Shown here piece after piece: positions 1 to 64,000 of a stretch of 64,000 nt of DNA. Origin of the DNA: Botryllus schlosseri (lineage: Eukaryota). Within the stretch, counting starts at the first letter, position 1. Each line of letters begins with the position of its first letter. The notes below the pieces were generated by a model. That model was not told the DNA's origin, did no database searches, and was given only the letters and a program-made list of their open reading frames with translations. The position numbers were made by a program, and so were the translations under genes. Location of the stretch: the NCBI GenBank assembly GCA_051294905.1, contig CM119371.1, positions 11,844,001-11,908,000 on the forward strand. The letters run 5' to 3'.

Positions 1-102
1 AATGCATCGGAAAAGTCTCAGCTTTTCCAAAAACGTAGTCCCCGATGTCTTTGGCGTGTCAACATGGAGAAATCGGTGTCGGAGACATGCCATATCATAT
101 AT

Positions 103-1486
103 CAGTGGTCGGGAACCTATGGCTCGCGAGCCATATATGGTTCTTTTGGGCATAAGATATGGCTCTTTGCGGAATTCCTATTTTTGTGCTTAATGTATCG
201 ATATTGCAGCAACTTGTTTTCAAATCTTCAGCACGACCAGTATCATTATTCTTGTGGCAGTATGAACAATAAACATGTCTTTGAGAGTTTAATACAGTGG
301 CGTATTCGGGGTTAGGGGTCCGGACCCCCTTTTCAAAAGTCCTCAAATTTAAGTTTCTGTCGCGCCGGCGTCCAATATCCGCCACGAAATCTTGGATTGC
401 ACGTTATGTTGATTGATCAAAGAGAGTAGGAGACGTTGTGGAACCTGTATCAGAAAGCAGTTTTCAAATTCACATTGTCTTCCTGATCTATTGCGAGAAA
501 TAAACTACCGTGGAAGTGACATTCACAATTACAAATTCAAATTATAAACAGCGACATAGGTATCCATGATCTTGATTGATAAACTAGCTTTGTAGTCGCT
601 GTTCAAATGTAAGCGTGTGGCGCAACGTTATGTTACCGCCGAAAACTTTTACAATTGAGAAGTCTAATCGGAATCAGTGCAACAATTACATTCGATTAAT
701 ATCAGTAATTATAAATTCTATGGTATTTACGATGAATTGCGCTGTCACAGGTAAGACACCGCCCTGTCGTGCCTCACCTATGCCATACCCCACCTTTCAC
801 GCTTTATTTTCAAACAATATATAGACAAGTTACACGATTTCGGTGGTAAAAATGTTCCAATTCTAGTGGACAGGTGATGCACAGCGTCCCCTGCCTCCCC
901 TCACCCCATCACTGACACATCAGACACATCAGTGGGTACTGATGCAGAGTGATCATGTTCGGCTTCGACTACGAATGGGTCCTCGCATTTAAGATTAGCA
1001 TCCAGACGAACATACGATCTCGTATGACCGAAGAAAGACTCAAATTTTGTATGAAGCTTAACCACGACAATTGTCAGCCAGACTATACAAAGTCATCAGG
1101 AGTGCCATGCAACACCAAAAGTCGCATTGACTGTAAAACCGCATGGTCTACGTCTGTATGAAATTGAAATGATTATTGTCTTAAGCTTCGAAAAATATCA
1201 TTTGCTCCTCAGTGCAATACAATTAGAAATAGCCTAGATAACTTGCAAAAGATCTATATAACTCAAGTGTTGCATACTCATTATTTAAATAAAATAAACA
1301 GTATGATTAGGACGAGAAAATAAGGTGCACGAATCCCATGTAGTGATTTCTAATTTGCGCTACCATGACGTCACGATTTTTAAACTGCGACGTAATAGTT
1401 CATTGACATGTATAGCTCTTTGGGAGTTCAAATGAAAAATATAGGGTTAATATGGCTCTTCGGACAAAAAAGGTTCCCGACCACTG
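103..1486 (+). mobile_element. Non-autonomous hAT-family DNA transposon with transposase C-terminal remnant
   Basis: TIRs CAGTGGTCGGGAACC / GGTTCCCGACCACTG; near-perfect 8-bp TSD tcatatat/ccatatat. ORF 949-1161 contains IQTNIRSRMTEERLKFCMKLN, resembling the hAT C-terminal dimerisation region. A related copy lies at 27851-28823. Confidence 0.85.
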
Positions 1487-1514
1487 CCATATATGATACA
1501 CCCACCTGATGTTC

Positions 1515-1808
1515 TGTGGTCGGGAACCTTTTTCGTCCGAAGAATCATATTGACCCTACATTTCCCATTTCAACTCATAAAGAGCCATACATGTCAACCA
1601 GCTATTACGTCACAATTGAAAAATCGTGACGTCATGGTCGCGCAAATTTGAAATCACTACATGGAATACGTCGTTTGCACCTATATTTCCTCTGTAAAAA
1701 CTGGTACTAACCATGCTGATTGTCTTATTTGAGTAATGAGTATGCGAGAATTGAGTAACATAGATATTTTGCAAGTTCTATATTTTCAAGTGTATTGCAC
1801 TTAGGGCA
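1515..1808 (-). mobile_element. Inverted partial copy of the right arm of the 103-1486 element
   Basis: Begins TGTGGTCGGGAACCTTTT and is the reverse complement of about 1205-1486. Confidence 0.7.
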
Positions 1809-2570
1809 CGGGCGGGCAACATACGGCCCGCGGGCCTGATCCAGCCCGCGATGGGATTTTGTCCGACCCGCGGACTGTTTCCCGTCTTGCATGATAATTT
1901 GGCCCGCGGCCCCAGTCTGCCGAGATTCCCCGCTATTTGCTTAAACGTCACATATTAGTGACTGCATGTTATTATATACGTGTGTACGCAGTCTGGGAGA
2001 GTAGAGCTTAAGCGTAAGTTCGTCGAAGCGAGGAGACTTGCATTATCGGCATTTACCATTTACTCAACCCTAATGAATTGGTATGTTGGTAAATTTTGGT
2101 ACCGGCTTATCGAGCGCATCGAAATCTTAATTAAGAATTGCCCCATAGTGTTACAATGAAACATTCGAGGATGATTTTGGGGGATTCCAGGGCCACGAGC
2201 GAAATAAAATTTATATTTTCGCAATCAGTACCGCGGTAGATCTCGATTGATACCTGTTTTATTAAATTTCGCGCTCGGCAAGCCTCTCATTATAGGACAC
2301 TATGATTGCACCGTGTGTTAATTGATGAGACAGAAGTAGACATGGCCGCGCCTGTATGACAATGACAATGCTTTTCTCAAATCCACATTGGCTTCGTCAT
2401 TATCGGCGAGAAATGGCTTTGAAGTGACATTGCTTTCGTTAAAATACATTCATTAAATACGATTTATTCCGTGTATATGTGGATAAATAGGCTAATAATG
2501 TATCGATTCAGCAATCCGGCCCGCCAAGTACCTAATTTTCCTATATCCGGCCCTCCGACTGGAGAAGTTG
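1805..2570. mobile_element. Degenerate Charlie/Buster-like hAT MITE
   Basis: GGGCAACATACGGCCCGCGGGCC left end and CCGGCCCTCC...AAGTTG right end, typical of GGCCCGC-subterminal hAT MITEs; no clear TSD. Confidence 0.5.
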
Positions 2571-3169
2571 TAGAAATTGTAGAAATTTCAATAAATTGCA
2601 GCTCCATTACGGTGGCGTTCTGAAGGGAATGGCCGCGGCCAAAAATTTTTGTTCGTTTTTACCTTCCATTTGAGACCACATCATTTTTAGAGCGCAGTGC
2701 CCCTTTAATGGGGCAATATCAGTAGCAAGTATATAGAAACCCGTTTGACACTCTGCTCAATATCAGCATAGCAATGCTCAGACGCCCAATACATTGCCCG
2801 GTCTGGCCTAGACCGTTAAGGCGTAAGCTTATACTCCCTTGCAAGTCGTCGTCGAAATAGTGGGCAAAGCGGCGGAAGATATTGATGTTATGCGATTATT
2901 ATATCATTTGATTGCTCCAGTTGATACACTTGGCGACGTTTCAAACGTCAATATGTACTTCAGCATTGTGGCATTAAGTGGCACGAGTCGTCCCTAGGTA
3001 TCGGGTACATTATTATAGGCTATCACTTCACTGCAATGTAGGGTTGGAATTGGCAATATGACGTCACGTGACGTCATGAGGTTCACGTTCGCGTTCACAC
3101 AGAACCTTTCAGAAAGGTTCGCGTTCGCACGAACCTGAACCTTTCAGAGGTTCACACAATCCCTAGTAT

Positions 3170-4550
3170 CCATATCAAACGAGAAACTTGAATCTGGAAT
3201 CTTCGATGGATCTCAGATTCGAATACGGACTAATGATTAGAATTTCATATTAAAAAAGGTGCTCACTGCATGGAATCCCTTCTAGGATGCAGTATTGGCA
3301 TCAAGTCACTACCTTCGAGTCACGAGTCATCTCGAGTCATTGCATATTTTCACTCGAGTCAAGTCAAGTCACCCGTTTTTTGGAGGTGACTCGGGTCAAG
3401 TCGAGTCAAGTCAAGTCAAGTCACGAGTCAAGTCACAATTAAAGTCAAATTGAATTTCGAAGTATGAGGGATGATTCAAAATCATTAAATTTTGCTACTC
3501 GCACAAGTGACACCGGCGTATCTTGAACAATCCCAACATACACAAGATACATTGATTTAATCAACACTGTTCACTGAATGACTTGAAATTGACTCGTAAA
3601 TGTTGCTCCGCGTCACGAGTCAATGCAGATTTCTGAAGCTCCGAGTCAAGTTAAGTCAAGTCATTTTTGCAAAGTGACTCGAGTCAAGTCAAGTCATACG
3701 AAAAAGTTGACTCGAGTCCGACGCGAGTCAAGTCATGACTCGAGTCACCTCAACACTGCTAGGATGTAGTAAATAAAACTTTTTGGAAAATCACAAAGCA
3801 CCCAACTACAAACAGTCCGCCAAAGGATTGGTATCTCCATATGTAAACTTTGGAGCAAACATGAGCATTAAATCTAACTTCCTGTTCAGTCATCTTGGCA
3901 TATTTTCTGATAATAAGCTTGATTATAGGGAAAAGAAACGGGAAAGGTTCCACCAATACGTCAAAGCAACGAAAGAAATATATCAGTGCAGATGCAGCGA
4001 ACATATTATAGGAGACTATTGCTGGAACTTTCCGAACGAAAGTGCTTACCACGGAAAATAGTACAAGAAACAATTTTGCTTTAAGATAAATTATTATTGT
4101 TATATTGCAACTGATTATTTTGAATTTAAAATAGGTGGTTGACATAAAACTGATTCAATTATTGCAATGTTATTTGAGTATTTAGGAATATACTTATATA
4201 CAGGATTGAAGTTTATTTATGTACTTGTACATGAAATCCGTGAAAGTCCCCAATTATCATAAATCTAATGCCCCGAATTATAATTCTGTTGCTGTATTTT
4301 GATTTAAAACAGTCTGGAGCGTGCCAAAATACCAATTCGATTGAATTTCTGAATTTTATAGTACGACTACGCCGATTTTTTATTTATTCCATACAGCGAA
4401 AATATGAGATTTTAGTCAAAATAGCCCCATGGATTATCTCCAAAATTAGAGCCAATTTGAAATAACCAAGGTCATATTCGGAATCATCGCCTCACAGAAC
4501 CGCCAAAACCATTATTACTTTATCTGCCTAAAAATATGTGTTGATCAGTG
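3170..4550 (+). mobile_element. Chapaev (CMC superfamily) transposase remnant and 3' end, interrupted by a MITE
   Basis: Degenerate KLESGIFDGSQIR...ENHKAPNY...GANMSIKSNFLFSHL...ERFHQYVK...IIGDYCW (ORF 3783-4061), matching the Chapaev3-type C-terminal motif MSIKxHFLHSHL...ERFHQDI...ADYCW; ends TGTTGATCAGTG at 4550. Confidence 0.65.
3290..3758 (+). mobile_element. hAT MITE rich in GAGTCA/CAAGT subterminal repeats
   Basis: CAGTATTG...CAACACTG termini; perfect 8-bp TSD ctaggatg (3282-3289, 3759-3766). Confidence 0.9.
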
Positions 4551-4719
4551 TTATCAAAGGAAAGATCGTTACGTATTTCAGTCATTGGTGTTATCACGGC
4601 ATATACACCGGCTCATGATATACATACACACGATCTGTGCATATGCATACCATAGTGCATGATGTGCATATGCTGCTGAACTAGGAAGGTATATCATGAC
4701 ATTGTAAGACTTTCTAGGT

Positions 4720-4876
4720 CTTGCACCAGCCCCCTCACCAACCATGCTATAGCAGTAATGCCGAGCGCCAAGCGCGATACCAGCGTTACTGATCAGATCT
4801 CTGGTTCGTACCGGCCGGGTATTGAACCCACGAACCCACGATCAACAATCAGGACGCTTCACCACTGCGCTATCTT
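4720..4876 (-). mobile_element. tRNA-derived SINE
   Basis: Minus-strand A box TAGCGCAGTGG (4862-4872) and B box GGTTCAATACC (4818-4828) followed by a non-tRNA body; second copy at about 63368-63507. Confidence 0.7.
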
Positions 4877-5366
4877 GTCGGCTAACTGCATTTGATAAAG
4901 CAGATACATAATTGGAACCACTACGGAAAGTGCATATCTATATTTCTGTAAAATTAATTGCTCCTGCGTGATAAAAACTGTTACGGGCATTGGCGCTTCT
5001 CTCTTTATCTCTGCCGCGCGGCGCTTCCCGGCCCTAATATTAAGTGCGTTTGATAAATCAGATGAATGAAACCATAATGCGTGAGCATCTTCAAATATAA
5101 TCGATTCGGCCAACATAAATTAGTTGCCTGTGTCATTACAAATATTACGCGATTGATTGGTGCGTCTCTCTTTATCTTTGCCGCTTCCGTACCGTCTGGC
5201 ACTTCCCGAACGGGTCCTGACGTCTGATATTTAATGGCATACAATGGAGCAGTCTTATCAATTCATCCGGCTCTTTACGCAAACAGACTTGAATCCGCAG
5301 GATGTCTATTCATCAGAAAGTGCTTTGCATTTCTGTTATCTACGGGTAATAACGTGACTACTATAC

Positions 5367-5374
5367 TATATAAA
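5367..5374 (+). promoter_or_regulatory. Putative TATA box of orphan gene copy 1
   Basis: TATATAAA about 290 bp upstream of the ATG, conserved in copy 2 (29766-29773). It is followed by a possible 5'UTR intron (GTGAGT at 5487, TTTCAG acceptor at 5609). Confidence 0.45.
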
Positions 5375-5656
5375 CCACCACTGGGATTACTCGCATTAGT
5401 TCTCGTAATTCCTGGTTATATACTTCGTGGAGAGAAATAGGGTATTAGGAACTACTAGACTTGCATGTAGAATGTAGATATGCAGAGTGAGTGAATACAT
5501 GTTATTCAGGCGTACCAATCCTACATTCAGATATCAATTTATTGAGAACCCCATTTAATCATTTATTGCAAGATCGCGGATTCAATAAGTATAATTTTTC
5601 TCATTTCAGTTTTATGAAATATATAATATTAGTCTCTCGGAAATAAAGAAAAAATA

Positions 5657-6458
5657 ATGAACGCTCAGAAAGAAACTCAAGTTGGCCCGGCGATATTTTG
5701 GCAAAAGTAAGAATGTATTTTGATTTTTTATATGAACTCAAAGGTAGGCCTACTTCTCTTCATCATCACCAATGGAACATGAGGGTTTCGAATAGTTCAA
5801 TTTTTTATAAGTACTATTTTATTGCAGCGGACTCATGCGGTTTGAGAACAGCGATTCGGAACGAGCTCTGGCTGAGTTGCTGAACAATTGGAGTCCGTTC
5901 GAAAAGTCAGTAACTACGACGAAGACTAAAACAGCACGTCCAAAATGTCGTGACCCGTACCTTGGAGCAATGAGAAAAAGAATCCAACAGGTACATATTT
6001 TCGTGTTCGACGCGTGAAGATTGACTCTGCTATAATTTTATACGTCCATATTTAACTATATACATTCAGTGAAATATTTCAGCTATTTACTTCACTGATT
6101 TACTATACTTAGCTTACAGGACTGTTCCTTTGTCGTATTTTATGCTAACATATGTGGTTCACATTTGCTCATACTGACCCTTCCCGACGTACTTGTTCAA
6201 TGGATCAGTCGATGCGGCTTTTACATGGCACAGGATTCCTATTTACACCACCAGTATGCTTCGCTACGTAACGCTAATTCCGATGCATTCTTTCCTTTTT
6301 AGAGAAAAGGGGCAAAGTACAGTAAAGATATTTACTCACCCGACCGACCGGACGAAGCGGTGATCAAGCACTTTGGCCAACGATATACCAAATCTCGTTT
6401 CGACGAAAAACTAGGGGCGATACCGATTGACTTCAACGACGATGACGAGTCTTCTTGA
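5657..6458 (+). CDS. Orphan 122-aa protein, copy 1 (3 coding exons)
   Basis: Exons 5657-5706, 5828-5990, 6303-6458 with GT-AG introns in consistent phases (2,0). Protein: MNAQKETQVGPAIFWQNGLMRFENSDSERALAELLNNWSPFEKSVTTTKTKTARPKCRDPYLGAMRKRIQQRKGAKYSKDIYSPDRPDEAVIKHFGQRYTKSRFDEKLGAIPIDFNDDDESS. AATAAA at 6565. Differences from copy 2 are enriched for synonymous changes. Confidence 0.8.
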
Positions 6459-7247
6459 AATATGGAGATGATATATGATCCTTCAAAAGCCACTGGCCAA
6501 TGACCACATTACATTTTTTGTGATGAACACTGTTTCCAATTTCATATTCTCAAGTATTTTTTTGAATAAAGTGATGAAGATAACTCGAATGCTAAGTAAT
6601 TTATAATATGCAAATTGCAAGAAATGCAAGACTGTCATAGGTAACTATATCAGGGCTGCTCAAACTATTTTCCTTGGCAACCCCATTTTAGAAGATAAAT
6701 TATTCCGTAGCTGACGTGAATTAAAATAAACCACTGCATTCATAGAAACATCGCAGGTGTATATTTCGCGCGGTTCGTGACGAAAAACGTTGTGATTTGA
6801 CATATTTTGTCGAATGTTAGTTTGCAATGAGAACTCAGGGATATATAGAACTATCGATCTACGGTATAATCATTAATCATGTGTCCTTACTACGCCATCT
6901 ACTGCGAAGCCATTTTTCTTCATGCGTTACCATACCGCCCCCCTGAGCCTAGCGCCCCCATATCGCCCCTGAGCGTTTCCGCCCGATTCAAAATCCAAAT
7001 CACCCCCAGGGAGCGCTGAAGACAAGGTTATGAACCACTGATGTAGCATATCCTGATTTTTGGAAAAAAAATGTTGGCCTGTGTTATAAATCCTGCCCCT
7101 CTCACGTCTCACGTGTTGAGAATTATTTTGACGAGGACAAGTCATCTATTTCAAGAGTGATAATGGAATTAGAATTCAATGACACGTCTTTGCTTCGCGA
7201 AATTTGCAAAGTCCTAAAGCTACGCCTATATATTGCTGAGTATAGAG

Positions 7248-7650
7248 CAGTGGTTCCCAAATCCCAACGTGGGCGATATCGCCCCCCAGTGGGCGATTTT
7301 GAGAAACAAGGGGGCGAAAATACCAAAAGGGGCGACTGGGGGACGAAAATGCTATCGCTTCAAGTTAGATAAATTCAATTAACACGATCAAAAAATGCAC
7401 GTGAAGTCGACTTATTCTGCATACGACGCGAAAAGGGTAAACTCAACGGAAAGTATAAGCGGAAAACGGTTTTCCGAGCATCTACCACCTCGGAAAATGA
7501 TTTTTTTTAGTAAATTCACGCGCGATGAGAGTTATGTGAATGGATTTCCCGATTATATGTCCTCTTTTTTGGATCCTTAAATATGGGGGCAGAAATTTGT
7601 GTCTAGATTGATAAGGGGACGACGAGTCGAAAAAAGGTTGGGAACCACTG
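7248..7650. mobile_element. hAT MITE predating the segmental duplication
   Basis: CAGTGGTTCCCAA / TTGGGAACCACTG TIRs, TSD gtatagag/gtatagaa; orthologous copy at about 31714-32116. Confidence 0.85.
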
Positions 7651-7689
7651 GTATAGAATCATATTGGCCTATCGTATATTAACTAAAGC

Positions 7690-8281
7690 CAGGGTTGTAT
7701 TGACTCGAGTCATGACTCGACTCGAGTCCGACTCGAGTCACGTTTTTCAGATGACTCGACTTGACTCGAGTCATTTTCTCAAAATCCAGAAATGACTCGA
7801 CTCGACTCGAGTCAATTTGTGTATTGACTCGACTTGGACTCGAGTCATTGCGCATGACTCGAACCAAGTCATATGACTCGGGACTCAGAAGGCCAAGACC
7901 GACGTTTCATTGTAATTTCGAGGAATAGTAAAGTAATCACACTATTGGGATTTCGTCTCATGGTACTGGTAGTTAAAAATGCGTCCCGAAACTGCTAAAA
8001 ATGAGGAAAATTAGTATAATATAAATTCGAACCATTCGATATCACCAAACAGAGTTATAAAAGTGGATTTAACAAGCCTTTAACTCGAAACTGGCAGTCA
8101 ACACAATGACTTGGACTCGACTCGAGTCATAATACCATGACTCGGACTCGACCCTCTGCTCAGTGACTTGGACTCGGACTTGACTAGATGGTGAATTGAA
8201 AATGACTCGACTTGACTCGACTTGACTATAAAACTGAGATTGACTTGTGACTCGGAGCCTTGTGACTTGGTTACAACCCTG
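7690..8281 (+). mobile_element. GACTCGA-rich hAT MITE, copy 1
   Basis: CAGGGTTGTA / TACAACCCTG TIRs, perfect TSD actaaagc; the paralogous site near 32148 is empty. Confidence 0.95.
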
Positions 8282-8932
8282 ACTAAAGCCCGCTTTGCCA
8301 TTTGTAATAACAGCAAACAATAACTTGATATTGCTAGTAAAAACCGAAGTCACATGTCTACAACCTAAGAAGGTTTTTTGTCGACGTATGTCCGCTGGTG
8401 ACGGATTGTTCGTGTCTCGAGGGAGAAGTTGCAGACTGCAAGCATATTTCCATTCTTATAGGTTAACATTGTATCCCTCAGGAAGACGTTCGATTTGAAA
8501 AGTTTCTAAGATTAAGTCGAAAGACTTTACATAATCTGATAACTAGCGCTCTCAGGAATCATGACAACGAAAAGAAATTTTCTGATTTGTTATTGCCTAT
8601 CACAGTTGCGACATTTGAAAAGGCGCAATAGGATGCTAAATATCTTTACCATTGCTGGAGAATGGTGCGAGTGCGAATGAAAAACGTTACATGCAAGGGG
8701 TACGATTCAGACATAAACAACCATAGCAACGATAATTTTGGGGTAGATATGATATATAGAAATTTGTCAGGGAGCAGGAGGTCGGTTTTGCTTTTGTGTA
8801 CCACGGGTGTATATTCACCAGAGGTGGTTAGTAACGAAGTACTTCTACTTTTTAAGTACTTGAAGTAGATTTTGCCTGCTCGCACTACTTATTAAGTAGT
8901 TTTGATTTTAGACTACTTCTACTTCTACTTGA

Positions 8933-9165
8933 CACGTCTCAGCAACCAACAATTCTCAACGAAGGACGCGGATCACGATCAGATCTGGAATTGGAATTGC
9001 GCTTCTTACAACGAAGGAGGCAGGTGGTACGGGGAGTGCCTGCACAGCAACCTGAACGGGAACTTTCACAAAACATACCAGAAGGGAATCTGGTGGGGGA
9101 GTGACGTGTACAACCGCCTGCGATTCTTCATCCGATCAAGACAATCAATGTACAATGCGATGTAA
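8933..9165 (+). pseudogene. Fibrinogen-related domain C-terminal fragment
   Basis: NQQFSTKDADHD...NCASYNEGGRWYGECLHSNLNG...KGIWW; paralogous to the last exon at 11201-11513 but on the opposite strand, 5'-truncated and flanked by MITE arms. Confidence 0.85.
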
Positions 9166-9689
9166 TGAACAGACAGGAGGATTCTGAAACTATATCTGGC
9201 CAGAGTCGGTCAAAGTAGTCAAGAAAGCTTCTCAAGTAGAAGTAGAAGTAGCAACGAAAAAAATCTACCCAAGTACGAGTAGAAGTACTTCTTCCATAAG
9301 CAACCTAAAATACTAGAAATAGAAGTAGAATTGACTTACTTTAAATCTACTCAAGTAAGTAAGTAAGTAGTTGTGAAAACGATCGTAATTCGTTCGCATG
9401 AATTACTACACTTGATTTGATACTTCAACATGTATGTTTTCGAGACAAAAGCACTGAAACTAATTAGAATTCGAAGTAATGATACTGCGAATTGAACGAG
9501 AAATACCAATACTACTTCAAAAAAGCGGACAATTTTGTTTGCGGTTCCACATGTTTTTTCTATCCTTTATTTGATGTCGTTTCTAGTGGAATCATATCGT
9601 AATTCGCTTTTTCTAATCATTGCAATTGTACGCTTATAGTCGATTTGATTGTTTGATTACTGTTAAATTGTCTTTTGGCTAGTGTGTGC

Positions 9690-10257
9690 CAGGGTTGTAA
9701 TGACTCGAGTCATGATTTTATGATGACTCGACTTGACTCGAGTCATTTTCTCAAAATACAGAAATGACTCGACCCGACTCGAGTCAATCTGTGTATTGAC
9801 TCGACTTGGACTCGAGTCATTGCGCATGACTCGAACCAAGTCATATGACTCGATACTCAGACGGCCAAGACCGACATTTCATTGTCATTTCGAAGAATAG
9901 TAAAGTAACCAAACTATTAGAATTTCCTCTATTGGTACCGGTACTTGACAATGCGACCAGAAACTGCTAAAAATTAGGAAAATTAGTATATTATAAATGC
10001 GAACCATTCGATATCACCAAATAGAGTTATAAAAAGTGGATTTAACAAGACTTTAACTGGAAACTGGTCAGTCAACTCAATGACTTGGACTTGACTCGAT
10101 TCATAATACCATGACTCGGACTTGAGCCTCTGCTCTCTGACTTGGACTCGGACTTGACTCGGTGGTGAACTGAGAATGACTCGACTTGACTCGAGTCAAA
10201 ACTATAAAAGTGAGATTGACTTGTGACTCGGAGCCTTGTGACTTGGTTACAACCCTG
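9690..10257 (+). mobile_element. GACTCGA-rich hAT MITE, copy 2
   Basis: Same TIRs as 7690-8281; perfect TSD gtgtgtgc. Confidence 0.95.
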
Positions 10258-11200
10258 GTGTGTGCTAAAAATTGTCCTCGTTACTGTTGTCTCGCTCTTC
10301 ATTCCATCGAGCAACGGACGAGCAAACATTGTTGCGAATCTCGCTTGCATTCTTAGTAGTCTCAAATAAAAACCTAAGCTATCATTACTTATTTTTCGAT
10401 TTTGGTTGCTTGATTTTGACTGAATACAAGACTGATACGCATTGTTTACAGAGTCCAAAAGCTGAGCAGACAGGATTCGACGCCTGAAGAATGTGCACTC
10501 ATTGACATTGGAGTTTATCAAGACAGTTTTACGCTGGTCTGCTGAAACAGGTCTAACGCTCAAAAACGTCGGAGCCCACTTTTTCAGATTTGAACACGCC
10601 ATGGGCTGCTAGATTACAATATGATGGGTAAATGCAAGCTTGCTCTAGTTGGTTTCAAAGCTTGCTCTAGTTGGTTTAAATTCTTTGCATTTCAACTACA
10701 GGACCATTCTATGCATGGCGCTGGTAACATAGAAAAATCAACACTAAACGACCATGCACTTTGCCAATCTTGAAAAATTTCACTCGCTTTGTTGCACAAG
10801 TTAGCTCGAAATATTTAGCTGTCTGCTCGAGAATATTTAGTGATTCTCTGCTGAGAGCGTGGCCCGTAATCACACATCAAGAATGAAGGTCGAGCTACAA
10901 ATCTTGAAAAAAATCAAGTTTTTGAAGAAATATCAATTTATGCTCGGCCCTATCTCGGACAAAGCAAAGCGACGGAAGTTATTTGATTTTATGGGATTTT
11001 TATAGCATTTGATTGGTGTGGTACCGCGAGATGGTGCTATGCGGCGTTGATACTTTGTCCTCTTTTCGTAACCTTATGCAAATCGATCACCGCGAGAGGG
11101 CGCTATAAAATTCCAATCCACGCATTCAGACGTCGCGTGACTTCACGTTCACCAGAGAATAAGGACCCTTTGAAAGTGTGACGTCACATGCGTGCAAGAG

Positions 11201-12945
11201 TCAATTCTTCGTTTTTCTCCTGATCTTCATCTCCGAGAAGCGCAGGAGGTTGTGGCTGGCCCTCCACCAGATTCCCTTGTTGCCTGTTTTGTGGAAGTTT
11301 CCGTTCAGGTTGCTGGCGCCGCACGCGCGATACCACCAGCCTCCTTCGCATTCAGAAGCGCAATTCCCTCCCCACCAACCATCGTGATCCGCGTCGAACG
11401 TTGAGAATCGTTGATTATTGTTGTGATGCGCGAGACCATCTCCGGTTGCATTCCCGGAGTATCCGGATACGTACAATCTGTAGAAGTCGGATCCGGGGCC
11501 GATCTGGAAGTTGCTGGAAAAGGAATCGAGAAAAGAAAGCCGTCATGTTTTTGTTGGTTGCATGTTTTCACAGAGACCGTTGCTTCAGACTCGCCTGTAT
11601 TTTGCCGTCCAATGAATTCCTTTGTCTTTTGTGATCATGTTGATTTTCAATTCCATGTCTCCTTCCTTTGTCCTGTTATGCAACTCATCGATCCCTGCGG
11701 ACAAGCGATGCGGGATTATGTGGGGTGTTGGTTTTAAATCAAACTGATTCGGTGATTATCTATCATTCGGACCGTGTAATGCCATAATGCTGAAGTAAGC
11801 GCTGACATTTTAAAAGTCTCATTCGCCAACGATTTCGACGAGGATTGATGCATTCTTAAGCCTTAACATTGTGAAACATTGGTTCCGCAAGATATTATCT
11901 CAAAAACAAGGTATGCAGTAGCCAACACCCCAATATATAGGAAGGATTTGGCCTTGTGATACAATAAAGATATCAAACCAAGTTAGATCCCGTTTGTCTG
12001 ATTTTTTTTTTACATCAGACATCGATGCATTCTCTATATTTATTACGTTGATGTAATAACTGATTGCGGACAAAGATCACATTAGACATTCTCTACAGAT
12101 TCACAAACGAAATGATGGATATTCCGAGCGGACTTTCTAGCAAATCATTTTTGAAATAGGCAAGGTACATGCTCGCTTAGTGCTGAATTTCTTTTCATGA
12201 TGCCGTGCGAAGAATTTCAACCACATACTTAATAATATCATGAAAATTGTATTTTTGCAAAAGGATCACTGTGCAGAACCAAGGTTCGTTTGTGAACGCG
12301 AACATCAAAATTCCAGAGGTTCACAGACATAATGCGAACGTACACCTTACATTCACACCATCCCTATAGTCAGCCATAACCAACAAGATATGATCGACGA
12401 AAACCTACAAATTGAAGGAATCACATTGAAAACCTTCACACCGAGCCACAAATCTCCATCAGAATCCCCGAATCCTTTCACGTAATCATCCCAACCTCGG
12501 TAGAAATCCACATTTCCGTTCATTCTTCGTTGGAAAACCCGCAACAGCATTCAGCAACACAAGAATTCACAATAAAAATTACGCCGCAACAGAAAGATTT
12601 GAAACGCTACTAACAGTCCATTCCCTATCCGCGATCGTTGATCGTTGATCGTTGATTCTGAGTTGAATTTCCTTCCGCATCTCCGAAATCCTTCCCGAGC
12701 CCTTCATGAAAAGTACCCAGAACATAACATAACCTTCAGCGGTATCATAACTTTAAACTACCCGTATAACAACCCCGCAATCTCCCTTCGAGATCCATTT
12801 ACCGTTGACGTATCTTCTCATGCAGAATTTCGCTGGAAAAGAGAAAATATAATCCGATTCAAATGGAACACAAATTCATCGTACCTGACGAACGAAGGTA
12901 GATCGTGAATCCGAACAGCAAAATAATCCAAATCTTGAGCGACAT
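11201..12945 (-). CDS. Secreted fibrinogen-related domain protein (FReD, ficolin/tachylectin-5-like), ~242 aa; possibly a young pseudogene
   Basis: Exons (minus) 12945-12885 (signal-peptide-like [20 protein letters not shown]), 12832-12762, 12701-12615 (...EWT), 12538-12442 ([24 protein letters not shown]...LWLG), 11694-11595, 11513-11201 (FSTFDADHD...GGWWYRAC...NLNG...FSEMKIR). Phases join in frame, but the model needs one GC donor (11594) and one GG acceptor (12540-12539). Confidence 0.75.
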
Positions 12946-13894
12946 TTTAAAAGAAATCCGATATTCGATGTCAGCTGCCGTGGCGACGCGTATCCTACTG
13001 ACCCTAATAAGATGGTAGTTGATGGGCAGGTGAATTTATAGGTTCACAAGTTATGCGACCCACTTAAGCTGAGTCACACAGGCAAATGCCATCTCTGATT
13101 TAGTAAGAATCTCAAATGATGATTGGTCATTGGATATTGCCGACAGTTTGTTTATTTAATGCACGGAAATGATTTGCCGATTTCCGAATTGCGATTTTCT
13201 ACGCAGCTACGAAACCAGGAAATTCATAAGATAAACCTCATAATATTGAAATCACGTGGCAAGGTATAAAGAATGAGCAAACGTTGAGAAAACAAAACTC
13301 TGGATGCAAAACTTATTTTAGTCATGGGCAAGTGTTAGTTTAGGCTTCTCATCAGGTATCATCGACCGTTTATCAAATACACGGAAATGATTAACCGATT
13401 TCCGAATTGTATTTGTTGCGGCTATAAGAAATAAGCATATGGGCTTACTTTATAAATCACAGAGCTGAATTAGCGCTACAAGGCATAAATATAACACAAA
13501 ATTTCCGGTTTTGACTTTAAATACTGTATTATACTAAATTGAGGTCGATGATTTCAAATCTGCAATTATTCTTTTGTGCAACACGTCAGGATTTTGAGAT
13601 ATGTGACAAATCTTGAAAATGATATTGAAATTTTTGGTCAAAAATGTCAACATATTTTAAATTCTACTACCCAATCATCTCAGGACTCACGCCATATCTT
13701 GAAGTTTATGAGAAGTTAGATTTATTCACAAATATAACTCATACATGTAAGTATGCCAAATACGTAAACTCCAAACGTATTTAGGTGCAAAATATTAAAA
13801 TATTGCCAACAAATTTTCTCTTCAATGATTCTGTGTATTTCTGGGATTTTGTGTTACCTCTGTCTAGACTCCAGCAATAAGCCTGTCATAATAT

Positions 13895-14490
13895 CAGGGT
13901 TGTAATGACTGGAGTCATGACTCGACTCGAGTCCGACTCGAGTCACGATTTTTTGATGACTCGACTTGACTCGAGTCATTTTCTCAAAATACGGAAATGA
14001 CTCGACTCGACTCGAGTCAATCTGTGTATTGACTCGACTTGGACTCGAGTCATTGTTCATGACTCGAACCAAGTGATATGACTCGAGACTCAGACGGCCA
14101 AGACCGACATTTCATTGTAATTTCGAAGAACAGTAAAGTAAACACCCTATTGGGATTACGTCTATTGGTACTGGTACTTGAAAATGCGATCAGAAACTTT
14201 TAAAAGTGAGGAAAATTAGTATAATATAAATGCGAACCATTAGATATCACCAAACACAGTTGGAAGAGTGGATTTAACAAGACTTTAACTGGAAACTGAT
14301 CAGTCAACACAATGACTTGGACTCGGACTCGAGTCATAATAACATGACTCGGACTCGGACCTCTGCTCGATGACTTGGACTCGAACTTGACTCGGTGGTA
14401 AATTGAAAATGACTCGACTTGAATCGAGTCAAAACAATAAAAGTGAGAATGACTTGTGACTCGGAGCTTTGTGACTTGGTTACAACCCTG
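13895..14490 (+). mobile_element. GACTCGA-rich hAT MITE, copy 3
   Basis: Same TIRs as 7690-8281; perfect TSD cataatat. Confidence 0.95.
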
Positions 14491-14736
14491 CATAATATCA
14501 CAGTCCCATCGCTCTTGGTAAAGCAATTCCATTGTATTATTGTCCTAGTGAAAACGCTTCACCGGCTACTCACTGACTGCCAAGGTTTTGGGAGTCTATT
14601 GACATGGATATGCAGAAAGTGAATCATATTGCAACCGAGAGGTTAAAAGTTGACCAGCAATTTTTTCAACAGACCATCGTAAGAAATGCTTTCCAAGCTG
14701 TAGCTTCATTTGAAGACATAGATAGATGGTACTAAA

Positions 14737-14974
14737 TGTGGAAGACCTCCTGATATTGTCGATTTAAAGAGATTCACAATAGTTTTTAGACAGCTTTATT
14801 TCCGCGTCCTCACGGCAGCCAGTTCAGACAAGAAGAAGCATGCATTGTCATGGATCCACCAAGTGTCCATTTAACGGAGTCGGAGCTAGACACTTGGCGG
14901 CCCTAGAAATAACAGTACCATCAAAATAGTAACTAACAATCATCACATACACCCATAATGGGTGGGCTGTCACA
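14737..14974 (-). repeat. 3' LTR (238 bp)
   Basis: Direct repeat of 20405-20641; TGTG...CACA ends; minus-strand AATAAA near 14795-14800. Confidence 0.95.
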
Positions 14975-14991
14975 CTGCTCCCCCCCCCCCA
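14975..14991 (-). promoter_or_regulatory. Polypurine tract
   Basis: Minus-strand G-run followed by AGCAG immediately before the 3' LTR. Confidence 0.9.
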
Positions 14992-15071
14992 AAGTAGAGG
15001 GAATTACATAATAAAAAATTCACTCTCATGTCAAACCAAAAACTAACAAAAATAATCAAAATAAACAGTAA

Positions 15072-18000
15072 TCATGACTCATAATCCAACAAATACCTAG
15101 GACGCCTAACAAAACGTTTCGACCTTGTAGTGTATGCAGTTTCAGGCACGTCCTGGTCATTCACAATATCAAAAATCTCATCACCATGATCAGAAACTTC
15201 AGCTATTACTGGTTCAAAAACACCAACATCACTACTTTCCCCATCGTCACGATCATAAGGCATCAGGTATTCAACATGAGACTTGCGAAAATTTTGAGTT
15301 CCAACTTTCTGTATGCGGTAAACACACTCGGAAATTTGCTCAACAATTGCATAGGGTCCTGACCATCCAGAGGACAATTTTCTCTTTCTAGGAGGATAGA
15401 AATACCAACAATAGTCACCCACGGCAAAAGCCAGCGGTCTCACCGCACTATCAAAATCACGTTTCTGCCTCACTGCAGACTTGGATAGACGTTCCCGAGC
15501 AAAAGTAAAAGCATCTGAACAAGCATCACGAAACCAATTGACATAATCCACATAGCATTTAGCACTGTCATTACTGGGGGGCCGACCATACATGATATCA
15601 GTAGGAAGTGATATTTCACGACCCAGAAACAGGCGATTTGGGGTATAACCAGTCGAATGATGAACTGTTGAGCGATAAGCCATCAAAATATAGGGCAAAT
15701 GGTCAGCCCAATCAGACCGAGAATCATCAACAAAACTAGTGAGCATTTGCTGCAGCGTTCTGTTCATACGCTCACAGAGTCCATCCGAACGGGGATGATA
15801 GGGGGTGGTACGAGTCTTCCTAATATCAAAGAGCAAACACATGTGCTGAAAAAGTTCCCCTTCGAATTGTCCCCCCTGGTCAGTATGAATTATTCGTGGG
15901 CACCCATATTTTGTGAAAAATTGGGACACCAGAATTTCTGCAGTATTTTGAGCAGATTTAACACGCATCGGATACACTTCAACCCATTTCGAAAAGTAAT
16001 CAGTAAGCACCAACATGTGCAAATACCCCTCATCAGTCTCAGGCAATGGCCCAACAAAATCAAGCGACACTCTATCTAAAGGTTCAGCACAAAGCATCTT
16101 GCACAAAGCAGCTTGGTGAATACCATGAGGTGACTTTGTAGCCGTACAAGTCTTGCAAAATTTTACCCAGTGCTCAACCATGCGTTTCATACCGGGCCAG
16201 TAGCAGCGTTCTCTCATCTTCCAGTAAGTCTTGTCACGTCCAAGGTGACCTGCAGTCCGAAGAGTATGAAGGTGATTGAAGAGTTCCCTGCGCCATGATC
16301 TTGGCACTACCAGTTGACACGTTACGGGACATCCAGGCTTTGCCTTCGAATACTTTCTATACAGCACTCCATTACACAGCGACAAAACAGACCACTGCAT
16401 ACACAGCTGACGCACTACATGCGGCTGAAACAACAATTCTTCAGATGTGGGACGGTCCGTACGATTCTCTTTATACTGTATGACCACATTAAGTTCCGGG
16501 TCTTCTGCTTGCCCTTGACGGATGTCAGATAAGGTATAAGATCCCAACCAATTACTAGTCCTATCGTCAGAAATACCGGCAACAATCGCAGATACAATTT
16601 TACCACCTTCGGAAGGCAAATACGGGGCACATGAGCCACACTCTTCACGATTGCAACGTCGCCGAGGTCTGCGACTTAAGCCATCAGCATTACCATGAAG
16701 TTTCCCAGGCCTATGTTCGACCGTGAAATCATACGTATTCAAGTAAGATATCCAACGGGCTACCAGGCCTTCCGGTTCGCGAAAATTCATCAGCCATTTA
16801 AGTGCTGCATGATCAACCCTCAGAATGAATTTTCGACCCCAAAGATAAGTCTTGAAATGTTCAACTGCCCATCTACAAGCATACAGCTCTCGGAAAGTAG
16901 CGCACCAATTACATTGTTCCTTTGAAAGAGATTTACTTGCATATGCAATCACCTTTTCTTCGCCATCTTGAAGCTGTGACAACACTGCTCCTGCACCAAA
17001 ACCAGAACAATCAGAATCCAATATAAAAGCACCGCCATTCTCCAAAGGAAACGCCAATATAGGAGCCGAGGTCAGTTTCGTTTTCAATTGATCAAATGCC
17101 ATCTGACACTGTTCATCCCATTTGAAGTTGACACCTTTCTTAGTGAGCCGCAGCAAAGGTTTGGCCACCGATGCAAAGAATGGCACAAACTGTCGGTAAT
17201 AATTTGCAGTGCCCAAGAATGCCTGCAAATCCTTCAATTTACAAGGCACAGGCCACTCCTTGATCGCATTCACTTTCTCTTCACAGCACAAAACACCGTT
17301 TGATGTGATAACATGACCCAAATACTCCACCGACTTTCTGAACAATTTGCACTTGGACGGTTTAAATTTCAGTCCTGCAGAACGAATCCTGAGGAAAACA
17401 TCCCTCAAATTTGCAATTTCCTCTTCGAAACTCCCGGCATATACCATGACATCATCAATGAATACCAGAGCTTTCTTGTATAAAATACCAGCAAGAACTT
17501 TTTCCATCAATCTTTGAAACAGAGGTGGCGAGTTGGCCAATCCAAAAGCCATAACCTTGAACTGGTAATGGTCTCTCCCAGGAAGGCTGAAAGCAGTTTT
17601 GTGGCGATCCTTCTCATCAATCTCCACCTGCCAGAAACCACTGGCTAAATCAAAAACAGAAAACCAAGTGGAATTACCGAGCGAGTCTAAAATGTCATCA
17701 ATCCTTGGCAGACTATAGGCGTCTTTCACTGTAACTTCGTTCAGTTTTCGAAAATCCAAAACAACACGAGATGACCCATCTTTCTTAGGCACCAACAACA
17801 ATGGTGTATTATACGGGGAGTCCGATTGCTCAATAACATCTTGATCTAGCATCTTATCAATCTCAACGTCCAATATCTTTCGCTTGGCCCAGCCCAATCG
17901 TCGCGGAGGCACTTTGATTGGTTTAGACGAGGAAGTTACAATTTTGTGCTTGATCACAGAAGTACGACCCAAGCGACCATCTGGGCCACAGAAAACATCC

Positions 18001-18875
18001 TGAAATTCAATCAGGAGGTTCCGCAATGATTCGAGGTGGAAATCAGAGAGACCTTCCACACCGTCTACCAGACACTCCAGATGCTCAGGTAGAGATCCAG
18101 GATGATGAGGGACATCCTGAACAAGCGTGGGACAGCAAAATTCCACAGGCTGACACTCTTGCGGACACAATACTCCCAGTAACAAGGCAGCTGGCAAAAT
18201 AATGTCCTCACCGCCAGAATTAACCAACAGCAAGGGTATCCTATCCAATTCTGGGTCTACCAATCCAGGGACAAAATACAGACCACTCGACTCATATTCA
18301 CTCACGAAATTGCCTGAAGGTTCGAAAATAACCGCAATTCCATCCAACTGGGGCCAAGTCTCATTAAGTTTACCAAATATTATCGTCTCACTGTACCCAG
18401 ATATAGCTACATCACTATCCAAAAAGATTCTACAGCAGGGCACTGATGGAGCGGACGGTTTAAGATTGACCCTCTGGCCCAACACTTCCATGCATTCGTC
18501 TTTTGCATACAACACACAATCATACTCTTTAAAATAATCATAACCCAAAATCCCAACAGCGGCGCCGAGCTCCGCAACAACCACTTCCTTGACAACACAC
18601 ACAGACTCAATGCACATTTGCACCTTACTCCTACCTAACACGTTCAGCCATCCACCATTGGCAACTTTATACGGCTTCTCATACGGAAACAGCTCACCTT
18701 TGTTAGGCATATCCTCCCACACAGAAATATCGATAACTGTAATCGCACTGCCCGTGTCAATAAGAAACTTGATCGAAAAACCATTCACACTCACCATCGC
18801 AAACCAATTAGTTGATAAAGCTAACGAAAAAACCAAAGAATCGTGTTGTAACCTCCTATCCAAAGATTTGTCCAT
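15072..18875 (-). CDS. pol: Gypsy Pol polyprotein (protease, RT, RNase H, integrase); the frame stays open upstream to the slippery site at 18926-18932
   Basis: 1267-aa ORF: FLIDTGS protease, FIDD RT motif, RNase H (DSDCSGFG, RELYA, VDH, NADGLSR), HHCC zinc finger, D-D-E integrase core, GPY/F region; no chromodomain. Confidence 0.97.
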   Translation of the reverse strand: MDKSLDRRLQHDSLVFSLALSTNWFAMVSVNGFSIKFLIDTGSAITVIDISVWEDMPNKGELFPYEKPYKVANGGWLNVLGRSKVQMCIESVCVVKEVVVAELGAAVGILGYDYFKEYDCVLYAKDECMEVLGQRVNLKPSAPSVPCCRIFLDSDVAISGYSETIIFGKLNETWPQLDGIAVIFEPSGNFVSEYESSGLYFVPGLVDPELDRIPLLLVNSGGEDIILPAALLLGVLCPQECQPVEFCCPTLVQDVPHHPGSLPEHLECLVDGVEGLSDFHLESLRNLLIEFQDVFCGPDGRLGRTSVIKHKIVTSSSKPIKVPPRRLGWAKRKILDVEIDKMLDQDVIEQSDSPYNTPLLLVPKKDGSSRVVLDFRKLNEVTVKDAYSLPRIDDILDSLGNSTWFSVFDLASGFWQVEIDEKDRHKTAFSLPGRDHYQFKVMAFGLANSPPLFQRLMEKVLAGILYKKALVFIDDVMVYAGSFEEEIANLRDVFLRIRSAGLKFKPSKCKLFRKSVEYLGHVITSNGVLCCEEKVNAIKEWPVPCKLKDLQAFLGTANYYRQFVPFFASVAKPLLRLTKKGVNFKWDEQCQMAFDQLKTKLTSAPILAFPLENGGAFILDSDCSGFGAGAVLSQLQDGEEKVIAYASKSLSKEQCNWCATFRELYACRWAVEHFKTYLWGRKFILRVDHAALKWLMNFREPEGLVARWISYLNTYDFTVEHRPGKLHGNADGLSRRPRRRCNREECGSCAPYLPSEGGKIVSAIVAGISDDRTSNWLGSYTLSDIRQGQAEDPELNVVIQYKENRTDRPTSEELLFQPHVVRQLCMQWSVLSLCNGVLYRKYSKAKPGCPVTCQLVVPRSWRRELFNHLHTLRTAGHLGRDKTYWKMRERCYWPGMKRMVEHWVKFCKTCTATKSPHGIHQAALCKMLCAEPLDRVSLDFVGPLPETDEGYLHMLVLTDYFSKWVEVYPMRVKSAQNTAEILVSQFFTKYGCPRIIHTDQGGQFEGELFQHMCLLFDIRKTRTTPYHPRSDGLCERMNRTLQQMLTSFVDDSRSDWADHLPYILMAYRSTVHHSTGYTPNRLFLGREISLPTDIMYGRPPSNDSAKCYVDYVNWFRDACSDAFTFARERLSKSAVRQKRDFDSAVRPLAFAVGDYCWYFYPPRKRKLSSGWSGPYAIVEQISECVYRIQKVGTQNFRKSHVEYLMPYDRDDGESSDVGVFEPVIAEVSDHGDEIFDIVNDQDVPETAYTTRSKRFVRRPRYLLDYES

Positions 18876-18877
18876 AG

Positions 18878-18932
18878 CACTGGTCTTATTCGCGGTATCA
18901 CTGGACCAATGATCCGCTACTAATGGTTTAAA
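18878..18932 (-). promoter_or_regulatory. -1 programmed ribosomal frameshift signal (slippery heptamer plus predicted pseudoknot)
   Basis: U UUA AAC in gag frame two codons before the stop; pol is exactly the -1 frame and is open across the junction; 8-nt spacer then two compatible stems. Confidence 0.85.
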
Positions 18933-20404
18933 GCTTGATGGGTCGGTTGAGCAGGCACATTTTGATTAAACACAGGGCCATACATCTGGTTCGGAGCAGG
19001 GTACTGGAATTGACATTGCTCGGCCACGTGACCAGCTCCACGGCACCTCGCGCAAACAGGAACCGGGCAATTACGTATCAAATGGGACGGATCACCGCAC
19101 CGGTAGCATTTCGGCATTACACGACGTTCTGGTTTTGAATACCTAACAGGGGCAGATTCCATCGATTTCACCAGTTTCCTAACCTCCAAAGACAAAGTTT
19201 CCAAGTCTTTGCGAAGATCAGAAACACCAGAACACACTCCTCTACTAGACGTACAATTTCCATCAGAGTCATAACCATCACCAGTTTTAATCAAAGATTT
19301 GGCCACCTTACCCTGGTCTACTTTACTAGAAAAAGCGCCTTCATAAACCTCTGCGACTTTGATCAGGTCGTCCAAATTGCTTGAATCCTGCAAGCTAAGT
19401 AAAGCACACACATGGGGGTCTGAGAAACCATGGCAAAACTGCTGAATTACCATCTGCTCACAAACTTGGTCAGACATTTGAGGATATGCCTTATGGGCTA
19501 AACTTCGCAAGGCCGCAGCAAAAGCTGTGGGTGACTCCCCTGGCAAGTTCTTTCTAGTGGTGAAGGAATTACGATAAACCAGTGAGCCATGAGAACTAGT
19601 TTTACACCTTTTTCTCAAATGTTCAACGAGGCGCACATACTGCACACGAACCTCAGCTGACAACTCACACGCAACAGACAAAGCTCGGCCACGCAAACTA
19701 GCACCCAAATAGCAACCTTTACGTTCATTGTTCCACTCATTACACAAAGCAGTAAATTCAAAATGACAGAGGTATTCCTCCAGAGAAGGACCACTAGCAC
19801 CATCAAATGTGTCGGGGGCCATTTTAACATAATCAGACGCACCATAATGGAACGGTCCCACATTCATCATTTTAGGACTACTTTGAGCACCATTACAAGG
19901 AGGGACAAATGCTGTCTCATCTCCACAAGAATCTATCACAAATCCAACCTTGGGCCTACTTACAGGATCACAACCTAATTCCCCATTGCTGTCGGCATCA
20001 ACCTTAGGCGAGTTCACCACAGAAGCCAACATACCTTTTATGTCACCCATGCCACTGCTCATCAACTGGAACTTTTCTTCAAATCCGCTGTTCATAAGCT
20101 GCAACTTTTCTTCAAATCCCCGAACTTGCGAGTGGAGAGCAGCTACATCCCCATTGACCGAATTCATCAATTCCGCAGCCTGACGCTTCGCTTCGTATGC
20201 CATATTCCGCGGAATACCTTCCATAATTTTGTCCAATCTCGCCAAGCTTTCTTTGACTTTTGCATCCACACCGGTACTGGTATCAGCAGAGTCATCATCC
20301 GAATCCGAAATCGTGTCAAGCACTAGGAATCTGTTGCGTGCCTCCAGATAACTCTCCTTTGACGAGGAAATAGTATCGACTTTGTTTTTTGGCGTGCTCG
20401 CCAT
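18920..20404 (-). CDS. gag: Gypsy Gag polyprotein
   Basis: 494-aa ORF with coiled-coil-like N-terminus, capsid-like PDTFDG...YLCHFE...W region and two CCHC knuckles (CYRCGDPSHLIRNC, CARCRGAGHVAEQC). Confidence 0.95.
   Translation of the reverse strand: MASTPKNKVDTISSSKESYLEARNRFLVLDTISDSDDDSADTSTGVDAKVKESLARLDKIMEGIPRNMAYEAKRQAAELMNSVNGDVAALHSQVRGFEEKLQLMNSGFEEKFQLMSSGMGDIKGMLASVVNSPKVDADSNGELGCDPVSRPKVGFVIDSCGDETAFVPPCNGAQSSPKMMNVGPFHYGASDYVKMAPDTFDGASGPSLEEYLCHFEFTALCNEWNNERKGCYLGASLRGRALSVACELSAEVRVQYVRLVEHLRKRCKTSSHGSLVYRNSFTTRKNLPGESPTAFAAALRSLAHKAYPQMSDQVCEQMVIQQFCHGFSDPHVCALLSLQDSSNLDDLIKVAEVYEGAFSSKVDQGKVAKSLIKTGDGYDSDGNCTSSRGVCSGVSDLRKDLETLSLEVRKLVKSMESAPVRYSKPERRVMPKCYRCGDPSHLIRNCPVPVCARCRGAGHVAEQCQFQYPAPNQMYGPVFNQNVPAQPTHQALNH
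20390..20403 (-). promoter_or_regulatory. Primer-binding site, probably tRNA-Arg(ACG)-like
   Basis: TGGCGAGCACGCCA 1 nt after the 5' LTR; resembles the complement of the tRNA-Arg(ACG) 3' end (TGGCGAGCCAGCCA), recalled from vertebrate tRNA. Confidence 0.65.
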
Positions 20405-20641
20405 TGTGGAAGACCTCCTGATATAGTCGATGTAAAGAGATTCACAATAGTTTTTAGACAGCTTTATTTCCGCGTCCTCACGGCAGCCAGTTCAGACAAG
20501 AAGGGCATGCATTGTTATAGGTCCACCAAGTGTCCATTTAACGGAGTCGGAGCTAGACACTTGGCGGCCCTAGAAATAACAGTACCATCACAATAGTAAC
20601 TAACAATCATCACATACACCCATAATGGGTGGGCTGTCACA
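20405..20641 (-). repeat. 5' LTR (237 bp)
   Basis: Direct repeat of 14737-14974 with about 8 differences (manual count). Confidence 0.95.
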
Positions 20642-22364
20642 CTCTTACTGCAGTTAGGATTTTGCGGCATGCTGAAGATATGGAAATCGCCAACACATAC
20701 TAAACTAAAAGACGCACACGATTTCGAATTGGTATTCTTTTACTGGGAAATAATTTTCCCTGCGGGATGGCATTTGTTCTGTGGGGCTCAGATCGTCAGG
20801 ACAGGAACATTAGGCGCCAGCCAGACTTTTGGCGTCTATGGACAATTAACACGGACATGTAGGCTATATCGAGGTTTTCGGTCGGCACAAGGGCAGTCCT
20901 TTTCGACCAAGGTCTTCTCATCTCTGCTGATCGTTCTGGCACACTTCTCGGAGTCGCATGTTACATGGCCTATAACTTCGTATGTCGTGGCGCAGTAATG
21001 GCCGACGCCGGATTTCTATAAATCATGCGTATTTTTGTCGGGGGGAAGGGTACCCAATAATCATGATATTTGTGTCATTATTAAATCACGAAAAATTTTG
21101 AAAAAGTTGCATAAATTTCCAGAAAAGATCTCTATAATTTGTGTTATTTCACGAAGTAACTTTTGGCCCCCTTCGAGCTCCCCCTCCTCGATTGGGGGTT
21201 TGGGCTGCGGCCGTTACGGTCCTGCTGATAATTATATAATATTATCGATGCACCATCATTAAACCAAGGCTACAGCTGACACGAAGATCAAATGCTTGAC
21301 TGTGGTCAATAGCAGTAATTGTGTTTTGAATGTTTGTGCCTACTCGTAGCCTACTTTACGAGATATAGAATCTGTCTGTCGACAAAGCAATAATTCGAAA
21401 TTTACTTACGGTACTTACAGTGAATAGCATTATAACCGGTTTCTGCTGCTTAGTCTACAGCAGAATAAGCTGTGGAGAAGGCAGCATTTATTGCGTAGTG
21501 AAAAAGGGCGCAGTGCAATCGACACTTGGGGTAAATAGTAGTGAAGCTACAAATCATAGATAAATGTTTCTGAATTATATTGCGAATATAGTTTTCGCTA
21601 CTAATGCGGCCCTATAATAATAAGCCCTTATTTCAACACCAATGGTACACTCTTATTAACTAATCTTATATTAACTATAATCTAATAAGGTAAACTGAGC
21701 AAGCGTAAAGAAGTTTTTCGTGGCAATTAAGAGAGAAGTCAAGGGTATCAAACGAAGCCTGAAGGGCGGGTGTTTCGCACATTGCAATATCTGCAATTGT
21801 GACATTAACCTGGAGGCCATAGGAAAGATCGCTATTTCAACCCACTATGATACCAAAAAACACAAGAAGAGCGTCATAACGATTAATTCGAGCCAGTCGA
21901 TGAATAACTTACACAAGTCGATCAGCACCAACGACCATAGACTAGAAGGCAGCTGCTACAGAGGGTACCTTGTCATTCCATACTGTCAAACACCAGCAGT
22001 CATTCCTCACCAACGATTGCACATGCACATCGCAATTGCTCAAAGCAATATCCCTCGATTACAACATCGCAAAGAACTTTGCTTCGGTCACGACCAAGAC
22101 TGCAAACAATGTTACTGGAGTTCTTGCTTCATACGCTCGAAAATGATTTTGTATGAACTTGGTGTACACTGCAGACATGGGTTATCGCGATTAGTAATCG
22201 TAATCGATTACGGCGATTACAGCATTTTCTAGTAATCGTAATTGCAATCGATTACATACGAAAAAATTCCGAAGTAATCGTAATCGACTACTTCTGATAT
22301 CGAAGCGATTTCTTCGTGAAAGAACGATTACGTTTTATTTGTCCAATGACTATGATATTAACTG

Positions 22365-22809
22365 TAGGCTTACCATATTTTGGAAATCAAAAAAGAGGAC
22401 ACTTTTTCAGAAATTTGCAACTTGCAAAACCGGAGCGAAATTCTCAAAAACCGGTTAATTTTTCCCACTTTGTGATCGGTTGACTAAAAAAAAGGTCATC
22501 TTTTCCGCTCAGAGCTCATAATAACGTTTTTTACTCCACATTGCCAGGTGGATGACTAAAAGAAAAAAAAAGGTCATCTTTTCGGCTCAGAGCCAAAATC
22601 ACCGTTTTTCACTCCGGAATACCCGTCGAAGCTTCACTTCTCTGCTAATATGCGCCATATCACTCGCAATTTGCTCTGTATCTGCCTAAATTTTCAAAAA
22701 AGAGGACAAAATCTCAAAAAAGAGGACAAAAGGGCGTCCTCCGAGGACACTTTCAAAAAAGTCAAAAAAGAGGACAAATCCTCTTAAAAGAGGACGTATG
22801 GTAAGCCTA
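22365..22809. mobile_element. Nested hAT MITE (AGAGGAC repeats)
   Basis: TAGGCTTACCATA / TATGGTAAGCCTA TIRs, perfect TSD attaactg. Confidence 0.92.
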
Positions 22810-23201
22810 ATTAACTGGATATTCGTGAACGAGGAAGAGATGCTATACCAGTTACCCAGTTACGTGATAGCACGAACGTCTGATTTTCAAATGTCATTGC
22901 TCATTATTACGTCAGAAGTAGCCTTTTAGCTTTGCTAGTCATTGCGTAAGAAGTATCCACTCCACAGTAATCGATATTCGATGTACGTGCATTAGTGTGA
23001 TTGTAAGAACACCCACCGTGCTGTTTATCAGCTTATCAACACGTTCAACACGCCATAGTAGGCTACCTCGCAGCAGGATAATTAATCACCACTTTGCCTA
23101 GTTTAAAATATAGTAACTTGTGTATTGATGTTTGGTTATGCTCAGTTAAACGCAGTTTGAACGTTGCTGATTGACGAGCAGTAGGCCTATATAGTACGTA
23201 C

Positions 23202-23719
23202 CAGGGATGAGCGGATAGTGCTTTTCGAGACACCAAATCCCTCCGACAACTTCAGTGTCTGAGGAAAACTCCCTCCGACTCTGAAGAGTTCAATCCCAGA
23301 CTCCGAGATACTACGATGAATCTCGTCAAGTATCCGAAACAGTGGCAAGCATGGTACACTTGGTAATGTGTTTTACTCAATTAATGTGATAATAGGGTTG
23401 GCCTCATAGTATTGTCTACTCTCCAGTCCCAAATTGCAGTGCAGATGGCTGATTTTTGTGCAATTGGCATTCATTTTTGCATGTTACCCGCCATATTACA
23501 ACTTTACAAGGTGTCAACTGTCTGTGTTTGGGTTTGTCATCATAATCAATAGTGTATTCTGGTCAGAGCTATCCAAAGATATCGGAGATAAAAGTTACAA
23601 TACTGGGAAAATTATCCGAAAATATATTAGTAGTAAACTCCGACTCCGCTCCGAGTGTCACAAAATCGGAAAAACTCCGCTCCGAATCCACTCCGACTCC
23701 CCTCCGATGCTCATCACTA
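23202..23719. mobile_element. Nested hAT MITE (ACTCCG repeats)
   Basis: CAGGGATGAGC / GCTCATCACTA termini, perfect TSD gtacgtac. Confidence 0.9.
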
Positions 23720-24379
23720 GTACGTACATACACCGGACAAAGATTTGAAATTTTGTACTCATCAAATAAAATGAAGCATTAATCATCAACAGCTGCTGAT
23801 ATATATATCATAACCGAGCCGTTTTGCCGTTTCTCGTAACGGCAACTTGCAGTAGGCCTACATTATCTGTATTATATTGAAGGCAGACTTTTATGTTCTC
23901 TTCATCTTATTTTGATATGACTTTCCTTGAAACGGGCGCCAATCGTTATTGCAGTATTCTTTACTCAACATTGAGACCTGCCGCCACAGTCATGGGCTTA
24001 TATGTTAGCGTGGGATATCGCTATAATCAGAACCAAAACAGCAATTCGTCCCCCAGTCCAAACGTTGGTCCTTGGCCTCCATAGGTGATATTTTCAAGTT
24101 GAACACTGAATATCGGCAATAACATTGGTAACTGCATTATATTACTATTAATTTTTAACCCTCTCTCTGCCCCCAATGGTCAGATTTACGTCTGGTATCT
24201 TGTTATAATTACTTTGTACGTTGTTAATTCATGGCCTCCGTTCTGTCATATAATCAAAATATATTGTTGTATCCCAAACGTAGCAGAAGAGCTTCTTGGA
24301 GGTACAGAAATTCAATATACAATTGAATAGTATATTCATATTGAAAAGAACCCGAATATTTTCGGCTGACACTCGTCAG

Positions 24380-25090
24380 GGGTAATCGTCAGCAACTAGT
24401 AGAGAATTGGAAAGAACATTGTATATCAACAATAGTATCACAAAATATGACGTCACCAGCATGAAAGAGAGAGCGTTCAATGTAGTATTTTTAGGTGGTA
24501 CACGAAATCCTTTTGTTGACAGAGTTTTGGTTGGTGTAGTGTGATAAAAGTCGACTCCGAGGCACACAAATGGAATTGTGAAAGGCCCCGCCCAACGATT
24601 CGAAATCGGTCGTCTCGATAATTATTCGCACAAATAGGATTATCGAACAGATGTTTGCCGATGGCAGAATTAATGGCCTTTGATCGGTCCGCATCAATCT
24701 TAAGCGGATTAGTTAACGGTGAGCTTTTCACTGAGCGTGATGCACGTGTTCTGATAAATCTAGTGACATGTTGGTTTCGGCGTTCCTGCAGACGTTTTGA
24801 CGTTCTTCCCACGTAGCCACAATCACTATGACACTTATATTCGTATACTACATTACTTTGTTGGAGTGCAGGGAGTACGTCTTTGCGTGTTGAAGGGATC
24901 AGTCGTGTTGTTATAAAAATCACACTGGTTTTGACTGTGTCGTAAAACTTACTGACCGCAGAGATCAATTGTTTTTCAAAGCGGGTGGAAATGGGGGTAA
25001 TCCAAGGTAGATGGATATAAACATCTTTTATTGTTCGTTCGGTGGGCTCTGTTTGTTTTTCTGCGTTGAATTGTGGTAATTTCCTCTAAA
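24380..25090 (-). mobile_element. 5'-truncated Penelope-like retroelement (GIY-YIG endonuclease remnant)
   Basis: ORF 24477-24968: NVVYEYKCHSDCGYVGRTSKRLQERRNQH...SAIGKHL...ESTFITLHQPKLC, the C-terminal GIY-YIG domain of PLEs; boundaries approximate. Confidence 0.85.
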
Positions 25091-26861
25091 GTAGCAGACT
25101 AAAAGAATAAACTTTCGGGAGAAGCACACACAAATTGTCATGTCTTTACTGCGCTGTGGGTGTCACGGAGTGGCATTTGTATTGTGGGCTCAGATTGGAA
25201 GGACCAGACGGCCACCCAGCGTGGCTACTGACAATGAGCACATACCCTAAGTTTCGGCCAAGGTCTTTCATTAGTAGCACACTTCGTGAAGTCGCGTATT
25301 GGTCGAAACTGCATATGTCTTCTTTGTGTGTCGTGGCACGGTATTGACTGGAACCTAAATGCCTATTACTATAAATTAGGGTTGCATTTAAAATAAATAT
25401 CAATTTAAAGCAAACATGTTTATAAGAAGGCCCTTGTTAAAAACATGTTTTTACTCTTTTTTTTAAGCAATGACGTTACGAATGTGGATTGACATGGACA
25501 ATGGAAAATATAGGGTAAATATAGCTCCTTTGAAGAAATATCTTTAATAACACTGTTGAACCGACTATTTTGAGGGGTTCCAACAATCCCACTATATACG
25601 AAATACGTTTGAGTCCCCTTAGAGCTCGCTCCCCACCCTACTGGGAAATTTGGGGTACGGCAGTCATGGATCTGGCACGTATGCAAATCGTTGGGTGCGA
25701 TAAATCGTCCACAAAAAATATGTGCAATATGTACTTTATGACGTAACAAGCAAATGACGCATCTTTCTAAACGAAGTTTGTTATCTCATTGGGCCTTTTC
25801 AGCGCAATCCATATATTGTCTTCCAATATAACTTCTAAGATGCAAAATGAATGTAATCGTGACTAATCGTTATTACTTTTCCAATGTAATCGTAATCGAC
25901 TACTTCCTGATGTTGCTGTAATCGTAATCGTAATCCCGTCATTCAGAAGTAATTGTAATCGCAATCGATTACATTCATGAAGTAATCACCCCATGTCTGG
26001 TACACTGCAGCCTTTTTCCATCTCAGTGGACGCCTCTAATCACAACGAGGTGAACGTATTTCGTCGAGTCATCAGATTCTTCGACCCAGAAGCCTCGTAT
26101 AAATACGAAACACGTACGTAATGCTAGTCTAATTTGCGACTGTTCTTATTTTTGGGTTCATGTCCATGGCAACCCTATAGGTCTCCGTGCATGCCTTGCG
26201 TCCGAGGAAGGTACCCGCCCATAGAAAGTAAATATGTAGAACAATACGTATCAGTTTAATAATAAATACATCGTTTAAAATATCACAATACTGCGATACA
26301 ATGAAAAGATAAAGAGGTCTTGAAGCGAATTGGAGTATTGCCGTTAAAATCATACACCAAGAGCATGCCTCGGCCAGTGCTTCGCAACCCTTTTCAGTGC
26401 GCGACTCAATTTAATGCAATGTTTCATTGTGCGACTCACCAATCACCATGAGATATGATTGAGAATGTAATTCGACGAACAATGAGTCGTGTGAGTAACG
26501 AGGTAAATTAGACGGCCCTTGGCCTTGATGTGATCACATGGAGAGTTGTTGAAACAGAGGATGTAGTAGGCCTACGTTCAAATGTAACATATGAAAACGC
26601 TAACTATTGTTTGCTCAAACAAGTACGGAACTATAATCCTCAATTACTTGGATTATCACATATAAACTGCGTTTGATGAAGCGGACAGGCCTATGCCTAA
26701 TTGGTACCGCTACGGAAACGATATATTTGCTATTCCTCTAAAATTAATTGATCTTTCTTGATAGCAACTGTTGCGGGTATTGGCGCATCTCTCTTTATCT
26801 CTGCAGCCCGCCGCTTCCCTGGCCCGGATATAATAAGGTGCGTTTGATACATCATATAAAT

Positions 26862-29008
26862 CTGTGGTTCTTAACCTTTTTTCCTCCATCGCCCCCTTTC
26901 AACAATTGCTTGGGTCTGGCGCCCCCTATTTTAAGGACTGTAGTATAACAAAAACAATGGGAAAGTGGTCGAAGTTCGGTAGGTCTTTTCGGGTTGGGAC
27001 TTTACCATTGGAAATATATCTCGCTTGAATCGAGCCTGAGGACCACTCGAGTAATTAACGATATCATACTTGTATTATGTGCTATATTCGTGATCAAATC
27101 AAGATTGTTATTAATAAGGACCATCGGGTAAGTAGGCCTGTCGGCTCATACCATCTGGTTCTAGCCCGATCTACACATCCCGATTTCACCTCTGCGATTG
27201 GTGACATACGCGGGCAGGTTGATTGTATTGGCGTTTGTTTTATTGCTTCGTGTTCCTAGTAAATTAACTGAGAATGTGACAGAGAGCTTTTCTCACATTG
27301 AATTTAGTACTCCATTCAGCTCTTAGCTTTAAGATGAATTTCAAACAAAGTAAGCCGTATTATATAACGTTATTCATGCGCGTTGTGGGTGACAAGACGA
27401 TAAATGATATGATACGGTGGAGAAATATTCTGGCGAATTGATTTTGTAGCTCTCAAATACAATTATATTTCGTTAATCATATTGGCCGGAAAGCTTCAAA
27501 TCATTTTTAATGTTCCAAGGGCATCACTGTCAAAAGTGGTACAACAGTACCTCTTCGATTTCGACACGATATGCGCTGCAGTATACAATTAGTATAGTTG
27601 GAAACATTTTGTGGGAAATAACCCGAGCTAGCTTGACGGGAGTGTTTTGACGGGGAATTGACTATCCAAAAGTACGTGCAATTCGTATTACATGAATTAT
27701 AGTAAACCACTGCATCCATGGAATCAGCGTACGTATGAATTTCGCGCCGAGCGCGACGAAAAATTTCGAAATTTGACTTGACTTTGATTTTGTCGAATGT
27801 TAATTTGTAATGAGAATTCAGGGATATATAGAACTATTGTTCTACTATATCAGTGGTCGGGAAGCTATGGCTCGCGAGCCATATATGGCTCTTTTGGGTA
27901 TAAGATATGGCTCTTTGCCAAATATTTATTTTTGTGCTGAATTGATCAATATTGCAGCGACTTGTTGGTAAATTTTCATCACGGCCAGAATAATTATTCT
28001 GTGACAGTATAAACATGTCTTTGAAAGGTAAAGACAATGCCGTCTTCAGGTTTAGGGGCCCGAGCCCCTCTTTTCAAAATCATCAAATTTAAGTTACTGT
28101 CACGTCGGCGGCCAATATCACTCGCGGGTTCTATCAGGGATTTATAAAACTTTAGAAATCCCTGGGGTTATATGTACCCGACTCGAAATCTTGCATTGTG
28201 CGATACCCTGATTAGTCAAAGAGCATCGCAGACATGGCGACGCCCATTTCAAAACGCAGTTTTCAAATACACATTGTCTTCCTGATCTACGGCGTGAAAT
28301 GAACTGTTGCGGATGTGACATTCAAAATTACAAAGTCGAATTACAAAAAACGTCACAGCTATCCACGTTCTTGATTGGTAAGAATAGCTCTGTGTAGTGC
28401 CGGCGGTAAAATGTATGCCTGTAGCGCGACGTTATGTTACCACCGAATACTTTGAGAATTGAGAAGTCGATCAGCATTTAGATTTTTGGAATCAGTGTGA
28501 CAGTCACATTCGATTATTATCAGTTATAATAATTTCAAAGCTACTTACGATGGATTGCGTTATCAATGGTGAGGCTTGCATGGCCTGTCTGTGCCTTACC
28601 TCGCGTTTCGAACTTTATTTCCGAACAATAAATACCTGTTTTTACAGCGAAAATATGGCGCAGACGAGCAATCCCATGTAGTGAGTTTGAATTAGTGCTA
28701 CCATGACGCCACGAATTTTCAATTTTGACGTAACAGTTGATTGGCATATATGGCTCTTTGGGAGTTGAGAGGGAAAAAAATACGGCAATTATGGCTCTTC
28801 GGACAAAAAGTTCCCGACCACTGTATTATATATAATCATATGTTTCTATTACACACTCTACTACGACGCCATTTTTCTTCAGCGCCTCCCTCTTCCATAC
28901 CGCTTCCCTGAGCCCAGCACCCCCCTATATCGCCCCTAGGCGTTTCCATCCCCTTTAAAATCCAAAGTGTCCCTTGGGGGGCGCTGGAGACAAGGTTAAG
29001 AACCACTG
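26862..29008. mobile_element. hAT element with a nested second hAT element (27851-28823)
   Basis: CTGTGGTTCTTAACC / GGTTAAGAACCACTG, perfect TSD atataaat; empty paralogous site near 5060; inner element TSD tactatat/tattatat. Confidence 0.92.
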
Positions 29009-29094
29009 ATATAAATGAATAGAACCATACTGTATAAGCGACGTCAAATAGAATCGATTCAGCCAACATAAATTGGTAGCTCATGTATCATAAC

Positions 29095-29512
29095 TAGAGC
29101 CCGACAGATATTGGAATTTTGGGCCGATACCGATAACCGATATCTAACACCTTCACCGATAACGCTGATATATTCAGCCGATATTAAAATAAGGTAGAAT
29201 CTGCCTCAAAAGGCGCATCTTCAAAACTGCAGAGCATTTATATATCAACAGCTTTACAGCCATTGCCATACTCCAACGTGAAATAAACTTGAAAGGCTGC
29301 ATCTGGACACTTTGAAACTGTAAGCTATATGAAATAAAGCAATATACCCAGTCTAGTAGTCACGGATTGTAGGTTTCTGACTTCCTACTACCATGTTGTA
29401 ACGTCACGAAAATTGCAGATATTTTTCACCTCCAATTGCCGATACGGATAATTCTTTCAAAGTGTGATAGCGATTCGATATTATCGGCGAACCGATAATT
29501 GGTCAAGCTCTA
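29095..29512. mobile_element. hAT MITE (CCGATA repeats)
   Basis: TAGAGC / GCTCTA termini, perfect TSD atcataac; empty paralogous site near 5135. Confidence 0.92.
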
Positions 29513-30140
29513 ATCATAACAAATATTACGCGATTGGAGCTTCTCTCTTTATCTTTGCCGCTTTCGTATCGTCAGGCGCTTGCCGGGCGGGCACTGATGT
29601 CTAATATTTAATTGCATACGTTGTAGGACTCTTATCAATTCATCCGCTCCGTTTCACAACCAGACTTGAATCCACAGGATGTCTATGTCTATTGTCTATT
29701 CATCAGAAAGCCAACTTTATCAAAGCCATGTATTTCTGTTATCTACGGGTAACGGAGTACTATACTATATAAATCACCTTATATATTACGCTACCTCGCA
29801 TTAAATCTTGCCATTCTTACACTTCGTGGAGAGTGATAGGGTATCGGCAATTAAGGGTAGGCTATTACTCGCATTAGTTCTCGTAATTCTTGGTTATAGC
29901 CTACTTCGTAAAGAGAGAAAGGGTATTATATTAGGACTTACTAGATTTGAATGTAGATATACAGAATAAGTGAACACATGTATTTAAGGCGTACGAATCC
30001 AACATTCAGTTATCAACCTATTGAGAACCTTATTTAAACATTTATTGCAAGAACGCGGATTCAAAAAGTATTATTCTGTTCATTTCAGTTATATGAAATA
30101 TATAATAGGCTATTATTCGCTCTGAAATAAAGAAAAGAAT

Positions 30141-30945
30141 ATGGACGCGCAGAAAGAAACTCAAGTCAGCCCGGCGATATTTTGGCAAAAGTAAGAATGT
30201 ATTTTGATTTTCGTAAATTACCTAAAAGGTACTGTTCTTTATCATCATCATGTTCCAAGCATCATCAATAGAATATGAGGGTTTCGAATAGTGCAATTGT
30301 TTTATAAGTACTATTTTATTGCAGCGGGCCGATGCGGTTTGAGAACAGCGACTCGGAGCGAGCCCTGGCTGAGCTGCTGAACAATTGGAGTCCGTTCGAA
30401 AAGTCAGTAACTACGACGAAGACTAAAACATCACGTCCAAAAAGTCGTGACCCGTACCTTGTGGCAATGAGAAAAAGAATCCAACAGGTACATATTTTCG
30501 TGTTCGACGCGTTAACATTGCCTCTGCTATAATTTTATAGATCGATATGTAACTATATACATTCAGTGAAATTTTACAGTTATTCACTTCACTGATTTAC
30601 TATACTTAGCGTACAGGACTGTTCCTTGTCATATTTTATGCTAACATATGTGGTTCACATTTGCTCATACTGACCCTTCCCGACGTACTTGTTCAATGTA
30701 TCGGTCGATACGGCCTTGATATGGCACATGATTCAAATTTACACAACCAGTATGCTTTGCTACGTGACGCTAATTCCGATGCATTCTTTCCTTTTTAGCG
30801 AAAAGGGGCAAAGTACAGCAAAGATATTTACTCACCCGACCGACCGGACGAGGCAGTGATCAAGCGGTTGGGCCAACGAAATACCAAATCTCGTTTCGAC
30901 GAAAAGCTAGGGGCGATACCGATTGACTTCAACGACGATGACTAG
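30141..30945 (+). CDS. Orphan protein, copy 2 (119 aa)
   Basis: Exons 30141-30190, 30325-30487, 30799-30945; same structure as copy 1; a GAG>TAG change removes the last three residues; AATAAA near 31057. Confidence 0.78.
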
Positions 30946-33683
30946 TCTTCTTGACATATGGAGATGATATATGATCCTTCAAAAGCCACTGGCATTACAT
31001 TACACTTTTTTGTGATGAACACTGTTTCCAATTTCATATTTTAAAGTATTTTATTGAATAAAGTGATGACGATGACGCGACTGCTGTGTAATTTATGATA
31101 TGCAAATTGCAAGAAATGCAAGACTGAAATAGGTAACTATATCAGGGCTGCTCAAACTATTTTTATTTGCAACCCCATTTCAGAAGATAACTTATTCCGT
31201 AGCTGACGTGAATTACAATAAACCAGTTCAGTCATAGAAACATCGTACGTGTATATTTCGCGCGGTTCGTGACGAAAAAAGTTGTGATTTGACATATTCT
31301 GTCGAATGTTAGTTTGCAATGAGAACTCATGGATATATAGAACTATATACTGAATAACCACGTGTCCTTACTACGCCAACTACTGCGAGGCCATTTTTCT
31401 TCAGCGCCACCATACCGCCCCCCATATCCCCCCTGAGCGTTTCCGCCCCCTTCAAAATCCAAATCGCCCCCAGGGAACGCTGGAGACAAGGTTATGAACC
31501 ACTGATGTAGCATATCCTGATTATTGAAGAAAAAAATTGTCGACCTGTGTTATTAATCCTGCCCCTCTCACGTCTCTCGTGTTGAGAATTATTTTGACGA
31601 CGACAAATCATCTATTTCAAGAGTGATGATAGAATTAGAATTCAATGACACGTCTTTGCTTCGCGGAATTTGCAAAGTCCTAAAGCTACGCCTATATATT
31701 GGTGAGTATAGAGCAGTGGTTCCCAAATCCCAACGTGGGCGATATCGCCCCCCAGTGGGCGATTTTGAGAAACAAGGGGGCTAAAATATCAAAAAGGGCG
31801 ACTGGGGGCGAAAATGTTAAAGAGTCAAGTTAGATAAATTCAATTAACACTGCCAAAAAATGCACGTGAAGACGGCTTATTCTGCATACGATGCGAAAAA
31901 GGTAAACTCAACGGAAAGTATAAGCGGAAACCGGTTTTCCGAGCATCTACCACCTCGGAAAAATGGCTTTTTTTAGTAAATTCACGCGCGATGAGAGTTA
32001 TGTGAATGGATTTCCCGATTATATGTCCTCTTTTTTGGATCCTTAAATATGGGAGCGGAAATTTGTGTCCAGATTGATAAGGGGACGACGAGTCGAAAAA
32101 ATGTTGGGAACCACTGGTATGGAGTCATATTGGCCTATAGTATATTAACTAAAGCCCGCTTTGCCATTTGTAATCACACCAAACAATAACTTGATATTGC
32201 TAATAAAAACCGAAGTCACATGGCCAAAACCTAAGAAGGTTTTTTGCCGACGTATGTCCGCTGGTGACGGATTGTTCGTGTCTCTAGAGGGAGCAGTTGC
32301 GACGACTGCATATGTCCAATTGTCCATTCTTATAGGTTAACATTGTATACCTCAGGAAGACGTTCGATTTGAAAAGTTTCTGAGATGAAGTCGAAAGATT
32401 TTGCATGATTTGATAACTAGCGCTCTCAGGAATCATGACAACGAAAAGAAGTTTTCTGGTTTGTCATTGCCTATCGCAGTCGCGACATTTGAAAAGGCGC
32501 AACAGGATGCTAAATATATTTACCATTGTTAGAGAATGGTGCGAGTGCGAATGGAAAACGTTACACGCAGGGGGTACGATTCAGACATAAACAACCATAG
32601 CAACGATAATTTGGGGGTAGATATGATATATAGAAATTTTTCAGGGAGCAGGAGGTAGGTTCTGCTTTCGTGTACCACGGGTGTATATTCACACCCGTAT
32701 ATCATAGGTGGTACGCGGGTTTGAAAACACACCGTTGTTGCTAAGACCACAGTACCTTTCACGGAACCCATTATGGACGTGTGGCGGCCTGCGTTGAAAA
32801 TAATTTTGTCACCGATATATTGTATTTTAGGACTACTTATTGGATTCGAATTCATCACCACGCCTTCGCTTCGCTAAATTTGGAAAGCGTCAGGTTTCCT
32901 AATGTGATTCGTAGGTAAAAATTAATTAGCAACAATATAAGTTATACAAGCCTATATAGGTGAGTATGGGGTAATAATGCCCAATAGTATTAGTAAGCAA
33001 AGTCTCCGCTGCCACTCATAATCACTTGTATATTGGCACAAGCATATGGCGTTGATACGGTAATAGCCCGTGACAAGGTAATTTAATCACGATAATGACT
33101 GTCCTCTAAAGTACAGAAAGAAACATTGCTACGGCATTAGTATTCTTAAAGCGAAAATGTGATATGTAGCCTATACCACTATAGCTTCTAAATATAGTTC
33201 TGATCGGCTCGTTTCGTACTGTTGATGGTAAATAGGCCTACTCAATGGCAGCGGAGGTGGATGCATCTCTAATGATCATGAAATGACACCATAGTGTGAT
33301 ACACGTTCAATTAACCGTGAGATTGAATGGTAACCAACATCAGAATGTCATAATATTCACGCGTGACGCGCCTATATGTATTGTATATATAAGGGGATCC
33401 AACAATTTTGATGTTTATAAGATGTTTTAAGACAAAGCTCTACGGAAGGTAGGTTAGGCCAGAACTAGTATTCTAGTGTAAGCGTTATCAAAATATGGCG
33501 AAATTAGCTATTTTCGGCTCATTCGGGGGAAATACACGATCACTAGATGGTGTACGAACCCAGAATTACAATATAATTTATTCATTTTCTATTTGGCACA
33601 TCAAGACCACTTTTTGAAATTGAAAGTTTGTAGTTTGTCGACTGCAATGGTCATTTACACCAGGCCGATGTAACGGACAGTAT

Positions 33684-33879
33684 CAATGTCACAATGGAAG
33701 CAATAACAAACTTGGAGATGTATGGTACTATAGTAACAGCACAATTTTAAAATAAACAATTACAAACTTGAATTTCATTTTCAAATTTTATTATCAAAAT
33801 TTCAAGTTTGTTTTCAAATTGCGCTGTTACTATAGTACCGTACATTCAAAGTTTGTTATTGTTTTCATTGTTACATTGC
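33684..33879. repeat. Short foldback / palindromic MITE-like element
   Basis: Arms CAATAACAAACTT...GGTACTATAGTAACAGC and GCTGTTACTATAGTACC...AAGTTTGTTATTG are imperfect reverse complements. Confidence 0.7.
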
Positions 33880-36486
33880 GAACTTCGTGGTATGTAATTC
33901 TGATTGCTACGTCTTACTTTGCCTTTTTAGTTTTGCTATTCATTCTGTTCAAATCCCGTTAGTGTGCTTTTGAAAAGAGGCACCCGAAAAGTCTTCGAGA
34001 TCAATAAATATTTTATTATGATGGATCATAAATGGATCAAAATCATCAAAACATGATTAGCACAAAAAATGTTAAGTTTCCAGTGAATAGTTCCTTGCAG
34101 CTCAGTGTGACTTGCGCTGTTCCCCGTCAGAGACCACTTTCAGGTTTCACCTTGGAATGTGCCTCGCAAAACCGTGATACGAATCTATTATTTGCAAACT
34201 GACCAAGAAATATCGACACCAGCATGTCTAAGTTCTAACCCCAAACTCTCTGCGTACTCCGCTGCACACGACGCAACACCACAACTGTCACTATTCGATA
34301 TCTGATCGCGCCTAATTGCCGGCAGCCAATAATCGCCAAAGCGTCAGTGTGGTCAGTAGGTTATGTGTCTCGACCTCGGCAACCCTGAGACTGGGTCAGC
34401 GAACCCCTAGGGCTCATTTGGACAGCGGTTAATAGTTACTGCCTAAATGTATGTCGGCGAGGCCTCCGATATTCTTTGTAAACCCACAATTATGATAATA
34501 CATATGCACTTCTCGAGCCCACCGTTTTATACGTTTGCATGTGTAGCGTCAACGAATACCTGACCACTCTCGAATCACCCAAAGTATTGATGAACATAAT
34601 ACGCCCTGTACGATTGATCCGAAGGTTATACAAGACAGTATTAAAGTCATAGTTTCTATTTCGTACTATGGTGGCAATATCCGCAACACTTGCAAATTGA
34701 GGACGCGACTTGTAGATCGAATATCCCATGAAAGTCGAAAATTTCGGCACTGTGACGTTCATCGCCCGGTAGGCCTGGCGTACCCGTACTCCTCTTCATG
34801 GGTGTGGTTCCCAACCAACGGTACATCATGTAATTTAGCGATCAGAGAAAGTCATAGTAGTCCACATTGCTACGCAAGGAAAAGTATAACTATCGCCATA
34901 AATTCCCATTCAATTACAAGTTCAAGTAGACATACTTCCTATATACGCCTAAACTGCTTCAACAGCGCAGGTGGACAATTGAAGGTCTGGCGGGTAGCAT
35001 ACTCAAGTGAATAATATCGAAGAAGTAGATTTGGTCGGGAATCGAATGCTTTTTCTGTAAATCGGTGACTACTTTCCAAATTCCAATATGTATATGCAAA
35101 ACTACTCTCTACTATTGGGTATCCAAATTGTAGATGGAGCAACCCGAAATGGTTGCGACGTGAATCCGTATAGTCGTTGACAAGTATGATTGCGCCACAG
35201 GTATTATCACGCATGATATGGATGACGCCGCCTGTCCAAAGAGGCGGCCGACAGCGCTTTTTTGACCCTTCCTATTTCTACTCAGAAATGACCAAGAGTG
35301 CTCATTAACGAAGCACTAATTTCTAAATTAATCTAGCAGTATTCACCTATAATTGCAATATAAAGGATATGCTTTTCAGCAAAACTACTTACCTTTTCGT
35401 ATTCAGCAAAGTAGAAAATCGTTTTGGGGTGGGTTTGCATCACTTTACCGGATGAAACAGTCATGGCAACCGAATGGAACAGCTTCTGCTGCATTGGAAT
35501 TGATTAATTTGGTCGAAATGCGTACCTGTTTCTAATGTTCTAAAAACGTTTGCCTTAGGGGCGAAAATGCATCGTTTATTGTCGAAAGCAACCATCTTGG
35601 ATCAGCTGCTAAAATTATGCGACGCCAGTATCAAATCCACTTTTTGAAGAAACTTACTTCTCACTTTGTTTCCACATCCACATTTATTACTACATCCATT
35701 TGCAATGTGCACGCATTCGGATAAGAAGTAACGGAGAAGGCAGTAAAGCACGAGTGATATTGTCATGCTAAGTTAGGCATGACATGACGTCATGCCTTAC
35801 TACTTTAGAGAGGGAAACATTGCCATATATACAATATTCCACGCAACACACTTGAATGCTTTCGAGACCTATTACTCCCTATTTGTGTTTGAATTAATAT
35901 AGGCATGTCATGAAAATCGACATTTCTACATGTAATTAAATAGAATGTACAATGTTACTTTCTCATCTACACGCGAGTGCTAACGATGGCTACCTTGATC
36001 ACTTCTGCAATTGGCCTATTTACAGTCCGCTTGGAGTGTAGTAGCTATTGCCCCATCAATCACAGCGCAAAGCAATCGATCGTTGTTCGTTCGCTTTTTG
36101 TCTATTCCAAGTATCACGAGACTGTTGTAAAATAGTAATGCTGAATAGATTCAACCCTGAAATGTCTAGCTAGCAGTCTACGCAGAATTTAGTTAACCTT
36201 CGGTTGAAGTTGTAAAAAAGCTTCGTCTGGCGTTGAATTCATGGATACAATGCCGCTAGAGGCATAATTAAGTTGAGAATGGAAAGGCTTGAAACTGGAT
36301 GAAGACGAGAACAATCTTCAAAACATTTTTGTTGTTATTTTAGAACGCATTCGAAGCTTCCAATTACCCTGGATGAAATACCGACTATACCGACGATAAC
36401 CTTCATTTCCGTAATGTAAATATTTTAAACATTATCAGATTAATTAGAGCAAGTTGTACAATAAAGACGAAGTGTGCCTTGTCAAA

Positions 36487-37598
36487 ATGAGCGTCAACGA
36501 AGAAAAGGAAAAACTATATTATATGGCTATCGCGATTCTTTCCGAAAGACGAAGCAAGGACCCCGTGAGACAGGTAAGCAGGCATGCAGAGAAACATTGC
36601 AAGTACCAGGGCAACGAATTAAAACGCTCGATTATATTATTAGTATCCCTATTCGCGACCCCCGTAATTCCCTTCATGTTTTTGCTGCCCACATTTGCTC
36701 CCTGTCTCGGACCACTCTAATTTAATGTGCAAATCGGCGGTTGCCAAACGGTTCACGCCGATTCTAGAAACACGTCCAGGGTGATTTTTCTGAACGACAA
36801 GCGGTCCTTCACCAATGAACACGAAATATCAAGTTTTTATGGTGTCAATGTAGCGGGTGTGAATTTTTTGCGGTTAACTCGGCTATGTTTGGTAGCGTTT
36901 TGTGACAACACAATCCTAATATCGCGAATAATATTCAACCAGTTCACATTCACATTCAACTCCCGAAAACGCTAGTCATAAAGTGAAATTACGGAAATAT
37001 GTAAGGTGTTATCTTTCACTGGTATCTCAATCCCCTTCATTTGAATCCCGAGCCATAAAGGCATCAGCAGCAACGAGGCGTTGGCAAGCTAGCAAAGATT
37101 GCGGCATCCGAGTACATGCACAGCGGCGCAATTGGAATTACAGCTAGGGAATGCAAATTCCTCATTCAAGAGTATTGTGATTCCAAATGGAAATCAGAGT
37201 TTTTCAGCAATATGGTGACCTCCATTTATTCAAGTTTGTTCCGAACCACGTGCTTCCATGCCCCGGCACTATCATCACCAAGATATAAGCCTACGCTATA
37301 CGTATTCGCTTGCAAACAGGACGTAGCGAAAGTTGTGGATACCAGAAACACTGGAACATTACGTCATTCCCTGCATCAAATATGAAGGCCCTCCACAATA
37401 TATACCGGACCAAATGAGAGACGCCATTCCTTTCCGGTTGGAAACATTACTTCTCACATCTTCTCACTGTGGTTACGTCATAGAATATTTTCTACTCAGT
37501 GGTCGATATTTTTAATAATATTTTACTTTTCTATTATTACTCTTATCATTGATCTGGTGCAAAAGACCATTAGAAGTCGAGCACCAAGATAAACCCAC

Positions 37599-37652
<54 letters not shown>

Positions 37653-40600
37653 GCAACAACAACAACAACAACAACCTAACCTATGGTCGATGAAGCCTTC
37701 GGATCACACTTACCTTTTCGGGTAATTTCTTCACTATCCTTCATGAATCCTATGCATAAACGGCGTTACGCGATTTACACGCAAGCCCAAATAGCTACGA
37801 AACAGTGTTTGGAAAAATCAGGGTGCAGTTATAGATCGAACTTTTCCTAGCGTTAGACATTCAATTTTCTTAATATTATCAGTGTGCATGAGTTTTTGAT
37901 GCTCTTTCGGTGCACTCGATCGGATGAACAGGTGGAACTAATGTCCATCAAATTTCAGGGCAAATAATTATACATCCTAAATCAGAGGTCTCAAACACGC
38001 GGCCCGCCAGAGCCTTTTGTGCGGCCCGCGACGGCATTTTGAAATTTCAAGTTATCAACAATATATTTAAGTGCCATACATCTTTTTTAGATATAAGAAC
38101 TTAAAGTTCACGCAAAAACTACTATAAAAATCACCGAAATCCCAACAAACATCACTATCACATCACTTTTAAAAGCTACCATGCGGTAGAAAATCAGCTA
38201 TTACGTCACATTTCTAGTTCATGATGATAAAACATGACCCGTTGATGATTCGCGACTGAAAATTGTGATTTGGTTTGGTGCGACCTTCTCGTAAAATTTC
38301 TTGAATTCGGATCAGTCTGGTAAAACGCTGAAATCGGAGAAGGACTTGCGACTCGGAATGGTGACTTGGTAATCCTACGGACGCATCAATCTATGCAACT
38401 TTCATGGGGAATAATAATATATCAAAAGGTCGTAGCTCGCGTTGCGTAGGATATATAGATATTTAATCTGGTACCTATGGCAACCATGGGTATTCTCAAA
38501 CCCCCGTGACGTATATAGTTGGTTAAATGATGCATGTTGTTTTTCTCTTCATCCATGTTATTATCGGTGACGAGTAAGGTGGTAGTACGCTCTACAGCGG
38601 TAACACCAACGAATTCTTCGTCGATTAAACATTTCTATTCGAGTGGTTCTTAACCAGGGTCCGTAGACCCCACCGGGGTACGAAGCACCACGTCAGGGAG
38701 TAGGAGATGCTTTGTAGAATTTGTATACCGATATGCCGTGGAATATTTTCTTGGCCAATTTATTCAACTAGAAAATAGTCTTCGCGCTGCGCGCGATTTT
38801 GTGAATGGGCTCTCTGATTTAGATAGGTACCATCCGAAATTGTGCATGAGCTACGAGAAATCTGATTGGAAGCACAAGGGGTACAATCACTAAAAAGTTG
38901 ATGAATCATTGCTATTATTATGGCTTAATAATGAGTGTAGTAAGGTTGTTATTGATATATCGAAGGCAAAATCTTACGCTTATTCAATTTGTGTTTGGCA
39001 ATGACAGTAACAATAGCCTATACTTACCATGACGATATCAAAACCATAGGATTAGGTTACACCGCTCAAAAGCTCTGATATCAGATCAATCATCAGTAGA
39101 TTTTAAAATAGACTACATAAAGTTGTTGCTCGTCATAGGTCCACTAGTTGCAATATTGTAACCCGACAATTTTACGATGTCATGATGCATCCTCTCACAT
39201 GATGTCTATACCTCGTTAATTAAAAAAAATCTGCCCGGCACAAAAACAATTTTATTCAAATATTTGAAAATGTGATTTTTTCCGTGTCAAGCGTTAATAG
39301 TACAACAGTAAATTACATTTCCACGATGTTTGTGGAAGGCCTGTCTGCAAGGTCCCGTCAAATAAGGCCATTAAATATCCCTATCATTGATGCTGCGGCC
39401 CGCGGCGTCATCAAAACTAGGAAATTGGCCCGCGAGCACATTTGAGTTTGAGACCTCTGCTCTAAAGGTTTCGTTTAGTTTTAGATTTGTAGGGTGTATG
39501 CTTTTTCCGCTTCTTTCCCTGCTATTCAATCGATCACGAACATGCATATATTTTTATGTTTTTTTTTATGTTTGCATCCTACGCTGTCAGTTCTGGCAGA
39601 TCTGTCAAATTTGTTACTTTCGCGGTAGGCCTACCCGGACGATCAAACTAGCGATACCGCTGAAAATTACATTTTTCCGGTACACAGCAAGAAAATAATG
39701 TAATGCGTGAATAGTGTTCTCCAAAAAATCCAAACAACATAGCGATAATCCCTCCCTCCCCTCCCCTCCCTCCCCTAAAACAAGTCAGATAACACACCCC
39801 GAACGCACTAGGTCTGTAAATTTGATCCAAGTCATTTCAGAAAAACTCACTTTTGGCGACTTTACCAAAATCAATAGCCTGAAAAACGAGACCCAGTGTA
39901 AATATTACTATTGTCGGCGGTCTTGCATTGGCGTAAGTGAAATAGTAAAGTACATCAAATTTAAACGACAGAATTAATAAAGCGATATATTTACATATTG
40001 TTTGGGAACCGTCGTGCTTGGCTAGGGTCGTTGAACTTCTAGCGCGCGCGCAAGACCTTGTGGCATAGATAACACTAAGATACAGCTAATTTATGGTATA
40101 GTTCTTTGTTATGCAAATCAGATATAATAGAACAATACATAAAATAGTTTAAATGATGTCATTACCAAAGGGGTTCCCAAATTTTTGTGGTCACGATCCC
40201 TGATTTCGATTTGAAAATACTCCACGACCCCACCTCTAATTTGGCGTGCTGATTACTAAAAAAATGGTCGGCATCTGCTCCAAAACCTACTCACGGTCTA
40301 TGGGGGAAGCTGTGGACGATGTTAGTCGTAAGAGCAATTATTCAATTATGAACTCGTCTACCTCCGTCTTTTTTGTTGATTATTTATTGATTGGTGATTA
40401 TAACGCAAGTGGTTTATTTGTTCGTCATAGCCAAAAATCCATTTAACATCTAGGGTGTGCAGGTGTGTATGTATTATATTGTTAACACATGGAACCACCA
40501 GTCATTTGTAGTTTTCCTAGAATGAAATATGAACGTCCTATCGATTTCTATGCTCTCGACACTTTAATCTTCATAGTGATGGCCAGACACAAACCATACT

Positions 40601-43600
40601 TTATAGTAGTTGCAAAAGTTGCAAAAACTTACCCTACTTATGTTACTCACCTCCTCTTTTACACGTCCTCTATCTAAAAGTTGGCTGCCCTGAATAATAT
40701 CAAATTTTACCAAAATGCCCAAAGAGCATCAGTAAACCTCCCTAATGACCTTTGAGTCAACGCCGTGAAATACCTAAATTGACCGTAAATTAAAAAAAAA
40801 ACATTGACATCGCTGGTCGGTTAATTTCTCACGTGGAAAATGTCAGATACCTCAGGGTTGTACTGGAATCCAACATGTTCAGAACGAACAGGGACGGGCA
40901 TTTTCTCCAGTTGGCGGGCCGGATATGGGAAAATGATGTACTTAGCGGTTCGGATTGCAATGACCACGTATTTATCAACTTATACAAGGAATAAATTGTA
41001 TTTAATGTAAACTTCAAGCGTAAAGTATAGAGACCAAAACAGTAGTCAATGAATTTATAGACGTAATTTACTTCAATAGCTGTTGAATTCAATGAGACAT
41101 ATGTGGTCGATCAAAGTACTTTGAACTCCGGCTGCGTGTTGGGCGTACAAACTAGGGATGGTGCGGGCGTGAGATGCACGTTCGCGTTCGCCTGAACCTC
41201 GGACATTTGGAGGTTCACGTTCGCTCACAAACCTTGGTAGGTTCTGCACTGTAAACTTTTTTCATCTGTTACAATTTTTCCCGTAATTATAACATTCTTG
41301 GTTACCAGTTTTACTGTGAATAAAGAATATACCAATAAATACCTCAAAAGGGAATGTGAGAAAATGTGGCGATGTCAAATAAACATGGGACAATCTCATG
41401 GGACATCAAAAAAATGCCAGGAAACGTTCGATATGATCCAGAAGATCACTTTATTGAGCACTTGGCATATTCTTCGGAAGACCTTGAATGCACCACTGGA
41501 CTAATTTACACCTGTACTCGAGAATGACAGCCTAATTTTTGTAATGTCGATTCTTCATTTTCAGGTATCTTTACCTCTGCAGCCTGCAGCCATTGAAAAT
41601 TTTTCATTCATCGCAATTCTGCAATTTGACATCTTCATGTATTGTACAGGAATAACAATTCGACTTGATTACTAAAATTTTAAAATTTTACTTCAATCTC
41701 ACCATTTTCCGTAGATGCCGCCCGAACTATATGTGTATTCACAAGTTTTAATGTGAATAAAGAATATGATAATAATAATAACTCTTCTACCCATGCTAAT
41801 TCTTCATCTACCACAATTCTGTAATCTGACTTCTTCATGTATTGCATAGGAATAACAATTCGACTTGATCACTGAAATCCTAAAAGTTTACTTCAATCTC
41901 CCATTTTGCTCAGGAAACCAATTGCTTCCCCGATTATTTTTGTATTTTACAAGTTTTACTGTGAATAAATACTATAATACATATAAATCTCGGAATCAAA
42001 AGCGCCTAAATACAATACACGAGTGTCCTCAATCCTCATATGGTCGACTTGCAAGATGATTGTTCTATCAAGTATACCAGAACTGCGAACGATATGTCGA
42101 CGACAATCCGACAGTTGACGAGCATATGTCTGCTGAATAAATATTAATCAGAGCTTGAGATGATGTGACCACGATTTGATATATCGACCTCGTCATCCAT
42201 CACATGCCACCTCATTCTGTCGTTTGTGCCATAATGCTATCTTCTATTACTTTTCATCCAGTGTGCATACTTCCTTTTTACTACACTAAGAACGAGGTGG
42301 GTGTCTGATTTCAAAGACTACTCCAAGTCGTTTCTCATTTGAAGGGTCTTCTATTTATGAATGCAAAGAAACGACTGAATGAAAAAACGACGTGTCTGTT
42401 GTGACAGAACAACCAGTAGAATAACGGTCGTTGTTACTTTTTCCACTCTTGCCCTGCAAGGAGATGCTACTGATTAGTGGGCATTGTCTATGGTAAGGCT
42501 GTGTCAATAGGCGCCTTTACGCAGACTTGTCATGTCTTTAGATTCTCAATAATTCGTTCGATAAGTTTCATATAATTTATGGGCTCCGACTTCAGGTTGG
42601 GGCGTGCATTGTTAATGAAAAGGAAAGAAGAATAATTGGCGTCGGCTACAACGGGATGCCGATAGGATGCCGTGATAACTTGATGCAATGGAGTGACAGA
42701 AGTGAAACAAATGAGAAAATGAAGCATTTGTATGGTAAGGAAAATGTTAGAAAGGTTTCATTACTGGTCCCAATCGAACACCAGCAACATGTCGCATGTG
42801 TAGCACGTCAGCGGATCCGGTCATTATAATGAACATTATTCGCTTAGCTCAGTGTTTCTTAAACTTTTTCGCATCGCGGACCACCAATTTGTTTTGACTA
42901 CACGGCGTACCACCTGAACTACTCATGTTAATGGAATCTACCGGTGTTTCTTAGTTATTCCTGTTAGTACTATACCGCTGCACCAATGGATAGCAAGAAA
43001 ACACCATTTAATGAGATGTTTGCGACTGTCTCTTATGCAGAAGGTCCTCGCCAATCAGAGGTGTGACATTACTCATGGAACTCTTCACGTATCACCTAAA
43101 AAGCTCTCGCGTGTCTCTAGTGGTACACGTACCACAGCTTGAGAACCACTGGCCTAGCTCAAATAGAGAGAACATAAAATCGCACAATCGCGGACTCCTC
43201 GCATCATTTCGCTCTTGCATCATTCGTGATGACATGTGATTCAGAATTTTTCCCATTAACTTGGACCATCCAAAATGCCAGTGTAATATGGTCCTCGTGG
43301 ATCCTAGGGAATTTACGCTGTCTCAGCCCCCAGCAGCTTGTCCATGTTTCACTGCGTGCATAATGCCGACTCAAATTATATTTCTTATCCTTGAATACAA
43401 TCTGCTGACTGCTGTACAGTCGAACAATTAGGGATAAAGCCTTGGATTACCTAGTTCGCATTGCCATCCATATCTAAACATCATCAACACGAGAAAAAAC
43501 ATCTCTTATCCGTTCATTATCATGAGCGGAGCCGCAGAGAATCCACAAAGGAATGAACTACCGGGAGCATAATATTTACTTTGTTGAATACCAAGTAAAT

Positions 43601-46600
43601 ATCTGCATTGTTGATGCTAAATCTGATCGACTTTTTTTCATCTCCCATCAGATATGGATACGCTGAATATACTAGACCACTAGTTAGGAAAACTATTATT
43701 CGAATCACATTTCAAAGACATGCAGATATTGCTTGATACATGTACTTACGTGATACTTACTTGACCCTTTCATATCATTTCATATCAATATAAATCAGTG
43801 GTTCTTCGACTTTTTACACTGCGACCCAAATGCGAGTTTATTCCGTGCCCCAAACCTCACGCATCGACATAAATGCGATTTTAATGTCCCTATGCTACGT
43901 ATTTACGGCGTTAAGCGGTACTAGAGATCTACTCTTTTTCAATTGCGAATAAAGTTGATTCATTTCTATAAATTATACGTATTCAAAACCAATATCGGAT
44001 GCGGTCGTTACGTCCACGCTCTATACCTCCATTTACCCTGCCCGAGTAGGCCTATTACCCGCGCAAGTTAGACCTTTCCTGGGAAACCAATGTCAGACAA
44101 TTCTTATCATGACATCAATTCAATTTGTGTAATACAAACGTCGACAAATTCCATGACCACTTCACTGTAGTAGTGACTTTTCTGCGTGTATCGTGTGTTG
44201 GCTATAGTACTCAACACAGTGACCTTACATATGTACCATTCAAGCACAGGATATCGCGCGAAGAGCGAAGAAATTTTGTTGTTGCAAGAAATGTAGCAAT
44301 CGCTTTGGGCGGTCGCGACCCACATTTATACCCTTCGCGGCCTATCTTTGGTTTTCGCCCCATACGTTAGGAACTTATGATTTAATTGATAGGACAGCAA
44401 TAAAATGTTTGAATTGGGCACATGCTATTTTTAGATGATGAGTGACATCACAGATTGTGCACGAAACAATTTCATAATACCACTCTTTTATGCGTTCTGT
44501 ACGGCTAAATCCATCACGTATATTACCCCTAGTTACACATGCTGAGATGAACGCAGTTGTGAATATGACTCCAAAATCTGTTGAGGGATGTTCCGTCTAT
44601 GTCACGTTGCACCCGTGCTATGAATGCGCAAAGATATTGCATCAGAGTGGTACGTATACTTCAACTATTCATTGATTTATTGATTCTTGAGACGGATAAG
44701 GTTATGCGGGGGTTGTGAGTGTATAGGCTACTTGACGATAAAAAATTATCTTTTCTTTCAAATGGGTCTCTTTCGTTGGCGTCAAGGATATGTAGGGCAA
44801 ATATAGTTTTGCTTTCTACATTTCATAGTCAATGAATATCCTTTTGATGTTACTGGTATTGGCCATTTCATTACGAACCTGTAACCCAGGTGCGTCAAAC
44901 TGAACTTGGTCCACCGGCCGGAGCAGCCAAATATTGACCAATCTTACCTCTAAATAGGCCTACATACCTTCATTTTTTAAAGGAATAGAAATTCTTTACT
45001 ATCAAGCATATAATAGCAGGCTATGCATTATATTACAGACCATATGGTAAGCCTTTATTTTCTCCATGTTTTTCCGTAGCTGCTGACTCGTAGCACGGCC
45101 TAGTTCTAGACTTTTATAAGACACCGCCTACACAGATGAGATGGTGAGGAGGAGCCTATAGATAAACCTCAAACACTTGGATAGGAATTTTGGAGTCGAC
45201 CTCGGTCTGACTCGGACCCTCAACCCATTGGTGTCGCAGCGGTGGATTATACTCCAGCGCCACGCACACATGATAGGTATATTGACCAAAGTTATGCATG
45301 TTGTTTGTGATGTTTTTTATGTAGCTGGACAAATCAAATAGGACGGCAGTTAAGAACATGCCGAAACTTTGAATCTGTAGGAATTAACCACGTCGAGAAC
45401 GTAAAGGAAAATTGAATCAAATAAATGAATTAGGAATTGACATGGGTGGCAATCGTTCAATACGTTGGAAAGGTTTGGAATGCATCGTGGAGTTTTTGAT
45501 GACTTAAAAATTGACTTGATTCATGAGTCAACCCCATAACTTACTGATCAAGATGCTGCTGGGCGCGCCCCCATTACGTTATCTTGTCTTGTCTTATCTT
45601 GTCTATTTTAATAATTCGCCTCTCTGTTTTCGTTTTCTTAACATCATGTTATGTAATCACAGCCTATCATTATGACGATTTTGTTTTACCTAAAAACGGC
45701 AGATTTTAACCACATTAGATGTTTTCACACATAATGTTAAAATTGTACTACTCATCTTCATTTCTGGTTGGACCTGTCTGTCCTTATGAAGTAATTTGGC
45801 CTGAAAAAACGTTTTTTACTTGAAAACGGACAAATGTTTACATGAAACAACTTGTATTTCAACGGAATCTGGACCTATGAAGAATTCCAGTAGTTACATC
45901 ATGCATTATGGTAGAAATAATTAGTATTTGTTGTGGTACAACAAAAGATGCATTCTCGGCTGGAAGTGTCTATTCTTTTCAAGTAGCTTGCCAAGCACGT
46001 AGAAAGAACGTTCAACAGCAAGAGGTATTGACTGGCAACACTGAAGTTTTGCGTACACTTCTGGTGACACACCGTATCGCTTCTTTCTGACAATGCTGTC
46101 TAAATCATAATTTTCATCCTGCGCTTCTTGATATAAGAATCAATTCCGAGGCAGTCTTGCCGCAGTTGGGATCTTACGGTACGTTGAGCATAACACCATG
46201 TCAACCTACATGTTTACTTGCTACCGATATTACACCATTATCAAGTTATACAGCAGTAGCCAACATCCTAATCGCACGGATTTAGTTTTTACGATACAAT
46301 AAACATATGAAATCAAGATTGACCCCGTGCGCGTGCTAGATTTTTTTACATCAGACAACGATATCAATTTCTTTGATTGGTTGAATAAGCATCATTCGAT
46401 GACTAAACCTACATGTAATATATTTCCCTTTGATGTTGTGTGATTGCGGTTCAAGCTCACAGCAGAGAGTCACTAAATATTCGCAAACGGAAAGCTTGGA
46501 TATTTCGAGTAAAACTTATGTAAGAAAGCAAGTAAAATTTTTGAGATTGGCATGGTGCATGCCCTTTTGCTATTCATTTTTTTAATGCTACCAGCGCTAT

Positions 46601-47423
46601 GAAGAGAGTGGTGCGAAGTTCTAATGTAAAGAATCTCATCCACAGATGTTAAAATGACGTGAAGATGGTAATCTATGAAAAAGGTTCACAGTGCAGAATC
46701 TTACAAGGTTCGTTTGTGAACGTGAACCTCTAAATTTATGAGGTCCACACACACAACGCGAACGACGAACGTGAACCTAACGTTCACACCATCCCTGGTA
46801 GGCTATTTACCAAATTGCGCTGGTCGGAGCACCTATCTATAGTTTTGTAAACAGTGAACCTGGAATGTAGTGAGTGTATAAGGACGATGAACCCAAGGTT
46901 CGCGTCGCCGTCTCTTCACAGCAGTCACGAACAATAATGCTTGGTTACTATTGACTTATGTAATCAGTAAGAAAATAAGTCGCCATATTTACGTTCAGAA
47001 CTGGCAGTGAACCAGTATGCATGATATTTATTGTATCGGAGATATTTTGTTTATCGGCACATGGTAATTACTTAATTAAGTTTCAATACCTTCCTCTATA
47101 ACTTAGCAGTATCATATTCAACCTGAAGTGATCGCTAGCAAACACTCATACATACCCTACATCCGATACGAAATCTAAAACATGCATTATACACAGGTAT
47201 AAGAAAAGTATTATACCTTTCGTACGATACGTGCTACCGGAGGAAAAAGGAGTTCCTTCACTCCAGGGAATTATTGAGCGAATTGAAAGATGATGGGCAG
47301 ATCGGATACGACCAACTATCTTGCAGTGGACCAGCGGTATCGCCCAATTGCACGTGTCAGATATGTGTTTTTGAAGTACTAAAATTTATCAATAATTTCA
47401 GCCTACTAAGTGCAAAATGCTGA
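36487..47423 (+). CDS. DCTD: dCMP deaminase-like unit 1 (catalytically intact)
   Basis: Exons 36487-36573 (YMAIAILSERRSKDPVRQ), 42596-42734 (VGACIVN...GVGYNGMPIGC...KHLY), 44533-44649 (VTHAEMNA...LHPCYECAKILHQS), 47197-47336 or 47423 (GIRKVLYL...). GT-AG introns in phases 0,1,1. The 3' end is uncertain: stop at 47421-47423 or a donor at 47337. Confidence 0.88.
36990..37675 (+). mobile_element. 5'-truncated I-group non-LTR retrotransposon in deaminase intron 1
   Basis: Degenerate RNase H end (FI*IPSHKGISSNEA..KLAK at about 37036-37097) and a 3' end finishing in a (CAA)n tail. Confidence 0.65.
37600..37675 (+). repeat. (CAA)n microsatellite, about 25 units, probable LINE tail
   Basis: Direct observation; one CAG interruption. 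Confidence 0.95.
37983..39459. mobile_element. Charlie/Buster-like hAT MITE with internal insertion
   Basis: CAGAGGTCTCAAAC / GTTTGAGACCTCTG TIRs; degenerate TSD tcctaaat/ctctaaag. Confidence 0.8.
42850..43151. mobile_element. hAT MITE
   Basis: CAGTGTTTCTTAAAC / GCTTGAGAACCACTG; TSD gcttagct/gcctagct. Confidence 0.85.
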
Positions 47424-48163
47424 AGCTTGTCTTTGATGGATCATTGGGGGATGCACATGAACACGCAAAATGGTTGCCGAACAGCAGGGAATATCAGTTA
47501 GGGTAGGTAGGAGATAAGATTGATAATATGAACTGTAAAGCTTACTTAAGATTTCACTGGCTGGATACATTATATCAGTGGTTCCCAATCTTTTTGGATG
47601 TCGGAGCCGCATTTCAGACTTCATAGCACGTATGCAGCCGCATGAAAACACTTTAATAGGCTATATTTATAACTAAAATTGAAATGTAGCTAGCCCCTAT
47701 CTGGATCTCACCTGCCAGCTAATTCTGAAGCATGCACATATACTTCTATAGATTCTATGTCGGTTATTTTAGCACTGATAGACGCATATTGGCGAGTTCT
47801 ACGCATTAAAATAAACTGAAAATGCATAGCATTACTACAACATACTATTATGCCTTTATGTGATAGCTCTTCATACATTCCAGCTCTTAATGCACAAATT
47901 TACGGTAGACTATATGAGCCGTTATTTTGATGTTAGTAAAATTGTGTCGAAATTTGCTCTTCACAGATACAATATATAAAGGTCCTTGACCAGCAGAACT
48001 CTAGATATATCCTTGACTGACGAGTATTCAGTATTCAACCAAACGCTTGACGCTAGTCTGACAGAATTCTCTTTCTCGGTTTTCAGAAGCGGTCTTGGAC
48101 GGCTCTAGACATAAATAATATCCCACATTTTAGCATTCATATACATAAATTGACTATAACTAT

Positions 48164-49133
48164 TAGGGATGGTGTGAACCTCTGAAAGGTTCAGGTTCGT
48201 GTGAACGCGAACCTTTTTGAAAGGTTCTGTGTGAACGCGAACGTAAACCTCATGACGTCATGTGGCGCCAGATTGCTAATTTCAACCCTATATTTCAATG
48301 AAGTGATAGCCTATATTAATGTACACGATACCTAGCGACGACTCGGGCCACATAATGCCACAATGCTGAAGTACATATTGACGTTTTAAAAGTCGCTAAA
48401 TGTATCAACTGTGGCAATCAAATGATATATTAATCCCATAAAATCAATATCTTCCGTCGCATTGCCAACAATTTCGACGAGGACTTGACAGCGAATATAA
48501 GCTTATTAACGGTCTAGGCCAGACCGGACAATGTATTCGGCGTCTGAGTGTTGCTATACATGGATAATGAGCAGAGTGTACAACGGGTTTCTATACTTGC
48601 TACCGATATTACCCCATTAATAAGTTATACAGCAGTAGCAAACACCCCAATAGATCGGATTTTGTTTTTATGATACATTAAGATTGACCCTGTACGCCTG
48701 CTAGATTTTTACATCAGAAAACGTTATAAATCTCACTGATTGGTTGAATAAGCATCATTCGCTGACTACATGTAGTGTATTTCGCTCTTGATGTTGTGTG
48801 ATTGCGGGTCAAGCTCACAGCAGAGAGTCATTAAATATTCCGAAACGGAAAGCTGGATATTTCGAGCAAACTTTTCTAACAAATCAAGTAACATTTTTGA
48901 GATTGTCAAGGTGCATGCTCGTTTAGTGTTGATTGTTTATGCTGCCAGCGCCATGCCGCAGTTGAAATGCAATAAATTTGAACCGAAGATGTTATAATGA
49001 AGTGGAAATTGTAATGTAAGAAAAAGGTTCACACTGCAGAACCTACCTAGATTCTGTTGTGAACGCGAACCTCAAAATTTCCGAGGTTCACACACAGAAC
49101 GCGAACGTGAACCGCACGTTCACACCATCCCTG
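48164..49133 (+). mobile_element. GTGAAC-rich hAT MITE nested in an older MITE (47576-49261)
   Basis: TAGGGATGGTGTGAAC / GTTCACACCATCCCTG TIRs; fragments of the same family at about 2730-3164, 10610-10880, 11770-12366, 41153-41270 and 46190-46797. Confidence 0.85.
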
Positions 49134-50820
49134 AACTATTCATAGATATAAACAACAACTGTCGTCTATTATATTTTCGTGGCATATTTAGAGGTTAATC
49201 AGAGCCGCAAGGCTACCCTGGAGACGCATGAGGCTGCGAGAGCAGCAGTTGGGAATCACTGTCATACGTACATATACTGATTCATTATCATTGTCACTGA
49301 CGTTTTTTGTTATGACTACCGCATAGTTGCCGCTACAGCTGATATCCCCTCGCACAGTGGTTCTCAATCGAAGATCCTAGGCACCTAGGCACTCCGAGGG
49401 TTTGTCGAGCCTGTCTCAACGGCTTCGATGGTGATAAAAACACACACTCATATCAAGGCCTACATGTGATTTATGATGACACGCCCATCTTTCACGGCTT
49501 AGATACCAATGACCAAGAAGATGTCAATTAAGCGGATGCTATTGGCGACTCATTTCTGAATGTTTTAGTTTATTTTTCAAAAGGAAGGAAAAACTAAGGC
49601 GAACCAGCAAACACTAAAACGAAAGGTTCGTGACTGGTCATTAGTGTGAAGATCAAAGTGTCGGGAGTATAGAACCCAATAGCACGGTTATATTCCCTTC
49701 TGGGAAAATTACAAGTGAACGGTAGTGCTATGTGTTAATAATATATTCCATACACAGGACACACGTAATAATTACGTAAATAAACACGTCGTAATCAGTA
49801 AACCAAATTGAGAGATGGGGTTGCGACCATAAACAGTTTGGGAACCCCTGGCTTGCAGCATACATTGTCGTAAAACTATTAAAAATAATCTATCAGCAAT
49901 GTCACAGAGTTCAGTTCTCATAAAACCGACCCTATTGTGTGATTTAAATCAAACGAATATCGCTTATATAACTCGTCAATGATTGGAGAAGGCTCATATT
50001 GTATCTTATGGATATATAGCAGACTAGTGTATTGCAACATATCATTATATTATACTTTCTGAGGATTCTTATTCTATTCGCTACTTTGGCTGATGATTAT
50101 GTGTCTATACAGTTATCTACATAGTTTAGCAGTTCAATGTATGCGTTTGCGATACAACGCCTTTTTGCGTGTTTATCAAACTTTATATTCGTTCTTTGGG
50201 TCATACTTAATGGGTATTCAAACTTCATTTGAAACAGCTAACAACATGCAATGATATTTAATCACGGCTCGTACTTCGTAAATTCAACACAGCTTGACTA
50301 GTGACTTGATTCGTGACTTGACGTGACTTGTATCGAGTCATCTCCAGAAATCGAGTGACTTGACTTGACTCGAGTCAAAATGTACAATGACTCGAGATGA
50401 CTCGAACGTAGTGACATGATTCCAATACTGAGTCGAGCATCCTTCAATATTACGCTATGACAGTATAAATCAGGGATTCCTCAAGTATGGGTCGCGATCC
50501 AAACATGGGTCGCAAAGGGTATAATTGTGGGTCGCGACGGCGTCATAACGATCTACGTTATTGTTTGACATTTGTATTACGCAAACTGAATTGAATTCTT
50601 GATAATATTTGCCCGACATTGGTCTCTTTGAAAAACACCGTCGGAGACCGTTGGGATGCTTTAGTGTGGCAGTGTGCAGCGAGTGGGTACGGAAATATGA
50701 TGAAAAAGTGTTTCGAAGCCAACCCCCTTCATGACATTAAAAAGCGTTCGACTGTCTCGATGACGCCGCATTCGTCGCACATCGGAGAGTCCGAGCAGCC
50801 AATTCTGAATAAATGAGACG

Positions 50821-51201
50821 CTACTGCAGCATAGTGTCCTGACCGTAGTCGAAATATAAGGCGTTCGATATGGCGACTGCAGTTTGTATCTGGTGGTGTA
50901 GTAATTGCGCTGTGGAATAGCTTGTAGCGTGATCCCCGTGTATCGGCAAAATACTCGCAGGCAGGATGTCTTGGGTAACCTTCTTCATTGCGACTGTGGC
51001 GTCCGGTACGGTAATGATTGGAGTTTGGCTCGATTGATCTTGCGTCGACGAGCTTGCTCGTGCTAATTCGTCAGCCTTTTCGTTACCTGAAATTCCTGCG
51101 TGTCTTGGAACCCAGGAAAAACCAACAATGATGCCCGCGTGGTGGATCTGTTTAAATATTTCCATTATGAAAACAATGAAGTTGTTTGATGGTCGGCTCA
51201 C
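50821..51201 (-). mobile_element. Non-LTR retrotransposon RNase H fragment (I-group)
   Basis: FSWVPRHAGISGNEKADELAR motif. Confidence 0.8.
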
Positions 51202-51896
51202 ACGCGTAGAACTCTCACAGTGGGTAATAGAGACTATGATTCGCGTTGATGAATTAACTATTACTTAGAAGCTAAGTGTGTATAATTTTGGTACCCGAAA
51301 GAGTCATCTCTCCCTATACTGAACTTGAATGATTACACCATGTAACAAAATTTTGCAAAAGTTTTAGTTGACTGAAATTTTTTGTGTATTGTGTTTTAGT
51401 ATTCCAAACTACTTACCAAAATACCAAAATTTTCCTGTATTGTCCCAAATTTTGAAGAAATGTCAATTTCTCTAATTTTTGATTTTACGTATAATTGCTC
51501 CGTATTAATCACAATAATTCTTTACTGGACGTATGAAAACGCTTGTGAAAAGGATAATATGAACAAATATAGCTTACTCCTGCATCATCAAGTAACAACG
51601 CGAACACTTTAGAAATCGTCAGAAGTGGTTTTGTTTGCGTGACTTGCGTCTGTGAAATGAGAAATCTTCGCTGACTATGGACCAAAAATAACACGTTGTA
51701 AAAAAATTTTGCGAAATTTTAATTGAGTAAAATTTTTTATGTGTTGTGTTTTGCTATTCCAAACCAATCATTAAAAGACAAAAATTTATTCTGAATTGTC
51801 CCTAGTCTATAAGAAATTTTACTTTTTCTGATTTCTCGTTTTACTCAAAATTACCATGCAATAATCCGCATAATTCCTTATTTGACGTACAAACAC

Positions 51897-52755
51897 CAGT
51901 GTGGGGATGACTCGAGTCATGACCTTTTTTGTGTGATTTGACTTGACTCGAGGCACTTTGCTAAAATGACTTGACCTGACTTGACTCGGCGTATCAGAAA
52001 TGTTGATTGACTCGTGGCTCGGAGCAAAATTCACGAGTCAATTTCAAGTCATCAAGTAATCGGCGTCGATAAAAATCCCTGCATCTTGCATATGTTCGGA
52101 TTGTTCGCGAAACGATGGTGTCACCCGTGAGAGCGACCAATCGTGCGTTTTACAGAGCCTCCATTGTTCTCTCACAAATAAATTGATTGCAAAACGAAGT
52201 GATCGAAGCTTACAAGCTTACGTTGTCGCAAACTAGTAAAGTCAAGTAATTTCTGTTCTCTGTTTCACCTTAACCAAACCTCTTGTTTATTGAAATTGAA
52301 TTCGAATATAGTTTGTTTAGTCCTCAACCTTTGGCGCAGGCTCGAATTGTATCATATCGATTTGTAAATTAGTAATGTATTGCATCCTATCAATTCGTAT
52401 CTATTCTCTATTTTGGCCGGTAATTAAACTCAGGTTTAGCAGTTCTACGTATAGGTGAGCGATACAGCGGTTCAAAATCAATGACCAATCAATCTGTATC
52501 TCAGACAGCTAGCAAAATGCAATGATGCTATCATGCCTCATACTTCGAAAAGGCAACTTGACTTGAATTATGACTTGACTCGTGACTTGACTTGACTTGA
52601 CTCGACTTGACTCGAGTCACCTCTAAAAATCGAGTGACTTGACTTGACTCGAGTCACCTTTGAATATCGATTGACTTGACTTGACTCTAGTCAAAATGTT
52701 CAATGACTCGAAATGACTCGTGACTCGAAGGTATAGTGACTTGATCCCAACACTG
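51897..52755 (-). mobile_element. hAT MITE of the same family as 3290-3758
   Basis: CAGTGTGGGGAT / ATCCCAACACTG TIRs, perfect TSD acaaacac; TGACT repeats. Confidence 0.9.
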
Positions 52756-52799
52756 ACAAACACACTAACAAAAAGAAGGAATGTGCACAAATGTTGGCT

Positions 52800-53350
52800 A
52801 CCATAGATTATAAAAAGATGGAAACAATTCCAAAAATTTCTGCTGGTATTATGAACCGCAAATAACCGCCCATAATGCTACTTCAGCACCCTTAGTATCT
52901 TCTTTCCAAATCATACATATCCTGCTGAAGCACGTCACTATATGTTCCTCGCTTACATCATCCATACTTGACCTAACAAAATCAAGTTGACAGTTCAGAT
53001 AATGCCCCGTCCACTTTATTTTTTCGTATGTCTCGATCATATTGTTCCAAGAAAATTTTCAACTACATCTAGAAATGCCTTGAATGCTTTTGCTTCTCTC
53101 CCAGTCATTTTATTGTCAAGTGCTTTAAAAAAGATTGCCAACATTCCCGCATAAGCAAGGAGAACCTGCCACAGTTATTCTGAACCTTGGAATGTCATCC
53201 ATACAGATATAAAAGTCATCTATAGAGTTTCGAGTAGCAAATTACATTGAATGCCGATCTCCCCTTAGCCATCCATCCATATTTCATCGGCATGTTTCGA
53301 AGATTACATGAAATGCCCAGTTTTTATCTTTATCTCCAATTTTCATGCCA
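52800..53350 (-). mobile_element. Old Chapaev-type transposase remnant
   Basis: Degenerate KAFKAFLDVVENFLG and QQDMYDLERRY*GC*SSIMGGY, same motif family as 3170-4550; boundaries approximate. Confidence 0.55.
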
Positions 53351-54123
53351 AAGTAAAGTTAATAAGTATGAAAAACCTTACTTCTAGATATATTTGTACT
53401 TTAACTTGATTCAACCTGATATGGAGATCACAGATATATAGCACAAACAGCTAGCAGGCAGATAACATTTGTGATGTTGATATTAATGATGAGATTATAT
53501 TCACTAGATCCACAATCAGTGCATTAACAGAACAAAACGAAAATGAAAATGAATATGAGATTGCTTGCTGTAGCCAATACTGACTAACCGAGACTGAGAA
53601 GATGATTGCTACTAACAACCAAATATTATGAGTTGAATGATGGAACAATTTGACGTCACACTTAATAGAAAATTCAATAAAGGAGCTTGAAAATCATGGT
53701 ACGGGAAGTTTAAGAAGCGTAAAATGACAATTTTAAAGGACACTAATGGAAAAAATGCCGGAAGTAAGTTTTATCAATGGATATTATGTAAGAAATATCC
53801 AAAAATCAGCTCAATAAATTTTTGTTACATGGTGTTATATGGGATTCAGATTCAAGAATTCCACTCATCGTGCCCATCCCTATTGAGCTGATATCAAATG
53901 ATGTCACGAAATTATCGGGAAATTGAAATAATCGTAATTATCGTCAGATTATGCATTTTTATCCGATCAAGACACAGACGGTGTACAATGCGATACATAT
54001 GACGATGATGCGATGTGATGAGCAGATATTTGAATGACGAAATGGCCAGCAATGGTCTCTTAATATGGCATCCACCGCGGTGTACGACCAGATGTAAATT
54101 GTTTGATGTTATTCTCTAGCCAG

Positions 54124-57100
54124 AAATTTGATGCGAAGGAGATGGAAGTATTGGAAAGTAAGAAAGAACTCACGGACCAGGAATACTCTCGCCGCGAGAG
54201 AGTACAAGCTAGGTTGGAAAAATCGAAGAAGTTATTCACACCTATTTCTTGGGAACAATATTTCATGGGCATGGCGATTGTTTCTGGACACCTGATGGCT
54301 GACAATCCCCCATCGACCGTGAAGGTTAATATTTTAGGCGAGAGTATCAAATAATCTGGTTCATCGCTGTTTCTGTTTCAGGAGGGGGCTTGCATTGCTA
54401 ACGAAGACAACAGAATTGTGGGATTAGGATATTTCCGTTTCGAGCAAGTCGAACGCGGAAATAAAAAAACTCGGATAGGTATCCAGCTGTAGCAATTGGC
54501 AATTATAAGCTGAAATAAACCCGGAAAACGGGAGTCCGAACCCGACGATAAGTCTGGAACTCGATTTGAGACCGATTCGCACCAGAAATTAGTATTAAAT
54601 ACCAGACATAACGAAATTTGAAAAACCTGTTCAATGTATTACCAGAAACTTTTCGAGCTAGCACTCGTCGGGCGTTACCGTCTGCTCTAATTGGGGCTGG
54701 GCATATATTGATTCGAGTACTCGAATCTGAATCGAGTAATGATTTTAATGACTCGAGTCGAGTAGTACAAGACGATTTTTTCGAGTACTGAAATTATACG
54801 CTCCTCGCCACTGAAAGTTATTTACCGATGAGAATTATAGTTTCTGTGCCAGTTTCCACTGTGCAAGCCTTGAAACCTTAATGGCCAGAGCGCAGCATAC
54901 GAAACATATAGCACAAAGCTACGAATTTAACTGGAAATAACACATTTCCGAAGTCCTGTACATCCCACAACATTTTCATAAAGTGTAATGAAATCGACAT
55001 GGTCGAAAAAATACCAAAGTATCTTTAATGTGACGGATAACAGGCATTGTATTCTTTCGGGTGGCAAGAAAGGTACGTAATAGAACTTTGACATCTTCCA
55101 TTCTGTTTTGACGTCATAACGAGTGATACTCGAATACAGGACTCGACCCGAAGCATAACACATGATTCAGAATCGAATCACTCGGTTTTGCCCAGCCCGA
55201 GTTCTATTGCGACCATTCAAAACTTTGCTTACAGGGGCACTGCACTATAAAAATGATGTGGTCCCAAATTGAAGGGCAAAACGAAATAAAAATTTTGGCC
55301 ACAGCCGTTTCTTCAGAACGCCGCCGTAACATAATGGAGCTGCAATGGATTGAAATTTCCACATTAGCTTCACGCTCCAGCAGTCACGCAGAGGTCAAAC
55401 TTTATATAGTTGTCAGCAGAGATGGCCACAGTCCGGTTCAGGAGCCGGAGCCGGAGCAGGATTTTGATGAATTTTACTGTGGCCGGATCGGAGCCGGATT
55501 CTGAAACTGTCATATGAGCCGGATTTAAACAGGATTTGATATTCATAACAAATATTGGGTGATAAAGGTTCAAGATATCTTATATTCAGTGAAAAACGCT
55601 GCTTCGATATTATTTCCGTAGTTAAATGCATTCATTGCTATGGATCAAGCCCAGGCTGGTTCCGACAATAAATGACAACGTTGAGACCGCTGATACCGGT
55701 CACGTCGTTGAAATGCGTAAGCAACATAAGTAAAGTTTCTGCAATGATGAGATGACTGCTGGTTGAGCTTGAGATGAGGACGAAGGCAGGCTCCAGCAAG
55801 CGAGCTGCAGAACAGTTTGTTCCTCAGATATTGATTCTTATACTTCCTGTTCATCAGCCATTAGGGTACTTGATATCAGTTGTCAGGATGACAGAGAAGC
55901 GAGGTATCGGTATTGTTGCAGAATGCAGAGGTAACTGGTGGTTCTGATTTCTGATGTCATTTGGAATGATTGTGTGATGGTATGGTAATGTATGAATATA
56001 TGCTGGCATGGTCAATTGGTCATGTTTATGATTTTAGGAACACACTAGAACTGAAGTACCACCGGTATACTCTATGATTGATGGTGCACATCATCATTCA
56101 TCATGCTGATTATATAATATTATATATATTTCCTATTCATTGCTGCTCTATAAAGTGATCATTTTGATTGATTCATCCATTTTGTTTGATACATGTCTGT
56201 TCTGTGAAAATATAGTTCCAATCTTCAGTAGTACTATAGGCCTAGTTGTCTTGGCCAAGTCACAATGCACAATATCTGATTTTGTTGCTGGCATCATGGC
56301 ATGCCTGAGTTACTATGTTTACCCTCTCCGTAAAGCAACTAATATTGCTTTCTCTGTTCTCACAGTCTTTTAAGCTCATTTCCCCTGCCTAGTTCCTACT
56401 ACTCGCATTTATATTAAAGATACATACCAAACCTAACATTATTGATTCGAAATGTGATATAAATAAACCCTTGTAACGCATTACTTGATACTAATTTGTT
56501 GATTATAATGTTCATATCTGTTTTGCAGGCTATATTTAATGTGAAATAGCACTAAAGCAATAGCAGGATTTTTTCGGATCCTAATTTTGATGCTCAACTG
56601 TCGGACTCCGAAATCCTATTTGACTGTCGGATCAGGACGGATACGGATTCCCAAAATCTGGAATCCGCCCATCTCTGGTTGTCAGCCGATGTTATGAAGG
56701 AAATATCTCGTACACGCCAATGTGCTTTAGATACCGCGTTCAACGTAAGATGTCCACTCAGGAGATTTATGTCAAAATCAGGCCCAGTGTATTCTATTTC
56801 CTTCATAACATCGGCTGACAACTACATAAAGTTAGATCTCTGCGTGACTGCTGGAGCGTGAAGCCGCTGTGGAAATTTCAATACATTGCAGCTCCTTACG
56901 GTGGCGTTCTGAAGAAACGGCTGCGGCCATCATTTTTTATTTCGTTTTGCCCTTCAATTTGAGACCACATCATTTTTAGAGTGCATTGCCCCTTTAACAA
57001 CAATCTGAATAGTTTAATACGGCGGCACACAGAGCAAATTGCAGAATTCAAAATACGAGAGTGACATGGTGCAGGCACGAACAGAAAAAAGGTAATGTGC

Positions 57101-58836
57101 GATTCTCAAATGATACACAATTTCTTTCTGTTAGTATAGAAGGAAATGTCATGAATCCGTACCTATCGATAGAACCGCCACATAACTGAAAACCCGATGT
57201 TTCAGCGGTGATGTGCGATTTCGTCATTGTTTCTAACATTAAAGAAATAGACAAGGTCCACACCTGAAGATTGTGCAGTTTGTATAGAAATATTAAATTA
57301 GTTCAATAGCCTAGTCGGTTACCCGAAACGCGGTTTATTAGTCTTTGCAGAATCTTAATGCGCAATCATTTTCGCAAAATGCTACTTGCGCCACCTATGT
57401 ATGCACACTGAAGTAAAATCCTAGTATAGGCTACTATATTGACTGATAGCCCGTGGATATCGATCAGGCCACTAAATTGTAATTGCCAAGACCATTGCCC
57501 ACGACATAAAAAGCGATTGTAACGTGTGCAGGTGTATTATAACTGTCACAAATTATAAGTCAAATAATCAACAGAGATAACATAATGGTCGGTGGCGTGC
57601 GATTAATCTTCGTTTCGATTTCCACTCTCGAGCAAGAACACGTTCTGAAACTGAAAATACCGGCTCGAACATGTTGGGATCGTTATATGGGATATTTCCT
57701 AAATTTGTCAAGTATCGTGAATGTTTCTAACATCCAGACAAACAATGCACTATCAACCCATGATATATGATATATATATTTCCAGATCAGCATGCACCAG
57801 TCGCCGCAATTGTAAACACGAATCCCGTTTCTGTACGGGATTGCACTCTGTACGTCAGTTGTTTCCCATGCAATGAATGCGCCAAAGTTATTGTGCAGTC
57901 AGGTGAGATCGATGGTACTGAATCACAGATATCGAAAGGTGTCAGAGCTTCTTATAATAAATTCGTTCGAGGAAACCATGCTTAACTAATTTGCTCACTT
58001 CATTCGGAACAGCTGTTCTCCTGGGAAATGCGAATGACGTGGTAAGGTAGGCACAGGTGATGGATTACATTTCAATTGAATCGCTACCTTTGTATTGGTT
58101 CATCAACCTGAGAAATTGAAGAAAAGCGGAGGGAAATATAGAGTGAAAATATATCAATTTGTAGTTAAAATCGCAAATTTCGATAATGCTATGGTTGCGA
58201 TTCGACCATCGGCGACAAAATTGCATCCTAGCAGGATTGTCGTCCTTGTGGTCATGGGAAAAGTATAGATTTATTCAAAATCAAAACCAAGACCCTTTGA
58301 ATTCACTGCACACACATTTTGGGTTCGATTTAACCTACCTTGGGAACCACTAGTGCGTCTTAACAGAAACCGTTCATTTAGCTGTCAATCAATCGCTCAA
58401 ATTAAATTTTCAAGTGCATGTAATAAATTTCCGATACATGATATGGTGTCCTACAAACTAGTTTGCATCGGTAAATGGATAAAATATTTTCATCAATATA
58501 TAAATATTCATTCTCTTCCGTGTATTGTCCTGTTTACTATTTTCTCCAGGAATAAAGGCTGTTGTGTACATGGAAAAACAAGATCAGGCACATGCGAATC
58601 AAAAAGGATGCAGCAGGCACCAGGATGAAGTCAATGTTCAGAGACAAGAGCAAGCAAGTCAAAACGGATGCGCCAGGCAACATGATGATGTGAATCGTCG
58701 TTATTTTGATCGGGGCATTAGTAGGCCAGATCCTACCAAAAAAATGTTCAATTTGGCGAAAGTGAGAGTCGTGTCGTACAGAGACTGCTATGAAACCAGT
58801 CCAGTATTTCTGGATTTCTCGGAGTCTCCTCTGTGA
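54124..58836 (+). CDS. dCMP deaminase-like unit 2 (pseudo-catalytic, HAP instead of HAE)
   Basis: Exons 54120/54124-54324 (ISWEQYFMGMAIV...TVK), 54382-54478 (EGACIANEDNRIVGLGY), 57786-57902 (QHAPVAA...FPCNECAKVIVQS), 58550-58836 (GIKAVVYM...VFLDFSESPL*). GT-AG introns in phases 0,1,1, with no stops or frameshifts. The 5' end is uncertain. Confidence 0.85.
54692..55200. mobile_element. hAT-like MITE in an intron of deaminase unit 2
   Basis: GGGCTGGGCA / TGCCCAGCCC termini; degenerate TSD gctctaat/gttctatt. Confidence 0.7.
55233..56993. mobile_element. Foldback MITE (Kolobok-like, TTAA-flanked) interrupted by an hAT MITE at 55417-56677
   Basis: AGGGGCA...TGCCCCT|TTAA ends with ~200-bp inverted arms. 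The inner element CAGAGATGG / CCATCTCTG has perfect TSD gttgtcag. A partial copy of the arm lies at about 2580-2708. Confidence 0.8.
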
Positions 58837-61800
58837 GATAGCAATAATGTCGTGTTATTGCTGTTGAGTGTCAACTATCTGAACGCATATGCATTTGTGA
58901 TAATTAGCTAGAAAGACATTATTGTAATCGAACACTCTCATATCTGTACTTGAAATTTATTATACATTTTAGAATACGGTATTATATGCAAAGCCCCTAA
59001 TAATTGATTATATCAATATAGCATTCATATATACATATACATAACATATATACATGTACAGTATACACATATAGGCCTAGATAAATTGCAAATGTCTAAC
59101 TAGCGATTTTTCACTTATTAACAAGGATAACTATTGACCAATGGTGTAGAGATTAGCGTTGGTTCGTCGTAAGTTGATTAATTGATTTATCTATACATCG
59201 ATTGCCTTCATCAAACTGGAGAATCGCTTAAACGCAAATATATATCTTCTCAACAAACGAGCTACGTGTATATACCTGATATATCTTTTACAAACACGTT
59301 CTTTCGTCACACGTATGTAATCGATGTAGGGTAAATTGCTACTCAAAGGTACAAACCATGCAACTTGACATCACTGCATTTTGAATTCACATTCAAAATT
59401 GTGATTTTGGTATTTTCAAATTACTTTGGTGACATTAATTTATTGAGACTCAAGCACTCATGTTACAATGTCTAGTAAATAGAAGTAGCACATGGGTTTT
59501 GACGTAAATTTGTATTAGACAGCTTTTGGAGCAACTGTGCGACAAAATATATTACCTCTCGATAGCATTCTATGCAGGTAGGTTGACTTTTGGCGTTTTT
59601 CAAATTTTATTTTTAGAAACTTTGGCATCGTCATTATTTCAAAATTGCAAAGTCAAGTTGATTATTTAAAACAGCGAGAATAAGAACCTACAACGATGTG
59701 ACAGAGCGAATTTACACGACTGCTTCAGCAATATCTAGTTCCAATAGTCATTCGCTATGCGTGCAAAATTACCAGCAGTAACACAGAACACAATATACCA
59801 CTTAACATGACAATTCCAAAGGATTGCTGACACGTTTGGATCGCAGCGTTCACCACCTTATCAATGTTTAGAAATTGTGAGCCGATTCAAATTTTCAATA
59901 AAATATGAAGAAATATCCACCCGGAAAAATAATTATCTGGGAAAGGACTGACTATACGTACGTGTCTGCGTGTCTGTATGGTACGTATAGAGGGTATCTT
60001 CTTGGAGACTAACGCCTTGAAAACGATATGTGTTCACGTTTACTGATGAAACTATGTTCCTATATTGGAGTAAATGATACAGTCTATCAGAGATTGAACC
60101 ATGAACACATTTTTCGATAGCAAGTTAACAGTGAATGGAATTCAGTGAATATATTTCGCATGTCGCTAAATGCAACCTGGGCGGCGCGTAGCGACTATGA
60201 TAACCGGTGTGCCAATTGAACTGCTCAGGGGTGCCGCGAGGGAATGTGAAAAAAAAGTCGACGTGTAGCAAGAAATATGGAATCCAAATTTTGAGTATGG
60301 CATATATAGCCTATATTCGGCTGTTCTATTATTTTTATCAGCTCATGGCACACAATGTACAATGATATGTAATGAACAGATAGGAGAATATCGAAACGAC
60401 AAAGTACGGTCTCTCCATCTAGCATCCTTCACCCATCTCAGCCTGTTGTGATCGATATGACGGTATTCGATATTGATCTTTCTTGTTTAAGGCTTACCCG
60501 TTCTTTTCATTCTATTTCTTGAATTCACGGAGGAACTGAGATAAACCTTGATAAACTGGAACACACGGGTTCTGGAGTCGACATCAGTTGGCCTCGTACT
60601 CGCTTGTGTTGCAGCGGAGCAACGTACCACTACGCTCTCTCGCCAGTCAGGGTACTAGGAGTGATAGGATGACTCGAATTATCTTCCCTGTCATAGGATT
60701 CCGTGACGTCAAAAAGGCTGGCCTAGTCATTGCGCCCAATCAAAATGTTTGAGCTCTCATTCACCGAGGATCTCGACGGGTTCCTGAAGCCTAATTTTAG
60801 ATTTCTGGTTCAAAAACTTCTTTTGTCAGTTCATACGGACTGCTTTCAAATATTTTAGGCATTGTAATTGCAAGATTTCGTAAAAATCTATATGTACAAA
60901 AAGCCTTATTTTAACATATTCAATTTTTTTTAAATCAAATCTGGCATGTGGTTCCCGAAATGCCAACGATAGACATGCCTGATTGTATGGGAATGGTAAA
61001 TTCAGCGTGATTGCGGATATCTATTTTGCATGTATTACCTAGATACATTGTCAAGAACGAATTGGCTAGCCTATGAATGAGGTGATAAGGGTTGGTAGGA
61101 TAGCAGCTGTGCAGCACCCACCGAAATAGCGCACAGGCTACAGACGTGGTCCTATTCTCATCCCCCTCTATTTTTCTGATTTGATCATGATGAAGTACCG
61201 TAAATTGAAAGTGTCCTCGGAGCACGCCTAAATTTCGTATGTTTTAGGAATCTGTCCTCTTTGTCTCCGACAACGCAGCGAACGTCAGAGTTCCGTAAGA
61301 AACGGATAAATCGGGCGTGGTGCAAAAGTGATGACCTTTTTTTAGTCGACACAGTACTATATTCATCGAAAAATTTCCAGTTTTGCTGTCCGGTGCTGGA
61401 GCTTTAAAAATTTACGAAAAGTGTCCTCTTTTTAGGATATCAAAATATGACAATCCTACGTAAACTCATTAAGCCTACTTCACAATGTTATATTAACGTC
61501 ACGTTCGTGATAAGGAAATCCTGCCCCACAAATATTATATACTGCCACTTCCAAATTTTCATCCTGGCTATTGGTATATGCAACGACCATTCATATATCA
61601 TTTAGTTAGAATGGTTAAAACAGTGATTCTTAACTGGTTTTCCACGGAACACCAGAGCTTCCGTGAGCCAGTCTCAGAGGTTCCACAGAAGGTCAATACA
61701 CAACGAAGACATATATATGATTGGTGATGACACGCCGTTAATGGTTGCAGGCAATTTGGCGCAACCAGTGGGCAAATTGTGGATGCCATGGTTTCAGAAC

Positions 61801-61927
61801 GTGTGCAGAGCCGTACGCATGAGGGTTCTGGTTTAACATCGAAACTTCGTCATTTTGAAATGTCGATTCTATCTCTAATATTTATAGTAGTGGTTCTATC
61901 CATGGACCACTAGGGGTTACTCGCAGT

Positions 61928-62307
61928 TAGAGATGAGCGGATTAGGAATTTCTATGTCCTGATCCAATCTAAATCCGAAGCTTCAAATCCTAATCCTGGT
62001 CTTATTCCAAAAATTTTGTATATTCCAATCTTAATCCTAATCCTAATCCAATATCAAGTTAGAATTCCTCTTGGAAAGCTTACATCTGATGCCTATAATT
62101 CTTTTAAAAGAAATAAAACGCATAATTAGTGCCAAAGAACTTGATGTAACTTTGCCACATCACATTACTCTCCCCGAAAATCGGTAAATCCGATCCTAAT
62201 CCGATTCCATTAAATAGATATTCTGAAATCCTAATCAAATCCTAATTCGACAAAGTCTCACAAATCCGGTTTTTCTAAATCCTAATCCTAATCCATGCTC
62301 ATCTCTG
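61928..62307. mobile_element. hAT-like MITE with AATCCT repeats
   Basis: TAGAGATGAGC / GCTCATCTCTG termini; TSD degenerate. Confidence 0.7.
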
Positions 62308-63773
62308 CTCCAAGCCAGCCTCGGCGATTCCCTGCAGGTCAAAACGTACACTCAACTCATACGTATTGTATTGTACAAATTGGCACAACACAGTGGAGCT
62401 TATTGCCTTTTTAAGCCTTGTGCTCCACGACATAAAGTTCATGGGCAATGTTCCCCCTAAGCTGCTCACGTGCGCAATTGCGCAGTGCTGACACGGTCTA
62501 TGCGCACAGAAAACCTAAGCTGCGCACAAAAAAACCGAAATGATGACCTTTTTTTAGTCGTTACGCACTGTTGTCCAAGGGACGACGCAGTGAGTTGGTG
62601 GGTTGAATTTAAGCTTGAATTAGGGTAAGGCTTGGGGTTAGGATATATAGAGGGTAATTTCAGGGTTATGTTTCGGGTTAGGTATAGTTTTGGGGTTATA
62701 AAGTTACATGCTGAAGTGAAGCATGCTAAAGTGTCCCATGCTCAACTGTCGTTTTCCATTGTGTTGCATGCTCATGTCGGGCCACCCTCGATAATGCCTA
62801 GTTTCTGAAACCACCTATAGTTGAGTACTACTCAAACCTACATTTCTACTCCCCTAGAAGTATCCTAAACACGCCTTGCTGAGCTGATGATCATGATGAT
62901 ATGAACGGGATTTGGAAATCATAAATCAGGTCATCATTCCTGTCGCAAATTTTAACAATTCCCTAAACCCCTGAAAATGCTTTACGGATCCCCAGTTTGG
63001 AACCGCTGGCTAGAACACGCCAAATTAAGCTACATTTGAAACCTATCTTGCGGCCATATACCATTCGAATTTGCCATCTCTTTGGAAAACCGATTGACCA
63101 TCGTCTCTGCTCTGTGTATGGAAGTGGTTCTTAACCTTTTCATCTTCTCGGATTTCTTTGGACCATCATGGACCCACGCGGACCCTCACAATTTTAGTTC
63201 AAATTTAGCTCCATTATGGTGCAGCCGTCATCAGTCTTGTGCGAAATTTAACTGTATACTGGTGATAAACAGCAACAAAAGGACTTTCCTTGAAAATGAC
63301 GACGGACTCTTACTAATTTGAATCGTACTCTGCAGCCGCATGTCTTGAAATACGTGACTGTCTGGATCTTGCCGCACCCCTCCATGCTGTCGCGTAAATA
63401 CTAAGCGCCAAGAAGGATACCAGCGTTACTAACCAGGTCTTTGGTCAGACCCGGCCGGGGATTGAACCCACGACCTACCGATCAAGAAGCAGGGCGCTTC
63501 ACCATTGGGATTACTCGCATTGGTTTTTGTCATTCCAAGTTATATACTTCGTTGAGAGGGTACTAGGAACTGCTAGACTTGCATGTAGATATACAGAGTA
63601 GGCCTAAGTGAACACATTTTATTCAGGCGTACGAATCCTACATTCAGATATCAATTTATTGAAAACCCAACTCAATCATTTATTGCAAGATCGCGGATTC
63701 AATGAGCATAGTTCTGTTCATTTCAGTTATATGGAATATATAATATTAGTCTCTCGGAAATAAAGAAAAGATT

Positions 63774-64000
63774 ATGTACGCGCAGAAAGAAAGTTCGCCC
63801 GGCGATATTTTGGCAAAAGTAAGAATGTGTTTTGATTTTCGTAAACTACCTCAAATGTACTTATCTTCATCATCATCATGTTCCAAGCACTATCAATTGA
63901 ATATGCGGGTTTCAAATAGTGCAAATGTTTTATAAGTACTATTTTATTGCAGCGAGCCCATGCGGTTTGAGAACAGCGACTCGGAGCGAGCCCTGGCTGA
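63774..64000 (+). pseudogene. Orphan gene copy 3 (partial, runs off the window; frameshifted)
   Basis: Exon 1 (63774-63818) is 45 nt versus 50 nt in copies 1 and 2, giving a stop 6 codons into exon 2 (which starts at 63953); the upstream TATA region is deleted. Confidence 0.75.

Follow-up and report, generated by a model that had tools for sequence, protein, structure and literature searches.

Botryllus schlosseri carries, within the 64,000-nucleotide stretch of DNA analysed here (the window), one expressed gene of nine exons that encodes a single open chain of 429 amino acids built from two DCTD-derived domains, an N-terminal one with the catalytic motif HAE and a C-terminal one with HAP. 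Spliced RNA bridges the two units that the earlier note had described, and we infer the links among exons 1, 2 and 3. We suggest that the protein is probably a half-dead ring enzyme, in which an active domain 1 and a scaffolding domain 2 would assemble as a trimer of chains.

All exons lie on the forward strand, and the internal splice sites are all AG/GT. The coding part of exon 1 (36487..36573) specifies helix 1 of domain 1, RSKDP (36550) and a conserved Arg28, without the N-terminal Trp motif; a homologous exon is found in three paralogues. Exon 2 (42596..42734) adds VGAC (42596), GYNG-MP (GYNG at 42644) and the cap loop; exon 3 (117 nt, 44533..44649) adds HAE (44538-44546) and PCYEC (44613) in an intact zinc site that matches PF00383 at 37 bits; exon 4 (47197..47336) adds strand 4, an LSxDxCY loop, helix 4 and strand 5; and exon 5 (101 nt, 47402..47502) adds the last strand of domain 1, which aligns with the C-terminal strand of the canonical DCTD encoded elsewhere in the genome (C7), together with the start of the linker. 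Exon 6 (54120..54324) encodes a charged linker together with the first helix of domain 2 (ISWEQYF, with WEQYF at 54250), RSKDP having been lost, and exon 7 (54382..54478) encodes EGAC and GYFR (54427), with the Asn and the cap loop lost. In exon 8 (117 nt, 57786..57902), which matches PF00383 at 33 bits, HAP (57791-57799) and PCNEC (57866) keep the zinc ligands and replace the catalytic Glu with Pro. The coding part of exon 9 (58550..58836) supplies strand 4, a variable insert, helix 4, strand 5, a conserved CY..LDF tail and the stop, and its 3' UTR reaches 59235 (58837..59235) as far as contigs extend, with contig ends at 59235 and 59221. The motifs of both units are as first noted; the start of the last exon at 58550 is a correction.

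Among the 15 of 97 joints listed, that bridging the two domains, 47502>54120, has the highest read count of any exon joint (16 raw reads with 9 starts, and 2 contigs). The joints 44649>47197 (4 reads) and 47336>47402 (2 reads) are also carried by 2 contigs, 54324>54382 has 2 reads and 2 contigs, 57902>58550 has 13 reads with 9 starts, and 54478>57786 is seen in contigs only. Exon 1 lies outside the read-covered stretch, and neither the joint of exons 2 and 3 nor any other joint of exon 2 is among those listed; one contig carries 274 extra letters 5' of exon 3, which appear to match exon 2 (139), exon 1 (87) and 48 letters of UTR. Chance is disfavoured by a frame that stays open across 429 codons and by a structure repeated in four paralogues. 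A single-cell run (X21, of which 3 in 100 was read) gave no exon joints and the run listing gave no matching run on record as RNA, and both were excluded from the evidence. The donor at 47336, which had been expected to join 54123/54124, is indeed used, but it is spliced to a previously missed exon (47402-47502), which in turn joins the phase-2 acceptor at 54120 and not 54124; the predicted 47336-54124 junction would omit exon 5 and with it the final strand of domain 1. The earlier note had left a choice between a hetero-oligomer and a single chain, and the spliced joints bear out the single chain and leave a two-gene heteromer without support.

Intron phases agree between the units (0 before xGAC, 1 before HAx, 1 after QS), and the same three introns, in position and phase, are found in the canonical C7 DCTD gene, in line with the proposal that a DCTD gene was duplicated within the genome. 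The central exon, once described as identical in the two units, has the same length in both but matches at 65 of 117 letters. The Botryllus protein has in common with DCTD (human 2W4L; C7 gene) its fold, its zinc ligands and these three intron positions. Identity to the C7 protein is 53% for domain 1 (131 residues) and 38% for domain 2 (142 residues), and exon 2 matches 2W4L at E 7e-10. DCTD forms a homohexamer of single-domain chains in which all six sites are live. The Botryllus chain, by contrast, has two domains, one of them without the catalytic Glu; its domain 1 is missing the N-terminal Trp motif, and where DCTD reads LFPC and SDK it reads LHPC and LSxDxCY. The C7 gene is the separate housekeeping DCTD for which a search had been advised.

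Four further copies of the gene are present in the genome, three complete and one without exons 1-3, and all are open. HAE is found in 4/4 first domains and HAP in 5/5 second domains, where the Pro is encoded by CCA, CCG, CCT, CCA and CCG (three codons); the zinc ligands PCxxC are kept in both domains (9/9), and the phase-2 acceptor and linker exon occur in all 5 copies, the linker exon being a candidate in the C6 copies. Computed on every aligned codon of domain 2, dN/dS was 0.12-0.44 (10/10 pairs), values that compare paralogues and whose synonymous sites, in pairs from different chromosomes, are almost saturated (pS up to 0.74); it was 0.06-0.25 for the HAP exon and 0.08-0.25 for the HAE exon (5/6 HAE-exon pairs computable). 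Hand-picked core blocks gave 0.09-0.23, which is biased low, and the unselected values were used instead. Because the Pro is fixed in 5/5 copies across three codons and dN/dS is 0.12-0.44, the dead half, judged from these codon comparisons, is under selection; unit 2 is thus transcribed, under purifying selection and devoid of the catalytic Glu, as the first reading had it. The domain-1 and domain-2 trees branch alike (100/100* and 99/99*), which indicates that whole genes were duplicated after the fusion.

The two domains differ in what they keep of the DCTD-clade motifs, namely G(Y/W)NG, NxxP, NA after HxE and a Tyr between strand 4 and helix 4 (PMC3239186, Table 1). In domain 1, G46-Y47-N48-G49, P51, N82-A83 and Y128 are invariant in 4/4 copies, while in domain 2 only GY remains, with the Asn, the Pro, the cap loop and the NA Asn all gone in 5/5. 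Domain 2 retains helix 1, strand 2 and helices 2-3, the elements that make up both interfaces reported in CDADC1 (PMC12088426). The losses are complementary, in that the Trp motif is gone from domain 1 (4/4) and kept in domain 2 (4/5). A basic triphosphate-binding patch after strand 4 was considered as a family trait and rejected, with 9-10 Lys plus Arg in the four first domains against 9 in the C7 DCTD.

CDADC1 (NYD-SP15; 9HFQ/9HFR/9HFS; PMC12088426 and PMC12184417) is a vertebrate (d)CTP deaminase that likewise has two DCTD-like domains per chain. Its dead domain too keeps the zinc ligands and has lost the Glu, the allosteric motif and the cap loop, and it too coexists with DCTD. It differs from the Botryllus family in domain order, which is reversed in 4/4 full copies as had been claimed, in having HAG rather than HAP, in its longer linker and in being one copy against five. 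Domain 1 is about 30% identical to CDADC1-like proteins, compared with 53% to DCTD. Of the CDADC1 triphosphate lysines (K337, K392, K423, K450, K452), only K392 maps to Lys in the alignment, and ordinary DCTD shares that Lys; K337 and K423 are not kept, an Arg and a His lying one position along, and K450/K452 have no confident mapping. A search with a chytrid query, which is a weak one, found no CDADC1 orthologue. In trees of 91 rows (without fragments and isoforms) and 40 rows (named, least divergent and CDADC1-like rows), the Botryllus domains did not group with the CDADC1-like ones, which in the 40-row tree formed starred clades of their own; 39/88 and 19/37 inner branches were open, with the bootstrap unsettled. 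AU tests rejected neither a grouping of domain 1 with CDADC1-like active domains (p 0.18, the references being chytrid and shark rather than human CDADC1) nor a single clade of domains 1 and 2 (p 0.12). A grouping of domain 2 with the dead domain of Trinorchestia (92, unstarred) in the 91-row tree broke up in the 40-row one and was set aside.

In the half-dead ring that we favour, domain 1 would be a zinc-dependent cytidine-nucleotide deaminase, as its motifs suggest, and domain 2 a predicted zinc binder, non-catalytic and presumably kept as a structural partner. By analogy with CDADC1, each chain may hold its two domains back to back, and three such chains could form a ring equivalent to the DCTD hexamer in which three sites are live and three dead. 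As a stand-in of the same domain order, the model of Palaemon P0051 (pLDDT 82.6, pTM 0.82) aligns structurally with the complete CDADC1 protomer (Z 25.7, rmsd 2.4 Å, 259 residues), this protein being from another phylum and its geometry one that may echo solved DCTD hexamers. Active and inactive deaminase domains also cooperate in ADAT2/ADAT3 and in double-domain APOBEC3, on nucleic acids; ADAT2 and ADAT3 are two separate TadA-like genes forming a heterodimer, in contrast to the one chain here, which is nearest DCTD, and APOBEC3G compared with the P0051 model gave a TM of only about 0.26. Loci that we take, from their motifs, to be candidate ADAT2-like and ADAT3-like genes lie elsewhere in the genome (C6 and C13).

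Fusion probably abolishes or rewires the dCTP/dTTP feedback, which would free the enzyme from the housekeeping role of the C7 gene. As GYNG is kept in domain 1, feedback may persist; CDADC1 retains the allosteric motif without using it. The preferred substrate could well be dCMP, with dCTP/CTP a more tentative candidate and a modified cytidine nucleotide or some other substrate a slightly weaker one.

A purpose may be added to this ring if the family is an antiviral immune effector, a dCTP/dCMP deaminase that escapes regulation and depletes or poisons the nucleotide pools when viruses infect, for which bacterial DcdV/AvcD provide a precedent (10.1101/2021.03.31.437871). Consistent with such a role are the five copies alongside a housekeeping gene, with a tandem cluster and a truncated copy, the long branches of the copies against the short C7 branch, and Arg28 and His102, which adjoin CDADC1 phosphate-binding positions in 4/4 copies. 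Contigs and assembly differ at 8/140 letters of exon 4 and 2/689 of the last exon, and the 3 listed exon-4 differences are amino-acid changes that fall in the loop following strand 4; relative to the other coding exons, however, the excess of exon 4 is marginal (p 0.04). With dN/dS not above 1 in any pair, and CDADC1 not induced by chronic infection (PMC12088426), we regard this role as possible but not likely.

It is less likely that the main role is to regulate housekeeping DCTD through mixed rings, or that domain 2, instead of being a scaffold, senses nucleotides allosterically. Both ring interfaces are retained, the allosteric GY and the Trp helix remain in domain 2, and the C6b copy could give a dead-domain-only protein, yet domain 1 is intact in 4/4 full copies and the Asn-Gly of the allosteric motif is gone from domain 2. 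Counting against a scaffold as well is the invariant pocket-floor Glu of domain 2, Glu264 in strand 1 (54382-54384), which could be catalytic, having migrated to replace the lost Glu of HxE for some other substrate. That position is Glu in 5/5 copies (GAG/GAA) and Val in DCTD, the matching CDADC1 residue V340 forms the pocket floor, the zinc ligands are intact, and only 1 other listed domain has Glu there (P0067, itself without the zinc His). We nonetheless consider catalysis by Glu264 quite improbable, as RSKDP, the cap loop and the Asn that binds substrate are all missing from domain 2, and the floor Glu is more likely a fourth zinc ligand plugging the pocket (compare E157, on another loop of the CDADC1 dead domain). 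Finally, the reading in which an active gene lies next to a duplicate that is decaying or expressed on its own, the two being linked only by occasional read-through, is already largely refuted and very improbable: a strong donor at 53763 with upstream ATGs, a phase-0 AG at 54122-54123 and the 82 joints outside those listed would suit it, but no first exon of unit 2 using that donor, as once proposed, is among the 15 of 97 joints listed, the bridging joint leads the listed exon joints, the exon-4 donor is used, exon 5 has no stop, all 5 copies have the phase-2 acceptor and linker exon, and domain 2 is constrained.

Judged from motifs, the design of active N and dead C halves is not unique to the Botryllus family, and its rarity had been overstated: of 41 DCTD-like database proteins with two domains, 7 share this order, and three of these 7 carry crustacean names. 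Examples are KAF2346335.1 (Trinorchestia), XP_068216149.1 (Palaemon), XP_050689529.1 (Eriocheir) and the Logan proteins P0061 and P0078. Tandem DCTD fusions turn up repeatedly among animals, and all combinations of live and dead domains are represented; those of other animals are at most about 35% identical to the Botryllus protein over two domains, and no starred branch joins them to its family. In the literature, only CDADC1 was found described among such fusions, and no paper was found on the tandem proteins of other animals.

The CDADC1 papers of 2025 leave open why such an enzyme evolved (PMC12088426; PMC12184417). We speculate, with considerable reserve, that the Botryllus family might be a second, independent invention of the CDADC1 solution, a fused, half-dead DCTD acting as an unregulated (d)CTP deaminase, expanded and polymorphic for antiviral nucleotide depletion, and that the tandem DCTD fusions seen in crustaceans, insects, oyster and tardigrade might form a widespread but overlooked class of animal effectors. 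The family offers a natural experiment, with a mirror-image design whose changes are still readable against DCTD. Should it prefer dCTP and ignore dTTP, fusion to a dead domain would be a way in which a regulated housekeeping hexamer can repeatedly gain a new activity; should it be a plain dCMP deaminase, it would still be a clean case of a homo-hexamer turned into an obligate alternating ring by complementary loss.

Database searches found no full-length copy of the Botryllus protein. Profile searches found no orthologue of the catalytic exon of domain 2, a weak blank: the HAP-exon profile gave no HAP protein among 37 matches or among the best 150 of 2425. Equally weak blanks were the exon-4 profile (0/1397) and the last-exon profile, and an ESM Atlas search with the last exon gave one uninformative match at 0.75. 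The one hit of the last-exon profile among 7999 candidates, P0200, is 56% like the C11 copy and, by its sequence, probably comes from a related genome. Pro at the position of the catalytic Glu occurs elsewhere among proteins with an active N and a dead C half, as HVP in P0042 and HSP in P0061.

Four sequencing runs were compared with window positions 42300-59300, a stretch that begins downstream of exon 1, with the X23 RNA reads sampled at about 6 in 100 and 15 of 97 joints listed, the exon 2-3 joint not among them. Raw X23 RNA reads crossed GT..AG joints at 44649>47197 (4 reads), 47336>47402 (2 reads), 47502>54120 (16 reads from 9 starts), 54324>54382 (2 reads) and 57902>58550 (13 reads), and these five joints, together with 54478>57786, are present in one contig each of runs X1 and X2, which come from two studies and are presumed to be RNA; the single-cell run yielded no joints over the same stretch. 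From exon 3 to 59235 the gene model predicts 1463 nt, and the X1 contig spends positions 1-1464 on that span. Joint 47502>54120 connects the HAE-bearing unit 1 to the HAP-bearing unit 2 in spliced RNA, supporting the single-chain alternative of the earlier note. The joint proposed there, 47336>54124, was mistaken, as a 101-nt exon (47402-47502), which by alignment encodes the last strand of domain 1, lies between and the true acceptor is four bases earlier. The nine exons of the gene model (36487-58836, + strand) encode 429 aa without a stop, with HAE at residue 78, PCYEC at 103, HAP at 298 and PCNEC at 323, and none of the 40 listed differences between reads or contigs and the assembly (of 769) changes the HAP codon.

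In exon 4 (47197-47336), 8 of 140 letters of the transcript contigs disagree with the assembly, compared with 7 of 204 for exon 6 and 2 of 689 for the last exon; the three exon 4 positions listed alter residues 126 and 130, with each allele represented in X23. Intron 1 carries an (ACA)26 microsatellite (37599-37675), and intron 5 a retroelement RNase H fragment (50821-51264, - strand), the rest of that intron being high-copy repeats.

A Pfam search of the genome (495 Mb in 219 contigs, the window being C1:11844001-11908000) gave 13 matches, which belong to the fusion gene, one paralogue on contig C11, three on C6 (C6a, C6b and C6c), a separate canonical DCTD on C7, for which a search had been advised, and three further loci that, from their motifs, we take to be ADAT2-, ADAT3- and CDA-like. 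Drawn from DNA alone, the C11, C6a and C6c models each have nine exons and stay open over 408, 440 and 519 aa, the linker exons of the C6 copies being candidates chosen by phase and mutual similarity. RSKDP, GYNG, HAE and PCxxC are kept in all four first domains and HAP in all five second domains. The third letter of the Pro codon varies between copies, and it takes two changes to turn Glu into Pro, so HAP is neither error nor decay. Between paralogues, dN/dS was 0.12-0.44 in 10 of 10 pairs over all aligned domain-2 codons, and 0.06-0.25 for the HAP exon. In the tree the first domains and the second domains each form one well-supported clade with identical internal branching, which indicates that fusion and inactivation predate the expansion of the copies. 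The family is a real, expressed and selected enzyme-pseudoenzyme fusion.

C6b (C6:4789098-4796457), again modeled from DNA alone, is open and constrained over exons 4-9, and no exons 1-3 were found within 29 kb before it; it may be a recent truncation, the source of a dead-domain-only protein, or an alternative 3' cassette spliced from C6a exon 3, 51 kb upstream. All 5 copies share invariant CY motifs at C127 (exon 4) and C414 (exon 9), which are absent at those places from the C7 DCTD; the C414 motif also occurs in the database protein P0200.

The motifs named in the earlier note all lie at their given positions, and exon boundaries are AG/GT with phases matching between the units. Its "identical" central exons are so in length (117 nt each) and not in sequence (65 of 117 letters common). 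The three introns recur in the C7 DCTD, whose own 117-nt exon shares 72 letters with unit 1 and 63 with unit 2, from which we infer that both units derive from an intron-bearing DCTD gene; their origin by genomic duplication is upheld.

A HAP-exon profile run against 1.84 billion representatives gave 2425 matches, ranked in a way that favors multi-domain proteins; the best 150, plus one protein from another search, include 44 multi-domain proteins. Among these, 41 have two domains, in the order live-live (17), dead-live (14), live-dead (7) or unclear (3), dead meaning that the His, Glu or a Cys is absent, and some entries possibly being annotation errors. Among 20 names looked up, the live-dead order of the fusion gene occurs in amphipod, shrimp and crab, the others including wasp, aphid, beetle, thrips, oyster, tardigrade, and chytrid and shark CDADC1-like proteins. 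In several proteins, among them those of aphid (100) and beetle (99) and P0056 (97), the two domains are well-supported sisters, so tandem fusions have originated repeatedly. The deep nodes lack firm support, and AU tests reject neither alternative grouping of the fusion-family domains. Domain 1 is 53% identical to DCTD versus about 30% to CDADC1-like proteins, and this nearness and the shared introns favor, without proving, an origin separate from crustacean fusions and CDADC1.

Both domains of a chytrid protein named CDADC1 (P0165, KAJ3382862.1, Lobulomyces) group with shark CDADC1-like domains (99/99 and 100/99, both well supported). This is hard to reconcile with CDADC1 having arisen in vertebrates alone, although the branches are long. 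The four-domain shark protein P0133/P0201 (XP_067907191.1, Heterodontus; HAV, HAE, HAV, CAE) is a doubled CDADC1-type unit. In the five-domain DCTD-like P0003 (MetaClust) and P0050, dead domains (HAA, PDEDC, RSKDP/GYN kept) alternate with live ones (HAE, RSKDP lost), a mirror of the division of motifs in the fusion family.

Measured against the DCTD clade marks given in PMC3239186, domain 1 carries NxxP, NA and the Tyr that follows strand 4, whereas domain 2 has lost all three, the cap loop and RSKDP. Helix 1, strand 2 and helices 2-3 persist in domain 2, where 64 residues are invariant. According to PMC12088426, helix 1 and strand 2 link both CDADC1 domains within a chain and helices 2-3 link chains, the six-domain trimer matches the arrangement of the DCTD hexamer, and the allosteric motif is missing from the dead domain; the paper's supplement records CDADC1-like proteins in invertebrates, e.g. 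cnidarians. The parallel with domain 2, which keeps the same interface elements and has lost parts of the allosteric motif, is close. The N-terminal Trp motif, lost from domain 1, is kept in domain 2 (4 of 5), a complementary loss as would be expected of an alternating ring. Because no database record of the 429-aa protein was found, the same-order Palaemon protein P0051 was folded instead, from a 19-row alignment; it matched the full CDADC1 protomer (Z 25.7, rmsd 2.4 Å, 259 residues; Foldseek TM 0.63), and this predicted model, of a protein other than the fusion-gene product, supports a back-to-back geometry for same-order fusions generally. By analogy, the fusion gene product probably works like CDADC1 in design. 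Domain order and most triphosphate lysines differ, however, and the family is not filed as CDADC1 for that reason; that it is a dCTP-depleting immune enzyme appears unlikely. Arg28 and His102, family-specific and present in 4 of 4 first domains, adjoin the positions of CDADC1 phosphate-binding K337/T338 and K423. Glu264, likewise family-specific and in 5 of 5 second domains, lies at the position of pocket-floor V340; we read it as a plug, a migrated catalyst being less likely.

In the open full-text literature searched, CDADC1 is the only two-domain DCTD relative found described, and no tunicate or crustacean family turned up; supplements to PMC3239186 may list such proteins. CDADC1 is also treated in PMC12184417, and 10.1101/2021.03.31.437871 offers a bacterial precedent, DcdV/AvcD, for an immune deaminase; PMC5889660 concerns AID/APOBEC, a different subject, and nothing relevant was found in PMC10733785. 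As far as searched, the fusion family is undescribed, though the pattern it follows recurs in other proteins.

Elsewhere in the window, a gene with a fibrinogen C-terminal domain (PF00147, E 1.7e-16) has its last exon at 11201-11542 (- strand), 25 kb upstream of the fusion gene on the opposite strand. A Ty3/gypsy-type LTR element (~14850-20650, - strand) has an open gag of 523 aa with a zinc knuckle and an open pol of 1297 aa (protease, RT, RNase H, integrase). The repeats that flank it, near 14880 and 20550, are almost identical, and the element looks young.
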